Origin: an uncultured Micavibrio sp.
GTDB lineage: Bacteria; Pseudomonadota; Alphaproteobacteria; Micavibrionales; UBA2020
Direction: 5' to 3'
Assembly (NCBI GenBank): GCA_964551435.1
Contig: CAZKBS010000009.1
Coordinates: 709 to 64,708 of the forward strand
DNA: 64,000 nucleotides
In this document: positions 1 through 64,000 of the stretch, in pieces
How the letters are laid out: each line of letters opens with the position of its first letter
Position numbering within the stretch: the first letter of the stretch is position 1
Notes under the pieces: generated by a model
The model's database searches: none
What the model was told of the DNA's origin: nothing
What the model saw: only the letters and a program-made list of their open reading frames with translations
Made by a program: the position numbers and the translations under genes

Positions 1-1
1 T

Positions 2-1435
2 CCCAGCAAGACCGTCATGGAAAACGTGCTGGAAGCACTCGGCGAGGTGAAGGCTGCACGTGACGAATTCGACGCCATCAGCGCGAAGTTTGCCGAAGAA
101 AACGCCGATTTCGACGCCCTGATGGCGCGTCAGGCGGAATTGCAGGAAATCATCGACGCGGCCGACGGCTGGAACATTGAACGCACGGTCGAAATCGCCA
201 TGGATGCGTTGCGCTGCCCGCCCGGCGATTCCGCTGTCACCAATCTGTCGGGCGGTGAAAAGCGCCGCGTGGCGCTGTGCCGTCTGCTGCTGGAAAAGCC
301 CGACCTGCTGCTGCTCGACGAGCCGACCAACCATTTGGATGCGGAATCCGTTGCCTGGCTGCAGCGTCACCTGCTCGACTACAAAGGCACGGTCGTCATG
401 GTCACGCACGACCGCTACTTCCTTGACAACGTGACGGGCTGGATTCTGGAGCTGGACCGCGGCCGCGGCATCCCCTACGAGGGCAACTATACCGAATATC
501 TCGACAAGAAATCCAAGCGCCTTGCACAGGAAGGCCGCGAGCAGGAAGCCCGCGAAAAAACCCTGTCGCGCGAACTGGAATGGGTGCGTCAGTCCCCCAA
601 GGCGCGTCAGGCGAAATCCAAGGCGCGTATCACCGCTTACGAAGATTTGTTGGCAGAAAGCCAGAAGTTCGAAAAAACCCGCACGGCGCAGATCGTTATC
701 CCCGTGCCGCCGCGTCTGGGCCAGAATGTGGTCGAATTTGAAAACGTGTCCAAAGGATATGAAGACCGCCTGCTGATTGAAAATCTTAGCTTCAAACTGC
801 CGCCGGGCGGTATCGTCGGCGTTATCGGTCCGAACGGGGCGGGTAAAACCACGCTGTTCCGCATGATGACGGGCGAAGAGGCGCCGGATGCCGGCAAGGT
901 CACTGTGGGCGACAGCGTCATCATGGGCTACGTGAACCAGAGCCGCGATGCGCTGGACGGCAACAAGACCGTTTGGGAGGAAATTTCCGACAAGAACGAT
1001 ATTCTTGTCCTCGGCAAACGTGAAATGCCGAGCCGCGCCTATGTCGGCTCCTTCGGTTTCCGCGGCCCTGACCAGCAGAAAAAAGTCGGCGTGCTGTCGG
1101 GCGGCGAGCGTAACCGCGTGCATATGGCGAAGATGCTGAAAACGCCGGCCAACCTCCTGCTGCTTGACGAGCCGACCAACGACCTTGATACCGAAACGCT
1201 GGGCGCGCTTGAAGATGCGCTGGAGAACTACGCTGGCTGCGCGGTCGTTATCTCGCACGACCGCTGGTTTCTTGACCGTCTGGCAACGCATATTCTGGCA
1301 TTCGAGGGCGATAGCCAGGTCGTGTTCTTCGAAGGCAACTACGAAGACTACGAAAAAGACCGCAAGAAGCGCTTTGGCGAAGACGCCGACCAGCCGCACC
1401 GTATCAAGTACAAACCCCTGCGCCGCGCGTCGTGA
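2..1435 (+). CDS. ettA: ABC-F ATPase, energy-dependent translational throttle EttA (5' end outside window)
   Basis: Reading frame is open to the window edge. It has ABC signatures LSGGEKRR and LSGGERNR, two Walker B LLLLDEPTN motifs, a second Walker A GPNGAGKTT, and a charged inter-cassette linker typical of EttA. Confidence 0.92.
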   Translation, partial: PSKTVMENVLEALGEVKAARDEFDAISAKFAEENADFDALMARQAELQEIIDAADGWNIERTVEIAMDALRCPPGDSAVTNLSGGEKRRVALCRLLLEKPDLLLLDEPTNHLDAESVAWLQRHLLDYKGTVVMVTHDRYFLDNVTGWILELDRGRGIPYEGNYTEYLDKKSKRLAQEGREQEAREKTLSRELEWVRQSPKARQAKSKARITAYEDLLAESQKFEKTRTAQIVIPVPPRLGQNVVEFENVSKGYEDRLLIENLSFKLPPGGIVGVIGPNGAGKTTLFRMMTGEEAPDAGKVTVGDSVIMGYVNQSRDALDGNKTVWEEISDKNDILVLGKREMPSRAYVGSFGFRGPDQQKKVGVLSGGERNRVHMAKMLKTPANLLLLDEPTNDLDTETLGALEDALENYAGCAVVISHDRWFLDRLATHILAFEGDSQVVFFEGNYEDYEKDRKKRFGEDADQPHRIKYKPLRRAS

Positions 1436-1719
1436 CGGGCTGCGGGCACAAAGAGACGGCGAAAAAATGCGCGGGCTTTCGCCTGCGCAGATTGCCGCAT
1501 CGATATACGCCGGTTGTGTTTCCGATGGTGCTGTTGTTGATTATGAGCTGTCTTGTCTCCGGCATCAGCACCTTTTCGCATATGGGGCCGGCAGCGGGGT
1601 TTGTGTCCAGCTGGATGCATAGTTGGGCGCTGTCGTGGGTGATTGCCTATTCGGTTCTTTTGATTATCCTGCCGCTGGTGCGGCGGATTGCCGCGTGGAT
1701 TGTCGAGCCGGCGCCCTGA
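1432..1719 (+). CDS. Small membrane protein, DUF2798-like
   Basis: GTG start overlaps the ettA stop (GTGA). The segment RLPHRYTPVVFPMVLLLIMSCLVSGISTF and a second hydrophobic helix resemble DUF2798 proteins. Family recalled from memory. Confidence 0.55.
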   Translation: MTGCGHKETAKKCAGFRLRRLPHRYTPVVFPMVLLLIMSCLVSGISTFSHMGPAAGFVSSWMHSWALSWVIAYSVLLIILPLVRRIAAWIVEPAP

Positions 1720-1742
1720 GGGCTGATTGCAAAACGAGACAA

Positions 1743-1776
1743 TAAAAAAGCCCGCTGTTTCCGGCGGGCTTTTTTA
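1743..1776. terminator. Bidirectional intrinsic terminator between DUF2798 gene and mlaC
   Basis: A 7-bp stem AGCCCGC/GCGGGCT is flanked by an A6 run upstream and a T6 run downstream, between convergent genes. Confidence 0.75.
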
Positions 1777-1798
1777 TTCGGGCTTTGGTTATCGCCCT

Positions 1799-2413
1799 TT
1801 ATTTCTTGCGCTGGCGCAGGCTTTCCAGCAGGGCTTCGACCTTGCCGCCGCCGCGCTGGATGACGGCATCGAAATCGCTGCGCTGGGTGATGGCCATGCT
1901 GACGTTTTCGATGAACACGTCGATGACTTTCAGGTTGCCGCCGTTATTGCGTACGCGCCAGTCAACAGCAACGGGCGGGCCGTCTTTTTGCACGACTTGG
2001 CTGTTGACGATGCTGTCGCGATCCGAAATGGCCTTGGCGCTGCTGACTTTAAACTGCTGTCCGGCATATTCGCCGAAACGCTGGGCATAGGTGCGCACGA
2101 TCATATCTTCGAACAGCGACAGGTATTCCTTGCGCTGTGCTTCGTTTGCGGCGTTCCAGTGTTTGCCAAGCGCAAAACGGCCGATGGCGTTTACATCAAA
2201 GTTTTTGCGCAGCAGTTCGCGCACGCGGGCTTCGCGTTCTTTGGCGCTGATGTTCTTGCCGGTCAGTTCGGTCAGGGCGACGTCGCCCATTTTCTGGACA
2301 AAGCTGACGGCAGCTTCATCTCGCTTTTGTGCAAAAGCAGCACCTGCAGGCAGCACTAGCGCCAGCGCCATACCGAAAATCATCAGGCGGCGGGAGAGAG
2401 AGACAGTCATCAA
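1799..2413 (-). CDS. mlaC: Phospholipid-binding periplasmic protein MlaC (Ttg2D/toluene tolerance family)
   Basis: Has a signal peptide, is about 200 aa, and shows family-like segments (FDVNAIGRFALGKHW, YLSLFEDMIVRTYAQRF). It sits immediately downstream of mlaA. Confidence 0.82.
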   Translation of the reverse strand: MMTVSLSRRLMIFGMALALVLPAGAAFAQKRDEAAVSFVQKMGDVALTELTGKNISAKEREARVRELLRKNFDVNAIGRFALGKHWNAANEAQRKEYLSLFEDMIVRTYAQRFGEYAGQQFKVSSAKAISDRDSIVNSQVVQKDGPPVAVDWRVRNNGGNLKVIDVFIENVSMAITQRSDFDAVIQRGGGKVEALLESLRQRKK

Positions 2414-2443
2414 GTGTATCCTTTCGGTCCTCGGGGTAGCGGG

Positions 2444-3235
2444 TTATTCCCAGCCCTCGTCGTAGTACTGTACAGCCTGCGCCTTGGGGGCGTCAGGGTT
2501 GACGTCACGCACAAGCGAGCGGCGCTTTTGCGTGTACGCGCTGCGGACAGCGGCGTAGTAGTCAAGGCTGTTGCGGCGCATGTCACGCACGGCCGAGACC
2601 AGTCTTGCGCGGGTGTCGAGACCTTCGACCAGACCGCGCGTGTAGTAAATCCATTCTTCGTCGCGGTTGAATGCGTAAAGACGCACGGGATCCGCGATAG
2701 TGTCTACGGCCATACCCGCCGTATCACGCAGCGAAGACGGACCGACAACGGGAAGGACAAGGTAGAAACCCTCGCCCAGGCCCCAGACGGCCAGCGTCTG
2801 GCCAAAATCTTCCGGTTCGTACGGCATGCCCTGCGCGCCCGCGAGGTCGAACAGGCCGCCGATACCGCCGACGGTGTTGATGACGAAACGGGCCGTGGCA
2901 ACGCCAGCACCCTTCAGGTCGCCTTGCAACACGTTATTAGCAACGATCAGCGGAGAGCGAAGGTTCCGCATGAAATTCTGCACGCCCGCACGGAAAAAGT
3001 CGGGGGTCAGGAAGTTGTAAACTTTCGCCACCGGTTCGATCAGTGCGCGGTCGAGCGCGTTGTTGAACGCGAACACACCGCGGTTCAACGGCTCCAGCGG
3101 GTCATTGACGGCCGTGGTTTGCATTTCGTTTTTCGCGCTGGTGCAGCCGCTGGTGGCGGTAAGAAGGAAGGCGCACATCAGCATCGCAAAGGTTTTTGCG
3201 GCGAAGGTGGTCTTGGAGCGGGAGATGAAGGGCAT
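2444..3235 (-). CDS. mlaA: Outer-membrane lipoprotein MlaA/VacJ
   Basis: Lipobox LTATSGC, followed by DPLEPLNRGVFAFNNALD and GPSSLRD segments characteristic of VacJ/MlaA. Confidence 0.87.
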   Translation of the reverse strand: MPFISRSKTTFAAKTFAMLMCAFLLTATSGCTSAKNEMQTTAVNDPLEPLNRGVFAFNNALDRALIEPVAKVYNFLTPDFFRAGVQNFMRNLRSPLIVANNVLQGDLKGAGVATARFVINTVGGIGGLFDLAGAQGMPYEPEDFGQTLAVWGLGEGFYLVLPVVGPSSLRDTAGMAVDTIADPVRLYAFNRDEEWIYYTRGLVEGLDTRARLVSAVRDMRRNSLDYYAAVRSAYTQKRRSLVRDVNPDAPKAQAVQYYDEGWE

Positions 3236-3299
3236 GAAGGTCTCTCTGAGGGGGCCGTTTTAAATACTCTAACCGTATATAATTACTCAATTCTTAACT

Positions 3300-4394
3300 T
3301 TAGCCATCTTCCATATGCAAAAGGGCGGTCGCCCCCATGAGCAAGCTGACCAGAGCCGGTGTCCAAGCCGCCAGATATACAGGAATTTTCTGTGATATGC
3401 CGAAAGCCTGAAGGATTGATTCCATGAAGAATATAAAGAAACCAATTCCAACGCCAAGGCCTATCATGACCCCTGTGCCACCGAATCTTTGCGGGCGTAG
3501 CGAAAATGTCGCAGCCAGCAGGATCATGGCAGCCAGAAGGAAGGGCTGGGCCAGCAGCGCCTGAAAATGGATGGCAAGGCGGGTGCCGGAAAACCCGGCT
3601 TCTGTCATAATCCGGAGGTGTTCGGGGATCATCCAGAACGAAATCGTCTCGGGGTCGGCAAAAGACTCTTCAATCTGGCGGGAGGTCAGGTTGGTTGGCA
3701 GCTCGAAATTGTCCATGCGGCTGACGCCCTGCGCGTCGTTGATGATGGGTTTCTCCAGTTCCCAGAATCCGTCACCAAGCCGCGCGAGCTGGCTGTCGAT
3801 GCGTTTCTGGAACGTATCGTCGCGGTCGAAAAAGAAAACAATCACATCCTGCATGCGCCAGTGCTGCTGGTCGAAACTGCTGGCATGGAACAGGGCGTAG
3901 CCCCCCTCAACGGGCTGGCGCAACCAGATGCCGGTGCGCGATACCGTGACCAGATTGGATGTGGTGTTGAAGTGTTGCGACTCCATCTGTTCAAACTTGC
4001 CGATCATGACGGCGCCGGTCGGGTTCACTACCGTTGTTGTCACAACGCCAATCAGAAACGCCCCCATGAACATCGGGCTCAGGAATTGCCATGCCGAAAT
4101 ACCTGCTGCGCGGATGACAACCAGCTCGGATGTTTTGTTCAGCTTCCAGCAGGTGTAAATCGCGCCGAACAGCACGGCGAACGGCACGACTTTCTGCCCC
4201 ACTTCCGGCAGCTTCAAAATCGCCATCAGCAAAATCACGTCCAGCGATACACCCTGCACGCCTGCGGCGCGGCGCATGAGTTCAATCACGTCGAAAATAA
4301 AAACGAGGCCCAGCAGGATGACGACCACGCCCATAAAATTCATCACAAAGTGGCGCAGGATATAGCGGAACAGGGTGGTGGCACCGGTGATCAT
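3300..4394 (-). CDS. lptG: LPS export ABC permease LptG
   Basis: Multi-pass YjgP/YjgQ-type permease. I start it at MITGATTLFRYILRHF (ATG 4394), which overlaps the lptF stop as ATGA. The track ORF begins 21 codons upstream. Confidence 0.87.
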   Translation of the reverse strand: MITGATTLFRYILRHFVMNFMGVVVILLGLVFIFDVIELMRRAAGVQGVSLDVILLMAILKLPEVGQKVVPFAVLFGAIYTCWKLNKTSELVVIRAAGISAWQFLSPMFMGAFLIGVVTTTVVNPTGAVMIGKFEQMESQHFNTTSNLVTVSRTGIWLRQPVEGGYALFHASSFDQQHWRMQDVIVFFFDRDDTFQKRIDSQLARLGDGFWELEKPIINDAQGVSRMDNFELPTNLTSRQIEESFADPETISFWMIPEHLRIMTEAGFSGTRLAIHFQALLAQPFLLAAMILLAATFSLRPQRFGGTGVMIGLGVGIGFFIFFMESILQAFGISQKIPVYLAAWTPALVSLLMGATALLHMEDG

Positions 4395-5542
4395 GCGGGC
4401 TCCTCCGTCAGGCGGGGCGGGTTGCCGCGCCAGCGGCGCAGGCGGCCGATCAGCCACTGTTCACCGCGCAGGTGCATTAAAAATCCGCAAATCATGACAG
4501 GCGCAAAGGCCAGCACATAAAGCGCGGCGAGCAGCACGGGCTGTTTTTTCGCCGCATTGCCGAGCGCCATTTCCGCGGCCTGTAGCGCAATCACAATAAC
4601 CACAGCCAAGAGAATTTTACGCGACTGTCCGCGCCGGTTAAAGGGGCCGAGCAGGATGCAGCTCAGCGCCACCAGCGCAAAACCGAGCGTATTGAACGGT
4701 GCCAGCAGGCGCAAATGCGCATCGACAATAAAGGCGTCCTTGTATTTGCGGTCGCGCTTGTCGTTCATGTCTGGGCGGAACAGTTCGGGCAGGGTGCGCT
4801 CGCTTGCTTCGCGCCAGCGTTCCTGCGCGGTGCCTTCCAGTCCTTTTATCTCGATGTTGTAGCGCGAGAAAAACAGGCGTGATGCCATGTCGTTCTGCGT
4901 ATCCATCTGCTGGCGCATCCCGTCATAGACCAGAATGTTGGGCACATCGCCGTTCATGAAAATACGGCCGCGCTTGGCGGTGATGGTGACGGGTGGTTTG
5001 CTCTCGTCGCGGCGGTCATGGATCATCAGGCCGAGCAAATCGCCGCTGGCGTCACGCTGGCGCACATAAACGGTCAGGTTGTTGCTGAAGGTGTTGAAAA
5101 CCCCTTCACGCAGCAAAAAGGCCGAATATTCCGCCTTGATCTCGCGGCGTAGTTTTTTCATTTCCCCGTGGCTGAGGGGGGAGAGGAAACAGGTCGTCGC
5201 GACAATAATCACCATAAATCCGGCGCAAAGCGTCAGCGCCGGCCGCGCAAGCGTGAACTGGTCAAAGCCACAGGCGCGCATAACGACCATCTCATTATCC
5301 ATAATCATTTTATTATAGGTGAACAGGATGCCGGTGACGAGGGCGAGGGGCAGGATAACCTCTAAAAACCGCGGCAAGGTCAGAGCGACAAGTTTCAGGA
5401 ACAAAGACGGCGGCGCATCGGAGCTGGCGACCAGCTCCAGCAGTTTTAGCGACTGCGTCAGCCAGATAACTAACGACAGCGTGACGGCAACAAACACCGT
5501 TACGGAAAAAAGATTTTTAAATAGATACCGTGTGGTGAGCAT
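4391..5542 (-). CDS. lptF: LPS export ABC permease LptF
   Basis: N-terminus MLTTRYLFKNLFSV, YjgP/YjgQ topology, translationally coupled to lptG, divergent from pepA (classic synteny). Confidence 0.87.
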   Translation of the reverse strand: MLTTRYLFKNLFSVTVFVAVTLSLVIWLTQSLKLLELVASSDAPPSLFLKLVALTLPRFLEVILPLALVTGILFTYNKMIMDNEMVVMRACGFDQFTLARPALTLCAGFMVIIVATTCFLSPLSHGEMKKLRREIKAEYSAFLLREGVFNTFSNNLTVYVRQRDASGDLLGLMIHDRRDESKPPVTITAKRGRIFMNGDVPNILVYDGMRQQMDTQNDMASRLFFSRYNIEIKGLEGTAQERWREASERTLPELFRPDMNDKRDRKYKDAFIVDAHLRLLAPFNTLGFALVALSCILLGPFNRRGQSRKILLAVVIVIALQAAEMALGNAAKKQPVLLAALYVLAFAPVMICGFLMHLRGEQWLIGRLRRWRGNPPRLTEEPA

Positions 5543-5678
5543 CAGCGCTGCATCCGGGGTGGCGAAACGCGCGCCGCCCTATTATTATCTTGATGGCTCT
5601 GCTGTCCGCGCTGCGGGCATGGGGCCTTGCCTCTGTTTTTACCTTTTCCCGCCCTAAAAAGAAAGAAAAATAGCCGCC

Positions 5679-7208
5679 ATGACCAGCAGCCCCGCCAAGA
5701 TCCAGTTCGACCAGAAACCGGCCAAAAATGCCGATACCCGGGTGATTTTCGTTGCCGAAGACGGCAAACACGGGGCCAAGCTCTCCGCCGCCGCCCGCGA
5801 ACTGGACACGAAGACCAAGGGCGCGCTGAAACGTGCGCTGGCAGCTGCCGAATTCACGGGTAAAAAAGCCCAGTTCCTCGCCCTGCCGGGGCTGGAGGGC
5901 GCGGGCGCCCGTTATGTTGTCGTTGCGGGCCTTGGCAATCCGGAAGATCTTGGCGCGCTTTGCTTTGAAAAAATCGGCAGCGGTCTTGCCGCGCAGCTCA
6001 ACAGCCGCAAATCTGTTCTGGCCGATGTCAACTTTCCCGAAGAAGAGGCGAAACAATCCAAACTGTCGCCCGATGCGGCGGCGGCGCATGTCGCCCTCGG
6101 CGCGCTCTTGAACACCTACCGTTTTGATAAATACCTGACGCGTGAACCGAAGGATAAAAAGCCGACCCTGAAAACCATCCATCTGACCGTCAAAGATGCG
6201 GCCAAGGCCCGCAAGCTGTTCGGCGCGCAGCAGAAAGTGGCCGAAGGCGCGTTCCTGACGCGCGATCTCGTGTCCGAAGTGCCGAACGTTCTTTATCCCG
6301 AAAGCTTTGCCGCCATCATCAAAAAAGAACTCGCCCCGCTGGGTATCGAGGTCAAGGTGCTGACCGACAAGGACATGAAAAAACTGGGCATGGGCGCTAT
6401 TCTGGCCGTGGGTCAGGGCAGCGCGCGTTTGCCGCGTCTGGTCAGCATGGAATATAAGGGCGGCAAAAAAGGCCAGCGCCCCGTTGCCTTCGTCGGCAAG
6501 GGCGTGACGTTTGATACCGGCGGTATTTCGCTGAAGCCCGGCCCCGGCATGGAAGAAATGAAATGGGATATGGCGGGCGCGGGCACGGTGACGGGCCTGA
6601 TGAAGGCGCTCGCGTCGCGCGGCGCCAAGGTCAACGCGGTCGGTATCGTCGGTCTTGCCGAAAACATGCCTTCGGGCGAGGCCTATCGCCCCGGCGATAT
6701 TGTGACGTCGATGTCCGGACAGACGATTGAGGTGCACAACACTGATGCCGAAGGCCGTCTTGTGCTGTGCGATGCGCTTTGGTACGTGCAGCAGAAATTC
6801 AAACCCACGCATATCGTCGACCTCGCTACGCTGACGGGCGCGATGATCATCGCCCTTGGCCACGAATACGCGGGCGTTTTCAGCAACGACGATGCGCTGG
6901 CGTGGGATCTGGTCAGCGCAGGCCGCGCAACCGGCGAACAGCTTTGGTACATGCCGATGTGCGATGCGTGGGATAAAGCCATCGACAGCCCAGCTGCCGA
7001 CATGAAAAACATCAGCGGCGGCCGCGATGCGGGCTCTGCCATCGGCGCGCATTTCCTGAAGCGGTTTATTCAGGACGGCGTGAAATGGGCGCATCTGGAT
7101 ATCGCCGGCGTGGCGTGGTCAAACAAAGACCGCCCGGGCGTGCCCAAGGGGGCGTCGTCTTTCGGTGTGCGTCTTCTTGATAAATACGTCGCCGACAACT
7201 GGGAATAA
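5679..7208 (+). CDS. pepA: Leucyl aminopeptidase (M17)
   Basis: NTDAEGRLVLCDAL signature, VGKGVTFDTGG motif, about 500 aa. Confidence 0.95.
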   Translation: MTSSPAKIQFDQKPAKNADTRVIFVAEDGKHGAKLSAAARELDTKTKGALKRALAAAEFTGKKAQFLALPGLEGAGARYVVVAGLGNPEDLGALCFEKIGSGLAAQLNSRKSVLADVNFPEEEAKQSKLSPDAAAAHVALGALLNTYRFDKYLTREPKDKKPTLKTIHLTVKDAAKARKLFGAQQKVAEGAFLTRDLVSEVPNVLYPESFAAIIKKELAPLGIEVKVLTDKDMKKLGMGAILAVGQGSARLPRLVSMEYKGGKKGQRPVAFVGKGVTFDTGGISLKPGPGMEEMKWDMAGAGTVTGLMKALASRGAKVNAVGIVGLAENMPSGEAYRPGDIVTSMSGQTIEVHNTDAEGRLVLCDALWYVQQKFKPTHIVDLATLTGAMIIALGHEYAGVFSNDDALAWDLVSAGRATGEQLWYMPMCDAWDKAIDSPAADMKNISGGRDAGSAIGAHFLKRFIQDGVKWAHLDIAGVAWSNKDRPGVPKGASSFGVRLLDKYVADNWE

Positions 7209-7277
7209 ACGCGCAGCACGCGCGTGGGCGTAAACACGGGGACAGCATAAAACCGCCGCAGCCAAGAGGGAGATAAC

Positions 7278-10200
7278 ATGAGCATCCTGAAATCGCGGCG
7301 GTTCCTGCCGCTGTTCGTCACCCAGTTTCTGGGCGCGTTCAACGACAACCTGTTTAAAAACGCGATGGTGATGCTCATCACCTTCCGTCTGGCCGAACAG
7401 GCGCATATGTCGCCGCAACTGCTGGTGACGGTGGCCGCGGGCGTTTTTATTCTGCCGTTTTTCCTGTTTTCCGCCACCGCGGGGCAGCTGGCCGATAAAT
7501 ACGACCGCGCCCGCATTGCCCGCATGGTCAAGCTGGCCGAAATCGCGCTGATGGCCTTGGCCAGCATCGGTTTTGTCACGGGCAATATCTGGATCCTGAT
7601 GTTCCTGCTGTTTGGCATGGGGACGCATTCGGCGTTTTTCGGCCCCGTGAAATACGCAATTTTGCCGCAGCATCTGAAAGCCGACGAGCTTCTGGCCGGC
7701 AATGCCTATGTGGAGGCGGCGACTTTCCTCTCCATTCTTCTCGGCACTATCGCGGGCGGCCTTCTGGTGATGGCCGAGCGCGGGGAGTGGGTGATTTCCA
7801 TCGCCATTGTCAGCGTCGCCATCGCCGGCTATTTCGCCAGCCGCCAGATACCCGAAGCGCCCGGCCCGTCCCCGGATTTGCAGGTAAATCCGAAGTTCTG
7901 GAGCGAGACAGGCCGTATGATGCGCGACACCCAGACTGATGTCGCCGTTTACCGCTGCATTCTGGCGATTTCGTGGTTCTGGCTGGTGGGTGCGACCTAT
8001 CTGACGCAATTCCCCAGCTATGCCAAGGATTACCTGCATAGCAACGAAACGGTGGTCACGCTGCTTTTGACGCTGTTTTCCATCGGTATCGGCGTGGGTT
8101 CCGTCCTGTGTGAAAAACTGCTGAAGGGTCGTGTGCAGCTGACCTATGTGCCGCTGGCGGCAATCGGCATGGCCATTTTCGGCGTGGATTTGTATTTCGC
8201 AACCGGCCATGAGGCGTCGCATGTCGCCGGTGCGGGTGAACTGGTGACCGCGGCGACATTTGCCGCAACGACGGGCGGCATGCGCGTGATGGCGGATTTG
8301 TTCCTCATCGCCGTGTGCGGCGGGATGTTTGTTGTGCCGCTTTATGCCATGGTGCAGCAGCGCGCCAAAGGCGCCATGCTGGCGCGCACGATTGCGGGCC
8401 TGAACGTCATGAACAGTCTGTTCATGGTCGTATCTGCAGTAGTTTGTGTAATTCTTATCCAGATGGCCTTTACCATTCCGGCGATTTTTCTGGTGATGGC
8501 GCTGTGCAATATTCTGGTCGCCATTTATATCGTTCACCTGCTGCCTGAAGATCTCATGCGCTCCGTCGCGCGGGCGGTACTGGGCTGGGCTTACGGTGTC
8601 GAAATCAAGGGCATGGAGAATTTCGAGGCGGCAGGCAAGCGTGTTTTGATTGTCGCGAACCATACCTCGTTTCTGGATGCGGCGCTGATTGCAGCCTATC
8701 TGCCGGTAAAAATCACTTTTGCCGTTAACACGCATGTGGCGGATAAGTGGTGGATCAAGCCGTTTTTGACGCTGGTCGATGCCTTCCCGCTTGACCCTAC
8801 GAATCCGATGGCGATCAAATCGCTGGTCGAAGAAGTGCGGCAGGATAAAATCGCGATGATTTTCCCCGAAGGGCGCATCACGGTCACCGGCTCGCTCATG
8901 AAGGTATACGAAGGTCCCGGGCTGATTGCCGACAAGGCGCAGGCGCGTCTGCTGCCTATCCGTATCGACGGGGCGCAATATACGCCGTTTTCGCGCCTGC
9001 GCGGCAAGGTCAATATCCGCTGGTTCCCCAAAATCACGCTGACGGTTTTGCCGCCGTGCGATTTCCAGCTGCCCGAAGACGCCCGCGGCCGCCGCCGCCG
9101 GCAGCTGGCCGCATCGAAGCTTTATGATTTGATGTCCGGCATGATGTTCGAGGCAAGCGATTCCAATGAAACCCTGATCCGCGCCCTGATGCGTGCGCGC
9201 CGTTTGCACGGCGGCAAGCATGTGGTTTGCGAAGACCCGCAGCGCCAGCCGATGGATTATCAACGCCTGATCAGCGCGGCCTTTGCTTTCGCGCGTGTGC
9301 TGAACCGCCAGATACCTGCAGCGCGTGCGGACGCATCTGTTCCCGCTGTCGGCGTGCTGCTGCCCAACATGACGGGTACGGTTTTGACCTTCTTTGCGCT
9401 CCACATCATGCGCCGCGCGCCGGCCATGCTGAACTTCTCGGCGGGGCCTGCGAATATCGTCAGCGCCTGCCAGACGGCGGAGCTGACGCATGTCATCTCC
9501 TCGCGCCGTTTTGTCGAGATGGGCAAGCTGGTCCCTGTGGTGGACGCTATCGAAGGCGCAGGCGTGTCGATGATTTACCTCGAAGACGTGCGCAGCCGCA
9601 TCGGGCTTGGCGACAAGCTTTACGGCCTTGCCGCGCGCCTTTGGCCGGAGCTGATGGAGCGTATGTGCAAACCTGCCGCCACCCCTGATGATGCGGCTGT
9701 GGTGTTGTTCACGTCAGGTTCCGAAGGGGCGCCGAAGGGCGTGGTACTGTCGCACCGGAATATCCGCGCGAATTGTCACCAGATTGGCAGCCGCGTCGAT
9801 TTCGGCCCGACGGATATCGTGTTCAACTGTTTGCCGATGTTCCACTCTTTCGGCCTCACGGGCGGGACGCTTTTGCCCATCCTGTCGGGTTTGCGGGCGT
9901 TTTATTATCCCTCGCCGCTGCATTACCGCATCGTGCCGGAGCTGATTTACGACACGAACGCGACCATTCTGTTTGGCACGGATACGTTTCTGGGCGGCTA
10001 TGCGCGTTTTGCGCATCCCTATGATTTCCACGCCATCCGCTATATTTTCGCGGGCGCGGAAAAGCTCAAAGAAGAAACGCGCAAAATCTATGCCGAAAAA
10101 TACGGTGTGCGTATTTTCGAAGGCTACGGGGCAACCGAAACCGCCCCGGTCATCAGTATCAACACGCCCATGCACAACAAGCCGGGCAGTGTCGGGCGTC

Positions 10201-10718
10201 TGCTGCCGGGTATCACCGCGAAGCTGGAAAAGATCGAGGGGATTGATGCACCCAATACCGGCAAGCTGATCATTCATGGCCCGAACATCATGAAGGGTTA
10301 TCTGAAATCCGACGCCCCCGGCATGCTGCAACCGCCCGAAGGCGGCTGGTACGATACCGGCGATATCGTGGCGCAGGACGAAGCGGGCTATATCACCATT
10401 CAGGGACGCATGAAGCGTTTCGCCAAAATCGGCGGTGAAATGGTCTCGCTGACAGCGGTAGAAAGCGCGCTGCAAAAATTGTGGCCCGACACGCAGCATG
10501 CGGTTGTCAGTGTCAAGGATGACAAAAAAGGCGAAAAGCTGATTTTGTTCACAACGCAGCCGCAGGCGGCGTCCGAAGACATCACGCGTCATTTCCGCAG
10601 TCTGGGTATCAACGAGCTGTCTATTCCGCGCCAGATACAGCAGGTGGCGGAAATCCCGCTGCTGGGCACGGGCAAGACGGATTACGTGACCCTGCAAAAA
10701 CAGGCGGCGGCGCTTTAA
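7278..10718 (+). CDS. aas: Tripartite fusion: LplT-like MFS lysophospholipid transporter + PlsC-type acyltransferase + acyl-ACP synthetase (Aas)
   Basis: The N-terminal ~400 aa are multi-pass MFS. The centre carries an HX4D acyltransferase motif (NHTSFLD) and FPEGRIT. The C-terminal region carries AMP-binding motifs (FTSGSEGAPKG, GYGATE, GGEMVS). Confidence 0.87.
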   Translation: MSILKSRRFLPLFVTQFLGAFNDNLFKNAMVMLITFRLAEQAHMSPQLLVTVAAGVFILPFFLFSATAGQLADKYDRARIARMVKLAEIALMALASIGFVTGNIWILMFLLFGMGTHSAFFGPVKYAILPQHLKADELLAGNAYVEAATFLSILLGTIAGGLLVMAERGEWVISIAIVSVAIAGYFASRQIPEAPGPSPDLQVNPKFWSETGRMMRDTQTDVAVYRCILAISWFWLVGATYLTQFPSYAKDYLHSNETVVTLLLTLFSIGIGVGSVLCEKLLKGRVQLTYVPLAAIGMAIFGVDLYFATGHEASHVAGAGELVTAATFAATTGGMRVMADLFLIAVCGGMFVVPLYAMVQQRAKGAMLARTIAGLNVMNSLFMVVSAVVCVILIQMAFTIPAIFLVMALCNILVAIYIVHLLPEDLMRSVARAVLGWAYGVEIKGMENFEAAGKRVLIVANHTSFLDAALIAAYLPVKITFAVNTHVADKWWIKPFLTLVDAFPLDPTNPMAIKSLVEEVRQDKIAMIFPEGRITVTGSLMKVYEGPGLIADKAQARLLPIRIDGAQYTPFSRLRGKVNIRWFPKITLTVLPPCDFQLPEDARGRRRRQLAASKLYDLMSGMMFEASDSNETLIRALMRARRLHGGKHVVCEDPQRQPMDYQRLISAAFAFARVLNRQIPAARADASVPAVGVLLPNMTGTVLTFFALHIMRRAPAMLNFSAGPANIVSACQTAELTHVISSRRFVEMGKLVPVVDAIEGAGVSMIYLEDVRSRIGLGDKLYGLAARLWPELMERMCKPAATPDDAAVVLFTSGSEGAPKGVVLSHRNIRANCHQIGSRVDFGPTDIVFNCLPMFHSFGLTGGTLLPILSGLRAFYYPSPLHYRIVPELIYDTNATILFGTDTFLGGYARFAHPYDFHAIRYIFAGAEKLKEETRKIYAEKYGVRIFEGYGATETAPVISINTPMHNKPGSVGRLLPGITAKLEKIEGIDAPNTGKLIIHGPNIMKGYLKSDAPGMLQPPEGGWYDTGDIVAQDEAGYITIQGRMKRFAKIGGEMVSLTAVESALQKLWPDTQHAVVSVKDDKKGEKLILFTTQPQAASEDITRHFRSLGINELSIPRQIQQVAEIPLLGTGKTDYVTLQKQAAAL

Positions 10719-10724
10719 CGCGGT

Positions 10725-11246
10725 TTATCCGGCGCGGGCGAAGGGCGGCAGGTGCGGCAACTTATCGTCGCTGCGATATTCCTTGTGGCTTTCGCTGACT
10801 TCGCCGCGTGGCGAGATATGCAGCGTCAGCTCGTGCGTGCCGGTTTTGTCGCTCGCGCGGGCGGTTGCTTGCCAGCCGTCGTCGTGGCGCGTGGCGCGGA
10901 CGCGCAGCAGCAGGCTCGCGCTGCCGAAATAAAGCCGGAAGGCCAGATAGAATTCGATATTCTGTTCATCAAGTGCCAGCGGCGCCGCGGCATTGGCGCT
11001 GTGGATATTCGCGGTGCTGCCATCGAGCGGTATAACGTCTTCGGGCAACAGAACGTAATATTGTGCGGGGCTTGCCGCCTGCGGTTTTACCGCGCGCGCC
11101 AGACGGGCATCCGCCCCGTAAAAAGGCAGCGGCATCAGCGCCAGCGCGGTATCGCTGCCGTAACGCGTCACAGGCTCGGCGGCATTGATTCTGTGCAGAA
11201 TTTCCGTGCTTTGCGCGATAGAGGGTATTTGCCAGCCGTCGGACAT
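10725..11246 (-). CDS. Hypothetical protein (173 aa), no recognisable domain
   Basis: Start chosen at MSDGWQ, preceded by an AGAGG RBS. The longer track ORF would overlap the holC start. The opposite-strand ORF is Arg-rich and looks like an artefact. Confidence 0.5.
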   Translation of the reverse strand: MSDGWQIPSIAQSTEILHRINAAEPVTRYGSDTALALMPLPFYGADARLARAVKPQAASPAQYYVLLPEDVIPLDGSTANIHSANAAAPLALDEQNIEFYLAFRLYFGSASLLLRVRATRHDDGWQATARASDKTGTHELTLHISPRGEVSESHKEYRSDDKLPHLPPFARAG

Positions 11247-11330
11247 GCGTGCCTCTTGCCTTTTGGGGACGATGGCCGATAATAACATGCTCTTTCTTAT
11301 CCTCACAATCCCGCGCAGGCGGACGGAGCC

Positions 11331-11777
11331 ATGACGGATATTCGTTTTTATCACATGATCACCAAGCGGCTCGAACAGGCCTTGCCGGAGCTATTGGCCA
11401 AGGCCATTACCGTGCAGCCGCGTATTGTGGTCAAGGCGGGCAGCCGCGAGCGGATTGAAACCCTTGATAGTCTTTTGTGGACATATGATGCCGGCAGTTT
11501 CCTGCCGCATGGGTATATCCGCGACGGCAACGAGGCGGAACAGCCGATATGGCTGACGACCGAGGACGACAACCCGAACGGCGCGCAGATGCTGGTGCTG
11601 GCCGATGGTGCAACATCGCTGCATGTCAGAGATTATACGCTCTGCTGCGAGCTGTTTGACGGCAATGACGAAGCCGCCGTCAAGGCCGCACGCGCCCGCT
11701 GGAGCGCTTACAAGGCCGATGGGCATGAACTGACCTATTTCCAGCAGGACGAACAGGGCCGCTGGGTTAAAAAATAA
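11331..11777 (+). CDS. holC: DNA polymerase III chi subunit
   Basis: 148 aa. N-terminus MTDIRFYHM...LLWTYD...FLPHG is typical of HolC, and the gene lies near pepA. Confidence 0.85.
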   Translation: MTDIRFYHMITKRLEQALPELLAKAITVQPRIVVKAGSRERIETLDSLLWTYDAGSFLPHGYIRDGNEAEQPIWLTTEDDNPNGAQMLVLADGATSLHVRDYTLCCELFDGNDEAAVKAARARWSAYKADGHELTYFQQDEQGRWVKK

Positions 11778-11789
11778 CCCGAATATCCA

Positions 11790-12149
11790 TCAATCGTTGC
11801 AGGGAAAGCCGCGGGCAATCGCGACGGCAACATTTTTCGCCGCCGCACCGCGCAGGTTTTCGGGGAAGACTTCGGCATAGCTGCGATAAAGATCGATCAG
11901 CTGCTGGCTGCGGATGGGGCCGTGGCTGCATGCACGCTCCCCGCTGACCGGGCCGACGAGCATCGCATTCGCAATCGCGCTGACATATCCTGCGCAAAAC
12001 CCGTAATCCGTATCGTATTTGCTGTTACACATGCCCAGCAGCTCGTTGCCGCTCAAGCCTTCGCTGCTGACGCTGGCCGCGGCGGGCGTGATAGCAGCCG
12101 CTGCCCAAAGGCAGGCGGCAAGGACAGGGGACATTAGCGCGCGCAGCAT
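11790..12149 (-). CDS. Exported Rap1a/Tai4-like (T6SS amidase immunity family) protein
   Basis: Signal peptide, then the pattern GNELLGMC...CAGYVSAIANAM...C...QLIDLYRSYAEVFPE...AIARGFPC. This matches my recollection of Rap1a/Tai4 family proteins. ACGGAG RBS lies before ATG 12149. Confidence 0.55.
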   Translation of the reverse strand: MLRALMSPVLAACLWAAAAITPAAASVSSEGLSGNELLGMCNSKYDTDYGFCAGYVSAIANAMLVGPVSGERACSHGPIRSQQLIDLYRSYAEVFPENLRGAAAKNVAVAIARGFPCND

Positions 12150-12198
12150 ATAAAACTCCGTCAGGGGGGGATATTTCCTTTTATCACGGCGGCAGGGC

Positions 12199-12237
12199 AA
12201 AAAAAAGCGGCCCCTCCGTTTGAAGGGGCCGCTTTTT
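12199..12237 (-). terminator. Intrinsic terminator after M23 peptidase gene
   Basis: A 9-bp stem GCGGCCCCT/AGGGGCCGC is followed on the minus strand by T8. Confidence 0.82.
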
Positions 12238-12251
12238 AAAGGCTGTAAAAT

Positions 12252-13871
12252 TTAGCGGGAGGCCTGACGCGTCTTGCCGCCGGTTTTGACGGGCCGGCTG
12301 TCCGCGATAACCATGCCGTTCATCAGCTTGTCGAACTGCTGGTTGCGTTCGGCGACCATATCCTTGAAGCGGCCGAGGTCTTTGCCCTCCAGTATTTTGC
12401 CGGTCGGCAGGCGCAGCGAAGCCGGATCCACATGCTTGCCATTGACCAGAATTTCGTAATGCAGGTGCGGGCCGGTGGAACGACCGGTCGTGCCAACGTA
12501 GCCGATAATCTGGCCCTGCTTGACGCGGCTGCCATTCGACAGGCCGGCGCGGAAGCCGTTCATATGGGCATAGGCCGTTTGCAGATCCTTGCGGTGGCGG
12601 ATACGGATATAGTTGCCGTAGCCGTTCACGCTGCCGATCTTGTCGATGGTGCCATCGCCTGCTGCATAAATCGGCGTGCCGCGCGGGGCTGCGAAGTCGA
12701 TACCCTTGTGCATTTTGCTGTAGCCCAGAATGGGATGGCGGCGCATGCCGAAGCCCGAGCTGAGACGCGCGCCGTCAATCGGCGTTTTCATCAGGGATTT
12801 TTTCGCCGACTGGCCTTTGTTGTCGAAATAATCGGTATCGCCCGAAGGAGAACTATACAGATAGAACGGCATTTCACGGCCGCCAAGGGTCAGCTTCGCG
12901 TACATGATGGTGTTGCGGCCAGCGAGGACATCACCGCCGTCTGTGGCGAATTCTTCGTACATGACTTCGAATTTGTCGCCGGGCTGGATATCGCGCTGGA
13001 AGTCGACGTTCCAGGAATACATTTTGATGAGGTCAAGAATGACTGCATCCGGCACGCCGCTGTTTTTTGCGGAAACATACAGCGAGTTGTCAATTTGACC
13101 GCCAGCTGCTTTCAGGCTGCGGTAGACGGGCTTTTCCTGCTCGTCGACTTTATAGCTGCCGTCTTGCGCAAGGTTGACCATGACCGTGCTGATCTTGTCT
13201 TTTTCAATCTGCAAGCCGCTGAACTTCGGGTCAGCAACTGCGGGGTCTTTGTGGAAAAAAACCGTGATGGCGTGGCCGGGGTTGAGATCGCGCGGGTTGT
13301 AAACCTTGCTCAGCGCCTGAATAGCGTTATAGGCGTCGCTGCGCGGCACATCGTTGCGCACCAGCAGATCCATCAGCGTATCGCCACGGCCGACGGCCAG
13401 TTTTTTTTCGGCGACAAAAAGATCATTACCGGCTTGCAGCAGGTTTTGCAGGCGCGATTGAATTTGTGACAGCGTTTCCGCAACCGCTGGAGGAACTTGC
13501 GCAGGGGCGATTTTCGGCGCGGCGGCCTGGATCGTTTTTTGCGGCTTGGGCGCGGCGGTATCGCCACGTGCGAAGTCGCTGAATTCATGTGTTGCCGGCG
13601 GCGGCACGTATTCGAACGCAGCTTTCATGTTGCCGGGGACGTTGCCTGCAATATTTTCAATGCCTTCGAATTGCGCGGCGTTCGCGGCGGGTGTCATGAC
13701 ATCGGCAGCCGCCATTGTCGGGGCGGTGCTTTGCGTGTCGGTGGCAGGTGCGCCAAGCCATGACAGCATGGCGTAAACGGATGCAATGGCGGCGACAGGA
13801 AGAAGGGCGTGACGCAAACGGAAACGGCGCTTGCGGAACATTCTTGTGCGCGGTGAATAATACTGCAGCAA
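12252..13871 (-). CDS. M23 family peptidoglycan DD-metalloendopeptidase
   Basis: C-terminal HKGIDFAAPRGTPIYAAGDG and GPHLHYEILVNG motifs. The N-terminus has a membrane anchor and a long linker. An alternative start lies at MFRKRRF (13841). Confidence 0.87.
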   Translation of the reverse strand: MLQYYSPRTRMFRKRRFRLRHALLPVAAIASVYAMLSWLGAPATDTQSTAPTMAAADVMTPAANAAQFEGIENIAGNVPGNMKAAFEYVPPPATHEFSDFARGDTAAPKPQKTIQAAAPKIAPAQVPPAVAETLSQIQSRLQNLLQAGNDLFVAEKKLAVGRGDTLMDLLVRNDVPRSDAYNAIQALSKVYNPRDLNPGHAITVFFHKDPAVADPKFSGLQIEKDKISTVMVNLAQDGSYKVDEQEKPVYRSLKAAGGQIDNSLYVSAKNSGVPDAVILDLIKMYSWNVDFQRDIQPGDKFEVMYEEFATDGGDVLAGRNTIMYAKLTLGGREMPFYLYSSPSGDTDYFDNKGQSAKKSLMKTPIDGARLSSGFGMRRHPILGYSKMHKGIDFAAPRGTPIYAAGDGTIDKIGSVNGYGNYIRIRHRKDLQTAYAHMNGFRAGLSNGSRVKQGQIIGYVGTTGRSTGPHLHYEILVNGKHVDPASLRLPTGKILEGKDLGRFKDMVAERNQQFDKLMNGMVIADSRPVKTGGKTRQASR

Positions 13872-14199
13872 GGTTCAGACCTTTGAGTTGTTGCGAAGGT
13901 GTGGGAAGTGAACAACAGTATGGATACGAATTCAAGACTTGACTTTGGGGAAGAACCCCGCGCCTCGAATACATAATCTATAACAAATCACTCTGTTAAC
14001 AAAGAGTAAAGCTTGTTTGCCACAAAGAGTTCCTGCGATGTTCCGGAATTTTTTCTTCGCGCATATGAAAAATAAAAGGGCCGTTTTCATGCTTACATCA
14101 AACTGGACGTGACTTTATTTAATTGTGTAGGATGCGCGGAATCATGCATGACGCAGGACAATAGCCATGAACGGACAGCCTGAACAAAAAGGTGAACAA

Positions 14200-15033
14200 A
14201 TGACACATGCCAGCACGCTGATGAAGGGCAAACGCGGATTGATTATGGGCGTCGCCAACGACCGCTCGATCGCCTGGGGTATTGCCGAAACCGCACATCA
14301 GCATGGTGCCGAACTGGCTTTCACCTTTCAGGGCGATGCGCTGGAAAAGCGCGTGCGTCCGCTCGCGGAAGGCATTGGCTCCAACATCATCCTGCCGTGC
14401 GACGTGACGAATGCCGACAGCATCGACGCCACGTTCAACCAGATTGAAAAAGAATGGGGCGGGCTGGATTTCGTTGTCCATGCCATCGCCTATTCTGACA
14501 AAAACGAGCTGGACGGGCTTTACCTCGATACCACGCGCGACAATTTCCTCAAGACCATGGACATTTCTGTCTACTCCTTCACCGCGGTGGCGCAGCGCGC
14601 CGTGCCGCTGATGAAAAGCGGCGGCAGCCTTTTGACCATGACCTATTACGGTGCGGAGCGTGTAATGCCCCACTACAATGTCATGGGCGTGGCCAAGGCG
14701 GCGCTGGAAGCTTCCGTGCGTTATCTCGCCAGCGACGTCGGCCCGAAAGGCATCCGCGTCAACGCGATTTCCGCAGGTCCCATCAAAACGCTGGCCGCCA
14801 GCGGCATTGGCGATTTCCGCTATATCCTGAAATGGAATGAACTGAACGCGCCGCTTCGCCGCAACGTCACCACGCAGGATGTCGGCGGTGCCGGCCTGTT
14901 CCTGCTCAGCGACCTTGGCGCGGGCGTCACGGGCGAAATCATGTATGTCGACAGCGGCTATAACACTATCGGCATGGTTCAGGTCGACAGCGCCAAGCAA
15001 ACGGCTGAACTGCTGCAGGGCATTTCCGGCTAA
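14200..15033 (+). CDS. fabI: Enoyl-ACP reductase FabI
   Basis: [21 protein letters not shown]-terminus and SDR fold with Y...K. AAGGTG RBS lies before ATG 14200 (the track ORF starts 11 codons earlier). Confidence 0.93.
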
Positions 15034-15050
15034 CAGCGGGAGGACGCGCT

Positions 15051-16148
15051 GTGTCCGCCAATCTTTTCGGAACGCTATTCCGCTATATCACCTGGGGCGA
15101 AAGCCACGGGCCCGCGATCGGCTGCGTCGTCGATGGCGCGCCGCCGATGCTGCCGTTGTGCGAGGCGGACATCCAGTATCACCTCGACCGCCGCAAACCG
15201 GGCAAGAACCGCTTCACCACCCAGCGCAAGGAAGCGGATGAAGTGCGCATCCTCTCCGGCGTTTTCGATGGCATGACGACGGGCACGCCCATCTCGCTTT
15301 ACATCGAAAATACCGACGCGCGGTCCAAAGACTACGAAAACATTCGTCACAAATACCGTCCCGGCCATGCCGATTTCACCTATGACCAGAAATACGGCAT
15401 CCGTGATTATTTCGGCGGCGGGCGGTCTTCCGCGCGTGAAACGGCGGCCCGTGTCGCGGCGGGAGCCGTTGCGCGCAAAGTGCTGCAAAGCGAGCTGGGC
15501 GGGGGCATCGATATCCGCGCCGCTGTGGTTGAAATCGGCGGTATTCCCGTCAACCGAAAAAACTGGGATTGGGCGCAGGTGGATGAAAACCCGTTTTTCA
15601 GCCCCGATGCCGCCGCTGTTGCCAAATGGGAAGCCGCGATTGACGGCGCGCGCAAAGATCTTTCGAGCCTTGGCGCGATTGTCGAGGTTGTGGCCAGCGG
15701 GTTTCCCGCAGGGCTGGGGGCACCGCTGATTGACAAGCTGGATGCAGACCTTGCCAAGGCGATGATGAGCATCAATGCCGTAAAGGGTGTGGAAATTGGC
15801 GCGGGCTTCGAATCCGCGCGTCTGCGCGGGGAGCAAAACGCCGACCAGATTCGCATGAAAGACGATGCGCCGTATTTCCTCAGCAATCATGCCGGCGGTA
15901 TTCTGGGCGGTATTTCGACGGGGCAGGATATTGTCGTGCGCATCGCGTTCAAACCGACATCATCGCTGCCGCAGCCTTTGCAAACCATCGATGACGAGGG
16001 AAATGAAACCGAGATTGCGACCAAAGGCCGCCATGACCCCTGTGTCGGCATCCGCGGTGTGCCTGTGGCCGAGGCGATGATGGCCTTGACGCTGTGCGAT
16101 CACTGGCTGAGGCACAAGGCGCAATGCATGCCGGTGATAGAAGCGTAA
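15051..16148 (+). CDS. aroC: Chorismate synthase
   Basis: GTG start. [19 protein letters not shown] and [10 protein letters not shown] signatures; 365 aa. Confidence 0.95.
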
Positions 16149-16379
16149 GCACCGCGCCCGCGTCTTTTTGCGCAAGCCCTTATATATCAGAATCTTGAAG
16201 CGGCTTGTTCAAGCAGCGGCGAATCGGCTCCGCTTTTTCCGGCGAAAGCCCAAGCTTTTCAGACACAAAGCCGCATAACCCACCGCGCAAGGCGCGGCCG
16301 AAGATTTTTAAGGTATTGAATATAAATGATAATTTTAAAGGTCGACGCGCCTTGTAAAAAAGACTCGACTCTTATCCAC

Positions 16380-16498
16380 AGAGACACGACACTCTGACTC
16401 GAGGAAAAACACCGCCCAATATTTTGGCTACGGTGTCTCCCTTAATACTTCGCTTCGATGATTTGGCCCCATGTGCTTCGGCATGTGGGGCTTTTTTT
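16380..16498 (+). ncRNA. Candidate small RNA (about 120 nt) ending in an intrinsic terminator
   Basis: A 7-bp stem GAGACAC (16381-16387) / GTGTCTC (16433-16439) is followed by a strand-specific terminator. No credible ORF is present. The 5' end is uncertain. Confidence 0.35.
16466..16498 (+). terminator. Strand-specific intrinsic terminator with UUCG tetraloop
   Basis: An 11-bp stem (two G-U pairs that would be A-C mismatches on the minus strand), a TTCG loop and a T7 tract. It lies 318 nt downstream of the aroC stop. Confidence 0.85.
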
Positions 16499-16604
16499 GA
16501 TGTGCTGATGGATTGGAATATATCTGCAATTTTGCTGTCGTTCAACACGCAATCTTGGGTTAGTCTCATAAAAATTTTACGCGCCCCATCCAAAAGGTAT
16601 TGAC

Positions 16605-18716
16605 ATGACCGACACGCCGCAACGACGCAAAGAAGACAAATTCATCGCCAAGGTCTGGCGCTTTTTCTACCGCTTCTTTTTTATGGTGGGCGTATCGGCT
16701 TTCATTTCCATCGTGATGCTGACGATAACGATGTCTCGCATGATGAACTATGCGCCGTCGTCGTTGCCCGATGCGATGGTGCTGACCTTCGCTGTCAAAT
16801 CTGACCTTGCGGAAGTCGAAGGGGCGCCGTCGCTCTCGCAACCGCTGCTGCGCCCGGCGACGATTTTGCAAGATGTGGTCTCCGCCATCGACCTCGCCGC
16901 AAAAGACGCGCGCGTTAAGGCGCTGGTCGTCAAGCTTGAAGACATGGCCCTGTCGGCGGCGCAGGCGCAAGAGCTGCGTGGCGCGCTGGAGCGTTTCCGT
17001 GCCGCGGGCAAGCGCACCTATATTTATGCCGACAGCTATGGCGGTTTCGGTGGCGGTATGGGTGATTATTATCTGGCGTCGGTTTTCGATGAAATCTGGC
17101 TGCAGCCTGTCGGCAGCGTTTCTGCAACCGGCGTTTCATCCGACGTGCCATTTGTGAAGGATTTGCTGGAAAAAGTCGGTGTCGAGACGCAGTTCGTGCA
17201 TCAGGGCATTTATAAATCCGCGCCCGAAAGCCTGACCGAACGCGGCATGACGCCGCCGCACCGCGAAATGATGCAATCTATCGTCAGCGATCTGGCACGC
17301 CAGATGATGGCGGGTATTGCCCAATCGCGCAACCTGTCCGAAGCGCAGGTGCGCGCGCTGGTCGACGGTTCGCCCTATGGCGAAAAAGAGTCCCTGCGCC
17401 TGAAGCTGGTTGACCGCGTCGGCTACTATGACGAAATGGTCGCCCATGCCCGCCGCGTTGCTTCGTCCCAAAAACCCGCCACTGCTAAAAAAGCGGATGC
17501 CGGAAAAACCGTGACGCAAGATAATGCCGCAGCTGAAGAGCCGGCGCCGGAAAATCAGACAGCTGAAAAGCAGACGCCCGAAGCGCGCACGGAAGAAGCG
17601 CAAGCGAAGGCACCTGCCGCCACTCCCGATGCTGCGCCGGATCTGGCACAAAAAAAACCTGCCGATAACAACAATCAACCAGCCCCCGCTGCAAAGGCAG
17701 AGGAGGAAAAGCCCGACGTCGATACCGTTTCGCTGATGGGATATTCCTTTGTCGCGGAAACGCAGGCGCTGGGTCACGGTATGCACGGTTTCGCATCCAA
17801 GCTGATGCGCCGCGAAGCGCCGGCGGCGGTGCTGAACAAAAAAGACAAAATCGCTCTGATTTATGGCAGCGGCGAAATTGTGCCGTTTGGCCCGCGTGCG
17901 CAGGCTTCGCCTTTTATGTCGTCCAATATGGCTGCCGACAAGATTGTGCAAGCCTTCCGCGCTGCGCAGAATGATGCTGGTGTCGCCGCGGTGATTTTCC
18001 GCATCGACAGCCCCGGCGGCTCGCCGGAGGCATCCGAAACCATCCGCCGCGCCATCATGGAAACGCGCCGCAAGGGAAAGCCTGTCGTGGTCTCCATGGC
18101 CAGCACCGCCGCATCGGGCGGCTACTGGATTGCGGCGCCTGCCGATAAAATCATCGCGCAGCCGGGCACGCTGACGGGATCCATCGGCGTTTTCGGCGGC
18201 AAGTTCGTGCTTGCTGGCCTGTGGCAAAAACTGGGCATTAACTGGGATACAGTCCGCGAAGGCGACAATGCGGGTATGTGGTCGTCAAACACCGCCTTTA
18301 CGCCCGCGCAGCTGCAAAAATTCGACGCGCTGATGAAAGAAACCTACGAAGCATTCCTTGAGCGCGTGGCCGAAGGCCGCAAGATGCCGATTGAAAAAGT
18401 GCGCGCCCTCGCCGAAGGCCGCGTCTATACGGGCCGTCAGGCCAAGGAAATTGGCCTTGTCGATGATCTGGGCGGTCTGGATGTGGCCGTGCGCCATGCC
18501 CGCACGCTCGCCAAAGTGGGGGAGAAGGACGATGTGCCGCTGGTGCGCTTCCCGCCGCGCAAATCGACGATCGAGATGTTTATCTCCCTCGCAACCGAAG
18601 GCGCGCTGTTCCAGCCGACCATCAACGTGAATGCCGCGGATATGGCGGGTATGCTGCAAAACGCTTTGCCGCAGCAGGGTATCCAGCTGCGGGCGCCTTA
18701 TGCGGATATGCGCTGA
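16605..18716 (+). CDS. sppA: Signal peptide peptidase SppA, 67K type (two S49 domains)
   Basis: N-terminal membrane anchor and duplicated S49 domains (second has SMASTAASGGYWIA). A long low-complexity A/E/P/K linker joins them. Confidence 0.9.
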   Translation: MTDTPQRRKEDKFIAKVWRFFYRFFFMVGVSAFISIVMLTITMSRMMNYAPSSLPDAMVLTFAVKSDLAEVEGAPSLSQPLLRPATILQDVVSAIDLAAKDARVKALVVKLEDMALSAAQAQELRGALERFRAAGKRTYIYADSYGGFGGGMGDYYLASVFDEIWLQPVGSVSATGVSSDVPFVKDLLEKVGVETQFVHQGIYKSAPESLTERGMTPPHREMMQSIVSDLARQMMAGIAQSRNLSEAQVRALVDGSPYGEKESLRLKLVDRVGYYDEMVAHARRVASSQKPATAKKADAGKTVTQDNAAAEEPAPENQTAEKQTPEARTEEAQAKAPAATPDAAPDLAQKKPADNNNQPAPAAKAEEEKPDVDTVSLMGYSFVAETQALGHGMHGFASKLMRREAPAAVLNKKDKIALIYGSGEIVPFGPRAQASPFMSSNMAADKIVQAFRAAQNDAGVAAVIFRIDSPGGSPEASETIRRAIMETRRKGKPVVVSMASTAASGGYWIAAPADKIIAQPGTLTGSIGVFGGKFVLAGLWQKLGINWDTVREGDNAGMWSSNTAFTPAQLQKFDALMKETYEAFLERVAEGRKMPIEKVRALAEGRVYTGRQAKEIGLVDDLGGLDVAVRHARTLAKVGEKDDVPLVRFPPRKSTIEMFISLATEGALFQPTINVNAADMAGMLQNALPQQGIQLRAPYADMR

Positions 18717-18719
18717 TTT

Positions 18720-19709
18720 TTATGTGTTGTAGCGCGGCTTGCTGTTATCGGCGATCAGGCTTTGCTGTATCTCTGCCAGCATCAGGATGCTGGCGGGCGA
18801 TACCTTTTGAAAGCCGAAGGGGTTGGTGCCTGCGCTATACCCGCTTTTGGCGAAAAAGCGCGGGTCATCGTTCCAGATGATATCATCGGCTTCATTCGCA
18901 TCGTCGAACATCGGCAGCTTCGCAAGAACTTCGGCGGGGATTGAATTGCGCGCGGCGGGCGCTGTGGCGGGTTTGGCAGCCGCCTTGGCAGACGTCTCTG
19001 CAACGTTGTTCTTCGCGGCGGCCTTTGCCGCTTCGGTGCCTGCATTCGTGGCGGTCTGCGCGCCAGCGCCGAATTTTTTGTCGAAAAAGTTGTAAACCTC
19101 ATTCAGCGTGCGGGCTTCACCCGTTTTGCTGTCGTAGAAAACATTCTTGTTCGCCTTGGCTGCGGCGGGAAAAATATCAGCGGCGATGGCATCGCCATTC
19201 ACCGCGCGGCTGTTGAGGAATTTGGCCGCGCCGCCCGCGCCCATGAAATGCGCGAAATAAAGCTCCGTCGCACCGACGTCGCCCTTGGTGTTCTTTTGCA
19301 GATGCGCCTTGTTCTCGGCGGTGAAAACGCCCGCCATCAGGGCGGAGATTTCAGGGTCGTTTCTAAGGGCGAGGATATCGCGGCGGTCGCAATCGCTCGC
19401 GCAGACGGCCTTGCCGTTTTTGATGTCGATTTTATCGGCATAATCGCCAAGGCCGAATTTGTCGCCATGCTTTTTGACCATGTTCAGCCAGGTGCTTTCG
19501 ATAAACTGGTAAAGACCGGTGGCGCTGGATGTTTTGGCCTTTGCGGTGGGGTTAAAACTGCTTTCGGCATTCGCTTTGTGCATCAGGAAGGCAAAATCTG
19601 CCCCCGTGCGTTTGGATGCGTTCTGGACGGCCTGTATCACGTCTTGTGATGCAAGTTTTTGATATTTCTGGATAATATTCGCCTTTGCGGCGCCAAATGC
19701 GGCTGTCAT
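18720..19709 (-). CDS. SLT-domain lytic transglycosylase
   Basis: ANAESSFNPTAKAKTSSATGLYQF catalytic region. Start set at MTAAFG, preceded by an AAGGAG RBS (the track ORF starts 49 codons upstream). Confidence 0.78.
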   Translation of the reverse strand: MTAAFGAAKANIIQKYQKLASQDVIQAVQNASKRTGADFAFLMHKANAESSFNPTAKAKTSSATGLYQFIESTWLNMVKKHGDKFGLGDYADKIDIKNGKAVCASDCDRRDILALRNDPEISALMAGVFTAENKAHLQKNTKGDVGATELYFAHFMGAGGAAKFLNSRAVNGDAIAADIFPAAAKANKNVFYDSKTGEARTLNEVYNFFDKKFGAGAQTATNAGTEAAKAAAKNNVAETSAKAAAKPATAPAARNSIPAEVLAKLPMFDDANEADDIIWNDDPRFFAKSGYSAGTNPFGFQKVSPASILMLAEIQQSLIADNSKPRYNT

Positions 19710-19908
19710 ATCCAAACTCCTTAACCTTGACGGGGCTTTCCGCCCTCTTCTGGAATATATCGTTGCAAACGCCGTGCCAAAGCGCCCGCCGCACAGACCA
19801 CGGGGGTAGTTGGCGGCCCTTACGGTAGGATTCTGAATAAGACGGGCGGCTTTCATCGGCCGCGCAAATCCTTATACTTATGCGCAGCAAAGTTTCAGGA
19901 GAAAGCAA

Positions 19909-21699
19909 ATGTCCTATCAGGCCCCCGTCAAGGAAATGCGTTTCGTGCTCGAACATATCGCCGGACTGGGCGAGATTTCGGCGCTGCCGGCCTATGCCCA
20001 CGCGACGCCCGATATGGTGGAGGCGATTTTGGAAGAAGCCGCCCGCGTCGCGCGCGATGTCTGGGCACCGACCAACAAAAACGGCGACCGCCAGACCGCG
20101 CGCCTTGACGGTGACAAGGTGAAAACGCCCGACGGGTTTAAAGACGCCTACAAGCAATTCGCCGACGGCGGCTGGAACGCTTTCGCCTGCCCGCCCGCGC
20201 ATGGCGGGCAGGGCCTGCCGTGGTCGCTGGGCATGGCGGTCAATGAAATGTGGCAATCGGCCAATCTGGCGCTCAGCCTGTGCCCGCTTTTGACGTCAGC
20301 GGCGATCGAGGCGATTGAAAAACATGGCACCCCCGCGCAAAAAGAAACCTATCTGCCCAAACTGATTTCCGGCGAATGGACAGGCACCATGAACCTGACC
20401 GAACCGCAGGCCGGCACCGACCTTGCCGCTATTCGCACCACGGCGAAAAAAGTCGGTGACCACTATGTGATGAAAGGGCAGAAAATCTACATCACCTTCG
20501 GCGAACATGATTTCACCGACAATATCATCCATCTGGTGCTGGCGCGTATCGACGGCCTGCCGGAGGGGAATGACGGTCTTGGTCTTTTCATCGTGCCGAA
20601 ATTCCTGCTCAATGCCGACGGCAGCATCGGCGCGCGTAACGATGTGAAGGCGGTATCGCTGGAACATAAGCTGGGCATTCACGGCTCCCCCACCTGCGTC
20701 ATGCAATATGGAGAGAAAGACGGCGCCATCGCCTATCTGGTCGGCGAAGAGGGCAAAGGTCTGCGCAACATGTTCACGATGATGAACAACGCCCGTATCT
20801 CCGTCGGCCTGCAAGGCGTCGCGCTGTCGGAGCGTGCGTATCAACATGCGCTGGCCTACGCCCGCGACCGCGTGCAATGCGCACGCATAGGCGATAAATC
20901 CGGTAAACGCGTGGCGATTATCGAACATGCCGACGTCCGCCGTATGCTGCTGACCATGAAGGCGAATACCGAAGCGTCGCGCGCCCTCGCCTATTACGCA
21001 GGCGGGCAGCTTGACCGCATGCGCCATGCAGAAACGCCAGAAGCAAGGGCGGCGGCGGAGCTGCGTGCCGACCTCATGACCCCCCTGGTCAAGGCGTGGT
21101 CCACCGACCTTGCGCTCGAAACCACATCGGCGGGGGTGCAGATCCATGGCGGCATGGGCTTCATCGAAGAAACCGGCGCCGCGCAATATTACCGCGATGC
21201 GCGCATCCTGCCGATTTACGAAGGCACCAACGGCATTCAGGCCAATGACCTTGTGTTCCGCAAACTGCTGCGCGATGGCGGGGCGGAGGCGAGAAAGTTC
21301 ATGGATGAAATCGCGGCTTTCCTGCCGGCACTGGCGGAAAAGCCCAGCGACGACCTCGATGCGCTGCGCGGGGGGCTTGGCCGTGCGCTCGAAGAACTGC
21401 GCAAAACCACCGACTGGATGCTTGCCAACGTGAAGGCGAATACCGAAGCCGTCGCGGCGGGCGCGGTCAGCTATCAGCGTCAATTCGCGCTGGTGGCGGG
21501 CGGGTATATGATGGCGCGTCTGGCGCTGGCGGCGCATAACGCGCTGTTCGAGGGGGGCGAGGATGCGCTGTTCCTGAACACGCGTCTGGTCACGGCACGG
21601 TTTTTTGCGGATGCACTGCTGCCGCAGGTTTATGGCCTCAGCGCGCCGGTCATGGGTGGCAATGCTGCGGCGTGTCAAATCGCCAACGACCAATTCTGA
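19909..21699 (+). CDS. Long-type acyl-CoA dehydrogenase
   Basis: 596 aa. ACAD middle and C-terminal domain signatures are present (GSPTCVMQYG, QIHGGMGFIEETG, YEGTNGIQ). Confidence 0.9.
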   Translation: MSYQAPVKEMRFVLEHIAGLGEISALPAYAHATPDMVEAILEEAARVARDVWAPTNKNGDRQTARLDGDKVKTPDGFKDAYKQFADGGWNAFACPPAHGGQGLPWSLGMAVNEMWQSANLALSLCPLLTSAAIEAIEKHGTPAQKETYLPKLISGEWTGTMNLTEPQAGTDLAAIRTTAKKVGDHYVMKGQKIYITFGEHDFTDNIIHLVLARIDGLPEGNDGLGLFIVPKFLLNADGSIGARNDVKAVSLEHKLGIHGSPTCVMQYGEKDGAIAYLVGEEGKGLRNMFTMMNNARISVGLQGVALSERAYQHALAYARDRVQCARIGDKSGKRVAIIEHADVRRMLLTMKANTEASRALAYYAGGQLDRMRHAETPEARAAAELRADLMTPLVKAWSTDLALETTSAGVQIHGGMGFIEETGAAQYYRDARILPIYEGTNGIQANDLVFRKLLRDGGAEARKFMDEIAAFLPALAEKPSDDLDALRGGLGRALEELRKTTDWMLANVKANTEAVAAGAVSYQRQFALVAGGYMMARLALAAHNALFEGGEDALFLNTRLVTARFFADALLPQVYGLSAPVMGGNAAACQIANDQF

Positions 21700-21816
21700 T
21701 GATTTTGCGCATCTGAACTGCTGTTCATTTTCACGGTTTACAAGGGACGGTGCCTCGCCTAGCATGTCTTATCCTTGGCGGGATAGGGGGCGCATATTCA
21801 CAAAAGCGGGCGCCCG

Positions 21817-22629
21817 ATGAAGCACGAAAACGGCTTTGATTTTGTCGAATACCCTTGCGCGTCGGGCAAGGCCGATGCCCTTGTGATTATTCTGCCCGGT
21901 CATGCCAATCATCCTGTGATGTTCGATAAACTCGCGAAGCAAATTCGCGATGAACGCCCCAATACAGATATTTTGATTGTGAAAGCGCCTGTGCCGATCG
22001 GTGCGACCAAAGAACATATCCGCAAAAACGGCGCGCGCGGCGCCGACGACCTTTATACATGGCACAAGATCAGCAAGAACGCGGGCGAGAATGCCAAGCT
22101 GGTGCTCAGCCATTTTTTCAACCGTGTGCCGGTGGTTGACCAGTTGAATGCCTTTGCCGATGCACAGTTGCAAAAACGCGGCCTCAACGATGACGGCCTT
22201 GCCCTGTTTGGTTTTTCCCTCGGCGGGGCGATTGCTGTGCAGATGGGCACGCGCCGCCCGGGTCAGGTAGCGGCGGTGATTAACCACTCCGGCCCCGTGT
22301 TTCCCATTATCAAGCCGAAATCGCGGCCCGAAACCCTGTTCGTGATGGGTGAAAAGGATGATTTTTTCTACGCGGGTAAAATGAACGTCGATCCCGCGCA
22401 GGCCAAGCCGCCCAAGGGCAAGCTCAAAAAAGCTTTTGATAACGCGGTCAATGATGCGGTATCGCAGGTCAGCCTGCATTTCGACGACAGCCTCAAACGT
22501 CTTAAAAGCGCCAAGTTGCCGGTCGAGGATAAAGTCGTCCCCGGTCTTGGCCATACCATTAATAAAAACTCTTTCACGCCGGCGATGGATTTTCTGCGGC
22601 GCAAACTGTGCAAGCCCAAGGGGCCGTAA
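21817..22629 (+). CDS. Alpha/beta hydrolase, phospholipase/carboxylesterase-like
   Basis: Nucleophile elbow GFSLGG and typical length. The exact family is not resolvable by eye. Confidence 0.68.
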   Translation: MKHENGFDFVEYPCASGKADALVIILPGHANHPVMFDKLAKQIRDERPNTDILIVKAPVPIGATKEHIRKNGARGADDLYTWHKISKNAGENAKLVLSHFFNRVPVVDQLNAFADAQLQKRGLNDDGLALFGFSLGGAIAVQMGTRRPGQVAAVINHSGPVFPIIKPKSRPETLFVMGEKDDFFYAGKMNVDPAQAKPPKGKLKKAFDNAVNDAVSQVSLHFDDSLKRLKSAKLPVEDKVVPGLGHTINKNSFTPAMDFLRRKLCKPKGP

Positions 22630-22647
22630 TTGCCCGCCAGCTTATAA

Positions 22648-22684
22648 AAGAAAAAGCCCCAGCGATAACCGGGGCTTTTTCTTT
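22648..22684. terminator. Bidirectional intrinsic terminator
   Basis: Stem AAGCCCC/GGGGCTT with an A-run before and a T-run after, between convergent genes. Confidence 0.75.
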
Positions 22685-22697
22685 GCCGAAGCAAAAA

Positions 22698-22862
22698 TTA
22701 TTTCTTCGGATGGCAGGAGCCGCCGCAGCATTTTTTCTTCGGTGCATCCGCGGGTTTCTGGTCGTTTGCGGGCGGGGCGGGCGGCGTTGCCGGCGGCGGG
22801 TTGTTGGCTTTGTCGAAAGCGTGGCAGCATTTGCCTTTGCCGCTGCATTTATCTTTGCACAT
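22698..22862 (-). CDS. 54-aa Cys/His-rich mini-protein (metallothionein-like?)
   Basis: AAGGAG RBS lies 6 nt before the ATG. It has 7 Cys and 2 His in two clusters (MCKDKCSGKGKCCH and CCGGSCH) separated by a Pro/Ala linker, and a terminator lies immediately downstream. Confidence 0.55.
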   Translation of the reverse strand: MCKDKCSGKGKCCHAFDKANNPPPATPPAPPANDQKPADAPKKKCCGGSCHPKK

Positions 22863-22954
22863 ATTCATCTCCTTGAACAAAAAAGGGTGACAGAGGGTAT
22901 AATCCCATCATACGCCCGCCGCAGGGGCATGGCCATAGACTGTTTCGGGTATTT

Positions 22955-23599
22955 TTATTGCTTTTCTGCGAGTTTTTGATGGGTACGGCGGTGTGCCTGC
23001 AGGTCGCCGAAGGTCTTAAGCACTGTCAGCATCGCCAGTGCCCAGACCGGCTGGCCCAGCGCCATCGCCACGCCGCCGCCCAGAAGAATCACAATGTGCA
23101 GCACAATAATGCGGCCATAGGGACCCATCAGCATCATGGCGGGATTGACCTTGTCGATTTCGCGCTTGCGGATGAAATTGTCAAAAAACGAAAATCCGTG
23201 GCTGACGACAAGCCCCGCCGCCGCCAGCAGGAAAAGCGGGTCTGCGGTGAGGTTGCTCAGCAGGGCGTCTACTTCCGACCACTGCGCCGTTTGCCCGGTT
23301 TTCAGCTGCAGGCCGAACAGCACGATCAGAAAAATGCCGTGGCCCATGCAAAACATGCCGTAGTGGAAAATGAAGAAAATGACTATGGGAAAACCGGCGT
23401 AGAGTTTCTTACGCGTCAGCAGCAGGGTCATTTTTGCGGCGTGGAAAAGGCCGATAATCACATTCTCCATCCAGTAGAGGAACATGATGTCGAAAACCTT
23501 CCAGTCCCAAAACAGGGCGCCCGTCAGCGGCAGCAGGTTGGCCGCAATCAAAAACGCCTCGGACGGGGTTTTGGGGGAGGGCGGGTTCATGTATAACAA
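22955..23599 (-). CDS. Multi-pass membrane protein, DUF6498-like
   Basis: Five to six hydrophobic helices. The N-terminal LPLTGALFWDWKVFDIMFLYWMENVIIGLF resembles DUF6498 (recalled from memory). Confidence 0.55.
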   Translation of the reverse strand: MLYMNPPSPKTPSEAFLIAANLLPLTGALFWDWKVFDIMFLYWMENVIIGLFHAAKMTLLLTRKKLYAGFPIVIFFIFHYGMFCMGHGIFLIVLFGLQLKTGQTAQWSEVDALLSNLTADPLFLLAAAGLVVSHGFSFFDNFIRKREIDKVNPAMMLMGPYGRIIVLHIVILLGGGVAMALGQPVWALAMLTVLKTFGDLQAHRRTHQKLAEKQ

Positions 23600-23664
23600 T
23601 CACAAAAGAAAAAGGGCGGGCGAAACACGTGCCTTACCGTCCATAATAATGTAAAAAGAACCCT

Positions 23665-24759
23665 ATGACGACTGTTTTAGAGGCATATGAACAAAAGCTT
23701 GCGGCGGGGGCGATCCGCCCCGATGCCGTGCAGGCGGCCGCCGTGGTGGCGCTCGACGATCTGGCGTGCGCGCTTGCGGGCTATCAGCCGGGGCACCGCG
23801 GCTTCTTCCGCAAGGTCATGCCCGCGCCGAAGGGATATTATTTCCACGGGGGTGTCGGGCGCGGCAAATCCATGGTCATGGATCTTTTTTTCGCCCATGC
23901 CCCTGTGCTCAAAAAACGCCGCGTGCATTTCCACGCCTTCATGCTTGAAGTGCATGATTTCTTGCACGCGCAGCGCACCGCGCGCCATAAAAACGCCAGC
24001 GCCCGCATCGATGGCGATCTGATAGCCTGCGCCGACGATATTGCGGCGCATGCGACGCTGCTGTGTTTTGACGAATTTCAGGTGCGTGATGTCGCCGATG
24101 CGATGATTTTGGGCAGGCTGTTTACGGCGCTGCTCGACCGCGGTGTTGTGGTTGTGGCGACATCGAATATTCCGCCTGATGACCTTTACAAAGACGGGTT
24201 GCAACGTGACCGCTTTTTGCCGTTTATCGCCCTTTTGAAAGAACGCCTGCGCGTCATCAGCTTTTCGGGGCTTACCGATTACCGTCTGGGCCGCATTGCG
24301 GGACAAAAGATTTATTTCTGGCCGCATGACGCCGACGCCCGCCAGTCGCTGGAAAATATTTTTATGGCCGTTGCCGACGGCGATGCGGGCGCGCCCGACG
24401 ATATCCACGTCAAGGGCCGCGTGATACATGTGCCGCGCGCCGCCAAGGAAATCGCCTATTTCACCTTTGCCGATTTGTGCGAAAAGCCCAAAAGCGCGCT
24501 GGATTTTCTGGAGCTGACCAAGCGATATCGCGTGATTGTCCTTGAAAACGTGCCGCAAATGGACGACACCCGCCGTGATGCGGCGCTGCGTTTTGTGACG
24601 CTTGTCGATGCGCTTTACGACCACCATATTGTATTGGCGCTGTCAGCCGCCGCGCCGCCGGAAAAGCTTTACCGTGGCACGGTTCATGCAGGGGTTTTTG
24701 ACCGCACCATCAGCCGTATCATGGAAATGCAATCGCGCACCTACAGGGAAGCTGCCTAG
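23665..24759 (+). CDS. zapE: AFG1-like ATPase / cell division protein ZapE
   Basis: Walker A GGVGRGKSMVMD and Walker B LLCFDEF; 364 aa. Confidence 0.87.
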   Translation: MTTVLEAYEQKLAAGAIRPDAVQAAAVVALDDLACALAGYQPGHRGFFRKVMPAPKGYYFHGGVGRGKSMVMDLFFAHAPVLKKRRVHFHAFMLEVHDFLHAQRTARHKNASARIDGDLIACADDIAAHATLLCFDEFQVRDVADAMILGRLFTALLDRGVVVVATSNIPPDDLYKDGLQRDRFLPFIALLKERLRVISFSGLTDYRLGRIAGQKIYFWPHDADARQSLENIFMAVADGDAGAPDDIHVKGRVIHVPRAAKEIAYFTFADLCEKPKSALDFLELTKRYRVIVLENVPQMDDTRRDAALRFVTLVDALYDHHIVLALSAAAPPEKLYRGTVHAGVFDRTISRIMEMQSRTYREAA

Positions 24760-24761
24760 AA

Positions 24762-26012
24762 ATGTTTTCTTTTTTCAAGAAGTTCAGTGAAAACCGCCGC
24801 CGTAAAATGTACGACGAGCAAAAGCGGCAGCTGGCAACGGGGGAGCCTAAAAACTGGCTGGTACTGGCGCAGAGCGAGGACACCAACCCGGAAATTTTGT
24901 ACTACCTCGCCGACAAGGGCGATGCCGATGTGCGCCGCGCCGTCGCCAATAACCGCGCGACACCGCTGCAGGCCTCCAGCCTGCTGGCACAGGACCGCGA
25001 TGGCGATGTGCGTCTCGTGCTGGCGGAGCGTCTGCTGAAACTGCTGCCCACGCTGACGCCGGAGCGTCATAGCCAGATATACGCCTTCACCGTGCAGGCG
25101 CTGGGTATGCTGGCGCAGGATGAAATGCTGCAAATCCGCCGCGCGCTTACGACCGCGCTCAGTGATTACGCCTATGCACCGCCGCAGCTGGCGGTGCGTC
25201 TTGCCAATGACCTCGCGCGCGAGGTGGCGGAGCCGATTTTGCGTTTTTGCGTCGCGCTGAAAGACGAGGATTTGCTGGATATTATTTCCGGATATTCCGC
25301 GCCGTGGGTTGTTGTGGCGGTGGCCAACCGCGAGAGCGTATCGCCGCGCGTCGCCGATGCCGTCGTGGGGACGGGCGAGGCGGAGGCCACGACCGCCCTG
25401 ATCAAAAACCCCGGTGCGCGCCTGTCGACGGAAGCGCTGCAGACCATCGTCGACCGCGCCAAAGACCACCCCGAATGGCATCAACCCGTCGCGATGCGCA
25501 AAGAGCTTTCGACCGAACTGGCGCGCCAGATGATCGGCTTCGTCGACAAGGCGGTGCTGGAGGTGCTTGAAAAACGCAGCGATTTCGACGCCGCCGCGCG
25601 CAAGCAGATATCCGATATGGTCGGCCGCCGTCTCAGCTATTTGCATGACATGCCGGAGGGGGAAACGCCCGAACAGCGCGCCATCCGCTATATCAAAACG
25701 GGTAAAATGACGCATGACGTGCTGGCCGATGCGCTGGCGTGGAACGAAAATGATTTTGTTATGTTCGGCCTTGCGCATTTTGCGAAGGTGCATCCGCAAA
25801 TCGTGAAGCGGATTGTCGAAACCGTCACGCCCAAGCCGCTGGTGGCGCTGTGCTGGCGCGCCAAGTTGCCGATGCGTTTTTGTATCGAACTGCAACAGCG
25901 CCTTGCCAAAATTCCGCTGAAGGACGTGATGTACGCCAAGGGCGGCACCGAATATCCGATGTCGGTGGATGAAATCAAATGGCAGATGGAATTTTTCGGC
26001 ATTACCGATTGA
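24762..26012 (+). CDS. DUF2336 domain protein
   Basis: Helical-repeat protein with segments resembling DUF2336 (DVRRAVANNRATP, RLANDLAREVAEPILR). It starts 2 nt after the zapE stop. Confidence 0.65.
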   Translation: MFSFFKKFSENRRRKMYDEQKRQLATGEPKNWLVLAQSEDTNPEILYYLADKGDADVRRAVANNRATPLQASSLLAQDRDGDVRLVLAERLLKLLPTLTPERHSQIYAFTVQALGMLAQDEMLQIRRALTTALSDYAYAPPQLAVRLANDLAREVAEPILRFCVALKDEDLLDIISGYSAPWVVVAVANRESVSPRVADAVVGTGEAEATTALIKNPGARLSTEALQTIVDRAKDHPEWHQPVAMRKELSTELARQMIGFVDKAVLEVLEKRSDFDAAARKQISDMVGRRLSYLHDMPEGETPEQRAIRYIKTGKMTHDVLADALAWNENDFVMFGLAHFAKVHPQIVKRIVETVTPKPLVALCWRAKLPMRFCIELQQRLAKIPLKDVMYAKGGTEYPMSVDEIKWQMEFFGITD

Positions 26013-26023
26013 AATAACGCCCC

Positions 26024-26569
26024 TCAGGGCTGCGGCGGCTTTTCGGGTCTGGGTTTGCCTGCGGCGGCGGTGGCGGGTGCGGCCGCCATGTCATACCATT
26101 TCTGCATCGTATTGTCCGCGACGGGCGCCAGATTGATGCACCATTTTTTCAAATGGCCGCTTTCCGATACCCATTCGATGGCGTCGATGTCGTTTTCGAC
26201 CAGTTCGTGATGATAGGGGTCGTAGTAGAGCACGCGCGCCCCTTCGCGGCGCAGGAACAGTACGTAGTGCCCTTCTTCCTGAATGATATTCGCAACCGCG
26301 ACGCCGCCGGTATAGCAATCCTCCCCCGCTGAAACGAAGGGCAGGTGTTCTGCCGCGACCCGCGCCATGTCGAAATTGTCGGAACCTGTGACGGGGTTTG
26401 GGGCGAGCAGGGTGCGTAGTTTTTCATAGTCCACACGCGCCGCGCCGTAGAGCGCCGCTGCGCTGGCAAGGCAGGCCGGGCCGCAGGAAAATTCATCTCG
26501 CTGGCGCAAAAACAGCGCGCCAAGCGCGGTGCCGTCAAGTGGGGTATGTTTAGCGGGGTCTGTGTTCAT
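26024..26569 (-). CDS. Standalone C39-like (papain-fold) cysteine peptidase domain protein
   Basis: FSCGPACLASAA (putative catalytic Cys), then GHYVLFL (His) and YYDPY (Asp). No signal peptide. Pro/Lys-rich C-terminal tail. Confidence 0.55.
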   Translation of the reverse strand: MNTDPAKHTPLDGTALGALFLRQRDEFSCGPACLASAAALYGAARVDYEKLRTLLAPNPVTGSDNFDMARVAAEHLPFVSAGEDCYTGGVAVANIIQEEGHYVLFLRREGARVLYYDPYHHELVENDIDAIEWVSESGHLKKWCINLAPVADNTMQKWYDMAAAPATAAAGKPRPEKPPQP

Positions 26570-26772
26570 GCCCCATCATACCAGCCGAGGCGGGGGAGAA
26601 AAGTATATAAAAATTAACATAAAAATGAACAAAAAGGTGATGTTCCGTACCTCTGTTTTGTGCAAAGCGGAAATCAGGCGGACATGTTGCGGAAAACCAT
26701 TGTTTTTTGAAGAAATATGACCTACCAACGCAGGGGATTTGTGCTAGTTTTTACACCGGTTCGAGTCCTTAA

Positions 26773-27822
<1,050 letters not shown>

Positions 27823-27856
27823 GTTTGACATTCCAACCATCAGAGGATAGCTACAG

Positions 27857-29029
27857 ATGAATATTCATGAGTATCAGGCCAAGCAGCTTTTGAAAGCGCG
27901 CGGCGTGCCCGTGCTGAACGGCGGCGTGGCCTATACGGTCGAAGAGGCCGTTGAAGTCGCCAAGACCCTTCCGGGCCCCGTCTACGTCGTCAAGGCGCAG
28001 ATCCATGCCGGCGGCCGCGGCAAAGGCGGCGGCGTCAAGGTCGTCAAATCGATTGACGAAGTGAAAGAGGCTTCTTCGAAAATCCTCGGCATGCAGCTGG
28101 TTACGCACCAGACGGGCCCGCAGGGTCAGGAAGTGCGCCGTCTTTACATCGAAGACGGCTGCGATATCGGCCGCGAGCTGTATCTCGGCATGCTGACCGA
28201 CCGCACGACGTCGGGCATCACCATTATGGCCTCGACCGAAGGCGGGATGGACATCGAGGAAGTTGCCGAAAAGCACCCCGAAAAAATCACCAAGGTACAT
28301 GTCGACCCCGCGACCGGCTTCCAGCCGTTCCATGGCCGTCAGATCGCCTTCAGCCTCGGCCTTGAAGGCAAACAGGTTGGCAAATGCGTCGACCTGCTGT
28401 CCAAACTCTACGACACCTTCGTCGAGCTGGATGCGTCCATCGTCGAAATCAACCCGCTGGTCGTCACCAAGGGCGGCGATATCCTGCCGCTCGATGCCAA
28501 AATGAACTTCGACGACAACGCGATGTTCCGCCAGAAAGAAGTCGAAGAGCTGCGCGATGTCACCGAAGAAGATCCTGCTGAAAAGCGCGCCAAAGACCAC
28601 GAACTGAACTACGTGAAGCTCGAAGGCAACATCGGCTGCATGGTCAACGGCGCAGGCCTTGCCATGGCGACCATGGACATCATCAAGCTCTATGGCGGCC
28701 AGCCCGCAAACTTCCTTGACGTGGGCGGCGGCGCAACCAAAGAGCGTGTGGCCGAAGCCTTCCGCATCATCCTGTCCGACCCGAACGTCGAGGGCATCCT
28801 CGTCAATATCTTCGGCGGCATCATGCGCTGCGACGTTATTGCCGAAGGTGTTATCACCGCCGCGCGCGAACTGGGGCTCACCATGCCTCTCGTCGTGCGT
28901 CTCGAAGGTACCAACGTCGACAAGGGCAAAAAGCTTCTGAAAGAATCTGGCCTTAACATCATCGCTGCCGACAATCTTGCCGATGCCGCGCAGAAAGTCG
29001 TCAACACTGTCAAAGCGGGGGCTGCATAA
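27857..29029 (+). CDS. sucC: Succinyl-CoA synthetase beta subunit
   Basis: [13 protein letters not shown]-terminus and ATP-grasp domain; 390 aa. Confidence 0.97.
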
Positions 29030-29031
29030 TC

Positions 29032-29910
29032 ATGGCCGTACTTATCAACAAAGACACCAAAGTCATCTGTCAGGGTTTCACCGGCGCGCAGGGCACGTTC
29101 CACTCCGAACAGGCTATTGCCTACGGCACCAAGATGGTTGGCGGCGTGACGCCCGGCAAAGGCGGCACCAAGCATCTCGACCTGCCGGTATTCAACACGG
29201 TGAAAGACGCTGTGAACGATACGGGCGCGAATGCATCCGTGATTTACGTACCGCCGCCGTTCGCGGCCGATGCCATCCTCGAGGCGATTGACGCCGAGCT
29301 GGATCTGGTCATCTGCATCACCGAAGGCATTCCGGTTCTGGACATGGTGAAGGTGAAGCGCAAGCTGCAAGGCTCCAAAACCCGTCTTATCGGCCCCAAC
29401 TGCCCCGGCGTGATTACCCCGGGCGAGTGCAAAATCGGCATCATGCCCGGCCACATCCACAAGCGCGGTAAAGTGGGCATCGTTTCACGCTCCGGCACGC
29501 TGACCTACGAAGCGGTTGCGCAGACCACGGCCAACGGCCTGGGGCAGACCACCTGCATCGGTATCGGCGGCGACCCCGTGAACGGCACCAACTTCATTGA
29601 TGCGCTGCAGCTGTTCCTCGACGATGATGAAACCGAAGCCATCCTGATGATTGGCGAAATCGGTGGCAGCGGCGAAGAAGACGCAGCCGAGTTCATCAAA
29701 AACAGCAAAAAGAAAAAACCCATTGCCGGTTTCATCGCCGGTGTGACGGCCCCGCCGGGCCGCCGCATGGGCCATGCCGGCGCAATCATCGCCGGCGGCA
29801 AAGGCGCCGCGAAAGACAAAATCGCGGCCATGAAAGCGGCGGGCTTTGTCGTTTCCGACAGCCCCGCAGGCCTTGGCGACGCCGTGATGAAAGCCATCAA
29901 GGCGGCATAA
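29032..29910 (+). CDS. sucD: Succinyl-CoA synthetase alpha subunit
   Basis: [17 protein letters not shown] and phosphohistidine region MGHAGAI. Confidence 0.97.
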
Positions 29911-30003
29911 GATGTGGCGGGGCGGCGTGATGCCGCCCCGCGCTTCTCGCCTGTGACCGAAACCAATATTCAATACAAGACCGATACCCGAAAGACCGAC
30001 ATC

Positions 30004-32880
30004 ATGTCTCAACGCAGCGCCCTCAGTTTCCTCTCCGCCGTCGATGGTGATTACATCGCGGGGCTTTACGAGAAATTCCTGCAAAACCCCGCGGCGGTTG
30101 ACGCCAGCTGGGCCGATTTGTTCAAGGATATGGGCGCGGAAGGCAAGGAGCTGATTGCCGAATTGAAAGGCGCCAGCTGGACGCCGTCGCCGGAGAAGCT
30201 CTCCGCCGTGCTGTCGACCGCCGCCAATAACGAAGACGCCGCAAAACCCGCCGCCAAAAAAGGCGATAAAGCCGCCGCGCCTGCTGCTGCTGTGGATGCG
30301 CGCGCCGTGCAGGATGCCATCCGCGCACAGATGCTCATCCGCGGTTACCGCGTGCGCGGGCATTTCCTTGCCAACCTCGACCCGCTGGGCCTGTCGCAAA
30401 AACACCACCATGCGGATCTGGACATCCGTACCTATGGCTTTACCGAAGCCGACCTTGGCCGCGAGATTTTTGTCGATGGCACGTTCGGCGCGCAAAAACT
30501 GACCCTCGCGCAGATCATCGAAAAACTGCAGGCGTCCTACTGCCAGTCGATCGGTCTTGAATATATGCACATTCAGGACCTCGGCCAGCGTCTGTGGCTG
30601 CAGGAGCGTTTCGAACAGCCCCATGCCGGCATCAACTTCACGCCCGCGGAGAAAAAACATTTCCTGCAGCGCCTGACGGCTGCGGAAGGTTTCGAGAAAT
30701 TCCTCGATATGAAATACACCGGCACCAAACGCTTCGGCGTCGAGGGGGGTGAAGCCAGCATTCCCGCCATCGAAGAGGTTATCGCCACCGGCGCGCGCAT
30801 GGGCGTGCGCGAGGTTGTGGTCGCCATGGCGCATCGTGGCCGGCTTAACGTGCTGACCAACGTGATGGGCAAGACGTTTACGGCCATGTTCTCCGAGTTT
30901 CAGGGCACGCCCGCGAAACCGGATGATGTTCAGGGCTCCGGCGACGTCAAATACCACCTCGGCACTTCTTCCGACCGCGATTTCGGCGGCCAGATCGTGC
31001 ATCTGTCGCTGACGCCGAACCCGTCGCATCTTGAATTCGTCGACCCTGTCGCCGTCGGCAAAGTCCGCGCGAAACAGGATATGAGCCGCGATGATGAACG
31101 CCTGTCGGTGATGGCGCTGCTGATCCATGGTGACGCCGCCGTATCTGGTCAGGGCATCGTGCCCGAAACGCTGATGATGTCCGACCTGCCGGGTTACCGC
31201 GTTGGCGGCACCATGCACGTTGTGATCAACAACCAGATCGGCTTTACGACCGCGCCGTCCTATTCGCGCTCCGGCAATTACTGCACGGACGTCGCGAAAA
31301 TGGTGCAGTCGCCGATTTTCCACGTCAACGGCGACGATGTGGATGCCGTAATGCATGCGGCGCGTCTGGCTGTCGAATTCCGCCAGACCTTCAAAAAAGA
31401 CGTGTTCCTCGACATCGTTTGCTATCGCCGTCACGGCCACAACGAGTCTGACGAGCCTGCCTTCACCCAGCCGCAGATGTATAAGGTCATCAAGGGCAAG
31501 AAAACCACTCGCACCCTTTATGCCGAGCAGCTGAACGCCGAAGGCATCTTGACCGCCGAAGAAACCGACCAGATGTACGCCGACTGGAACGCGTATCTGG
31601 AGAAGGAATTCATCGCGGCGACCAGCTATAAACCCAACCGCGCCGATATGCTCGAAGGTCACTGGACAGGCCTCAAGCAGGCGCATGGTGACGAGCGCCG
31701 CGGCGAAACCGCGATCAGCGAAGAGGTCATGCAGAAAATCGGCAAGGCGATTACGTCCGTGCCGGATGGTTTCGACCTCAACAGCAAAATCGCCCGCCAG
31801 CTGGATGCGAAAAAGAAAATGTTCGAAACCGGCGAAGGTTTCGACTGGGCAACGGCCGAGGCGCTGGCCTACGGTTCGCTGGCGCTAGAGGGGCACCCCG
31901 TGCGCCTGTCCGGTCAGGATTGCGGCCGCGGCACGTTCTCGCAGCGGCATGCGGCACTGACCGACCAGACGACCGAACAGCGTTATATCCCCCTTAACAA
32001 CATCGACCCCGCACAGGCGACGTTCGAAGTGCATGACAGCCCGCTCAGCGAAGCGGCTGTTCTGGGCTTTGAATACGGCTATTCCACCGCGAACCCGAAA
32101 TCGCTGGTGCTGTGGGAAGGCCAGTTCGGCGATTTCGTCAACGGTGCGCAGGTCATCATCGACCAGTTCATCGCGTCTGCCGAAACCAAATGGCTGCGCA
32201 TGTCGGGTCTTGTCATGCTGCTGCCGCACGGTTTCGAAGGGCAGGGGCCGGAACACTCCTCGGGCCGTCTGGAGCGTTTCCTCCAGCTCTGCGCCGAAGA
32301 CAACTGGCAGGTGCTCAACTGCTCGACGCCCGCCAACTATTTCCATGCGCTGCGCCGCCAGATGCGCCGCGACTTCCGCAAGCCGCTGGTCATCATGACG
32401 CCGAAATCGCTGCTGCGTCATAAACTGTGCGTATCGCCGGCCAGCATGTTCACGGGCAAGGAAACGTTCCACCGCGTCCTGCACGAAGACAACCCGCTGC
32501 CGGTCAAAGGCATCAAGCGCGTGGTCATTTGCAGCGGCAAGGTTTACTACGACCTGCTCGAAGCGCGCGAAAAAGCGGGCATCACCAACGTTGCGCTGGT
32601 GCGTCTGGAGCAGTTCTACCCCTTCCCCGAAAAACCGCTGGCGGAAGAACTTGCCAAATATCCGAACGCCGATGTGATCTGGTGTCAGGAAGAACCGGAA
32701 AACCAGGGCGGCTGGAACTTCGTCGATCGCCGCATCGAAAAGGCGCTCGCCAGCATCAAGCACAAGGCGGGCAGACCCGTTTATGTCGGACGCCCTGCGG
32801 CGGCGGCGCCTGCCACGGGCTCGCTCAAAACCCACAACAAGGAACAGGAAGCGCTGGTCACGGCCGCGCTGACGGTTTGA
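30004..32880 (+). CDS. sucA: 2-oxoglutarate dehydrogenase E1
   Basis: 958 aa starting at MSQRSALSFL, with typical E1o ThDP-binding regions (the track ORF starts 30 codons upstream). Confidence 0.96.
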   Translation: MSQRSALSFLSAVDGDYIAGLYEKFLQNPAAVDASWADLFKDMGAEGKELIAELKGASWTPSPEKLSAVLSTAANNEDAAKPAAKKGDKAAAPAAAVDARAVQDAIRAQMLIRGYRVRGHFLANLDPLGLSQKHHHADLDIRTYGFTEADLGREIFVDGTFGAQKLTLAQIIEKLQASYCQSIGLEYMHIQDLGQRLWLQERFEQPHAGINFTPAEKKHFLQRLTAAEGFEKFLDMKYTGTKRFGVEGGEASIPAIEEVIATGARMGVREVVVAMAHRGRLNVLTNVMGKTFTAMFSEFQGTPAKPDDVQGSGDVKYHLGTSSDRDFGGQIVHLSLTPNPSHLEFVDPVAVGKVRAKQDMSRDDERLSVMALLIHGDAAVSGQGIVPETLMMSDLPGYRVGGTMHVVINNQIGFTTAPSYSRSGNYCTDVAKMVQSPIFHVNGDDVDAVMHAARLAVEFRQTFKKDVFLDIVCYRRHGHNESDEPAFTQPQMYKVIKGKKTTRTLYAEQLNAEGILTAEETDQMYADWNAYLEKEFIAATSYKPNRADMLEGHWTGLKQAHGDERRGETAISEEVMQKIGKAITSVPDGFDLNSKIARQLDAKKKMFETGEGFDWATAEALAYGSLALEGHPVRLSGQDCGRGTFSQRHAALTDQTTEQRYIPLNNIDPAQATFEVHDSPLSEAAVLGFEYGYSTANPKSLVLWEGQFGDFVNGAQVIIDQFIASAETKWLRMSGLVMLLPHGFEGQGPEHSSGRLERFLQLCAEDNWQVLNCSTPANYFHALRRQMRRDFRKPLVIMTPKSLLRHKLCVSPASMFTGKETFHRVLHEDNPLPVKGIKRVVICSGKVYYDLLEAREKAGITNVALVRLEQFYPFPEKPLAEELAKYPNADVIWCQEEPENQGGWNFVDRRIEKALASIKHKAGRPVYVGRPAAAAPATGSLKTHNKEQEALVTAALTV

Positions 32881-32922
32881 TATACGTTAAGCTTAAGCAC
32901 AGAGAAAAGAAGGTAAATCATC

Positions 32923-34137
32923 ATGGCCACTGAAATCATCGTTCCCGCCCTCGGCGAATCCGTCAAGGAAGCGACTGTTGCGAAATGGCTCAAAAACGTC
33001 GGCGACAGCATCGCCGTTGACGAGCCGCTGGTCGAGCTGGAAACAGACAAGGTGACGCTGGAAGTCAACGCCAAATCCGCGGGCGTTCTGAAGGAAATCA
33101 AAGTCCAGACCGGTGGCAACGTCGAGGTGGGCGCGATCCTCGGTTTCATTACCGAAGGCGGCGCGGCAGCCCCCAAGGCGGATAAAAAAGCCGCCCCCGC
33201 CAAGGCCGAAGCGCCCAAGGCGCAGCAGGCCGCCGCCAAGGCGTCGAACAACGACACCTTCCTGTCGCCCGCGCCGCGTAAAATCGCCGATGATAACGGC
33301 CTCGATGTATCGGGCCTGCAAGGCAGCGGCAAAGACGGCCGCATCACCAAGGGTGACGTGCTCGAAGCGCTGAAAGCGCCGGCAGCAACGCCCGCCGCCA
33401 AGGCACCCGCGCAGGCGTCTGGCCCGCGCGCGAAGGCCGACCGCGAAGAGCGCGTCAAGATGACCCGCCTGCGCCAGCGGATCGCCGAGCGTCTGAAAGA
33501 GGCGCAAAACACCGCCGCGATGCTTACGACCTTTAACGAAGTCGATATGAGCCATATCATCGCGCTGCGCAACCAGTACAAAGACAGCTTTGAAAAGAAA
33601 CACGGCATCAAGCTCGGTTTCATGTCGTTCTTCGTCAAGGCCGCCATTCAGGCGCTGAAAGATTTTCCTGCAGTCAACGCGGAAATCGACGGCACCGATA
33701 TCGTCTACAAAAACTACTACGATATCGGCGTTGCGGTATCGACCCCGACGGGTCTTGTCGTGCCGGTAGTGCGCGATGCGGACGTGAAAGGCTTCGCGTC
33801 GATTGAAAAAGAAATCGGCGATCTTGGCCTGCGCGCGCGTGATGGCAAACTGGGCCTCGACGAGCTGTCGGGTGGTACGTTTACCATTACCAACGGCGGC
33901 GTTTTCGGCTCCCTGCTGTCGACGCCCATCATCAACCCGCCGCAATCGGCCATCCTCGGCATGCACGCGACCAAAGAGCGCGCGGTCGTGGTGAACGGCC
34001 AGGTTGTCGCCCGCCCGATGATGTATATCGCCCTCAGCTATGACCACCGCATTATTGACGGCAAGGAAGCGGTTTCCTTCCTTGTGCGTATCAAGGATGC
34101 TATCGAAGATCCGCAGCGTCTGCTGCTCGACGTTTGA
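32923..34137 (+). CDS. sucB: Dihydrolipoamide succinyltransferase E2
   Basis: Lipoyl domain (ETDKV), an Ala/Pro linker, and catalytic DHRIIDG. Confidence 0.96.
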
Positions 34138-34144
34138 TAAGGGA

Positions 34145-34175
34145 GGGGCGCCCGCTTGTGGCGCCCCGCTTTTTT
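34145..34175 (+). terminator. Intrinsic terminator after sucB
   Basis: An 8-bp GC stem GGGGCGCC/GGCGCCCC, a 7-nt loop, then GC + T6. Confidence 0.8.
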
Positions 34176-34176
34176 G

Positions 34177-34959
34177 ATGAAACGCTTGTTTGCCATTTGT
34201 CTGGTGATTTTCTCTGTTGCCGCGGTTTCTCAGGCAGTGGCAAAAAAAGTTGCTGCCGAACCCGCCGTGCCTGCGGCGGCGCAGAATGCGGCAGGAGATT
34301 ACGTGGTTCTGATGCATGGTATCGGGCGCAGCCCTGCAGCCATGCGTAAGATGGAAACGGATCTGCGCCGTCGTGGCTATGCGGTTTTGAACCTCGGCTA
34401 TGACTCGCGGAAATATGACCTTGATACGCTTGCGGCGCGCATGCAGCCCGATGTCGAAGCCTTTGCCGCCGATAAAGGCCGCAAGCTGCATTTCGTCGGG
34501 CATTCTATGGGTGCGCTGGTTATTCGTACCTATCTGCAGAAGTACAAGCCGGAAAATCTGGGCCGCGTGGTTGCGCTCGGCAGTCCGAACGGCGGCAGCG
34601 AAGTGGCAGATTTTCTCAATAAAACGGGGATTTTTCAAAAAATATATGGCCCCGCGGGCCAGCAGCTGCGCACGTCCTACGAAATCTATAAAACCTTCGG
34701 CAAGCCGTTTTATGATATCGGCGTGATTGCGGGTGACCGCACGATTGATCCCATTTCATCCATCATCATTCCCGGCGATGACGATGGCAAGGTGTCGATT
34801 GCCAGCACGCATATTGCCGGTGAAAAAGACCATATTGTGCTGCATGCCAACCATGCCACCATGCCGTCGAATGCGGCGGTGGTGATTGAAACCGCGCATT
34901 TCCTCAAATACGGGTTTTTCAAGCGGGACGGGGTGAAAAAAGAAAATCATGCTCCTTGA
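34177..34959 (+). CDS. Exported alpha/beta hydrolase (lipase/esterase-like)
   Basis: Signal peptide MKRLFAICLVIFSVAAVSQA, HG oxyanion region (VVLMHGIG) and nucleophile elbow GHSMG. Confidence 0.75.
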   Translation: MKRLFAICLVIFSVAAVSQAVAKKVAAEPAVPAAAQNAAGDYVVLMHGIGRSPAAMRKMETDLRRRGYAVLNLGYDSRKYDLDTLAARMQPDVEAFAADKGRKLHFVGHSMGALVIRTYLQKYKPENLGRVVALGSPNGGSEVADFLNKTGIFQKIYGPAGQQLRTSYEIYKTFGKPFYDIGVIAGDRTIDPISSIIIPGDDDGKVSIASTHIAGEKDHIVLHANHATMPSNAAVVIETAHFLKYGFFKRDGVKKENHAP

Positions 34960-35176
34960 ACAATGGATCAGCCGCGACGATGACGTCATGAGCGGCCAGA
35001 CGGTTTTTCGCGGCACGCGCGTACCGGTGGCGGTGCTGTTCGATAATTTGCAGGACGGGATGCGGATGGAGGAAATCCTCGAAGCCTATCCATCCATCCC
35101 CGCCGATGCGGCGGCGGCGGTGCTGTCCTATGCGCTGCGCGTGATCCTTGAGCAAACGGGTGAACAGCAGCCATGA
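34949..35176 (+). CDS. DUF433 protein (antitoxin-like)
   Basis: 75 aa. VMSGQTVFRGTRVPVAVLFDNL...MEEILEAYP matches my recollection of DUF433. It overlaps the hydrolase end by 11 nt. Confidence 0.7.
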   Translation: MLLEQWISRDDDVMSGQTVFRGTRVPVAVLFDNLQDGMRMEEILEAYPSIPADAAAAVLSYALRVILEQTGEQQP

Positions 35177-35577
35177 TAAAAATTCTGGTCGATGAATGCC
35201 TGCCTGTGAAAATGGTCGAATGGCTGCGCGCAGGCGGCTTCGAAGCGCGCAGCGTCGCGCATATGGGCTGGAGCGGCCGCAAGGATGCCGATATTCTGAC
35301 GCTGGCGGAGCGTGAAGGTTTTTCCGTGCTTCTGACCGCCGATGCCAATATGAAAGACCAGCACCGCTTCGAACACCGTGAGCTCGCCGTGCTGGCGCTG
35401 CCTGCCAACCGCCTGCAAACGGTCGAGGGCATCGTGCCGCAGGTTCGTCACTCGCTTAAAAATCTGGCGCCGGGTACGTTTACGGTGATGGATTTTACGG
35501 CAGCGACAGATTGGCGCGCAGCGGCGCCTGCGGGTGAAAACCGGCAGGGCGGCGTGACGTATCACCGCTTTAAATAA
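35173..35577 (+). CDS. DUF5615 / PIN-like (Mut7-C-like) protein (toxin-like)
   Basis: MIKILVDECLP N-terminus with acidic residues spaced as in PIN-like domains. ATGA overlap with the DUF433 gene. Confidence 0.68.
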   Translation: MIKILVDECLPVKMVEWLRAGGFEARSVAHMGWSGRKDADILTLAEREGFSVLLTADANMKDQHRFEHRELAVLALPANRLQTVEGIVPQVRHSLKNLAPGTFTVMDFTAATDWRAAAPAGENRQGGVTYHRFK

Positions 35578-35595
35578 TCAAACTTCGCGTGATTT

Positions 35596-36591
35596 TTAGA
35601 TGCCGAGCGAACCTTGCTTCGGCTTGTCGGGCGCGTTTTTGGGTGCGGGCTTTTCATCCGGCGTGAACTGCGTGGCGCTGACGACTTTCCAGTGCATGTC
35701 CAGAAATACAACGGGGTTGTTTTCATCCAACTCTCGCCGCGCGCGCTGCGCTTCGTGCCAGTGCAGGGACGGGCGGGCGATCAGATGCACAACCTCGCCG
35801 CGCAGGGTCTGGCGGAATTTATCGTCTGTATCGGCACGCTGCAGCATCACGATGCGCTGGCCGGGCTTTTTGAAAATGTTGACGGGGGTGCCGCGCAAAG
35901 CCTTGGTGCGGCCTTCGCGGCTGCCTTCGGTCGCGTTAAAACGGATAAGACGCGGGAAATCGGTGATTTCCTGCACGCTGTGAATGGCATCGGGGCCGTG
36001 CGGTTTGTGCTGGCGCGGCGTCGATTGCATGGTCAGGTACATGTTATTCAGCAGGGTTCTGAATTTGTCTTTGCTGTCGATGATGAAATCTTCGAGCGGC
36101 AGGGTCTTTCCCTGATAGTTCACGCGGGTTTTTGCGCGTGCAGCGTCACCGCCCTTGTCGGTGATGGTTTCGATGTAGCTTAGCATATCCTCGACATTGC
36201 GCGCGCCGACGGCCACGTAATCGCGCACCTCGTTGGTGCTGGACTGGCATACCAGCGCGCCCGCGACACCGTTAAAGTTTTCCATCAGGCGGACGTTGAG
36301 GTTGATAACGATATTCTTGCCTTCGCGTATGGCCTGTTCCAGCGACTTGCGGTGTTTCGCCTGAATGGCGAGTTCTTCGTGCGCGTTGCAATCGGTGATG
36401 TGGTCTTTGACGTTCTTGGAAAAGAAATGCGCGCTTTTCAGGGCGAGGCTGCCATGTGTCAGAGCTTCGCGGCGGAACCCCATATGGGCATTGCAATCGG
36501 GGTCGGCACAGAGAAGGTCGCTGCCGTGCTCTTCTTTTTTATACTGATGCGCCAGAAGAACCTGTCCGTCCGGCAAGCGTGCTTTTTTCAT
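35596..36591 (-). CDS. 331-aa orphan with N-terminal CX4C...HX3C motif
   Basis: Uninterrupted ORF convergent with the TA-like pair. The translation has balanced, protein-like composition. No recognisable catalytic domain and no signal peptide. Confidence 0.6.
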   Translation of the reverse strand: MKKARLPDGQVLLAHQYKKEEHGSDLLCADPDCNAHMGFRREALTHGSLALKSAHFFSKNVKDHITDCNAHEELAIQAKHRKSLEQAIREGKNIVINLNVRLMENFNGVAGALVCQSSTNEVRDYVAVGARNVEDMLSYIETITDKGGDAARAKTRVNYQGKTLPLEDFIIDSKDKFRTLLNNMYLTMQSTPRQHKPHGPDAIHSVQEITDFPRLIRFNATEGSREGRTKALRGTPVNIFKKPGQRIVMLQRADTDDKFRQTLRGEVVHLIARPSLHWHEAQRARRELDENNPVVFLDMHWKVVSATQFTPDEKPAPKNAPDKPKQGSLGI

Positions 36592-36710
36592 GTCAGATGC
36601 CCCCGCAAATGCGCATTTAACATAACAAAAATTCCGGTTTTTGGCAAGGTTTTGTCCCGCCTATGGTGGCCAGATGCCGGAAATAATTGAAATATCTCTA
36701 AAAAAAGTAA

Positions 36711-36745
36711 AAGGGCCGGTGTTACGGACCGGCCCTTTCTTCTTG
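36711..36745. terminator. Orphan perfect 10-bp hairpin (bidirectional terminator-like)
   Basis: AAGGGCCGGT / ACCGGCCCTT with a 7-nt loop. TTTCTTCTT follows on the plus strand and TTACTTTTTTT follows on the minus strand. Confidence 0.65.
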
Positions 36746-36979
36746 AAGACACCCTCTATCAAGAAACTTCTTCGATAGCAAAGGAGATCGCTTGAATCGA
36801 AGATTCCCGAATATCAAAAAACGCCGATTCTGGTCAAGACACTTTCTCAAAAAAATCAATATTTTCACAATAATAACAGGTGGCGGGCAAGCAGCGCGGC
36901 AGGCCATTTGACTCGAAAACGGACGCTGTTTGGCGTACAGTCGGCACAGAAAAACCGCTCAAAAAACAAAGAGGGAAAC

Positions 36980-38386
36980 ATGTCTTCTGAAACTTTCGAC
37001 GTTGTGGTGATTGGCTCCGGCCCCGGCGGCTATGTCTGCGCGATCCGCGCCGCGCAGCTGGGTCTCAAAACCGCCTGCATCGAAAAAGACAACACGCTGG
37101 GCGGTACCTGCCTCAACGTCGGCTGCATACCCTCCAAGGCGCTTCTGAGCGTATCCGAGAAATTTGCACACGCAGAGCATGACTTCGCCGGTCTTGGTAT
37201 TGATGTGGGCAAGCCGAAGCTTGATCTCAAAAAAATGATGACCCACAAAGACAAGGTGGTTGCCGCCAATACGCAGGGCATCAGCTTCCTGTTCAAGAAA
37301 AACAAGGTCACCCATATCGTGGGCACGGGCAGCATCAGCGCCCCCGGCACGGTCGAAGTTAACGGCAAGGACGGCAAGAAAACTATCGGTGCCAAAAATA
37401 TTGTGATTGCGACGGGTTCTGAATCCACGCCGCTGCGCGGGATTGAAGTTGATGAAAAAAATATCGTCACCTCGACCGGCGCGCTGGCGCTCGATAAGGT
37501 GCCGGCCAGCCTTGCCGTGATTGGCGGCGGTGTCATTGGCCTTGAAATGGGCACGGTCTGGCAGCGTCTGGGCGCGAAAGTCACGGTGATCGAATTCCTC
37601 GACCGCGTATTGCCGGGCATGGATGGTGAAGTGTCCAAAGAGATGAAAAAAATCCTCGCCAAACAGGGCATGGAATTCAAGCTGGGCACGAAAGTCACCG
37701 GTGCAGAAACTAAAAAAGGCAAAGTCACCCTGACGCTGGAGCCTGCGAATGGCGGGACGGCGGAAAAGCTGGAAGTCGAAACCGTCCTGCTCGCGATTGG
37801 CCGCCGCCCTTATACGGCGGGCCTCGGTCTTGAAAAAGTCGGCGTCAATGTCGACAACCGCGGCATGGTGCAGATCGACGACCATTTCCAGACCAATGTC
37901 CCCGGCATTTATGCCATCGGCGACGTGGTGCGCGGCCCCATGCTGGCGCATAAAGCCGAAGACGAAGGTGTGGTGCTGGCCGAAATCATCGCTGGCCAGT
38001 CGGGCCATATCAATTACGACTGTATCCCCGGCGTGGTCTATACGGCCCCCGAAGCGGCCAGCGTCGGCAAAACCGAAGAACAGCTGAAAGAAGCGGGTAT
38101 TCCCTACAAAGCGGGCAAGTTCCCCTTCATGGCGAATGGCCGCGCGCGCGCCATGGCGGCGACGGATGGCTTTGTGAAAATCCTCGCCCATGCGGAAACC
38201 GACCGCGTGCTCGGCTGTCACATCGTCGGGCCCGAAGCGGGCACGTTGATTGCCGAAGTTGTCGCGGTGATGGAATTCGGCGGCAGCGCCGAAGACATTG
38301 CGCGCATCTGCCATGCGCACCCGACGCTGAACGAAGTCGTCAAGGAAGCGGCGCTGGCTGTCGATGGCCGCCCGATCCACATCTGA
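36980..38386 (+). CDS. lpdA: Dihydrolipoyl dehydrogenase E3
   Basis: FDVVVIGSGPGGY FAD motif and redox-active GGTCLNVGCIPSK. AGAGGGA RBS precedes it (the track ORF starts 24 codons upstream). Confidence 0.96.
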   Translation: MSSETFDVVVIGSGPGGYVCAIRAAQLGLKTACIEKDNTLGGTCLNVGCIPSKALLSVSEKFAHAEHDFAGLGIDVGKPKLDLKKMMTHKDKVVAANTQGISFLFKKNKVTHIVGTGSISAPGTVEVNGKDGKKTIGAKNIVIATGSESTPLRGIEVDEKNIVTSTGALALDKVPASLAVIGGGVIGLEMGTVWQRLGAKVTVIEFLDRVLPGMDGEVSKEMKKILAKQGMEFKLGTKVTGAETKKGKVTLTLEPANGGTAEKLEVETVLLAIGRRPYTAGLGLEKVGVNVDNRGMVQIDDHFQTNVPGIYAIGDVVRGPMLAHKAEDEGVVLAEIIAGQSGHINYDCIPGVVYTAPEAASVGKTEEQLKEAGIPYKAGKFPFMANGRARAMAATDGFVKILAHAETDRVLGCHIVGPEAGTLIAEVVAVMEFGGSAEDIARICHAHPTLNEVVKEAALAVDGRPIHI

Positions 38387-38973
38387 TGCGCACGCGCCTG
38401 ACAGCGGCGGGTTTGTTTTTGTGCGGGCTGCTGGCCTTTGCGCTGCCCGCATTTGCGCAAACCCTGCAGGCACCGGCGCAGCCGGATCTGAAAGCGCAGG
38501 AAGCAAACAGCCTGTTTGACGGGCTTTGTTTGGCCTATCTGGGGCAGGGCAACAAAATGCTCGAACAGGCCTATAGCATTGGCGCGAAGCCGATGCCGTC
38601 TTTTTTCGCCCAGCAGTTTCTGGGGCAGCACAAGGGCGTGGGGCTTGCCATTCAGGGCCGCGGCAGCCTTTATATGCTCGGCCTGACAGAGCAGCCGTCC
38701 TGCCTGATTGCCTCACCGGAAGCCAATGGCGTCTCCGCGCTGCAAATATTCGGCGCGGGCGCGCGGCGCCTGCTGGTAACGGAAGGTACGGTCGATGGCC
38801 AATATCAGCAGGTATATGCCGTCATTAAACAAGATGCCGTCACGGGGCATCAGAAGAGCATGATTGTGATTGCCACCATTTCGCCGCAAGGTGCGCCGGG
38901 TGTTGTGCTGAACGCGCTGCCCGCGCAAACGGCCGAGGCGATGGGAATTGTGCCGGAGAAATGGCCGGAATAA
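38386..38973 (+). CDS. Exported hypothetical protein
   Basis: Signal peptide ending AFAQ. The ATG overlaps the lpdA TGA by 1 nt (TGATG). No recognised domain. Confidence 0.55.
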   Translation: MRTRLTAAGLFLCGLLAFALPAFAQTLQAPAQPDLKAQEANSLFDGLCLAYLGQGNKMLEQAYSIGAKPMPSFFAQQFLGQHKGVGLAIQGRGSLYMLGLTEQPSCLIASPEANGVSALQIFGAGARRLLVTEGTVDGQYQQVYAVIKQDAVTGHQKSMIVIATISPQGAPGVVLNALPAQTAEAMGIVPEKWPE

Positions 38974-39007
38974 TTTTTGCCCAGTTTCTGCATAAAAGCG
39001 CACGCAT

Positions 39008-39041
39008 AAAAAAGGCCGGCACATCACATGCCGGCCTTTTT
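39008..39041. terminator. Bidirectional intrinsic terminator
   Basis: Stem AGGCCGGCA/TGCCGGCCT flanked by A6 and T5, between convergent genes. Confidence 0.8.
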
Positions 39042-39058
39042 GCTTGCGTCACCTGATA

Positions 39059-39301
39059 TCAGGTTTTGAACGTCGCGACGACTTTGGTGCCGCCAATATT
39101 TTGCGGCATACGCTCAAGCGCGGGGGCGCTGTTGTCTGCGAAGACAAAGCGGATCACAGGTTCGCGGCTGTCGATGTCGCGCGCCATGTTGACGTCAATC
39201 AGGTCGGACGCGAAATCGCGTGCGATGCTTTCGATCTGCTGGGCGACGCGGTTGAAAATGCTATCGAGGTCGCGGTCTGTCCAGCTGTGGGGGGTAGTCA
39301 T
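39059..39301 (-). CDS. 80-aa hypothetical protein
   Basis: GAAGGTG RBS lies before ATG 39301. No signal peptide or known motif. Confidence 0.4.
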   Translation of the reverse strand: MTTPHSWTDRDLDSIFNRVAQQIESIARDFASDLIDVNMARDIDSREPVIRFVFADNSAPALERMPQNIGGTKVVATFKT

Positions 39302-39506
39302 GGTATCACCTTCTTTATTCAGTCTTTTTCTTGTTTTGGTTCGGCTATCCAAAAATACGGCAGTGCGTGATTAAAAAATTGCGGCGCCGCCGCATGGCCG
39401 AAGCGCGGCACTATCTGCCTGTTTTATGGAACTGTCAACACCCTGTTGTAAAAATTCAGGATGGTGTATGTTTTTGTATCGCATTTTCAAACAGTTAAGG
39501 TGAGCC

Positions 39507-41216
39507 ATGGCTGCAGAACCCGCCCGTGTCAACAAACGCATCATCAAGGCGCCGCGTGGCGCGGCGCTGAACGCCAAATCATGGCTGACCGAAGCGCCGC
39601 TGCGCATGCTGATGAACAACCTCGACCCCGATGTCGCGGAAAACCCCGACGAGCTGGTTGTGTATGGCGGCATCGGCAAGGCCGCGCGCAACTGGGAATG
39701 CTTCGACAAAATCGTCGAAACGCTGAAGGGGCTGGAGACCGACGAAACCCTGCTGGTGCAATCGGGCAAGCCTGTTGGTGTTTTCAAAACACACAAAGAC
39801 GCGCCGCGCGTGCTGCTCGCGAATTCCAATCTGGTGCCGAACTGGGCGGACTGGGCGCATTTCCGCGAACTGGATGCCAAGGGCCTGATGATGTACGGGC
39901 AGATGACGGCAGGTTCATGGATTTATATCGGCACGCAGGGCATCGTGCAGGGCACATACGAAACCTTCGTCGAGGTTGGGCGGCGCCATTACAATGGCGA
40001 TCTGAAAGGGAAATGGATTTTGACGGGCGGTCTGGGCGGCATGGGCGGCGCGCAGCCGCTGGCCGCGACCATGGCGGGCGCTTCGATGCTTGCGGTCGAA
40101 TGCCAGATGAGCCGTATCGAGCGCCGCCTTGCAACGCGCTATCTCGATAAAAAAGCAACCTCGCTGGACGAAGCCGTGGCAATGATTCACGCCGCGCACG
40201 CGCAGGGCAAGGCGGTTTCCGTCGGCCTTCTTGGCAACGCGGCAGAGGTATTCCCCGAACTGGTCAAGCGTGCCAAAGCGGATGCGAAATATCGCCCCGA
40301 TGTTGTGACCGACCAGACTTCGGCGCATGATCCGCTGAACGGCTATTTGCCCGCTGGCTGGACATGGGCGGAGGCGGAACAAAAACGCCGCACCACGCCG
40401 GACGAGGTTATTCATGCCGCCAAAACATCCATGAAGGCGCATGTGCAGGCGATGCTGGACTTCTACGCCATGGGTATCCCGACCCTCGACTACGGCAACA
40501 ATATCCGCGCGATGGCAGAGGAAGAGGGGCTTGAAAACGCCTTCGCTTTCCCTGGGTTTGTGCCTGCCTATATCCGCCCGCTGTTCTGCCGCGGCGTGGG
40601 GCCTTTCCGCTGGGTCGCGCTGTCGGGCGACCCTGAAGATATTTATAAAACCGATGCGAAGGTCAAAGAGCTGCTGCCGGATAACAAACATTTGCACAAC
40701 TGGCTGGATATGGCGAAAGAACGTATCCAGTTTCAGGGCTTGCCTGCGCGCATCTGCTGGGTAGGGCTGGGCGACCGCGCGCGCCTCGGCCTTGCTTTTA
40801 ACGAGATGGTAAAAAATGGCGAGTTGAAGGCCCCCGTGGTCATCGGCCGCGACCATCTGGACAGCGGCTCCGTCGCCAGCCCGAACCGCGAAACCGAAGG
40901 CATGCAGGATGGCAGCGATGCCGTATCCGACTGGCCGCTGCTCAACGCGCTTTTGAATACCGCCTCCGGCGCGACGTGGGTGTCGCTGCATCATGGCGGC
41001 GGCGTTGGTATGGGTTTTTCCCAGCATAGCGGCATGGTCGTCGTGGCTGACGGCACGGATGATGCGGCCCGCCGCCTTAAAAACGTGCTGACCAACGACC
41101 CCGGTACCGGCGTGATGCGCCATGCCGATGCAGGATATGATATTGCGATTGATTGCGCGCGTGAAAAAGGCCTGCACCTGCCCATGATTAGCGGTGCGAA
41201 AGGAAACTTAAAATGA
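39507..41216 (+). CDS. hutU: Urocanate hydratase
   Basis: 569 aa with typical urocanase segments ([25 protein letters not shown]). Confidence 0.96.
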
Positions 41217-42754
41217 AAAAGATTGTGATCCAGCCGGGTGAGCTGAGCCTGCCTATTCTGCGTATGGTGGCCAAGCATCACGTTCCCATCGCGCTGAGCC
41301 CCGCGGCGTATAAAAACATCGACCTGTCGCAGCGTCATATTCAGAATATTATCGATGACGGGCAGACGGTTTACAGTATCAATACAGGTTTCGGCGCACT
41401 GGCCAAGGTGCGCATCGCGCCCGAGGATTTCGAAACTCTGCAGCGCAACCTTATCCTGTCGCATGCGACGGGTGTGGGGCGTTTTCTTGATGATGATATC
41501 GTGCGGCTTATTCTACTGCTGAAAATCAATGCGCTGGCGCAAGGGTATTCCGGCGTACGCCGCGAGGTGATTGATTTCCTGATAGAGCTTTACAACCGCG
41601 AGATTTACCCCTGCATTCCCGAAAAGGGCTCGGTCGGCGCATCAGGTGATCTGGCGCCGCTCGCGCATCTGTCGCTGCCGCTGATTGGCGCGGGGCAGGT
41701 GCGTGTGGGCGGTATCCTCAAGGATGCGCGTAACGAAATGAAAAAGCAGGGGTTGAAGCCTTTGCAGCTGGCGCCCAAGGAGGGCCTTGCCTTGATCAAC
41801 GGCACGCAGGTTTCGACGGCGCTGGCGCTGCGTGGGCTTTTCCGTGCCGAAGATTGCTTCGCGGGTGCGGTTGTCGCGGGTGCATTGACGGTCGATGCCG
41901 CCAAAGGCTCCACCACTCCATTTGATCCCGACATCCAGCGGGTGCGCCGCCAGAAAGGCCAGATTGACGTCGCCAAAGTCTACGTTAATCTGCTCAAGGG
42001 CAGCGCCATTCGCAAATCGCACGACACCCCCGATGACCCGAAGGTGCAGGATCCTTACTGCATCCGCTGCATGCCGCAGGTGATGGGTGCGTGTCTGGAC
42101 CATATCCGCTTCGCCGCCGATGTGTTTTTGAGTGAAGCGAATGGCGTGACAGATAATCCGCTGATTTTCCTTGAAACGGGGGAGGTCAAATCGGGCGGCA
42201 ATTTCCATGCGGAGCCTATCGCAATGGCGGCCGACAGTCTCGCCCTCGCTGTTGCCGAAATCGGCAATATGAGCGAGCGCCGCATTGCCATGCTGATTGA
42301 CAGCCGCATGAGCGGCCTGCCGCCGTTTCTGGTCCGCGATGCAGGCGTCAATTCAGGCTTTATGATTGCGCATGTGACGGCGGCGGCGCTGGCCTCCGAA
42401 AACAAGCTTTTGGCGCATCCGGCCTGTGTGGACAGTATTCCGACGTCTGCCAATCAGGAAGACCATGTCAGCATGGCCACGCATGGCGCGCGCCGTTTGA
42501 ACGACATGGCGACCAATACCGCCAATATCGTGGGCATAGAGCTTCTGGCTGCGGCGCAGGGGATTGATTTTCATCTGCCGCTGCAAACCTCCAAGCCGCT
42601 GCAGGATGTGATGCATATTCTGCGCGCGCAGGTGAGCCATTACAGCGAAGATCATTATTTCGCGCCCGATATCCGCATCGCCACGCGGATTGTGGAGGCA
42701 GGGACGTTCCTGCCCTTCCTCGGCCGTAAAACACTGCCGTCTTTCGCGCTGTAA
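41213..42754 (+). CDS. hutH: Histidine ammonia-lyase
   Basis: MIO-forming [19 protein letters not shown] overlap with hutU. Confidence 0.96.
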
Positions 42755-42766
42755 CGGGGGTGTTTC

Positions 42767-43573
42767 ATGCAGGTTCGCCGCTTGATACAGGGCCGCACGC
42801 CGCTACTGGTCAGTATTCCGCATATGGGCACCTATCTGCCCCCCGATATCCGCGCGCGGCTGAATGATACGGGGCGCGCGCTGCCGGATACTGACTGGCA
42901 TCTTGACCGTTTGTATGATTTTGCGGTGGATATGGGGGCGGGCGTTCTGATGTCCACCCATTCGCGCTATGTCGTCGATTTGAACCGCGCGCAGGAAGAT
43001 ACGGATTTGTATCCGGGACAGGTTAAAACGGGGCTCTGCCCGCTGCAAACCTTTGATGGCGAGGATATCTATGCCGAAGGCGAAGCGCCGGACGGTATCG
43101 AGAAGCTGAACCGGATTGCCGCCTATTGGCTCCCCTATCACGAAACGCTGGCGGCGGAGCTTGCGCGCCTCAAATCCGAATACGGCTATGCGATTTTATA
43201 CGACGCCCATTCCATCCGCGCCGAAGTGCCGCGGCTGTTCGACGGGCGGCTGTGGGATTTGAACCTCGGCACGGCGCATGATACCAGCTGCGATGCAGAT
43301 ATGTCGCAGGCGGCTCTGGCGGCGGCGTCATCGGGCGGCTATTCGGCGGTGCTGAACAAACGCTTTGTCGGCGGGTATATCACGCGCGGCTATGGCCGCC
43401 CTGCTGACAATATCCATGCCATCCAGATGGAGCTCATCTGGGATTTATACATGGATAGCGGCGCGCCTTATCATTACCGCGAAGAGAAGGCGGACAGGCT
43501 GAAGCCGGTTTTGACGTCGGTTTTGCAATCGCTGCTCGATTGGGGCAAGGGCCGCTACGGCAATCAAGCTTAG
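42767..43573 (+). CDS. hutG: N-formylglutamate amidohydrolase
   Basis: 268 aa FGase-family pattern ([14 protein letters not shown]). It sits within the hut cluster. Confidence 0.85.
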
Positions 43574-44793
43574 CCCGCAAATCCGTGCCATTCGCCGTCT
43601 TTAACGACGCCCATGGCAGGATTATTGCCGAAAACATAGCACAAATCGCGCGGATGCGTGATATCCCACAAAACGAAATCGGCAACCTTGCCCACTTCCA
43701 GCGTGCCCAGATGATCTTGCCAGCCAAGGGCGCGCGCAGCGTGGCGGGTCGCCCCAGCCAGCGCCTCTTCGGGTGTCAGGCGGAACAGCGTGCAGGCCAT
43801 ATTCAGCATCAACGGCAACGACAGGCACGGCGATGTGCCAGGGTTATGGTCGGTTGCAATCGCCATGGGCACGCCATGCGCGCGCAGCAAGTCCACAGGC
43901 GGCAACTGCTTTTCGCGCAGAAAATAAAACGCGCCCGGCAGCAGTACGGCGACGGTGCCCGCGGCTTTCATTGCTTTCACGCCATCCTCGTCCAGATATT
44001 CCAGATGGTCGGCAGACAGCGCCTGATACTGCGCGGCCAGCCGTGTGCCATGCAGGTTCGAAAGCTGTTCCGCGTGCAATTTGACGGGCAGGCTCAGAAG
44101 GCGCGCGGCATCGAAAACGCGCTGTACCTGTCCGGTGGAAAAGGCGATATGTTCACAAAAGGCATCGACGGCATCGACCAGCCCTTCGGCCGCGAGGGCG
44201 GGCAGCATGGTTTCGCACACAAGATCAATATAATCATCCGCGCGGTCTTTATATTCCGGCGGCAGTGCGTGCGCCCCCAGAAATGTGCGCTGTACGCGAA
44301 AGCCGTAATCATCGCGCAGGCGCGTGGCCACGCGCAGCAATTTACGCTCGCTGTCGAGGTCGAGGCCGTAGCCGGATTTGATTTCAAAGGACGTCACCCC
44401 CTGCCGGAACAGCGTCAGCAGTCGAAAGAGCGTCTGATCAAAGATTTTATCCTCGGATGTGTCCCGCACGCTCTTGACCGTCGAGGCAATGCCGCCGCCC
44501 GCACGGGCGATATCTTCGTAGGAAACGCCCTGCAGGCGCTGTTCAAATTCATGCGCGCGGCTGCCGGCATAGGCCAGATGGGTATGGCAGTCGATTAGCC
44601 CGGGCGTGGCCCATTTGCCTTCGCCGTCCAGCACGTATTCGGACAGGTTTTCATGCGGCAGCGCCAGTTCTTCCACGGGGCCCAGCCAAGTGACGCGGCC
44701 ATCCTTGATGCCGACGGCAGCGTTATTGATAATCCCGTATCCGGTATCCGCCATGGTGGCGATGTGCAGGTTTTTCCAGAGCGTATCAAACAT
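43570..44793 (-). CDS. hutI: Imidazolonepropionase
   Basis: GLIDCHTHL and amidohydrolase-fold motifs. Start at [10 protein letters not shown] (the track ORF starts 20 codons upstream). Confidence 0.93.
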
Positions 44794-44864
44794 GGCTTGG
44801 CCTTTTGTGGGGTCGGATATACATTTATAAAAGATTTTTTGGCCAAGGAACATGGAATACCCGC

Positions 44865-46247
44865 ATGACCACGATTTTCGCCCCGCAAGCGCTGTTGCCC
44901 GATGGCTGGGCCGATAACGTCCTTATCGAATGTGACAAGGACGGCTGGATTGTCGGCGTGGACAGTTTCAAATCGGCCGCGCCTTCGGGTGGTGATGTGG
45001 ATATTGTGGCGGGGCCGCTGGTGCCGGGGATGCCGAACGTGCATTCCCATGCTTTCCAGCGGGCGATGGCAGGCCTGACGGAGCGTGCGAGCGGCAAGAA
45101 AGATAACTTCTGGAGCTGGCGCGAAACCATGTACCGCTTCCTCGCCTTCCTGACGCCGGAGGATATGGAGGCGCTGGCCGCCCATGTCTATATCGAGATG
45201 CTGAAGGCCGGATATACCACCGTGGGTGAATTTCACTATATCCACCACGATGCCGCTGGAAAGCCCTATGCCGACCCCGCCGCGATGTCGCGCCAGATGA
45301 TCCGCGCGGCGCTTGAAACCGGTATCGGTATCACGCATATGCCTGTGCTGTATGCGCATGGCGGCTTTGGCGAAAAACCCCCTGCCGAGGGGCAAAAGCG
45401 TTTTATTAGCGATGTGGGCGGCGTGATGCGGATTGTCGAAAATCTGTATGGCGAATTCGGCGGCGTGCCGCAGGTCACCATCGGTTTCGCCCATCACTCC
45501 CTGCGTGCGGTATCGCCCGCGATGCTGCGCGAAGGCACGGCGGCGGTGCGAAAACTGCTGCCGGATGCGCCCATTCATATCCACGCCGCCGAACAAACGG
45601 CGGAGGTGGAGGGCTGCCTTGAATGGGCAGGCAAACGGCCTGTCGAATGGTTGCTTGAAAATGCCGCGCCGGATGAAAAATGGTGCTTTATCCACTGCAC
45701 GCATATGACGGCGGAAGAAACCGCGGCACTGGCGGCATCTGGCGTTGTGGCGGGTTTGTGCCCGACCACCGAAGCGAATTTAGGCGACGGCGTTTTTCCG
45801 CTGGTGGATTATTTTCAGGCAGGCGGACGCTTCGCGATCGGCTCCGACAGTCATATCAGCGTGAATATGGTCGAAGAGTTGCGCTGGCTCGAGTACGTGC
45901 AGCGGCTTTTGCGCCGCGAACGCACGATTATCAAAGACCATGAATTGCCGTCCGTCGGCGCGATGCTGTTTGAAAAGGCGACGCAGGGCGGGGCGCAGGC
46001 GCTGGGCCGTAAATGCGGGCGCATTGAAATCGGCCACCGCGCCGATTTCGTCGTGCTTGACCCTGACATGGGCGTGATGACGGGCAAGCTGCGCGATCAT
46101 ATTCTTGATACCGCGATTTTTGCGGCCAGCCGCAACCCCGTCAAAGACGTCATGGCCGGCGGGCGCTGGGTGGTGCAAAACGGCCATCACAAACGCGAGG
46201 AGCAAAGCCGCGCCCGTTTCCGCGAAGTACTGGCGAAGCTCACGTAA
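44865..46247 (+). CDS. hutF: Formimidoylglutamate deiminase
   Basis: Amidohydrolase with [14 protein letters not shown]. About 460 aa, divergent from hutI. Start at MTTIFAPQ. Confidence 0.87.
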
Positions 46248-46381
46248 ATATACATAATCAGATAATTATCGTAATAATTATGCCGCATCGGACGCATTTT
46301 TTGTGCGATAGCGGCTGGTCATGCGCGGACTCTTTTCCTAATATCTAATTCTTGCAAAAAAGAATCAGGAGTTACCCCGCG

Positions 46382-47584
46382 ATGGATTTGCGCATACCCC
46401 GCACGCCCGAAGACGATGCCGGCGGCCCGCCGCTCAACCTTGCCGCGGCGATTGCCGAATTCTATACGGAATTCCCCGAACATCAGAACGATGTATTCAT
46501 CCTCAACCATCAGGCGCATGCGCGCGGCCGCGACGCCGTCGATAGCATCGCGCCGCAGATCGCCGCGCTCCAGCAGCGCCATCCGGAAGCAAAAACCTCC
46601 ATGGCGAAATCAATGGCGCTGGGCGGGTTCGAAGGCAAGCTGCCGATGAGCGTGAATATTTCTGAATCCATGTTCAACCAGAAAGCCGAAAGCGTGATTT
46701 ACGGACGCATCGTTATTCCGGCGGGCGACCAGTTCAGCGCGACGCTGCTGAAGTCCATTTTCGTGGCAGGCGACCACCAGCCCAACAGCCGTTTTCCGAC
46801 GATGGCTGCGGAATATAACAATACCGAAATGTGGCAGCGCTACGTGCTTGACCATGAACTTGGCCATGCGGTGACCATGCTCAAAATCAACAAACAAAGC
46901 ATGAAAACCAGCAGCTTCGGCAACAAAGCCGAATGCGAGGCCGATGCCTATGCGATGATACGCCACTATCAGCGTTACGGCAGCCAGAGCACATTCCCCG
47001 AATATGTGCGCGATCTGCGTAACATGAACGCGGTGCATAAAATGGACGTCACGCACTGGACGTCACGCGCCGTACAGCAGGTGATTGACCTTAACAAACA
47101 GGGCCAGCTGCAAAATCTGACGCCGCAGCAGGCGCGCGATCTTGCTGTTAAAATTGCCGAACAAACGCATTTGTCCACCGATGCCGAAAGCAATATCGGC
47201 CAGGCGTTCAAACCGCTGGTGATGGCGATGGCTTCGAAAAAATTGCCGGAAGGTGATCGCGTGATGACCTTGATCGAATCTGCGGCGCGCATTGGCGCCG
47301 AAACGCAATCGCCCGCGGTGCTGGAAATTTGCAAACTCTACATCCAGCGTATCGGTCATTATGCGCCGCCTCAGCTGCCGCAAACCAAAACGCCGGAGGC
47401 TTTGCGCGCCATGGCGGAAAACGTGAAGGCGATGTCCACCCGCGTCTTGCAAAGCGAACCGGTCGTCACTGGCCTTGGCCGCATTTTCCGTGACGCGATG
47501 ATCGATGCGCAGTCCGGCGCGCACCGCCCGCCGCCGAACGATAACCGCAAGCAGCCGCCAAAACCGCCCAAGCCGCCGCGCTAA
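46382..47584 (+). CDS. Hypothetical protein with HExxH zinc-metallopeptidase-like motif
   Basis: GGAG RBS lies 8 nt before ATG 46382. VLDHELGHAV motif, with ECEADAYAM downstream. No signal peptide. C-terminal KQPPKPPKPPR tail. Confidence 0.55.
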   Translation: MDLRIPRTPEDDAGGPPLNLAAAIAEFYTEFPEHQNDVFILNHQAHARGRDAVDSIAPQIAALQQRHPEAKTSMAKSMALGGFEGKLPMSVNISESMFNQKAESVIYGRIVIPAGDQFSATLLKSIFVAGDHQPNSRFPTMAAEYNNTEMWQRYVLDHELGHAVTMLKINKQSMKTSSFGNKAECEADAYAMIRHYQRYGSQSTFPEYVRDLRNMNAVHKMDVTHWTSRAVQQVIDLNKQGQLQNLTPQQARDLAVKIAEQTHLSTDAESNIGQAFKPLVMAMASKKLPEGDRVMTLIESAARIGAETQSPAVLEICKLYIQRIGHYAPPQLPQTKTPEALRAMAENVKAMSTRVLQSEPVVTGLGRIFRDAMIDAQSGAHRPPPNDNRKQPPKPPKPPR

Positions 47585-47601
47585 ACCGGCGAATATTTTG
47601 G

Positions 47602-48378
47602 TTAAATCAGATGCTGCCGGCACCAGAGCATGATGGTTTCGACGACCAGAAGCGCGTCATCGGCGCGGTTTTCGAATAAATGCGTGGCGTCGTCATCAAG
47701 GCGGATCAGTTCCGCCTCCGCCTTTTTTGCCGCCCGCGCCACGATGGTTTCTGCATTGTCGTAGCTGACGATGCGGTCATGCGGGGCGTGGAACACCATC
47801 AGTTTTTGCGTGAGTGCCGCCGTATCTTCGGCGACGCGCTGCGACAGCATATCGGGCACAAAATGTGCGCCGAAATGGTGCGGCGTGCCGAGCACATTGA
47901 TGGTCGCACCTGCTGCCGTTTCCTCGATATCGCCGTTACGGCGGAATTTGGCGATAATCGCTGCCGGGTCGGCGGGAGAGCCGATGGTGGCAACCAACCC
48001 AACCGCAGGCATCTGCTGAACGGCGGATAATGCCGCCGTGCCGCTGATGCTGTGGCCGATGAGTATTTTCGGTGCGGCGTATTCTGCGGCCAGAAAATCA
48101 TAGGCGGCGCGCATATCGCCAAGGCGGGTGGTGAAATTGGTATCGACGGCCTTTCCTTCGCTGCCGCCGACGCCCGTGACATCGAAACGCAGCATGGCGA
48201 CGCCGTCTTCTGCCAGGGCGCGGCAGACTTTGGCCGCCGCATGGGTTTCCTTGGGGCAGGTGAAACAGGGGCCGAAAATGCCATAGAACAGTGGCGCGTC
48301 TGCGGGCGCGTCCAGAATGCCCGACAGCATCTGTCCGCGTCCGTTAGGAAATGTGATTTTTGTGCTTGTGCGTGTCAT
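47602..48378 (-). CDS. Alpha/beta hydrolase
   Basis: Nucleophile elbow GHSISG; about 258 aa from MTRTSTKITF. Confidence 0.72.
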   Translation of the reverse strand: MTRTSTKITFPNGRGQMLSGILDAPADAPLFYGIFGPCFTCPKETHAAAKVCRALAEDGVAMLRFDVTGVGGSEGKAVDTNFTTRLGDMRAAYDFLAAEYAAPKILIGHSISGTAALSAVQQMPAVGLVATIGSPADPAAIIAKFRRNGDIEETAAGATINVLGTPHHFGAHFVPDMLSQRVAEDTAALTQKLMVFHAPHDRIVSYDNAETIVARAAKKAEAELIRLDDDATHLFENRADDALLVVETIMLWCRQHLI

Positions 48379-48409
48379 GGCGCGATTATAAATAAAACCA
48401 AAAGCCGCA

Positions 48410-48444
48410 AGCAATAAAAATGCTTGCGGCTTTGGTGTATCAAT
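48410..48444 (-). terminator. Intrinsic terminator after LTxxQ-repeat gene
   Basis: A 12-bp stem AAGCCGCAAGCA/TGCTTGCGGCTT with a T-rich tail on the minus strand. Confidence 0.65.
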
Positions 48445-48455
48445 CAGTAGGGGTA

Positions 48456-49118
48456 TTATTCGGCAGCGGGCATCGCTTCTTCGGTTTTGGCGGGGGCGGC
48501 ATCTGTGCTGCTGCCTTCCGCTTTTCCGCCTTTGCGGAATTCGCCGCGCTTTTTGAACTCGCCATCTTTGCCTTTATAGTCGCCCCATTTGCCGCCGCGC
48601 TTTTCAACGCGCTCGCGCATTTTCTTTTTGAAGGCTTCCTGCTCTTCTGGGCTCATGCTTTCAAATTTGGCTTTTTGTTCCTGATGCCACTGTTCACGCA
48701 GCTTTTTATGGCGCTCTTTCAGTGCGGCTTTTTGCTCGTCGCTGAGGGCGTCATACGATGCGCGGGCTTTTTCACGGGCAGCCTGTTTGTCCGCATCGCT
48801 CATGGCCTCCCACGATTTGCGTTTCTCATCCATATAAGCCTGACGCTGTTCGGCGTTCATGCCTTCGAGTTTGGAGAGTTCCTCCTCGCTCGGGATGGCG
48901 AAGCCGCGGCCGCCTTTGACGCTTTTTTCACCTTTGGCGCGGCGCTCTTTTTTCCAGTTCTTGTCGCCGCCGGAAGCAGCATCTTCGGCTTTTTCGGCGC
49001 TCTTGGCCTGTTCCTGCGGTGCGGTGTCTTCCGCGGCTGCAACGGACGAAAAAGCAAGGCCGAAGGTCAGCGCCAGCGCGGGCAGCGAAGCAATCATCAG
49101 GGGGGCTTTGAAGAACAT
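48456..49118 (-). CDS. Exported, highly charged LTxxQ-repeat protein (Spy/CpxP/ZraP-like)
   Basis: Signal peptide, then four motifs MNAEQRQA, MSDADKQA, LSDEQKAA and MSPEEQEA in a K/E-rich helical sequence. AAGGAG RBS. Divergent from the ECF sigma gene. Confidence 0.6.
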   Translation of the reverse strand: MFFKAPLMIASLPALALTFGLAFSSVAAAEDTAPQEQAKSAEKAEDAASGGDKNWKKERRAKGEKSVKGGRGFAIPSEEELSKLEGMNAEQRQAYMDEKRKSWEAMSDADKQAAREKARASYDALSDEQKAALKERHKKLREQWHQEQKAKFESMSPEEQEAFKKKMRERVEKRGGKWGDYKGKDGEFKKRGEFRKGGKAEGSSTDAAPAKTEEAMPAAE

Positions 49119-49365
49119 ATTTATTACTCCTTTGATTTATATAGAAATTCTTTTGGCGGTTGTTGTGCGCCTTCCCCTATGTCACGAGGCTACGGAACAA
49201 ACCATGCGCGAAAAAGGTTTAAAAAAACGTGCCTATATCATACATAAAAACCAGCGCCCGCGCAGGATTTTACGGGGGGCTTCGTGCCAAAAATGGTATA
49301 GGCCCGAACGCCGCAAAACCCCAGGGGGCATATCAGTGTTGCAGCTCAGACCTTCGGACAGGCGG

Positions 49366-49974
49366 ATGCAGGAGCCTTTGAACATAACCCAAAGCATGGA
49401 CGAGGCCCGTGATGACGCCCAGCTCATGTCCCGTATCGCCGCTGGCGACCAGCGTGCCCTGCAGGCGCTTATGCAGCGCCATCTGGGCCGCACCGTTCGT
49501 CTGGCCGCGCGCTTGCTCGGTAGCACGGCCGCCGCAGAGGATGTGGCGCAGGACGCCTTCATCCGCGTCTGGAAACACGCTGACCGCTGGCAAGACCCGG
49601 ACGAGGCGGGCGCCAAATTTTCAACCTGGCTTTACCGCATCGTGCTTAACCTCTGCATTGACGAGAAGCGAAAAAAGACTTTCGGCAATATCGATGACGT
49701 GCCCGAACAAGCCGATAGCACACCCGACGCCGAACGCCAGATGCAGCGGCGCGAACAATCCGCGCGCGTGCAGGCTGCGCTTGCCGAACTGCCGGAGCGT
49801 CAGCGCGCCGCTTTCGTTTTGTGCTTTTACGAAGATTTTTCAAACCGCGAAGCCGCGGACATGCTGGGTATCAGCGTCAAGGCGCTGGAGTCCCTGCTGG
49901 TGCGGGCCCGCAAAACCCTGCGCGACCTTTTGCAGGGCGAGCGGGACGGCAGCGAACAAAGCATCGGGGGATAA
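49366..49974 (+). CDS. ECF-type RNA polymerase sigma factor
   Basis: Region 2 (EDVAQDAFIRVWKHADRW, FSTWLYRIVLN) and region 4 (LPERQRAAFVLCFYEDFSNREAADMLGISVKALESLL). The start is ambiguous (49336 GTG, 49366 or 49396 ATG). Confidence 0.88.
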   Translation: MQEPLNITQSMDEARDDAQLMSRIAAGDQRALQALMQRHLGRTVRLAARLLGSTAAAEDVAQDAFIRVWKHADRWQDPDEAGAKFSTWLYRIVLNLCIDEKRKKTFGNIDDVPEQADSTPDAERQMQRREQSARVQAALAELPERQRAAFVLCFYEDFSNREAADMLGISVKALESLLVRARKTLRDLLQGERDGSEQSIGG

Positions 49975-49977
49975 GCC

Positions 49978-50439
49978 ATGATGACACGCGAAGAGATGAA
50001 TGAACTGCTGGACATATATAGTGCCGATTTGTCGCGCTGGCCGCAGGACAAGATGAAAGACGCGCTGACGTTGACGCAGCACGATGGCGCCGCCCGCGCC
50101 GATTTCGATGCCGCGCTGGCGCTCGAACAAACGCTGCGCGGTTATGCCCCCGCGCAGGCAAAGCTGGATGTGCTCGAAGCGCGTATTCTGGCGGCTGTAG
50201 ATGATATACCGTCCGCGGCAACGTCTGCGGGGAAGCGGGCATCTGAAGGCGGTTTTTTCCGCTGGCGTCCGGCGTATATTTTCGCCCCTTCTGGCGGCTT
50301 GCTTGCGGCGGCGGTTTTTGGTTTTATCGTGGGCATGCAGCCTGCGGTAAAGCAGGAGCATCTGATGAATCCGGTTTATTATCAAACCGAACAGATTTTG
50401 GCGGATGACAGCGCGCTTTATGACGGGAGAATTTTCTAA
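49978..50439 (+). CDS. Putative single-pass anti-sigma factor
   Basis: Lies immediately after the sigma gene with a 3-nt gap. It has a cytoplasmic helical N-terminal region and one TM helix (LLAAAVFGFIVG). No zf-HC2 motif. Confidence 0.5.
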   Translation: MMTREEMNELLDIYSADLSRWPQDKMKDALTLTQHDGAARADFDAALALEQTLRGYAPAQAKLDVLEARILAAVDDIPSAATSAGKRASEGGFFRWRPAYIFAPSGGLLAAAVFGFIVGMQPAVKQEHLMNPVYYQTEQILADDSALYDGRIF

Positions 50440-51129
50440 ATGAAACAGCAAAAACTGACCATCGTGCTGGCCGCCGCGCTGTTTTTATCGCTGTCGGTAA
50501 ACTTCTTTCTGGCCGGATTGATGATTGGCGATGCCGTCACGCCTGCGGCGGCCCCCGGGGGAAAAGAGGCTTCTCGCAGTGCCGACAACCGCGACAGCCG
50601 CCGCGCCGAATGGCAGAAGCGTGAACAGCAACTGCATGCGGCACTGAATGACGCCGACCGCGAGATCATGCTGACGGTCAAACAGAAATACGATCCGCTG
50701 TTCAACGAACTGCGCGCGGATCTGGACAAGGCGCGTGCAGCCGTTGCCGCCGCGATGGAAGCCGAGCCGGTGGATGAAGCCATATTGGACGATGCCATCG
50801 CGGCAGAGGCGGCGATTAAATCCCGCATTTTGCAGGAAATGACGGCGGCGCGTATCCAGACGTTGGAACAGCTGTCCCCCGAAGGCCGCAAGCTTTTGCG
50901 TGAAATGATGCCCGCGCGCCGCGGCTTTGGCCGCGGCGGGGAAGACCGTCCGCGTCGGCCCGAAGGCCGCCGCCCGCCGCCGCCCCCGCACGGGGCGAAA
51001 AACGCGGATATGCCGCCGCAAGGTGGGCCTGTGCCTGACGCGGGGGATGCGCCCGATGTTCCGGATATGCCGCCCGAAGTGCGCGAAGAGCTGCAATTGC
51101 CTGCGATGCCGCAGCCGGAGGCGCCGTAA
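50440..51129 (+). CDS. Periplasmic Spy/CpxP-like (heavy-metal-sensor-like) protein with Pro-rich tail
   Basis: Abuts the anti-sigma stop. It has an N-terminal anchor, helical LNDADREI / LSPEGRKLL motifs, and an Arg/Pro-rich C-terminus. Confidence 0.5.
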   Translation: MKQQKLTIVLAAALFLSLSVNFFLAGLMIGDAVTPAAAPGGKEASRSADNRDSRRAEWQKREQQLHAALNDADREIMLTVKQKYDPLFNELRADLDKARAAVAAAMEAEPVDEAILDDAIAAEAAIKSRILQEMTAARIQTLEQLSPEGRKLLREMMPARRGFGRGGEDRPRRPEGRRPPPPPHGAKNADMPPQGGPVPDAGDAPDVPDMPPEVREELQLPAMPQPEAP

Positions 51130-51211
51130 GCACGGGGCAGGGGCTTGCCTTTCTGCTGGAATTATTGCTATCATCTTGAAAAATAATCCCAAAACAACGG
51201 AGTACCTTGCC

Positions 51212-51367
51212 GTGAAAAAAATGAAAAAATGGATTCAGGTTCTGGCTTTGGCGGCTGTTCTTGTCGCGCCGCTCAGCGCGTGCAACACGATAGAGGGCCT
51301 TGGCCGTGATACCAAAGCGGCGGGCGATGCCCTGACGGGTGCCGCGCGCGATAACAAAGGTTATTGA
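51212..51367 (+). CDS. Entericidin A/B family lipoprotein
   Basis: Sequence (V)KKMKKWIQVLALAAVLVAPLSAC NTIEGLGRDTKAAGDALTGAA has a lipobox plus the NT.EG.G.D motif typical of entericidins. Not listed as a separate ORF in the track. Confidence 0.75.
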   Translation: MKKMKKWIQVLALAAVLVAPLSACNTIEGLGRDTKAAGDALTGAARDNKGY

Positions 51368-51385
51368 TCGCCTATCAAGATAAAA

Positions 51386-51420
51386 CAAAAAACGCCCGCA
51401 ACATCTGCGGGCGTTTTTTA
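51386..51420. terminator. Bidirectional intrinsic terminator
   Basis: Stem AACGCCCGCA/TGCGGGCGTT flanked by an A-run and T6, between convergent genes. Confidence 0.82.
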
Positions 51421-51430
51421 TGCGCTGTCT

Positions 51431-54400
51431 TTAGAAGCCGGGGCGGTATTTGGACCCGCTCAGGCGGCTTGCCGGCGTCTCCGTGTTCGCGGCGGCTTGT
51501 GGTTGTCGCTGGCGCGGATATTTGATTTTCTGGCCGCTGTTGACGGCGGCGCTCGCAACGCTGAAGTCCTTGTCGATGGTGCCGATGCGGCGGACTTCTT
51601 TGCCCTCGCCCATCGCCTGCGCCAGCAGATAAGCGGGCGCATCGCTGCCCAGCGCGGGCTTTGCGACGACATCAAATGACGATGCCAAAGACAAGACGCT
51701 TTCAAAATCGGCGACGCCCTGAATTTTTTGCGCATTTTTCAGCGCCGATGCGCGGCCTTCTTTTTCAAGTCGCCTGAAAAGATCCTGCGCCCAGCTGCGG
51801 TTGAGATTGATGTGATATTTATCCTGATCCGTATGGATGTAGGTATGGTCTTGCGCGGCGCTATAGGCAATCAGCGATGCGCGCGACAGGTTGATGACAT
51901 CGGCGGGTACTTCTTCTTGCCCGATGCCGCCTTTGACAGGATTATCGACAAGGTTCGTGCCGACAACCTCGAAACCTTTTTCGCCGGAAAGTTTTTTCAG
52001 CGCCGCATAGGCCTCTTCGGGCTTTGCCGGGGTGCTATGCACTTCCTGACCGATAACCATATAGAAGGTGTTGTTTTCGGCGTTGAAATAGGCGTCTTCG
52101 ATCATGCTCTTGTGCGCGAAGTGCTTGCCGACGTTAATCACATCGGGCGCGGTTTTGAGCCCTTTATACAGCGCCTCCGCGAATTCTGCGTCTTCGGGAT
52201 GCACAAATCCGGGTTTGCGCGTCGGGCCGTATTTATGGCAGTAGAAACCGGCGTCGCCTTTGACGTCATCTTCGTATTTCAGATAGCCAAGCGCGCGCAT
52301 GTTCAGCACCAGCGTGTCCGCGCCGCCGACAGGCGCTGCAAATCCCGTATCGTTTGCGATCACATCCGCGATGGCGTTGCCTGCTGCGCTGCTGGGCAGG
52401 GCGACGGTATAAAGGTATTTTGCTTCTTGCGGCTTGCCGTTGTCGTCTTCACCGGCGGCGACTTCAAGGAAGTCGTCGAATTCGCGGCTTTCGGCGCGGA
52501 ATTCCAGCGATTTTTTGTCGCTGCTGAGCGAAATGATGGACGCCGCGTACGGGTTAAACCATACGCCCCCCAGATCCAGCAGCGGCGGCTGCGCTTCGAG
52601 GCGGATATTCCCCTCCAGCACATGCGCCGCGCCGTAGCGGTCGATCAGCAAATGGGTGCCGTCTTCAAGCGGCTGCAGCAGCAAAATGGATTTTTGATTG
52701 ATGCTGAAGGTCTCGCCTGTTTTTGGGTCGTCCTCATGCATGAAATCGGCGCGGCGGTGCAGCGCGGCAGCTTGCGCTTCGGTGCCGTTAAAATCGGCGG
52801 TATGGCGGTGCCAGCCGATTTTGGTACCGCTTTGGCTGGTCACGATGCGGTCGATATTCGCCGCGTTGATCAGGCCATCGTATTCGGCCTCGAATCCGCC
52901 TTTGCGCTGAAGCAGTGCCAGCGTTTCGTCGGCCATGTGCTGGCTGACGTTTTCCTGCAAAAGCTGGCCGACGCCGCTGATGGTGAAGCGCAGTGTTTTC
53001 GGCTCGGGGTTGTACCAGATATTGGCGATACGGCCGAGGTTTGTCAGCATGCGCTCTGAATCGAGGCGCACATTTTCGGTGATAAACACAGATTCAATCG
53101 CAGACAGCATGCGGGCGGCCTGTTTGTCTTCGGCCTGATCCGCCGCCGCGTGAAGGATATTGGCGCGTACGATGTCGCTATTATAAGGCTCGACCAGTGC
53201 GGCCAGCCAGGCAAGCTTGTCTTTGTCCTTGAGACTGTCCGACGCAGCAATCTGTTCCAGCCAGCCGCCGGGCGCCGTCAACTGCGGGCGCAGGGCGTCG
53301 AGGCCGCCATTGAGGAAAGCCGTTGCGAGCACAAGGCGCGCCGCCTGAATATCAAACTGTTCGGGGCTCGAGAGGCTGGGCATGATATGTTCGTCAATAA
53401 AGCGGATAACCGCACCATATTCGCTGCGTGCCGGAGCCGTAGATTTGATGGCGCTGCCGCCTACATTCCATTCGTCATGCACGCCGGCTTCGATGGCGGC
53501 CGTCGTCAGAAGGGACAGCATTTTCGGTGCCGCGCCCGTGGCCGGCAGCTTCTCGATAATCGATTCCTGCGGATAGGTCAGCGCCCAGAGCGCCATGAAG
53601 GCATGGCCGGTGCGGCGCGCGCTGATATCGCGCAGCGTATTCAACATGGCCTGCGCATCGCCGTTGTCGGCAGCGGCGGCGAAAGCGGCAACATGTTTGC
53701 TGACGACGGCGTCCTGCATGCCAAGGCCGGTCAGGATTTTCTCGCTCGCCTGGCCGATGCGCGCATGATCGCCGTCAAAACGTGCGGCGATGCGGTAAAA
53801 CGGCGTTTGCGTGGTATTGGCGAGGGGCAGCAGGCTCGTGCCATCTTCGCGCCCGCGCAGTTTTTTGAGCGTTATCTCGAGCGCTTCGGGGTTCAGCGGC
53901 TCGGGCTTCAGCACTTCGCCCAGCACGCGCTCGAAGATTTGTGCACCCGATTGCAGTCCGGCAATTTTAAAGCCGGGTTCATAGCTGAGCGCGGCAGACA
54001 AGAGCGCGATGCGGTCCGCGTCTTTTTTGACATGGGTGAGCGCGAGTTCTGCAAAGCTAGCCACGCCGAAATCGGTCAACAGCAGTTCCTTGCTGCGCTT
54101 GCTTTCCGGCGTTTCGTGGCGCGGGAACAGGGCGGGCATCTGGGCGATGAAACCCTTGATGTCCTGCGTATCCAGTTTGTGGGCAAGGCTGGAATATTCA
54201 AGCGCCTGCGCATTCAGGCGGCGGGTGCGTTCGGTATTAACCTCGTCATAGTCGCGCTGGGCCAGATTGATGACGTACTGCGGGCTTTCGTATTGCTGCA
54301 TCAGGCTGGCCGTAGGGGCTGCGGGGTCTTCCGGTTCCAGATTTTCGCCAATCCAGTCCATGAAGCTGTCGATGTAGTAATGACGGTCGCTTTGCAGACT

Positions 54401-54988
54401 AATCAGCTCGCCGCGCAGCTGGTGCCAGTGACGCTTGACGGCTTCTTCCTTGCGGCGGGCTTCTTCTTCTGGGTCTTGGCCCTTGAACATGCCGCCCAGC
54501 GACGACCAGAAGCCTTTTTTCTGTCCTTCATCCGGCAGGGGCGGGATATCGATACGGGTTTGCAGGCCGATCGCCTCGACCGTGTCGTTGGGTTTGGGTA
54601 CGCGCACGGCGGGCAGGTCTTCAAGAATGTCGGCGGGCACGCCGCGGGGCACGGCCGCCAGCGCTTTTTCAAGCGCGGAATTTTCACCAAAACGCGCACG
54701 CGCCAGGGCGCCGAAATCTTGTAGGTTCAGGATAAAACCGGCGGTATCGCCAAGGTTTTTGAGAACGTCGAGGGCTTTTTTCTCGTCGCGGTCCATTTCA
54801 ATGGCGCGCACAAGACGGTGATGGCCGACAATAATATTATTTTGCTGTTCCGACAGCCAGTCGCGGATGGAATCCGTATTGCGCTCCAGCGTCGAGAGGT
54901 AATCGCCCAGCTGGTCGCGCAAATGCGCGAGGACGTGCACGTCATCCGGCAGTTGGAAGGGTGTCGTCGATGGGGGTTGGTCAGCCAT
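51431..54988 (-). CDS. 1185-aa orphan protein, no recognisable domain, repeated modules in C-terminal half
   Basis: Single uninterrupted ORF with balanced, protein-like composition, whereas the antisense ORFs are Arg/Gly/Ala-rich. No signal peptide or TM segment. Confidence 0.7.
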   Translation of the reverse strand: MADQPPSTTPFQLPDDVHVLAHLRDQLGDYLSTLERNTDSIRDWLSEQQNNIIVGHHRLVRAIEMDRDEKKALDVLKNLGDTAGFILNLQDFGALARARFGENSALEKALAAVPRGVPADILEDLPAVRVPKPNDTVEAIGLQTRIDIPPLPDEGQKKGFWSSLGGMFKGQDPEEEARRKEEAVKRHWHQLRGELISLQSDRHYYIDSFMDWIGENLEPEDPAAPTASLMQQYESPQYVINLAQRDYDEVNTERTRRLNAQALEYSSLAHKLDTQDIKGFIAQMPALFPRHETPESKRSKELLLTDFGVASFAELALTHVKKDADRIALLSAALSYEPGFKIAGLQSGAQIFERVLGEVLKPEPLNPEALEITLKKLRGREDGTSLLPLANTTQTPFYRIAARFDGDHARIGQASEKILTGLGMQDAVVSKHVAAFAAAADNGDAQAMLNTLRDISARRTGHAFMALWALTYPQESIIEKLPATGAAPKMLSLLTTAAIEAGVHDEWNVGGSAIKSTAPARSEYGAVIRFIDEHIMPSLSSPEQFDIQAARLVLATAFLNGGLDALRPQLTAPGGWLEQIAASDSLKDKDKLAWLAALVEPYNSDIVRANILHAAADQAEDKQAARMLSAIESVFITENVRLDSERMLTNLGRIANIWYNPEPKTLRFTISGVGQLLQENVSQHMADETLALLQRKGGFEAEYDGLINAANIDRIVTSQSGTKIGWHRHTADFNGTEAQAAALHRRADFMHEDDPKTGETFSINQKSILLLQPLEDGTHLLIDRYGAAHVLEGNIRLEAQPPLLDLGGVWFNPYAASIISLSSDKKSLEFRAESREFDDFLEVAAGEDDNGKPQEAKYLYTVALPSSAAGNAIADVIANDTGFAAPVGGADTLVLNMRALGYLKYEDDVKGDAGFYCHKYGPTRKPGFVHPEDAEFAEALYKGLKTAPDVINVGKHFAHKSMIEDAYFNAENNTFYMVIGQEVHSTPAKPEEAYAALKKLSGEKGFEVVGTNLVDNPVKGGIGQEEVPADVINLSRASLIAYSAAQDHTYIHTDQDKYHINLNRSWAQDLFRRLEKEGRASALKNAQKIQGVADFESVLSLASSFDVVAKPALGSDAPAYLLAQAMGEGKEVRRIGTIDKDFSVASAAVNSGQKIKYPRQRQPQAAANTETPASRLSGSKYRPGF

Positions 54989-55231
54989 CGTGCCTGCAAT
55001 CCTTGGAATAGATATTTATTGTGAACCGGAGGCACTATAGCACCCGTATTTTCTTTATGCAAATTTTTTTCCGGAAAATAAAGCCCGTAAAAATTTTCAA
55101 TCATTTCATGGTTTTAGATTTACTTTGCAGGTCAAGGCACTAGCATGCAAAAATCCTTTCCCCGCCGCCGTCCAAGGGATTCGGCCGGGGGAGAATCCTT
55201 CTATTTTTTATGACGCTGGGAGACCACAGAC

Positions 55232-55660
55232 ATGCTTCAGGACTTTAAAAAATTCATTATGCGCGGCAACGTCATCGACCTCGCGGTCGGTGTGATTATC
55301 GGCGCGGCTTTTGGCAAAATCGTCTCCTCGCTGGTGGATGATATCATCATGCCGCCTTTGGGCCTGATCGTCGGCAAGGTCGATTTCAGCAACTATTTCA
55401 TCCCCCTGTCTTTTACCGACCAGAGCTTCAAGACCATTGCCGAAGCCAAGGCGGCGGGCGTTGTGACCTGGAATGTCGGCATGTTCGCCAATGCCATGTT
55501 CAGCTTCCTGCTGGTCGCTTTTGCGATTTTCTTTTTTATTGTCAAACCGATTAACAACTTGAAAAAGAAAGAAGAAGAAAAGGCCGCGGCCGAACCGCCG
55601 AAGCCCCCGCGCAACGAACAGCTGCTGGAAGAAATCCGCGATCTCCTGAAAAACAAGTAA
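55232..55660 (+). CDS. mscL: Large-conductance mechanosensitive channel
   Basis: [38 protein letters not shown] signature; 142 aa. Confidence 0.95.
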
Positions 55661-55683
55661 TTTCAGGCAAGAGATAGCACATC

Positions 55684-55720
55684 AAGAGGCCGCCGGTTGA
55701 CTCGCACCGGCGGCCTCTTT
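55684..55720 (+). terminator. Intrinsic terminator after mscL
   Basis: A 14-bp stem AAGAGGCCGCCGGT/ACCGGCGGCCTCTT followed by a short T/A tract. Confidence 0.75.
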
Positions 55721-55752
55721 ATATACGGGTGCCATCAACTCAAGCAGGACAC

Positions 55753-56412
55753 ATGACGCGTATTTCCCAAGACGCACTCGATAAGGCTTTGCTCAAAGCC
55801 GCCGGCCAAGGCCGCGCGGAAATGGTGACAATGCTGCTGCGTCAGGGCGCCAATGCCGATGCCGGCGCGGGCGAAGCCCCCGCGATTTTTATCGCCGCTG
55901 CCGGAAATCACGCCGAATGTATCCGCCGCCTTTTGAGTGCCGGGGCCGATATCAATGCCCGCAATAGCAAAGGCTCCACCGCGCTCATGGTCGCTGCGTT
56001 CAATGCGAATATGAAAGCGCTGGCGGTATTGCTGGATGCGGGGGCAGACCGCAGTCTGCGCAACAAAGAAGGCGCCGATGCCCTGAGCTTCGCCAAAACG
56101 CGCGGCGCCGCAGATGCTATCAATATGCTGTCGCAAGACCCCGACGAAGTGATTCACCAAAGCCCTCTCGGCGACCGCGTGCTTGAGGAGATTTTCAATT
56201 TCCGCACGCTCGAGCGTATTTCACTGGTGCGCAAAGCGCCGGGCCAGCCCGTCGAGGCGCTTTACCGCGAAAGCTTCACGCGCATTGAAAACCTGCCCGC
56301 CCTTCGCAAGGCCTTCGAACAGCACCGCGCGCGCGGCGGCACGCGCCGTGAACAGGACGTGTTTCCGCAGAGGCTGGCCAAACCGGCAAAGTTGCGGCGT
56401 CCACCGCAATAA
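55753..56412 (+). CDS. Ankyrin-repeat protein
   Basis: At least three ANK repeats (LLRQGANADA; GNHAECIRRLLSAGADINARNSKGSTALMVAA; ALAVLLDAGADRSLRNKEGADALSFA). No signal peptide. Basic AKPAKLRRPPQ tail. Confidence 0.8.
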   Translation: MTRISQDALDKALLKAAGQGRAEMVTMLLRQGANADAGAGEAPAIFIAAAGNHAECIRRLLSAGADINARNSKGSTALMVAAFNANMKALAVLLDAGADRSLRNKEGADALSFAKTRGAADAINMLSQDPDEVIHQSPLGDRVLEEIFNFRTLERISLVRKAPGQPVEALYRESFTRIENLPALRKAFEQHRARGGTRREQDVFPQRLAKPAKLRRPPQ

Positions 56413-56421
56413 ACAGATGAT

Positions 56422-57795
56422 TTAGGCGGCGACCAATTCGCCTTCGAGGTCGTATTCGTCCGACGCCGTGATTTTCACCTTCACGATATCGCCCGGGTTC
56501 ATGCCCGTGCCGGATACGCGCACCACGCCGTCGATTTCCGGCGCATCGGCGCTGGATCGGCCTGTTGCGCCGCCTTTGCCGGTTTCATCGATGATGACAT
56601 CGATGGTTTTGCCGACTTTTTTGGCGAGGCGCTCCGCGCTGATGCCCTGCTGCAGGGCCATGAAGCGGTGCCAGCGTTCTTCCTGCACTTCGGGCGGCAC
56701 GGCGCCTTCCAGCTCGTTCGCTTTCGCGCCCGATACGGGTTCGTACTTGAAACAGCCGACACGGTCGAGCTGCGCTTCCTGCATCCACTCCAGCAGGAAT
56801 TCGAAATCGGCATCCGTCTCGCCGGGGAAGCCGACGATGAAGGTGGAGCGGATCGCGAGATCGGGGCAGGCCTTGCGCCAACTGTGAATGCGGTCCAGCG
56901 TCTTTTCCTGATGCGCGGGGCGGCGCATGTTTTTAAGAACGGCGGGCGATGCGTGCTGGAACGGGATATCGATATAGGGCAGGATTTTCCCCTCGTTCAT
57001 CAGCGGGAAAACTTCGTCCACATGCGGATAGGGATAGACGTAGTGCAAGCGCGTCCATACGCCCATATCGCCGAGTTCACGGCAGAGGTCGATAAATTTT
57101 GTGCGCACGGTGCGGTTTTTATACGGGTAAGCCTGATAGCGGTTATCGATGCCATAGGCCGACGTATCTTGCGAAATCACCAGCAGTTCCTTGACGCCGG
57201 CTTTGACCAGACGTTCGGCCTCCGCCAGCACCTGAATGATGGGGCGTGAAACAAGGTCACCGCGCAACGACGGAATGATGCAGAAAGAACAGCGGTTGTT
57301 GCAGCCTTCCGAAATTTTCAGATAGGCATAATGGCGCGGCGTCAGCTTGATGCCCTGCGGCGGCACCAGATCCACAAACGGGTCATGCGGCGCGGGGGCG
57401 ACTTTGTGCACGGCGCCGACGACTTCTTCGTATTGCTGCGGGCCGGTGACGGCGAGAACTTTGGGATATTTCTTGGTAATCTGTTCCGGCTCCGCACCCA
57501 TGCAGCCGGTGACGATGACTTTGCCGTTGGCGTCCATCGCCTCGCCAATCGCCTCCAGCGACTCTTCCTTCGCACTGTCGAGGAAGCCGCAGGTGTTCAC
57601 AATCACCACATTCGCATCTTCGTAATTCGGCGACAGCTGATAGCCTTCGCTGCGCAGCTGCGTCAGGATGCGTTCGGTATCCACCAGCGCCTTGGGGCAG
57701 CCAAGGCTGACCACACCGACGGTCGGGGCTTCCTCGTCCTTGGTGTTTTTCTTTTTGACGGTTTTGGCAGCGGGCTTGTTTTTGGCGGCGGTCAT
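56422..57795 (-). CDS. rimO: Ribosomal protein S12 methylthiotransferase
   Basis: UPF0004 N-terminal domain (VSLGCPK), radical-SAM CNNRCSFC, and C-terminal TRAM domain. Confidence 0.95.
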
Positions 57796-57917
57796 GAATT
57801 TCCTCGGTTTTTTGCGCCTGCTTATATATCAAAGCCATAAGGTTATGTAAAGATTTTGCTGAAAGCCTTTGAAAAAACTTCGCATATTCTATACATAATG
57901 CCGGATAAGGAGCCGTC

Positions 57918-58961
57918 ATGCAGGTCAAAAACCGGCAAAAAACCGATATCGCAAATCCCGCCCAAGACCCCGCCATCGCAGCGGTGATGGAGCGCTATGC
58001 CGTATCGCTAACCGATCATGTGCTCTCGGCCATGCAAAGCCCTGATACGGCCGCAGATCCCGTGGCGCGCCAATACCTGCCGGCGGCGGATGAATTGGTG
58101 AACACGCCCGAAGAGCTTGATGACCCCATCGGCGATGATGCCCATAGCCCCGTCAAAGGGATTGTGCATCGCTATCCCGACCGCGTGCTGCTCAAGCCCG
58201 TGCATGTTTGCGCGGTTTATTGCCGTTTTTGTTTCCGCCGCGAAAAAGTCGGCCCAGGCAGCGAAGCGCTCAGCGCCGATGAACTTGCCGCGGCTATCGA
58301 CTACATCAAAAACGCGCCGCAGGTATGGGAAGTGATTTTGACGGGCGGCGATCCCTTCGTGCTGTCCGCGCGGCGCCTGCAGGGGATTATGGCGGCGCTG
58401 AACGATATTCCGCATGTACAGGTCATTCGCTTTCATACCCGCGTTCCCGTGGCTGATCCTGCACGTATGACAGATGAGGTTATTGCCGCGCTTGAAAGCG
58501 ATAAGGCGGTTTATGTCGTCCTGCACGCCAATCACGCACAGGAATTGACGGGTGCCGTGCGGGCTTGCGTCAAAAAATTGGTTGCCGCCGGTATTCCGCT
58601 GTTGTCGCAATCGGCGCTGCTGCGCGGTGTGAACGATAAACCCGAGGTGTTGGAAAAACTGTTCCGCACCTTGACCGCGATGAAAGTAAAACCTTATTAC
58701 CTGCATCATCCCGACCTCGCCCCCGGGACGTCGCATTTCCGCCTGACGATTGAACAGGGACAAAATCTCATGCGCAGCCTGCAGGGCCGCGTTTCAGGTG
58801 TCGCTATCCCGCGCTATGTGCTGGATATACCGGGCGGCCATGGGAAAGTACCTGTGGAGCCGCGCTGGATAGAGCCCGCCGCAGAAGGAAACGGCTATAC
58901 CGTGCGTGATTATCGCGGCGGCACGCACCCTTACGAAACAACCCAAAAATCCGAAGATTAA
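57918..58961 (+). CDS. epmB: KamA-family radical SAM protein (EF-P beta-lysylation EpmB-like lysine 2,3-aminomutase)
   Basis: CAVYCRFCFRRE cluster and KamA-family length (347 aa). Confidence 0.8.
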   Translation: MQVKNRQKTDIANPAQDPAIAAVMERYAVSLTDHVLSAMQSPDTAADPVARQYLPAADELVNTPEELDDPIGDDAHSPVKGIVHRYPDRVLLKPVHVCAVYCRFCFRREKVGPGSEALSADELAAAIDYIKNAPQVWEVILTGGDPFVLSARRLQGIMAALNDIPHVQVIRFHTRVPVADPARMTDEVIAALESDKAVYVVLHANHAQELTGAVRACVKKLVAAGIPLLSQSALLRGVNDKPEVLEKLFRTLTAMKVKPYYLHHPDLAPGTSHFRLTIEQGQNLMRSLQGRVSGVAIPRYVLDIPGGHGKVPVEPRWIEPAAEGNGYTVRDYRGGTHPYETTQKSED

Positions 58962-59470
58962 TATCTGCTGTTGTCGTTGGCCGGGCAAGGATTGCGCGGG
59001 GTGTTGAGCGGATAGGCTGTCACGACCTCGCTTTTGTTTTCGTTGACGACAATCCGCACGCGCAAATTGCCGGACATGATGTCAGCGACGTGATAGCCGT
59101 TTTGCTGTTCTTTCCATGGCAGGTTGTCGTTGGCGGCGGCACGCTCGACGGTGGTGATGATTTTATCGGCATCCCAGTCGGCGGGAAATTCGGATTTGCA
59201 GGGTTTGCCCTGTCCGTACAAATGCCCGCCGCCGCTGCGGTCGCCATAGAGAATATGGGTGCGGCGCAGGCCGGTAATAACGGGGGGCTGCTGTGTTTCG
59301 GCCGCTTCCTTCTGGGCCGCTTTTTGCGTTGGCGGGCTGATTAGTGCGCTGATGCCCAGCGGATCTTTCGGGTCAAGCTTGGCCATGCCCCCCATCATCA
59401 GCGGAGCCAGCAGCGCCAGCGCTGTTACAAAAGCAAAAATCTTTTTAAAAAATCCGCGCTGATGGGCCAT
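58958..59470 (-). CDS. Exported standalone EndoU-domain nuclease
   Basis: N-terminal signal/anchor. THILYGDRSGGGHLYG...KSEFPADWDADKII...VRIVVNENKSEVVTAYP matches my recollection of the bacterial EndoU toxin domain. Confidence 0.78.
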   Translation of the reverse strand: MAHQRGFFKKIFAFVTALALLAPLMMGGMAKLDPKDPLGISALISPPTQKAAQKEAAETQQPPVITGLRRTHILYGDRSGGGHLYGQGKPCKSEFPADWDADKIITTVERAAANDNLPWKEQQNGYHVADIMSGNLRVRIVVNENKSEVVTAYPLNTPRNPCPANDNSRY

Positions 59471-59500
59471 GATTTCAATCCCCTTTACATGAGGGAAATT

Positions 59501-59962
59501 CTACACAGCCTTTGACGGGGGCGGCAAGTGCCCGCTGAGCGCCGCCAGCGTGGGGACGGCCAGCGGCACAGCGCCGCGCCCGCCACTTTTGCGGTCGCGT
59601 GACAAAACCACATCGAATTTTTCATCCTCTACCGCCTGCGCCAGCCATGCAGGGCTATCGCCACGGCCCGCTCGGCAGAGCGGGCAGCTGCCGTTGGGTA
59701 GTACGGGCATCACCGTGACGCGGGCACCGTTTTTGATATCCGCAGCGGCGCGATCACCCGTGGCGCAGACGATGCCCGAAAATTCATGACCGAGCACCAG
59801 TTGCGGCCCTTTCGCCGGCATGCGTCCTTCGCCTGCTAACACATCGGTGCGGCACAGGCCGGCGAATGCGATGTCGATGATGACATCATCATCGCGGGTG
59901 ACGGCGGGGGCGGGAAGGGTATCGACGCAGATACCGGTCTGGTTTTTCAAAAGGGCGCGCAT
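59501..59962 (-). pseudogene. Remnant of a zinc-dependent alcohol dehydrogenase (MDR family), internally deleted
   Basis: The N-terminal ~100 aa carry GLCRTDV and GHEFSGIV of the GroES-like domain. The Rossmann domain is missing, and the 153-aa ORF ends in an unrelated tail. Confidence 0.6.
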
Positions 59963-60118
59963 CTGTAACCTCGGCTATGGGGGTTTCCGCCGATTATCTT
60001 CGTTTTGAGCAAAAAATATATTCTATAAGAAGATATTTATACTCAAATAGAGCGCAAAAGAAGCCGAAATATCCTAAAAAATGCCTTGAACCCACTCGTT
60101 AATTTTAAGGTATTGAAG

Positions 60119-60158
60119 TAAAAAGAAAAGCACCCGATGTCGCCATCGGGTGCTTTTG
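60119..60158 (-). terminator. Intrinsic terminator after small acidic protein gene
   Basis: A perfect 11-bp stem AGCACCCGATG/CATCGGGTGCT, a 4-nt loop, and TTTTCTTTTT on the minus strand. Confidence 0.82.
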
Positions 60159-60189
60159 CAGAAGCGGAAGGAGTTCTTCCGACCGCTGA

Positions 60190-60399
60190 TTATTCAGCAG
60201 GTGCTTCTTCGGTCGCGCCGTCTTGTGCCGGAGCTTCTTCGCCCGTCGCGGTGGTCGCAGCATCATCAGCAGCGGGGGCAACAGCTTCTTCGGTGGTAGC
60301 TTCAGCGGCGGGAGCAGCTTCTTCAGCCATCGCCAGTACCGGCGTACCAGCCAGCAGCATGAGGACAGTTGCGGCGCTCAGTAGTTCACGTTTAGTCAT
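60190..60399 (-). CDS. 69-aa exported acidic Ala/Glu/Thr/Pro-rich peptide
   Basis: AGGAG RBS, signal peptide ending VLAMA, a 44-aa low-complexity acidic mature part, and a strong terminator. Confidence 0.6.
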   Translation of the reverse strand: MTKRELLSAATVLMLLAGTPVLAMAEEAAPAAEATTEEAVAPAADDAATTATGEEAPAQDGATEEAPAE

Positions 60400-60631
60400 T
60401 TTAGACTCCTATATGTTTGCGTACGAATGTGAAAACCGTTCGATAACTGGGCTTCGTCGTATCCTACGTTCCACACCCAATCCCAGTTCCTTCAATTTTA
60501 ACACCCAGTATGAAATTTTTGGTTAAGCGGTGCGCTTGTGCCGCATACATTTGTATGTCATTGAAATTATTAAGTATTTTATGATACAATCTTTAGTTGT
60601 AGGCTGGGGTTTGTTGATTTCGGGGGATATC

Positions 60632-61132
60632 ATGCAGCAGATTCTCAAAAACACTTTCGCGGCGGCGGTTTTTTTATATGTGTTTGGCGGTGCGGTGGTA
60701 CTGGCGCAAGCGGCGCAGGTGGGTACGGTCACGGTCAACGGTGCGGTGCCGCTGGCCTGCGATATTGTCGTGACAGCAGAAGCAGGGGCCAGCAATATCG
60801 CCGATATTTCCGTAGGCGATACCGACCGCCTGATCGCCACCGTCACCGAAAGCTGTAACGATCCGGACGGCTATACCGTCAGCCTTGTCGGTACCAATTC
60901 CGGTGACCACACGGGGCTGTTCGTTGATTCGGTCAGTGGCGACAATCATCCCTTCACCGTCGCCTACGATGGCGTGCCGGTACCGGCCGGCGGGCTGGTG
61001 ACGGATTCGAACGCGCCGCAAAACAATCTCAGCCGCGATGTGCGCATCACCTACGGTGCCGCGCCGCTCTTGACACCGACGGTGGGCTTTACCTATGCCG
61101 AAACCCTGACGTTCACGATTGCGGCGAAGTAG
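60632..61132 (+). CDS. Putative fimbrial major subunit (possibly SCPU/Csu-like)
   Basis: Signal peptide, a two-Cys beta-rich ~140-aa mature protein, and position directly upstream of the chaperone and usher. Start at MQQILKN (the track ORF starts 34 codons upstream). Confidence 0.55.
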   Translation: MQQILKNTFAAAVFLYVFGGAVVLAQAAQVGTVTVNGAVPLACDIVVTAEAGASNIADISVGDTDRLIATVTESCNDPDGYTVSLVGTNSGDHTGLFVDSVSGDNHPFTVAYDGVPVPAGGLVTDSNAPQNNLSRDVRITYGAAPLLTPTVGFTYAETLTFTIAAK

Positions 61133-61140
61133 GGCGGGGT

Positions 61141-61905
61141 ATGCGCGGTTTCTATCGTCTTTCGGCCCTTGGCGCGGCGCTGGTGTTCGTCCTATTGCTG
61201 GCAACGCCCGCCGCCGCGCTGAGGCTATTACCGTTCAAGGCGGCGATTGTGGTGTCTCCGTCTTCTGTCGCCGCAAAGGGCGGTGCGGTGCAGGTCTTCC
61301 GGCTTGAAAACAACACAAACGGCGCCGTCGCGGTCGAGGTTTATGCCGAGACATGGGATGTCGATGCCGATGGCGTTGAAACCAATCAACCCGCAAAGAA
61401 CCTGTTCAGCATTTTTCCGGCGCAGCTGGTCGTACCGCCGCGCGAAAGCCGCGCGGTGCGTGTCGTCTGGCTGGGTGATGCGCCTGCGCGGGAAAAAGCC
61501 TTCCGCCTTGTCGCGGCGCAGCTGCCGGTTGATTTGAAGGACGCGGCGGCAGACGGCGCGGCCGTACGCTTTTTGCTGCGTTTCAAAGCGGCGCTTTATA
61601 TCCGCCCCGCGCAGGAGGTCAAAAGCGATATCCGCGCTGAAACCGCGGAAATACTGCCGGATGGCCGGTTGCGCCTGACGCTGCATAACTACGGCGATGT
61701 GCATGCACTCCTGCGCCGCCCGCGCCTGACGCTGGTGCTGGCGGCGGGCAATAAAATGGAGCTGCCGGAATCTGCATTAAAACCGCTTGAGGGGCAAAAT
61801 ATCCATGCGGGCGCGCAGCGCCTGTTTACCCTTGCCGGATTGCCGTCCTTGCCGCGAAGCGCGGCGATTGCGCGCGCCGAGTTCGCCTATGACGACATGT
61901 TCTAG
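61141..61905 (+). CDS. Periplasmic fimbrial chaperone (PapD-like)
   Basis: Signal peptide. The pattern VQVFRLENNTNGAVAVEV...LVVPPRESRAVRVVW...EKAFRLVAAQLP is typical of pilus chaperones. Confidence 0.72.
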   Translation: MRGFYRLSALGAALVFVLLLATPAAALRLLPFKAAIVVSPSSVAAKGGAVQVFRLENNTNGAVAVEVYAETWDVDADGVETNQPAKNLFSIFPAQLVVPPRESRAVRVVWLGDAPAREKAFRLVAAQLPVDLKDAAADGAAVRFLLRFKAALYIRPAQEVKSDIRAETAEILPDGRLRLTLHNYGDVHALLRRPRLTLVLAAGNKMELPESALKPLEGQNIHAGAQRLFTLAGLPSLPRSAAIARAEFAYDDMF

Positions 61906-64000
61906 TTTTTTTTACAGGGCGCTTTGCGCGCTTTATTTTCTGTGCGTTTTGAACGTGCCCTGTCATGCCGAAGAGGCGGCCGCCCGAATTCCCGTGGTGA
62001 CGGAAGGCCGCCTTGCCGGTTTCGTCGATGCCGTGCAAACACCGGACGGGCATATCCGTATCAAGGCAGAGGGCCTGTCGCAGTGGGTGGAAAACCGCAT
62101 GAATGAAACGGCCGCCGCACAGTTTACGGCCATAACATCCCGCGGCGGCTTTTTGCCGCCGGATGATTTTGCGCCTGCGGGGCTTGCCATCATTTACGAT
62201 GATTTCGATGCTGTTTTGCGCCTGACGCCGGACCCCGCGCAGCTGCGGCGCATGGAAATTTCGGTGAAATCGCCGCAAGTGACGCCCGATGACAGCGTGG
62301 TCATGCCGGCAGCTCTTTCGGCCTATGTGAACCTGCGCGGCGGGGTCGAATACGTATCGGGCAGCGATGCCGCAGGCAATGGCCGCCAGCCCGCGCGGCT
62401 TGATATCGATGGCGCCGTTCACTGGCGCGGCACGGTGCTGGAGGCGCAGGCGGATTATCTTGAAAACGACCCCGACGCCTTCCGCCGTGGCGATGTCCGA
62501 CTTGTGCACGATTTTCCGGCGCAAATGCTGCGTGCGGCGGCGGGTGATCTGTCGTATCCGGTAACATCTTTCCAGTCGTTCCAGCCGATGCTGGGGGTCA
62601 GTCTTGCGCGTAACTTTACGCTCCAGCCTTACCGCGTGACGACGCCGACGGGCGATACGTCTTTTGTGGTTCAATCGCCATCGCGCGTCGATATCCTTGT
62701 CAACGGCCAGCGTATCCGCAGCCTGCGTCTGGACTCCGGCAGCTATGATATCAGCGATTTTCCGGTGGCGGATGGGGCGAATGACGTATCGCTTGTCATC
62801 ACCGATGCGACGGGGAATGTGGAGGTCAAGCGCTTTCCGCTGCTGGGTGACCGCCAGCTGCTCAAACAGGGGCTGCATGCCTATGCCTATAGCGCCGGCA
62901 TTCGCGCCGATAAAGAGAACCGCGATATTAAATACGATGCGGGTGCGCCCGTTTTTTCCGGATTTCACCGCTATGGCGTCAGCGAAACGCTCACGCTGGG
63001 CGCACAGGCGCAGGGCGATGCGGATGTGCAGCAGGCGGGGCTCTCGGCGCTCAAAGCGACAGCGCTCGGGACATTCGGACTGGATGCGGCGGGCAGTCGC
63101 GTCCGCAGCGCAGGGGCGGATGCAGCTTTGCAGCTGTCATACCGTCTGGCGGATGTTACGGCGCGGCGCGATTTTTCGGCGCAGCTGCGCTGGCGCGGCG
63201 ATGATTTTGCGGCGCTGGGGCAGCCGAACCCCGTCAATCCATCCGCAGCGGAGGTGGCGGCACGGTATAATTTTATGATGGGCCAAGCCGTGACAGCAGG
63301 GATTGGCGGGCGTTATCGCTTCGGGCGCGGTAGCGGCGCAGATGACTGGTCATATACATTTACCGCAGGCCGCAGTTTTCAAAAAGGCCTGACCGTATCG
63401 CTGAATGCCGAACATCGGCGGCAGGAGGGTATCGGCGCCTTCGTCACGCTGACATGGTCGCCACCGTCTTCGCCGCATAGTTTTCAGGCGGTCAGCGATA
63501 CGTTTGCGCAGACGCAGGAAGCGCGCTGGGATTATCGACCGGCGCAGGATATCGGCGCGCCGCAAGCCTATGCGGCGCTGCTGCGTCAGGACGGCGGCGG
63601 GGCGCAGGCGATGGGCGGTATCGCCTATCGCGGCTACCGCGGGGAGGCGGCGCTGCGGCATGATATCTACCGCGACATGGATGGCCGCAGCGAAGAGCGC
63701 AGCCAGATGCTGGCAGGTGCGGCGCTTGCCTATGCGGATGGCCTGCTGGCCGTCTCGCGGCCTATCAGCGGCAGTTTTGTGATGCTGCGGCGGCATGAAA
63801 CGCTGGATACGGGGGCGATTGGCATCAATGCGTCGGTTGCGCAAAGCCGGAATGAAAAAGATGCGTTTCGTGCGCGTATCGATGCCTTCGGCCCCGCCGT
63901 TCTGCCGGATGCAACGCCCTATATGTACTATCCGGTGCGCATTGATACGCGGTTTTTGCCTGTGGGATACGATATCGGGCGCGATCTTTATACCGTATTT
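61889..64000 (+). CDS. Outer-membrane fimbrial usher (3' end outside window)
   Basis: I translated this myself; it is absent from the ORF track. ATG 61889 overlaps the chaperone end, giving 704 open codons to the window edge. It has a signal peptide (CHAEEAA) and a Gly/Tyr/Arg-rich beta-barrel-like sequence in the usher position. Confidence 0.72.
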   Translation, partial: MTTCSSFFYRALCALYFLCVLNVPCHAEEAAARIPVVTEGRLAGFVDAVQTPDGHIRIKAEGLSQWVENRMNETAAAQFTAITSRGGFLPPDDFAPAGLAIIYDDFDAVLRLTPDPAQLRRMEISVKSPQVTPDDSVVMPAALSAYVNLRGGVEYVSGSDAAGNGRQPARLDIDGAVHWRGTVLEAQADYLENDPDAFRRGDVRLVHDFPAQMLRAAAGDLSYPVTSFQSFQPMLGVSLARNFTLQPYRVTTPTGDTSFVVQSPSRVDILVNGQRIRSLRLDSGSYDISDFPVADGANDVSLVITDATGNVEVKRFPLLGDRQLLKQGLHAYAYSAGIRADKENRDIKYDAGAPVFSGFHRYGVSETLTLGAQAQGDADVQQAGLSALKATALGTFGLDAAGSRVRSAGADAALQLSYRLADVTARRDFSAQLRWRGDDFAALGQPNPVNPSAAEVAARYNFMMGQAVTAGIGGRYRFGRGSGADDWSYTFTAGRSFQKGLTVSLNAEHRRQEGIGAFVTLTWSPPSSPHSFQAVSDTFAQTQEARWDYRPAQDIGAPQAYAALLRQDGGGAQAMGGIAYRGYRGEAALRHDIYRDMDGRSEERSQMLAGAALAYADGLLAVSRPISGSFVMLRRHETLDTGAIGINASVAQSRNEKDAFRARIDAFGPAVLPDATPYMYYPVRIDTRFLPVGYDIGRDLYTVF

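Follow-up and report, generated by a model that had tools for sequence, protein, structure and literature searches.

Trans-acting small RNAs (sRNAs) with CU-rich, anti-Shine-Dalgarno-like loops and tandem copies are exemplified in Alphaproteobacteria by AbcR, alpha-r14/15 and the CcsR 'cuckoo' RNAs. Among toxin-antitoxin (TA) pairs of the DUF433/PIN type, the COG2442 antitoxin VapB10 has been validated in Synechocystis and VapBC10 has been expressed in E. coli (PMC3834315), and further literature on this type is available (PMC5499597, PMC2701414). The Q-x-x-L-x-F pattern at a protein terminus has the shape of the motif through which proteins bind the bacterial sliding clamp (PMC9690074). Elements that resemble each of these systems, together with a hydrolase gene, lie between sucB and lpdA in the 64,000-nt stretch of DNA analyzed here (the window). 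The sucB gene (32923-34137, plus strand), encoding E2 of 2-oxoglutarate dehydrogenase, is the final gene of mdh-sucCDAB, and its product matched TIGR01347 (598 bits), NF004309 (636 bits) and the Pfam families 2-oxoacid_dh, Biotin_lipoyl and E3_binding. The lpdA gene (36980-38386, plus strand) encodes dihydrolipoyl dehydrogenase, E3 (TIGR01350, 599 bits). The original prediction described the genes between them as an accessory four-gene cassette, which would be either an old domesticated insertion or a TA-anchored addiction or defence islet sheltered by an essential operon. All of its genes, overlaps and hairpins were found where they had been placed, but the 2.8-kb interval is probably a mosaic of old and new parts rather than a single accessory cassette, comprising a hydrolase, a TA pair, an orphan protein, a candidate small RNA and a promoter of lpdA's own.

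The ancestry of the interval was judged over 13 related loci, whose layouts were ordered by SucB identity. At 99% SucB identity all four genes were present. At 96%, the TA pair was either complete, with a PIN gene product of just 55% identity (L094), or reduced to DUF433 (L081). Relatives at 86-88% and 79% had the hydrolase and the orphan but neither TA gene, and at 77% the orphan was the only one of the four present. The order sucB-hydrolase-orphan-lpdA was kept in every relative with the orphan beside sucB, from 99% down to 79% SucB identity (L092-L097, L081, L083, L088 and L002), and the divergent orphan-lpdA pair persisted in L085, L089 and L098, where sucAB are located elsewhere. Moreover, the identities of the hydrolase and of the orphan each dropped monotonically with that of SucB. 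Since neither the hydrolase nor the orphan has left its place down to 79% SucB identity, and both have diverged in step with SucB and LpdA, the comparisons indicate that they are ancestral residents that were inherited vertically. The original prediction had named conservation of the same genes in the same order as the mark of an ancestral layout, and this is what the relatives displayed for the hydrolase and the orphan but not for the TA pair; the accessory label thus holds for the TA pair, which was restricted to relatives with SucB identity of 96% or more, and fails for the other two genes.

That the four genes were acquired horizontally as one TA-anchored addiction or anti-phage islet in the TCA operon would agree with their lack of relationship to 2-oxoglutarate dehydrogenase, with the presence of a TA pair, with the terminator and the long spacer that bracket the interval, and with the adjacency of sucB and lpdA (gap of at most 150 bp) in 29 of 66 alphaproteobacterial loci. 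However, all relatives down to 79% SucB identity have the hydrolase and the orphan at this position, whereas most lack the TA genes. As had been stated, no integrase or transposase was found in the block by gene calls and Pfam, and direct repeats around it were limited to short, chance-level matches. The block as a whole showed no composition shift, its GC content falling inside the local range, and the orphan family gave no tblastn match in plasmid or phage collections. Mobility genes, repeats, deviant composition and patchiness, the usual signs of an acquired islet, were thus not seen for the block as a whole, and the TA pair alone was patchy. None of the four proteins matched a PADLOC-DB family at E values up to 0.1, which speaks against a defence islet. 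In addition, a sucB-lpdA gap of 0.7-6.4 kb occurred in 25 of the 66 loci (38% of the sample). The junction is therefore variable across the sampled Alphaproteobacteria, and the description of genes sheltering inside an essential operon was overstated. A single acquired cassette is already largely refuted by synteny, and we consider it extremely improbable.

The TA pair fits the mosaic as its new part. The antitoxin-like, VapB-like DUF433 (COG2442) gene (34949-35176, plus strand) matched PF04255 at 67.4 bits (cut-off 23.6), with profile positions 1-56 of 56 covered, and its product matched PDB entry 2ga1, also a DUF433 protein, at an E value of 1e-3. Its start overlaps the 3' end of the hydrolase gene by 11 nt. 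The toxin-like DUF5615/PIN_10 gene (35173-35577, plus strand), encoding a PIN-like protein of the Mut7-C group, matched PF18480 at 46.2 bits (cut-off 23.8) and PF18478 at 29.5 bits (cut-off 26.2). The two genes lie on the same strand with the antitoxin first and share the predicted ATGA overlap (35173-35176). Judged from the sequence itself, acidic residues D7/E8 (in LVDE), D38/D40 and D56 (in TADAN) of the PIN-like protein appear to lie at the expected strand ends. By arrangement and domain content, the pair would be a VapBC-like type II TA module of the DUF433-PIN_10/COG4634 kind, with a partner that is toxin-like by sequence. The DUF433 gene was detected only in L092, L093, L094 and L081/L082, being 81% identical in L094, and the PIN gene was missing from L081 and from all relatives with SucB identity of at most 88%; the pair is confined to a shallow sub-clade (SucB identity of at least 96%). 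The PIN protein was 33-40% identical to the products of DUF5615 genes on cyanobacterial plasmids, and those homologues were always paired with DUF433. In the window, the pair is located between two convergent stop codons, those of the hydrolase and the orphan, a tail-to-tail junction and as such a neutral spot. The pair thus appears to be the sole accessory part of the interval, of a common kind and recently inserted, having probably entered the 2-6 nt gap between these stop codons. It may act as an ordinary selfish module, one that seems to be already decaying in the L081 lineage, which has lost the PIN gene.

Evidence on transcripts came from assembled metatranscriptome contigs of a strain roughly 98% identical, which are strandless and flat in depth. 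The organism was transcriptionally active in bioreactor enrichment cultures. Downstream of sucB, the terminator scan matched an intrinsic terminator (34145-34175, plus strand) as predicted, consisting of a hairpin (34145-34167) with an 8-bp all-GC stem and a 7-nt loop, followed by T6 at 34170-34175. The hairpin and the T-run were held at the same position with a changed stem sequence in L081, L083 and L094-L097. Contigs covering sucB stopped at 34179 (run X27) and 34204 (run X28) and were followed by lower-depth hydrolase contigs, and in run X26 one contig was unbroken from 32800 to 35300 across the terminator. The sucB terminator therefore appears leaky.

The hydrolase gene (34177-34959, plus strand) encodes a lipase/esterase-like alpha/beta hydrolase of 260 aa that is predicted to be exported, and its ATG lies 1 nt past the T-tract, as the original prediction had it. 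Some gene callers chose an alternative start, TTG at 34156 (267 aa), which sits in the hairpin loop after a strong AAGGGAGG Shine-Dalgarno sequence. The protein has a signal-peptide-like N-terminus and a GHSMG nucleophile elbow of the G-x-S-x-G form at residues 108-112, inside the Abhydrolase_1 and Abhydrolase_6 matches; its Pfam matches, which also include Palm_thioest (44 bits) and DUF676, are to generic alpha/beta-hydrolase families only. It matched esterase/lipase in PHROG, and the closest PDB sequences were family I bacterial lipases, which matched around the elbow only. The gene was located 3' of sucB in 12 related loci with 48-96% identity, and its ATG and the sucB stop codon overlap in L088 and L002. 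These data suggest an exported lipase/esterase-like protein, long resident directly 3' of sucB, that would be expressed in this clade via read-through of the leaky terminator and in distant relatives by translational coupling to sucB. A functional tie between the hydrolase and the suc operon, such as thioesterase action on an intermediate of acyl-CoA or lipoyl type, might be read from the thioesterase family that gave the top Pfam match, from the constant position directly 3' of sucB and from the coupling in L088 and L002. However, the clear N-terminal export signal implies a site of action beyond the cytoplasm, in surroundings that lack CoA thioesters. Moreover, the nearest solved relatives are secreted lipases, and the gene is absent from L086, L085, L089 and most Alphaproteobacteria. 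Such a tie is thus very unlikely, and a lipase or esterase carried as a passenger is the preferred reading.

Convergent to the hydrolase and TA genes and divergent from lpdA, the orphan gene (35596-36591, minus strand) encodes the predicted 331-aa protein, which had no match in Pfam, NCBIfam, PADLOC, PHROG or the PDB sequences. Neither the orphan nor the hydrolase was placed in a well-characterised metabolic family, an outcome in favour of the original prediction. The orphan belongs to a family of 37 close clusters, extended to about 145 clusters by profile search, and C28, C33, H64 and C68 (CCHC) were invariant in 81 diverse members. An AF2 model was confident (pLDDT 90.4, pTM 0.86) with pLDDT dropping in the tail, and a fold search of this model against the PDB gave no match (best E 0.17, TM at most 0.15). 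In the close family, P-x-Q-x-x-L-(F/x) is found at the extreme C-terminus after a length-variable linker, with Q326 invariant; the orphan itself ends in KQGSLGI, in which QGSLGI is a weaker variant of the motif. Across the wider family, 51 of 133 members (38%) carried Q-x-x-[LMIF]-x?-[FLIM] within their last 15 residues, versus 2.5% of internal windows, and 62% of remote members had no such motif there. The neighbours of remote homologues were heterogeneous (Smr in 2 cases, GNAT in 2, and once RNase HII with a CcrM-like methylase) and give no consistent functional context. By its conserved residues, the orphan founds an undescribed family of putative CCHC-zinc proteins with a beta-clamp-binding-like C-terminal motif. 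The gene appears to be vertically inherited, and its product combines a confidently predicted fold that has no PDB match with a disordered tail, which ends in a motif like the QL(S/D)LF motif of clamp binders. The protein might be a zinc-dependent factor that acts on DNA, its tethering to the sliding clamp being suggested solely by this short linear motif.

The orphan appears to have its own sigma70-type promoter (36619-36647, minus strand; TTGCCA-17-TATGTT with an extended TG), which was matched by the promoter scan and whose GTTATGTTAAA box and GGCAA element are conserved in relatives. In four runs, contigs covering the orphan ended at 36595-36615, and in X26 they were adapter-flanked there. 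On the other side, the AT-rich leader of about 390 bp predicted upstream of lpdA corresponds to a 388-bp spacer with 44-49% GC versus about 58-60% in the surroundings. Here, a conserved box on the plus strand (TTGACTCGAAAAC...TTTGGCGTACAGT, 36908-36941) that may serve as promoter and/or operator was found in all 14 aligned spacers, and it misfits canonical -35/-10 spacing. Contigs of lpdA began at 36963-36967 in five runs, again adapter-flanked in X26, and positions 36620-36960 were without contig coverage in three runs, although contigs show presence, not absence. These data indicate that lpdA and the orphan each have a 5' end of their own; the original prediction had raised the possibility that lpdA is driven from its own promoter, and this appears to be so.

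This divergent arrangement bears on another reading of the orphan, as a zinc-finger transcription factor of its divergent neighbours (lpdA and/or the sRNA) whose tail is a degron or other interaction motif. The orphan-lpdA pair and its shared conserved spacer are kept to 45% protein identity, even without sucAB, the CCHC site is invariant, and the TTGACTCGAAAA box upstream of lpdA, with its non-canonical spacing, could be an operator. However, remote members and the 47%-identical member in L087 do not adjoin lpdA, no DNA-binding domain was recognisable in the orphan by Pfam or fold search, and the terminal Q-x-x-L-x-F has the shape of a clamp-binding motif (PMC9690074). A transcription factor therefore seems rather unlikely.

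The spacer also holds a candidate sRNA gene of about 105 nt (36701-36809, minus strand), preceded by a candidate promoter (36810-36837, minus strand; TTGACC-16-GATATT, scan match). In the element, a 5' stem-loop carries UCUCC as an invariant loop, UAGAGGGUGU forms a single-stranded stretch, and the terminator hairpin at 36709-36739, whose CCGUAAC loop is likewise invariant, leads into a U-run. It was the best-conserved block of the spacer across loci whose orphans are only 45-50% identical. A covariance model (R1) scored 18 copies at 62-115 bits, all of them in loci with the orphan beside lpdA or on the truncated contig L002, which ends before lpdA; TTGAC and TGATATT were invariant or nearly so in all 18, including each of the tandem copies in L085, L088, L089 and L098, every one of which has its own -35/-10 and terminator. 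The predicted folding energy of the element was -43.1 kcal/mol (z -5.19), 89.7% of cells were paired versus 43-65% in slid controls, nine pairs showed double changes, and many G-U pairs were valid on the minus strand only. Rfam gave no match in the window at gathering thresholds, the best sub-threshold match being PtaRNA1 (23 bits versus 47). The region was covered within longer unstranded contigs in X5 and X25, the two deepest runs, and was uncovered in X26-X30, and X31 covered the 3' 45 nt only (36701-36745, the terminator hairpin); RNAs of about 100 nt get lost in standard libraries. With a promoter, an intrinsic terminator and a covarying structure, the element has the features of an independent sRNA gene and is a candidate for one.

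The orphan and the element share a strand, the element comes first and it ends in a terminator, as an attenuator would. If it were a cis-acting leader or attenuator for the orphan, or a regulatory palindrome acting at the DNA level, this would further suit a 151-nt X31 contig (36595-36745), which reaches from the 5' end of the orphan past the terminator, and the invariant CCGTAAC hairpin loop, which is unusual in a plain terminator. Against this, each tandem copy carries its own -35/-10 and terminator, a separate conserved orphan promoter lies between the element and the ATG, contigs ended at that promoter in four runs with the element uncovered in three of the four, and the G-U pairs favour structure at the RNA level. 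We thus regard a cis-acting element as a minor possibility and prefer a free-standing, trans-acting sRNA. The 'AT-rich leader' would then be a compact regulatory hub holding a minus-strand sRNA gene with its own promoter and terminator, and the RNA might act as a base-pairing regulator via its CU-rich loop. The broader proposal that the orphan family comprises new CCHC-zinc, novel-fold beta-clamp clients in replication or repair, the gene being locked in this alphaproteobacterial lineage into one hub that it shares with lpdA and a new family of sRNAs, is tentative and on balance doubtful. If true, the hub would hint at a link between central carbon or redox state and DNA transactions, and the clamp interaction would add one more client to the bacterial sliding-clamp interactome. 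The candidate sRNA has unusually clean conservation of promoter, structure and terminator at a fixed site beside lpdA. More generally, the 'foreign-looking' genes in this core operon are probably mostly an old vertical layout plus one ordinary TA insertion, a case that is useful for calibrating scans in which interrupted operons are flagged as islands.

Compared with family I lipases and COG1075-type secreted esterases, the hydrolase is far shorter (260 aa), its likeness is confined to about 60 residues around the elbow and no lipase chaperone (lif) gene is nearby, but it shares the signal peptide and GHSMG elbow and shows local similarity with Burkholderia and Pseudomonas lipases as well as with the esterase/lipase families of PHROG. 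The TA pair shares with the Synechocystis VapBC10 and Mycobacterium tuberculosis VapBC45 type a small antitoxin gene placed first, with an ATGA overlap onto a PIN-like gene of about 130 aa, Pfam matches to DUF433 and DUF5615/PIN_10, homologues that are paired on plasmids and a patchy distribution among close relatives; it differs in being just 33-40% identical to the plasmid homologues and in that no promoter of its own is visible, the DUF433 start lying inside the hydrolase 3' end. Like beta-clamp binders with a C-terminal QL(S/D)LF-type motif, among them Pol IV, UmuC, MutS and Caulobacter SocB, the orphan consists of a folded body, a disordered linker of variable length and a terminal Q-x-x-L-x-F/L (PMC9690074), whereas its folded part resembled neither a known clamp client nor any Pfam family or PDB fold, and the motif is found in only 38% of the wider family. 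Finally, the candidate sRNA differs from AbcR, alpha-r14/15 and CcsR in having no Rfam match, in being fixed to one locus between the orphan and lpdA and in the invariant sequence of its terminator loop, but it shares with them a length of about 100 nt, its own sigma70-type promoter, a Rho-independent terminator, a conserved CUCC-containing hairpin loop and tandem duplication in some genomes.

The layout of the interval between sucB (32923-34137, +) and lpdA (36980-38386, +) was found to be as originally described. The sucB 3' end at 34137 is followed by a hairpin (34145-34167) with an all-GC stem of 8 bp and then by a T6 run, behind which a hydrolase gene begins with ATG 34177 (34177-34959, +). 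It encodes a 260-aa protein whose N-terminus (MKRLFAICLVIFSVAAVSQAVA) resembles an export signal and which carries a GHSMG elbow. The end of the hydrolase gene is overlapped by 11 nt by a DUF433 gene (34949-35176, +; 75 aa; 67 bits), which shares an ATGA overlap with a DUF5615/PIN_10 gene (35173-35577, +; 134 aa). A convergent 331-aa ORF (35596-36591, -), hereafter the orphan, comes last and is separated from the lpdA start at 36980 by 388 bp of spacer (44-49% GC). The only repeats flanking the four-gene block are short ones of the kind expected by chance, and with a GC content of 51-61% against ~58-62% in the suc genes, the four genes do not form a clear compositional island. On the other side of lpdA, a 195-aa ORF (38386-38973, +), whose ATG shares one base with the lpdA stop, scores 32.6 bits against the NMCC_0638 (lipo)protein family (cut-off 28); it is kept in close relatives and missing from loci L083 and L086.

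The four genes had been proposed to be one accessory cassette, either an old domesticated insertion or a toxin-antitoxin (TA)-anchored addiction/defence islet. To compare layouts, a SucB search of species-representative genomes yielding 80 loci was supplemented with 13 further informative loci from a metagenome scan for homologues of the orphan and from look-ups of genomic context, and the window proteins were mapped by tblastn onto the related loci. The order sucB-hydrolase-DUF433-PIN-orphan-lpdA was found in L092 and L093 (SucB 99%) and in L094 (SucB 96%), in which the PIN protein is only 55% and the DUF433 protein 81% identical. L081 and L082 (SucB 96%) have DUF433 without PIN and a short hairpin in PIN's place. 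At SucB 86-88% (L083, L095-L097), the order is sucB-hydrolase-orphan-lpdA with no TA pair and with the convergent stops 2-6 nt apart; L088 and L002 (SucB 79%) also show this order without the TA pair, the L002 contig stopping short of lpdA, and L086 (SucB 77%) has sucB-orphan-lpdA. Where sucAB are not adjacent, the divergent orphan-lpdA pair is still present in L085, L089 and L098, and the orphan lies at another place in L087. Across the series, hydrolase identity drops from 96 to 67, 52-59 and 48-50% and orphan identity from 100 to 81-88, 67-75 and 44-52%, along with SucB and LpdA, as expected under vertical descent. These data indicate that the hydrolase and the orphan are old residents of the interval, and that the TA pair is the sole recent insertion, placed exactly at the hydrolase/orphan tail-to-tail junction. 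The proposal of an accessory cassette or defence islet is upheld for the TA pair only; for the hydrolase and the orphan it is contradicted by the presence of the same genes in the same order in relatives. In L085, a flank at 9040-13746 carries TPR-sulfotransferase, KTSC-domain and TIR_2-domain genes; unlike the window, it may be a genuine accessory or defence patch.

The sucB-lpdA junction is a recurrently variable site in Alphaproteobacteria. Among the 66 loci in L001-L080 that have lpdA downstream of sucB, the gap is at most 150 bp in 29, 151-700 bp in 12, 0.7-2 kb in 20 and 3.2-6.4 kb in five. Micavibrio-like genomes carry an unrelated convergent ORF of ~320 aa in the same position, always on the minus strand (L007:12993-13958, L009:11569-12561, L033:11505-12455, L035:11735-12697, L042:11298-12275 and L061:10976-11956). 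These ORFs contain a dCMP/cytidine-deaminase zinc-binding region, and were rejected as distant orphan homologues (hhalign probability <1%).

The hydrolase is an ordinary one. Its Pfam matches are to generic alpha/beta-hydrolase families only (Palm_thioest, 44 bits; Abhydrolase_1/6; DUF676), the closest sequences of solved structures are those of secreted family I lipases, which resemble it at the nucleophile elbow only, and the matching PHROGs families are esterase/lipase. The position of the hairpin and T-run after sucB is kept across the clade although the stems differ (GGGGCGCC/GGCGCCCC, GGGGGC/GCCCCC and others), indicating a real terminator, and the hydrolase starts only 1-15 nt behind it, leaving no space for a promoter. 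L088 and L002 are without the hairpin, and there the sucB stop is overlapped by the hydrolase ATG (ATGTCTAA). Transcript data were all contigs from public metatranscriptome runs, strandless and from a bioreactor strain ~98% identical to the window. The sucB contigs stop at 34179 in run X27 and at 34204 in X28 and are followed by hydrolase contigs of lower depth, and a single unbroken contig in X26 (32800-35300) extends from sucB into the PIN gene. Our reading is that the terminator leaks and sets a low expression for a long-standing operon passenger, in a qualitative sense only since contig depth is a poor measure. In addition, within 34140-34179, some gene callers use an alternative start, TTG 34156 (267 aa), which lies within the loop of the terminator hairpin. 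Its strong AAGGGAGG Shine-Dalgarno partly makes up the hairpin 5' arm, so that hairpin formation could couple termination with translation initiation of the hydrolase.

A DUF433 (COG2442) gene beside a Mut7-C-group PIN-like gene (COG4634/PIN_10/DUF5615) is recognised as a predicted type II TA architecture (PMC2701414, PMC5499597), and one PIN-COG2442 pair, VapBC10 of Synechocystis, has been validated through toxicity and neutralisation (PMC3834315). The putative toxin of the window is 33-40% identical to DUF5615 genes of cyanobacterial and other plasmids, most of which have a DUF433 partner in annotated records. The pair is an ordinary, predicted addition to this known architecture, and PADLOC gave it no defence assignment. 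Contigs over the TA region (34862-35356) begin at 34862 in X28 and X31, which are independent runs, and X31 has no hydrolase contigs upstream of that point, a weak hint of a TA promoter within the hydrolase 3' end. In L081, the solitary DUF433 gene (9002-9310, 82 aa), with a short AAAAACACGCGG...CCGCGTGTTTT hairpin replacing the PIN gene, looks like an orphan antitoxin remaining from TA decay.

The spacer between the orphan and lpdA, formerly taken as an AT-rich leader of lpdA, appears to be a regulatory hub holding a candidate unannotated RNA gene. When the spacers of 14 loci were aligned, they showed blocks conserved far above the flanking proteins. A promoter-like TTGACC-16-GATATT (36837-36810, -) precedes a candidate sRNA of ~105 nt (36701-36809, -), whose fold has three elements: a 13-bp stem-loop in which the loop contains an invariant UCUCC, a conserved single-stranded UAGAGGGUGU, and an 11-bp GC-rich hairpin (36739-36709, -) that has CCGUAAC as its invariant loop and is followed by a U-run. 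The fold has an MFE of -43.1 kcal/mol (z -5.19). In the alignment, 89.7% of cells are paired as against 43-65% in slid controls, double changes occur in nine pairs, and the frequent G-U pairs are valid on the minus strand only. A covariance model found 18 copies (62-115 bits), all in loci that have the orphan next to lpdA, the only exception being the truncated L002, whose lpdA lies off the contig. Loci of the close clade carry a single copy, and tandem copies occur in L088, L089 and L098 (two each) and in L085 (three, at 7174-7304, 7446-7566 and 7772-7889); every copy has a -35/-10 and a terminator of its own. No matches to the model were obtained in 40 other alphaproteobacterial sucB loci, beside the displaced orphan of L087 or elsewhere in the 64-kb window, and Rfam gave none to the candidate.

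The spacer also holds the orphan's own promoter, which is conserved and has an extended TG (TTGCCA-17-TATGTT; 36647-36619, -), downstream of the sRNA element, and a conserved box upstream of lpdA (36908-36941; TTGACTCGAAAAC...TTTGGCGTACAGT). Contigs of lpdA start at 36963-36967 in five runs and those of the orphan stop at 36595-36615 in four; both ends are adapter-flanked in X26, which marks real fragment ends. The region 36620-36960 is uncovered in three runs, indicating that the contigs come from RNA and that lpdA is not merely carried on a transcript of the genes before it. The useful data came from the shallower runs; X5 gave a single flat, uninformative 13-kb contig. Coverage of the candidate sRNA region is limited to the two deepest runs, in which it falls inside longer contigs. 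An RNAduplex target scan of 50 translation-initiation regions in the window returned long spurious duplexes and did not rank the neighbours high. A plus-strand small ORF behind the conserved GGAG of the spacer was rejected on inspection of the alignment, its start codon and frame not being conserved in relatives. A 12-nt perfect inverted repeat between the sucB 3' end (34098-34109) and an sRNA stem (36769-36780; TGCTATCGAAGA/TCTTCGATAGCA) was dropped as probably a coincidence, because chance alone would give ~0.3 such matches and the polarity at the RNA level is same-sense. The conserved candidate beside lpdA is undescribed in the libraries searched, yet of a familiar kind, and is worth following up.

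The orphan itself has no match in Pfam, NCBIfam, PADLOC or PHROGs. Its family is small, with 37 clusters among 5.8 billion proteins in a word-seeded search, 145 clusters (E up to 1e-3) in a full search of 1.84 billion representatives with a profile, and one extra member from a profile search of a word-indexed database. In named sources, its members are just "hypothetical protein" entries from Alphaproteobacteria MAGs, and no relatives were found on plasmids, phages or viral contigs. Across 81 diverse members, Pfam gave chance matches in single members only, and the sole invariant residues are C28, C33, H64 and C68, a predicted C-x4-C...H-x3-C zinc-site signature. The AlphaFold2 model from the deep alignment is confident (pLDDT 90.4, pTM 0.86), and Foldseek found nothing like it in the PDB (best E 0.17, TM <=0.15); the best profile match to PDB sequences, a uricase (E 0.58), is noise. 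A shallow model (37 sequences, pLDDT 73) had given non-significant OB/SSB-like hints (probability <0.45 in PDB and BFVD libraries); the deep model did not repeat them, and hence no OB fold is claimed.

At the C-terminus, the last strand is followed by a conserved HQFTP turn, a linker variable in length and composition, and a terminal peptide. This peptide is PKQGSLGI in the window and, for example, PGQQSLFGM, PGQQTMFGL or PQQGQLKL in other members; Q326 is invariant in the close family. Of the 133 full-length wider-family members, 51 have Q-x-x-[LMIF]-x?-[FLIM] within their last 15 residues, compared with 2.5% of internal windows, and many of these motifs are textbook-like (KQLSLF, QQLKLF, KQIALF, TQLSLGI). 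The bacterial clamp-binding motif is QL(S/D)LF (PMC9690074), and the terminal motif of the family is like it in shape and position. We tentatively suggest, from this linear motif only, that the orphan might be a zinc-dependent factor recruited to DNA via the beta clamp. The main rival is that it acts as a local transcription factor, with which its fixed divergent pairing with lpdA agrees.

The contexts of remote homologues, looked up on short contigs for the most part, are heterogeneous, with GNAT acetyltransferases adjacent in two (L100 and L101) and a Smr-domain gene one to two genes upstream in two of 24-26% identity (L090:78-356 and L099:6361-6876). The L087 orphan (47% identical) lies near a gene for RNase HII and one for a CcrM-like N6/N4 methyltransferase. 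The Smr, RNase HII and CcrM-like neighbours are weak hints of a nucleic-acid-related context. The family, which combines a CCHC site, a confidently modelled fold that has no PDB match and a clamp-binding-like tail, is worth following up; it is undescribed in the libraries searched here, yet a familiar sort of thing.

Follow-up and report, generated by a model that had tools for sequence, protein, structure and literature searches.

The small, non-enzymatic zinc regulator YabA of the Firmicutes contacts DnaN and DnaA and exerts its action via the sliding clamp; it has about 120 aa, with a coiled coil at its N terminus and a zinc domain at its C terminus, and lacks a canonical terminal motif. 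Hda (QLSLPL), MutS and NucS are β-clamp clients that carry a terminal clamp-binding motif. Such motifs are defined as Gln-initiated penta- or hexapeptides of the QL[S/D]LF or QLxLxL type with hydrophobic positions 4 and 5/6, are exemplified by QLVLGL of Pol IV and QLGLF of Pol II, and usually lie at the C terminus (PMC3716654). Like the β-clamp clients (Pol IV/DinB, Pol II, Hda, MutS and NucS), protein X has a Gln-initiated terminal peptide after a flexible linker, and the form closest to its QGSLGI is the glycine-containing Pol IV variant QLVLGL. Unlike them, it has an unrelated fold that is not that of a polymerase, an AAA+ protein, a mismatch-repair protein or a PD-(D/E)XK enzyme, it has no conserved catalytic residues, and its clamp binding is a candidate property. 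Protein X also resembles SSB-type OB proteins in combining a folded body (a putative nucleic-acid binder) with a linker of low complexity and a short docking peptide conserved at the terminus, but this peptide is of the clamp type, Qxx(L/M)F, and not the acidic DDDIPF, and protein X carries an extra zinc head and α/β region. The analogy with YabA is one of logic only; Pfam and PDB searches revealed no sequence or architectural similarity.

Gene X lies on the minus strand of the window, the whole 64,000-nt stretch of DNA that was analysed, and is preceded by a promoter-like site.

35596..36591, minus strand: coding sequence of protein X (ATG start, 331 aa and a stop codon)
36619..36647, minus strand: promoter-like site of gene X (TTGCCA and TATGTT spaced by 17 nt, plus a TG extension)

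The product had been described as an orphan in an earlier note made from the letters of the window, yet its relatives comprise 37 close clusters at 45–100% identity and a wider family of 145 representative clusters at 50% identity. Mean column identity in the family is 17% (73 sequences aligned). Against close orthologues (dS 0.5–1.0), dN/dS is 0.06–0.08, and a GC3 of 0.72 is in line with neighbouring genes. The block TTATGTTAAA in the promoter is invariant in seven orthologous intergenic regions, while the flanking DNA is not conserved; judged by eye, the promoter offers no convincing match to a LexA, CtrA or DnaA box. Because homologue clusters, the low dN/dS and the conserved promoter block all agree, the possibility that the reading frame is not a real gene can be set aside: gene X is genuine and under strong purifying selection. 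Two runs labelled as metatranscriptomes were dropped as evidence of transcription, since they yielded 13–15 kb contigs (longest 53–203 kb) with flat depth over genes and spacers. The family is previously undescribed, with no description found in literature searches, and is conserved among Micavibrio-like bacteria and in a small number of other alphaproteobacterial lineages. Named loci with X come from Alphaproteobacteria or Micavibrio MAGs, with the exception of two MAGs, one carrying the label Bdellovibrionales and the other simply 'bacterium'.

Each of the 21 genome loci found has gene X between sucB and lpdA; one of them (L025) cuts X after 69 residues and leaves the lpdA side alone visible. 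The whole suc-lpdA-hut block is syntenic; across Micavibrio-like loci X is 44–95% identical, compared with 76–97% for sucB and lpdA. Distant homologues occur in the arrangements Smr-(M23)-X and parAB-M23-X-AAA-TerC, and suc-X-lpdA appears again in another lineage, with no replication or repair gene consistently adjacent to X. Homologues were absent from plasmids and phages by tblastn and from a viral-contig scan, and we regard gene X as a vertically inherited chromosomal gene. Two further genes approach its 3′ end in the window.

34949-35176: DUF433 gene (E 9.5e-19)
35173-35577: DUF5615/PIN_10 gene (E 4.6e-12), which follows the DUF433 gene and is convergent with X across an 18-bp gap

The convergence of X with a PIN-like gene had been recognized correctly, and a single-gene defence or nucleic-acid-targeting function had been proposed as plausible but unproven for this neighbour of a toxin-antitoxin-like pair. 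Gene X is convergent with this pair and is not co-transcribed with it. Outside the window the pair is present in 4 of the 21 loci (L005, L006, L007 and L023) and absent from the other X-bearing loci; as it is confined to four close relatives, it is a later insertion, whereas the position of X is fixed. No PADLOC family matches protein X at E≤1, and its distant homologues reside in housekeeping contexts rather than in defence islands. The association with the toxin-antitoxin pair and the defence-effector part of the proposal therefore fall away, and a role related to nucleic acids is the part that stays plausible.

The bulk of protein X is an α/β body.

35659..36375, minus strand: body, residues 73-311, α/β, delimited from the conservation table and the model

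The AlphaFold model of protein X reaches a pLDDT of 91 and a pTM of 0.87, and supersedes a first model built on a shallow alignment (pLDDT 75.8), for which Foldseek returned noise. With the pLDDT 91 model, Foldseek finds nothing at E≤0.001 in PDB or BFVD. Single-sequence scans against Pfam, NCBIfam, PADLOC and PHROGs and a phmmer search of PDB sequences gave nothing significant, and the best matches of the single-sequence searches, YTH (E 0.068) and FabI (E 0.017), were dismissed as noise. Searches of PDB sequences with profiles A1 and A2 were equally without significant result (best E 0.097 and 0.16), and Pfam scans of 73 members, 10 distant members and 10 members lacking the zinc site gave no common family. 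The body is therefore confidently modelled and without detectable relatives by sequence or fold. The remainder of the protein, in which no motif could previously be named, stays nameless after these searches, and neither profiles (Pfam, PDB) nor Foldseek (PDB, BFVD) assign it to a housekeeping enzyme family. The absence of a signal peptide and of a transmembrane helix was likewise corroborated, the highest 19-residue Kyte-Doolittle mean being 0.77, and we take the protein to be cytoplasmic.

Within the body, conserved motifs are N97-L-N99, F212-P-R-L-x2-F-x-[A/P]-T221, A272-x-P274, W301 and Q308. Acidic residues are not conserved in the family apart from D30, which adjoins a zinc knuckle, and no Asp/Glu/Lys set is conserved. 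Protein X is therefore most likely a binder, scaffold or regulator and not a nuclease. Foldseek matches to SSB, RPA and KREPA6 OB folds recur but are all weak and sub-threshold (best E 9e-3, TM<0.45): 6cqo_F and 8aaj_B for the first model, and, for the pLDDT 91 model, 3k7u_C in PDB (prob 0.21) and phage SSBs in BFVD (prob 0.06-0.38, hence ≤0.38 for named SSBs). These recurrent matches and the basic pI, 9.2 overall and 10.1 for the C-terminal domain, hint at a nucleic-acid role.

Ahead of the body lies a small module with a predicted metal site.

36376..36591, minus strand: N-terminal zinc-ribbon-like module, residues 1-72, from invariant ligands and the model
36508-36510, minus strand: predicted ligand C28, invariant column
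36493-36495, minus strand: predicted ligand C33, invariant column
36400-36402, minus strand: predicted ligand H64, invariant column
36388-36390, minus strand: predicted ligand C68, invariant column

The N terminus contains LLCADPDCNAHMGFRREALTHGSLALKSAHFFSKNVKDHITDCNAHE, which places C28-x4-C33 ahead of H55-x8-H64 and H64-x3-C68 and bears out the earlier description of CX4C followed by HX8HX3C. Only C28, C33, H64 and C68 are invariant, in 73 homologues and again in a 40-sequence distant set, which at a mean column identity of 17% goes well beyond chance; the 'AHF' segment (H55, F56) falls between the predicted ligands, with F56 96% and H55 70% conserved. Short β-hairpins surround the knuckles in the model at a pLDDT of 91-97. 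The module thus combines four conserved Cys/His ligands, two knuckles and β-hairpins between the knuckles, the features of a zinc ribbon or treble clef, and we infer that the CCHC set is a zinc site. In one subgroup of the family, neither the zinc ligands nor the clamp-type motif is present. A zinc-type Cys/His head is present, as had been suggested; its likeness to CoiA is a separate matter.

The head of CoiA has the spacing CX2C ... HFxH-x5-C. CoiA is a Bacillota competence protein and member of competence regulons; its defining feature is a PD-(D/E)XK core in which an Asp (β2) and a Glu (β3) are conserved, and its nuclease domain is preceded by a small zinc-finger motif at the N terminus (bioRxiv 10.1101/2024.02.06.579203). 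Like CoiA (PF06054), protein X has a small N-terminal Cys/His motif (a Cys pair, an 'HF' segment, then His/Cys), a larger body and a similar length. The N-terminal zinc finger is thus common to both, and is a generic feature. These resemblances and the convergent PIN-like gene would fit a nuclease of the CoiA type, or an effector for single-gene defence or nucleic-acid targeting that is tied to the toxin-antitoxin pair. The spacing in protein X is instead CX4C ... HF-x7-H-x3-C, and no CoiA model (PF06054, CoiA_N, CoiA_C) matches it or any of the 73 members at E≤1, nor does any other nuclease HMM. It lacks the PD-(D/E)XK core and its conserved Asp/Glu, Foldseek (PDB, BFVD) finds no nuclease fold, and the alphaproteobacterial gene lies in a TCA-cycle cluster without a competence link. 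Together with the fixed synteny, the strong purifying selection, the sporadic toxin-antitoxin pair and the empty PADLOC, plasmid, phage and viral-contig searches, these differences lead us to reject the likeness to CoiA and leave this explanation largely refuted and very improbable.

The C terminus of protein X, which ends in PDEKPAPKNAPDKPKQGSLGI, is the Lys/Pro-rich tail noticed before, and divides into a linker and a terminal peptide.

35617..35658, minus strand: flexible Pro/Lys-rich linker, residues 312-325 (indel-rich alignment, pLDDT 66-81)
35599..35616, minus strand: C-terminal hexapeptide Q326-G-S-L-G-I331, candidate β-sliding-clamp-binding motif of the Pol IV type (QLVLGL)

The linker has no predicted secondary structure and the tail is modelled as disordered; among homologues the linker varies in length and sequence, with many indels (alignment columns about 322-380). 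The peptide that carries the motif, APDKPKQGSLGI, ends in a Gln-initiated hydrophobic hexapeptide within a flexible terminal region, as in described clamp-binding motifs. Position 2 of the motif is Gly and not Leu in protein X, and in the family, where the motif reads Q-x-x-[L/M]-[F or x-L/I/F] by consensus, this position is often not Leu. Q326 is invariant within the Micavibrio clade, and a clade about 25-29% identical to protein X ends in Q-x-x-L-[D/N]-L. The motif is thus kept across clades that share about 25% identity and have unrelated linkers.

Each of 166 family members was scored for the pattern Q..[LMF]F or Q..[LM].[FLIM] within its final 10 residues. The pattern occurs in 55 of these C termini, compared with 1.2 on average and at most 7 after shuffling of the tails, and internal windows contain it at a rate of 0.47%; of the 55 motifs, 29 stop exactly at the C terminus. 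The strict pattern QLxLF or QLxLxL is found in 13 of 166, against 0.17 expected. Members with the zinc site carry the motif more often (46/114) than others do (9/52; p=0.004), and about two thirds of the family have no recognisable motif in the last 10 residues. The tail of protein X thus joins a Pro/Lys linker of variable make-up to a conserved terminal peptide, Q-x-x-[L/M]-[F or x-hydrophobic].

On this basis we tentatively propose, at somewhat less than even probability, that protein X binds nucleic acids without catalysis, depends on zinc and is tethered to DnaN via its terminal peptide. The CCHC site would bind one zinc ion and stabilise a small ribbon-like nucleic-acid-binding head, and the body, perhaps with an OB-like barrel, would add further binding surface. 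The peptide QGSLGI would insert into the hydrophobic cleft of DnaN, the sliding clamp, and such docking would concentrate protein X on DNA where clamps load, at replication forks and repair patches. Against this proposal count the Gly at position 2, the many family members without the motif, the sub-threshold level of the OB-like matches and the lack of a constant replication or repair neighbour; the hydrophobic C terminus might also act as a degron or dock a different partner.

A clamp motif could also serve a different cell. Micavibrio is a predatory genus, and MAGs labelled with its name are the source of several close homologues; a clamp motif of canonical form would presumably function across species, and the disordered C terminus could double as a secretion signal, so that protein X might be a secreted effector whose tail targets the sliding clamp of the prey. 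We consider this highly unlikely, as there is no signal peptide, the zinc site is suited to a reducing cytoplasm, homologues occur in other lineages and contexts, and very strong purifying selection with core-like synteny does not resemble effector-type diversification.

Upstream of gene X and on the same strand, we find a second conserved element.

36699..36837, minus strand: small-RNA gene adjoining X (covariance model R1 and covariation)
36810-36837, minus strand: promoter-like site of the small RNA (promoter scan)
36699 to about 36805, minus strand: predicted transcript of the small RNA, about 105 nt
36709-36739, minus strand: Rho-independent terminator of the small RNA

The terminator is the hairpin that had been noted upstream of X and called an orphan. 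The hairpin itself was correctly seen; it is not an orphan, as it terminates a conserved predicted small-RNA gene. Compensatory changes affect 17 of 33 pairs, and 95.2% of cells are paired, compared with 44-66% when partners are slid. Hairpin 1 has an invariant loop, AUCUCC, that resembles an anti-Shine-Dalgarno sequence. A coding reading of the region was rejected because of indels that are not multiples of three and the compensatory pair changes. With model R1, one to three full-length tandem copies are found per Micavibrio-like locus, plus a partial fourth in L022. A search of Rfam 15 with the small RNA gave nothing that reached threshold, and a full-text search found no paper describing any small RNA in this order. 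The upstream element is thus, as predicted from covariation, the gene of a new structured small-RNA family.

This neighbour bears on a further explanation, in which protein X is a zinc-finger regulator that binds nucleic acids, for instance as a transcription factor, as a nucleoid protein or as an RNA-binding partner of the small RNAs, and its tail peptide is a degron or another docking site. It agrees equally well with the basic pI, the CCHC site and the lack of catalytic residues, the motif is missing from many family members, and every Micavibrio-like locus has small-RNA genes immediately upstream of X and on its strand. However, the whole suc-lpdA-hut block is conserved in order, so the adjacency of X and the small RNA carries no functional weight, and the small RNA is absent at the loci of distant X homologues. 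Known degrons include the ssrA-type LAA tags. A Gln at −6/−5 followed by Leu/Met and then Phe or x-hydrophobic is specific to clamp peptides and atypical of known degrons. We therefore regard such a regulator as possible but rather unlikely.

Returning to a tether to DnaN, a bolder form of this proposal is that protein X founds a structurally unprecedented family of clamp clients, zinc-dependent and non-catalytic, that couples a lineage-specific step of replication or repair control to loaded DnaN, with Hda/YabA-like logic on an entirely new fold; we offer it as speculation that is, on balance, improbable. The analysis removes a false lead, as gene X is neither a defence gene nor an orphan associated with a toxin-antitoxin pair. 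Protein X is a compact target for structure determination, with a confident model despite the lack of matches, and the small-RNA family, new to Rfam 15, is an independent and testable regulatory element. If the tail binds DnaN, protein X would be a new clamp client whose folded part has no match in Pfam, NCBIfam, PDB or BFVD. As a clamp client, it would raise the question of which additional step is attached to the replisome in these Alphaproteobacteria, which have been little studied and are in part predatory.

X is a genuine gene. Its reading frame is as described in the earlier note, with C28-x4-C33 followed by H64-x3-C68, and it lies among these features:

34949-35176, plus strand, DUF433 gene, antitoxin-like by domain match
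35173-35577, plus strand, DUF5615/PIN_10 gene, toxin-like by domain match
35596..36591, minus strand, X coding sequence, ATG start, 331 aa
36619-36647, minus strand, conserved promoter-like site of X (TTGCCA, 17 nt, TATGTT), downstream of the sRNA terminator
36699-36837, minus strand (that of X), structured sRNA candidate, from spacer conservation and a covariance model

X had been called an orphan, which it is not. A search of 5.8 billion proteins recovered 37 clusters of relatives (45-100% identity, 291-357 aa, only one below 310 aa); none of the 37 carries a Pfam domain, and all named ones are hypothetical proteins. Exhaustive profile searching of 1.84 billion cluster representatives matched 145 proteins at E<=1e-3, of which 76 reach E<=1e-10 and 28 reach E<=1e-30; the matches are mostly 290-400 aa long, and many align across almost their entire length. 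Against orthologues with unsaturated dS (0.5-1.0), the dN/dS of X is 0.06-0.08, and its GC3 is 0.72, with most neighbouring genes at 0.65-0.75. X is a chromosomal gene, conserved and under selection, and belongs to an alphaproteobacterial family that is moderately widespread and previously undescribed. The finding holds up and is out of the ordinary, but on grounds other than those first proposed.

The window holds a core TCA-cycle region (mdh, sucC, sucD, sucA, sucB, ... lpdA, hutU). Scanning one genome per GTDB species gave 21 X loci, nearly all from MAGs and labelled Alphaproteobacteria, Micavibrio or Rhodospirillaceae. In all of those long enough to tell, X lies between sucB and lpdA on the opposite strand, usually with hutU after lpdA and often with an alpha/beta hydrolase gene after sucB. 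Between loci, X shows 44-95% identity, compared with 76-97% for sucB and lpdA, and thus evolves faster while its position stays fixed. The suc-X-lpdA order is repeated around P0040, a homologue 41% identical to X. Homologues of ~20-30% identity occupy another conserved block, DUF3576 - porin - YggS - ... - Smr - (M23 peptidase) - X, near leuS/lptE. Directly 3′ of lpdA, with a 1-bp overlap, a 195-aa ORF (38386-38973, plus strand) begins with a signal-peptide-like stretch, matches nothing in Pfam and is conserved in the closest relatives only (53-83% identity).

The DUF433 and DUF5615/PIN_10 genes share a 4-bp overlap typical of a toxin-antitoxin (TA) pair, and X does converge on the PIN-like gene, across an 18-bp gap. 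This pair occurs in the window and otherwise only in four close relatives (L005, L006, L007 and L023), and is missing from the other syntenic loci; it was therefore inserted recently between X and the hydrolase gene, and is not X's partner. At the loci examined, no integrase, restriction or defence genes lie beside X or its homologues. Homologues were found by tblastn in none of 72,556 plasmids or 50,697 phage records, nor on a scan of IMG/VR, and PADLOC did not match X. The proposal that X is a defence or TA gene is consequently unsupported.

The "orphan hairpin" noted upstream of X exists at 36709-36739, is G+C-rich and precedes a T-run, but is no orphan. Alignment of seven orthologous loci revealed a ~140-nt block in the lpdA-X spacer conserved far above its surroundings. 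On the X strand, this block contains a promoter-like TTGAC(C), 16 nt, GATATT, then a hairpin with an invariant AUCUCC loop, a conserved single-stranded stretch, and a GGGCCGG...CCGGCCC hairpin with a U-run. Rfam 15 gave no family over threshold anywhere within the window, and at this site only PtaRNA1, at 23 bits against a gathering score of 47 (E 0.22). The noted hairpin is the Rho-independent terminator of a candidate sRNA. A covariance model based on eight copies places the element at the same site and strand in each Micavibrio-like locus with the spacer included, and at none of the loci of distant X homologues. Full-length tandem copies number 1-3 per locus, ~190 nt apart: three each in L016 (7438-7543, 7630-7734 and 7811-7916, with X starting at 8001), L003 (7171-7891) and L017 (16-497), and three plus a partial fourth in L022 (3522-4162); L035 has a weaker copy (3350-3486). 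In an alignment of 30 copies fitted to the model, both partners change in 17 of the 33 predicted pairs. In this fitted alignment 95.2% of cells are paired, compared with 44-66% after a shift of the partners by 1-3 columns, and 0 of 500 shuffles reach the observed values. The element, whose loop is anti-Shine-Dalgarno-like, is a candidate trans-acting sRNA and probably represents a new family between lpdA and X.

Elsewhere in the window, four more large ORFs resemble native genes in GC3 and match no Pfam family at E<=1e-5:

5517-7094, minus strand, 525-aa ORF
46352-47584, plus strand, 410-aa ORF
51431-54988, minus strand, 1185-aa ORF
61826-62968, minus strand, 380-aa ORF

A single 1146-aa ORF (7278-10718, plus strand) joins MFS_1, Acyltransferase and AMP-binding domains, in what seems to be an LplT-like lysophospholipid transporter fused to an Aas-like acyltransferase/acyl-ACP synthetase. 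In an ECF-type sigma factor ORF (48859-49974, plus strand), Sigma70_r2 begins only at residue 204, reflecting either a long unannotated N-terminal extension or a mechanical ORF call that starts too early. Over positions 34000-38500, two public runs labelled metatranscriptomic RNA-Seq, X4 and X18, behave like DNA, with contigs of 13-15 kb (longest 53-203 kb) and flat depth over genes and spacers. Runs with 100% of sampled words come from hot-spring metagenomes, and bioreactor and wastewater samples contain near relatives.

In a 73-sequence alignment with a mean column identity of 17%, no columns except C28, C33, H64 and C68 are invariant, and these four are again invariant in an independent distant set of 40 sequences. 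We read these residues as marking a structural CCHC zinc site. D30, R40, H55, F56, N97, N99, P213, R214, T221, A272, P274, W301 and Q308 are also well conserved. No Asp/Glu/Lys constellation is conserved across the 73 sequences, and this speaks against X being a PD-(D/E)XK enzyme or another metal-dependent nuclease. The N-terminal order of Cys pair, "HF" segment (A54-H55-F56) and His/Cys does resemble CoiA, as the earlier note remarked, but superficially. CoiA proteins (PF06054), found mainly in Bacillota, are PD-(D/E)XK phosphodiesterases that conserve an Asp in beta2 and a Glu in beta3 and carry a small putative zinc-finger motif on the N-terminal side (bioRxiv 10.1101/2024.02.06.579203). 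X shows none of the testable features that define that family: it lacks a conserved acidic nuclease constellation, no CoiA model matches any of the 73 members at E<=1, Foldseek shows no nuclease fold in PDB or BFVD, and nearly all its loci carry Alphaproteobacteria, Micavibrio or Rhodospirillaceae labels. That X is a CoiA or defence protein is very unlikely.

The rest of X indeed has no nameable motif: Pfam, NCBIfam and PHROG yielded no family, PDB sequences no match to single-sequence or profile queries, and the 73 members, individually scanned, no shared Pfam family. As previously noted, X has no TM helix; its top 19-residue Kyte-Doolittle mean is 0.77. An AlphaFold2 model from a deep alignment (mean pLDDT 91.0, pTM 0.87) comprises a beta-hairpin-rich head (1-72), an alpha/beta body (74-311) and an unstructured tail. 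Foldseek found nothing at E<=0.001 among 350,542 PDB chains (top E 0.19, query TM <0.2) or in BFVD (top E 9e-3), so "no known fold" refers to these two sets at Foldseek sensitivity. The sole recurrent theme, sub-threshold throughout, is OB-fold single-strand-binding proteins, namely Rim1 (6cqo_F), RPA (8aaj_B), 3k7u_C (an OB-fold editosome protein) and five phage SSBs in the BFVD top 36; the modelled resemblance is only a hint. In one subfamily (P0112, P0114, P0116, P0128, P0141, P0146, P0154, P0157; L034 9001-10053) the four zinc ligands have all been lost, as has the C-terminal motif, but the body motifs LSLN, GFPRL..F.PT, A.P and W...Q are retained. The subfamily member X′ lies in parB-parA-M23-X′-AAA-TerC; the M23-X-...-TerC slot holds a zinc-less member in L034 and a zinc-containing one in L028. 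A transposase gene pair ~8 kb from X′ in L034 comprises the sole mobile-element genes seen among the loci.

The C-terminus of X is PDEKPAPKNAPDKPKQGSLGI. Beyond Q308-F-T-P-x-E313 the family alignment dissolves into an indel-rich Pro/Lys/Ala linker, then resumes at an invariant Gln (Q326), x-x-[L/M/F], and Phe or x-[L/I/F/M], as in QGSLGI, QQKMDL, QQSLFKF, QQTMFGL, QMNLFKPK and QGTLKF. A clade only ~25-29% identical to X ends in LQARLDL, RQPGLDL, TQKGLNL or QQQKLDL, and other distant members in KQLSLF, QQLKLF, KQLTLGI, TQLSLGI or KQIALF. Beta-clamp-binding motifs are usually C-terminal, with consensus QL[S/D]LF; Pol II has QLGLF, and in the QLVLGL of Pol IV the glycine allows the flanking leucines into the pocket (PMC3716654). 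The tail pattern is that of this motif, making it a candidate. Among 166 family members of >=290 aa, the last 10 residues contain a relaxed motif in 55 (32 of 37 in the Micavibrio clade), ending on the last residue in 29 of the 55. Its frequency in internal windows of the same proteins is 0.47%, and 500 shuffles of the last 30 residues per protein gave a mean of 1.2 and a maximum of 7; a strict motif occurs 13 times versus 0.17 expected. The motif is commoner where the zinc site is kept (46/114 versus 9/52, Fisher p=0.004). The tail is a statistically supported clamp-binding candidate, although position 2 of the window's own motif is Gly and many distant relatives have no recognisable motif.

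We tentatively favour X as a zinc head and nucleic-acid-binding body docked on DnaN, a binder or regulator that would not be an enzyme. A single zinc ion would steady the ribbon-like head, and the body, which is basic (pI 9.2 for the whole protein and 10.1 for residues 201-311), may bind nucleic acid. The main rival, which we consider somewhat less likely, keeps the zinc and nucleic-acid parts and has the tail serve another partner or proteolysis. A secreted effector is highly improbable. If X does dock on the clamp, its terminal peptide would concentrate it at sites of clamp loading. X has a confident model and no PDB or BFVD neighbours; as a clamp client with a terminal motif, it would fall into a known class.
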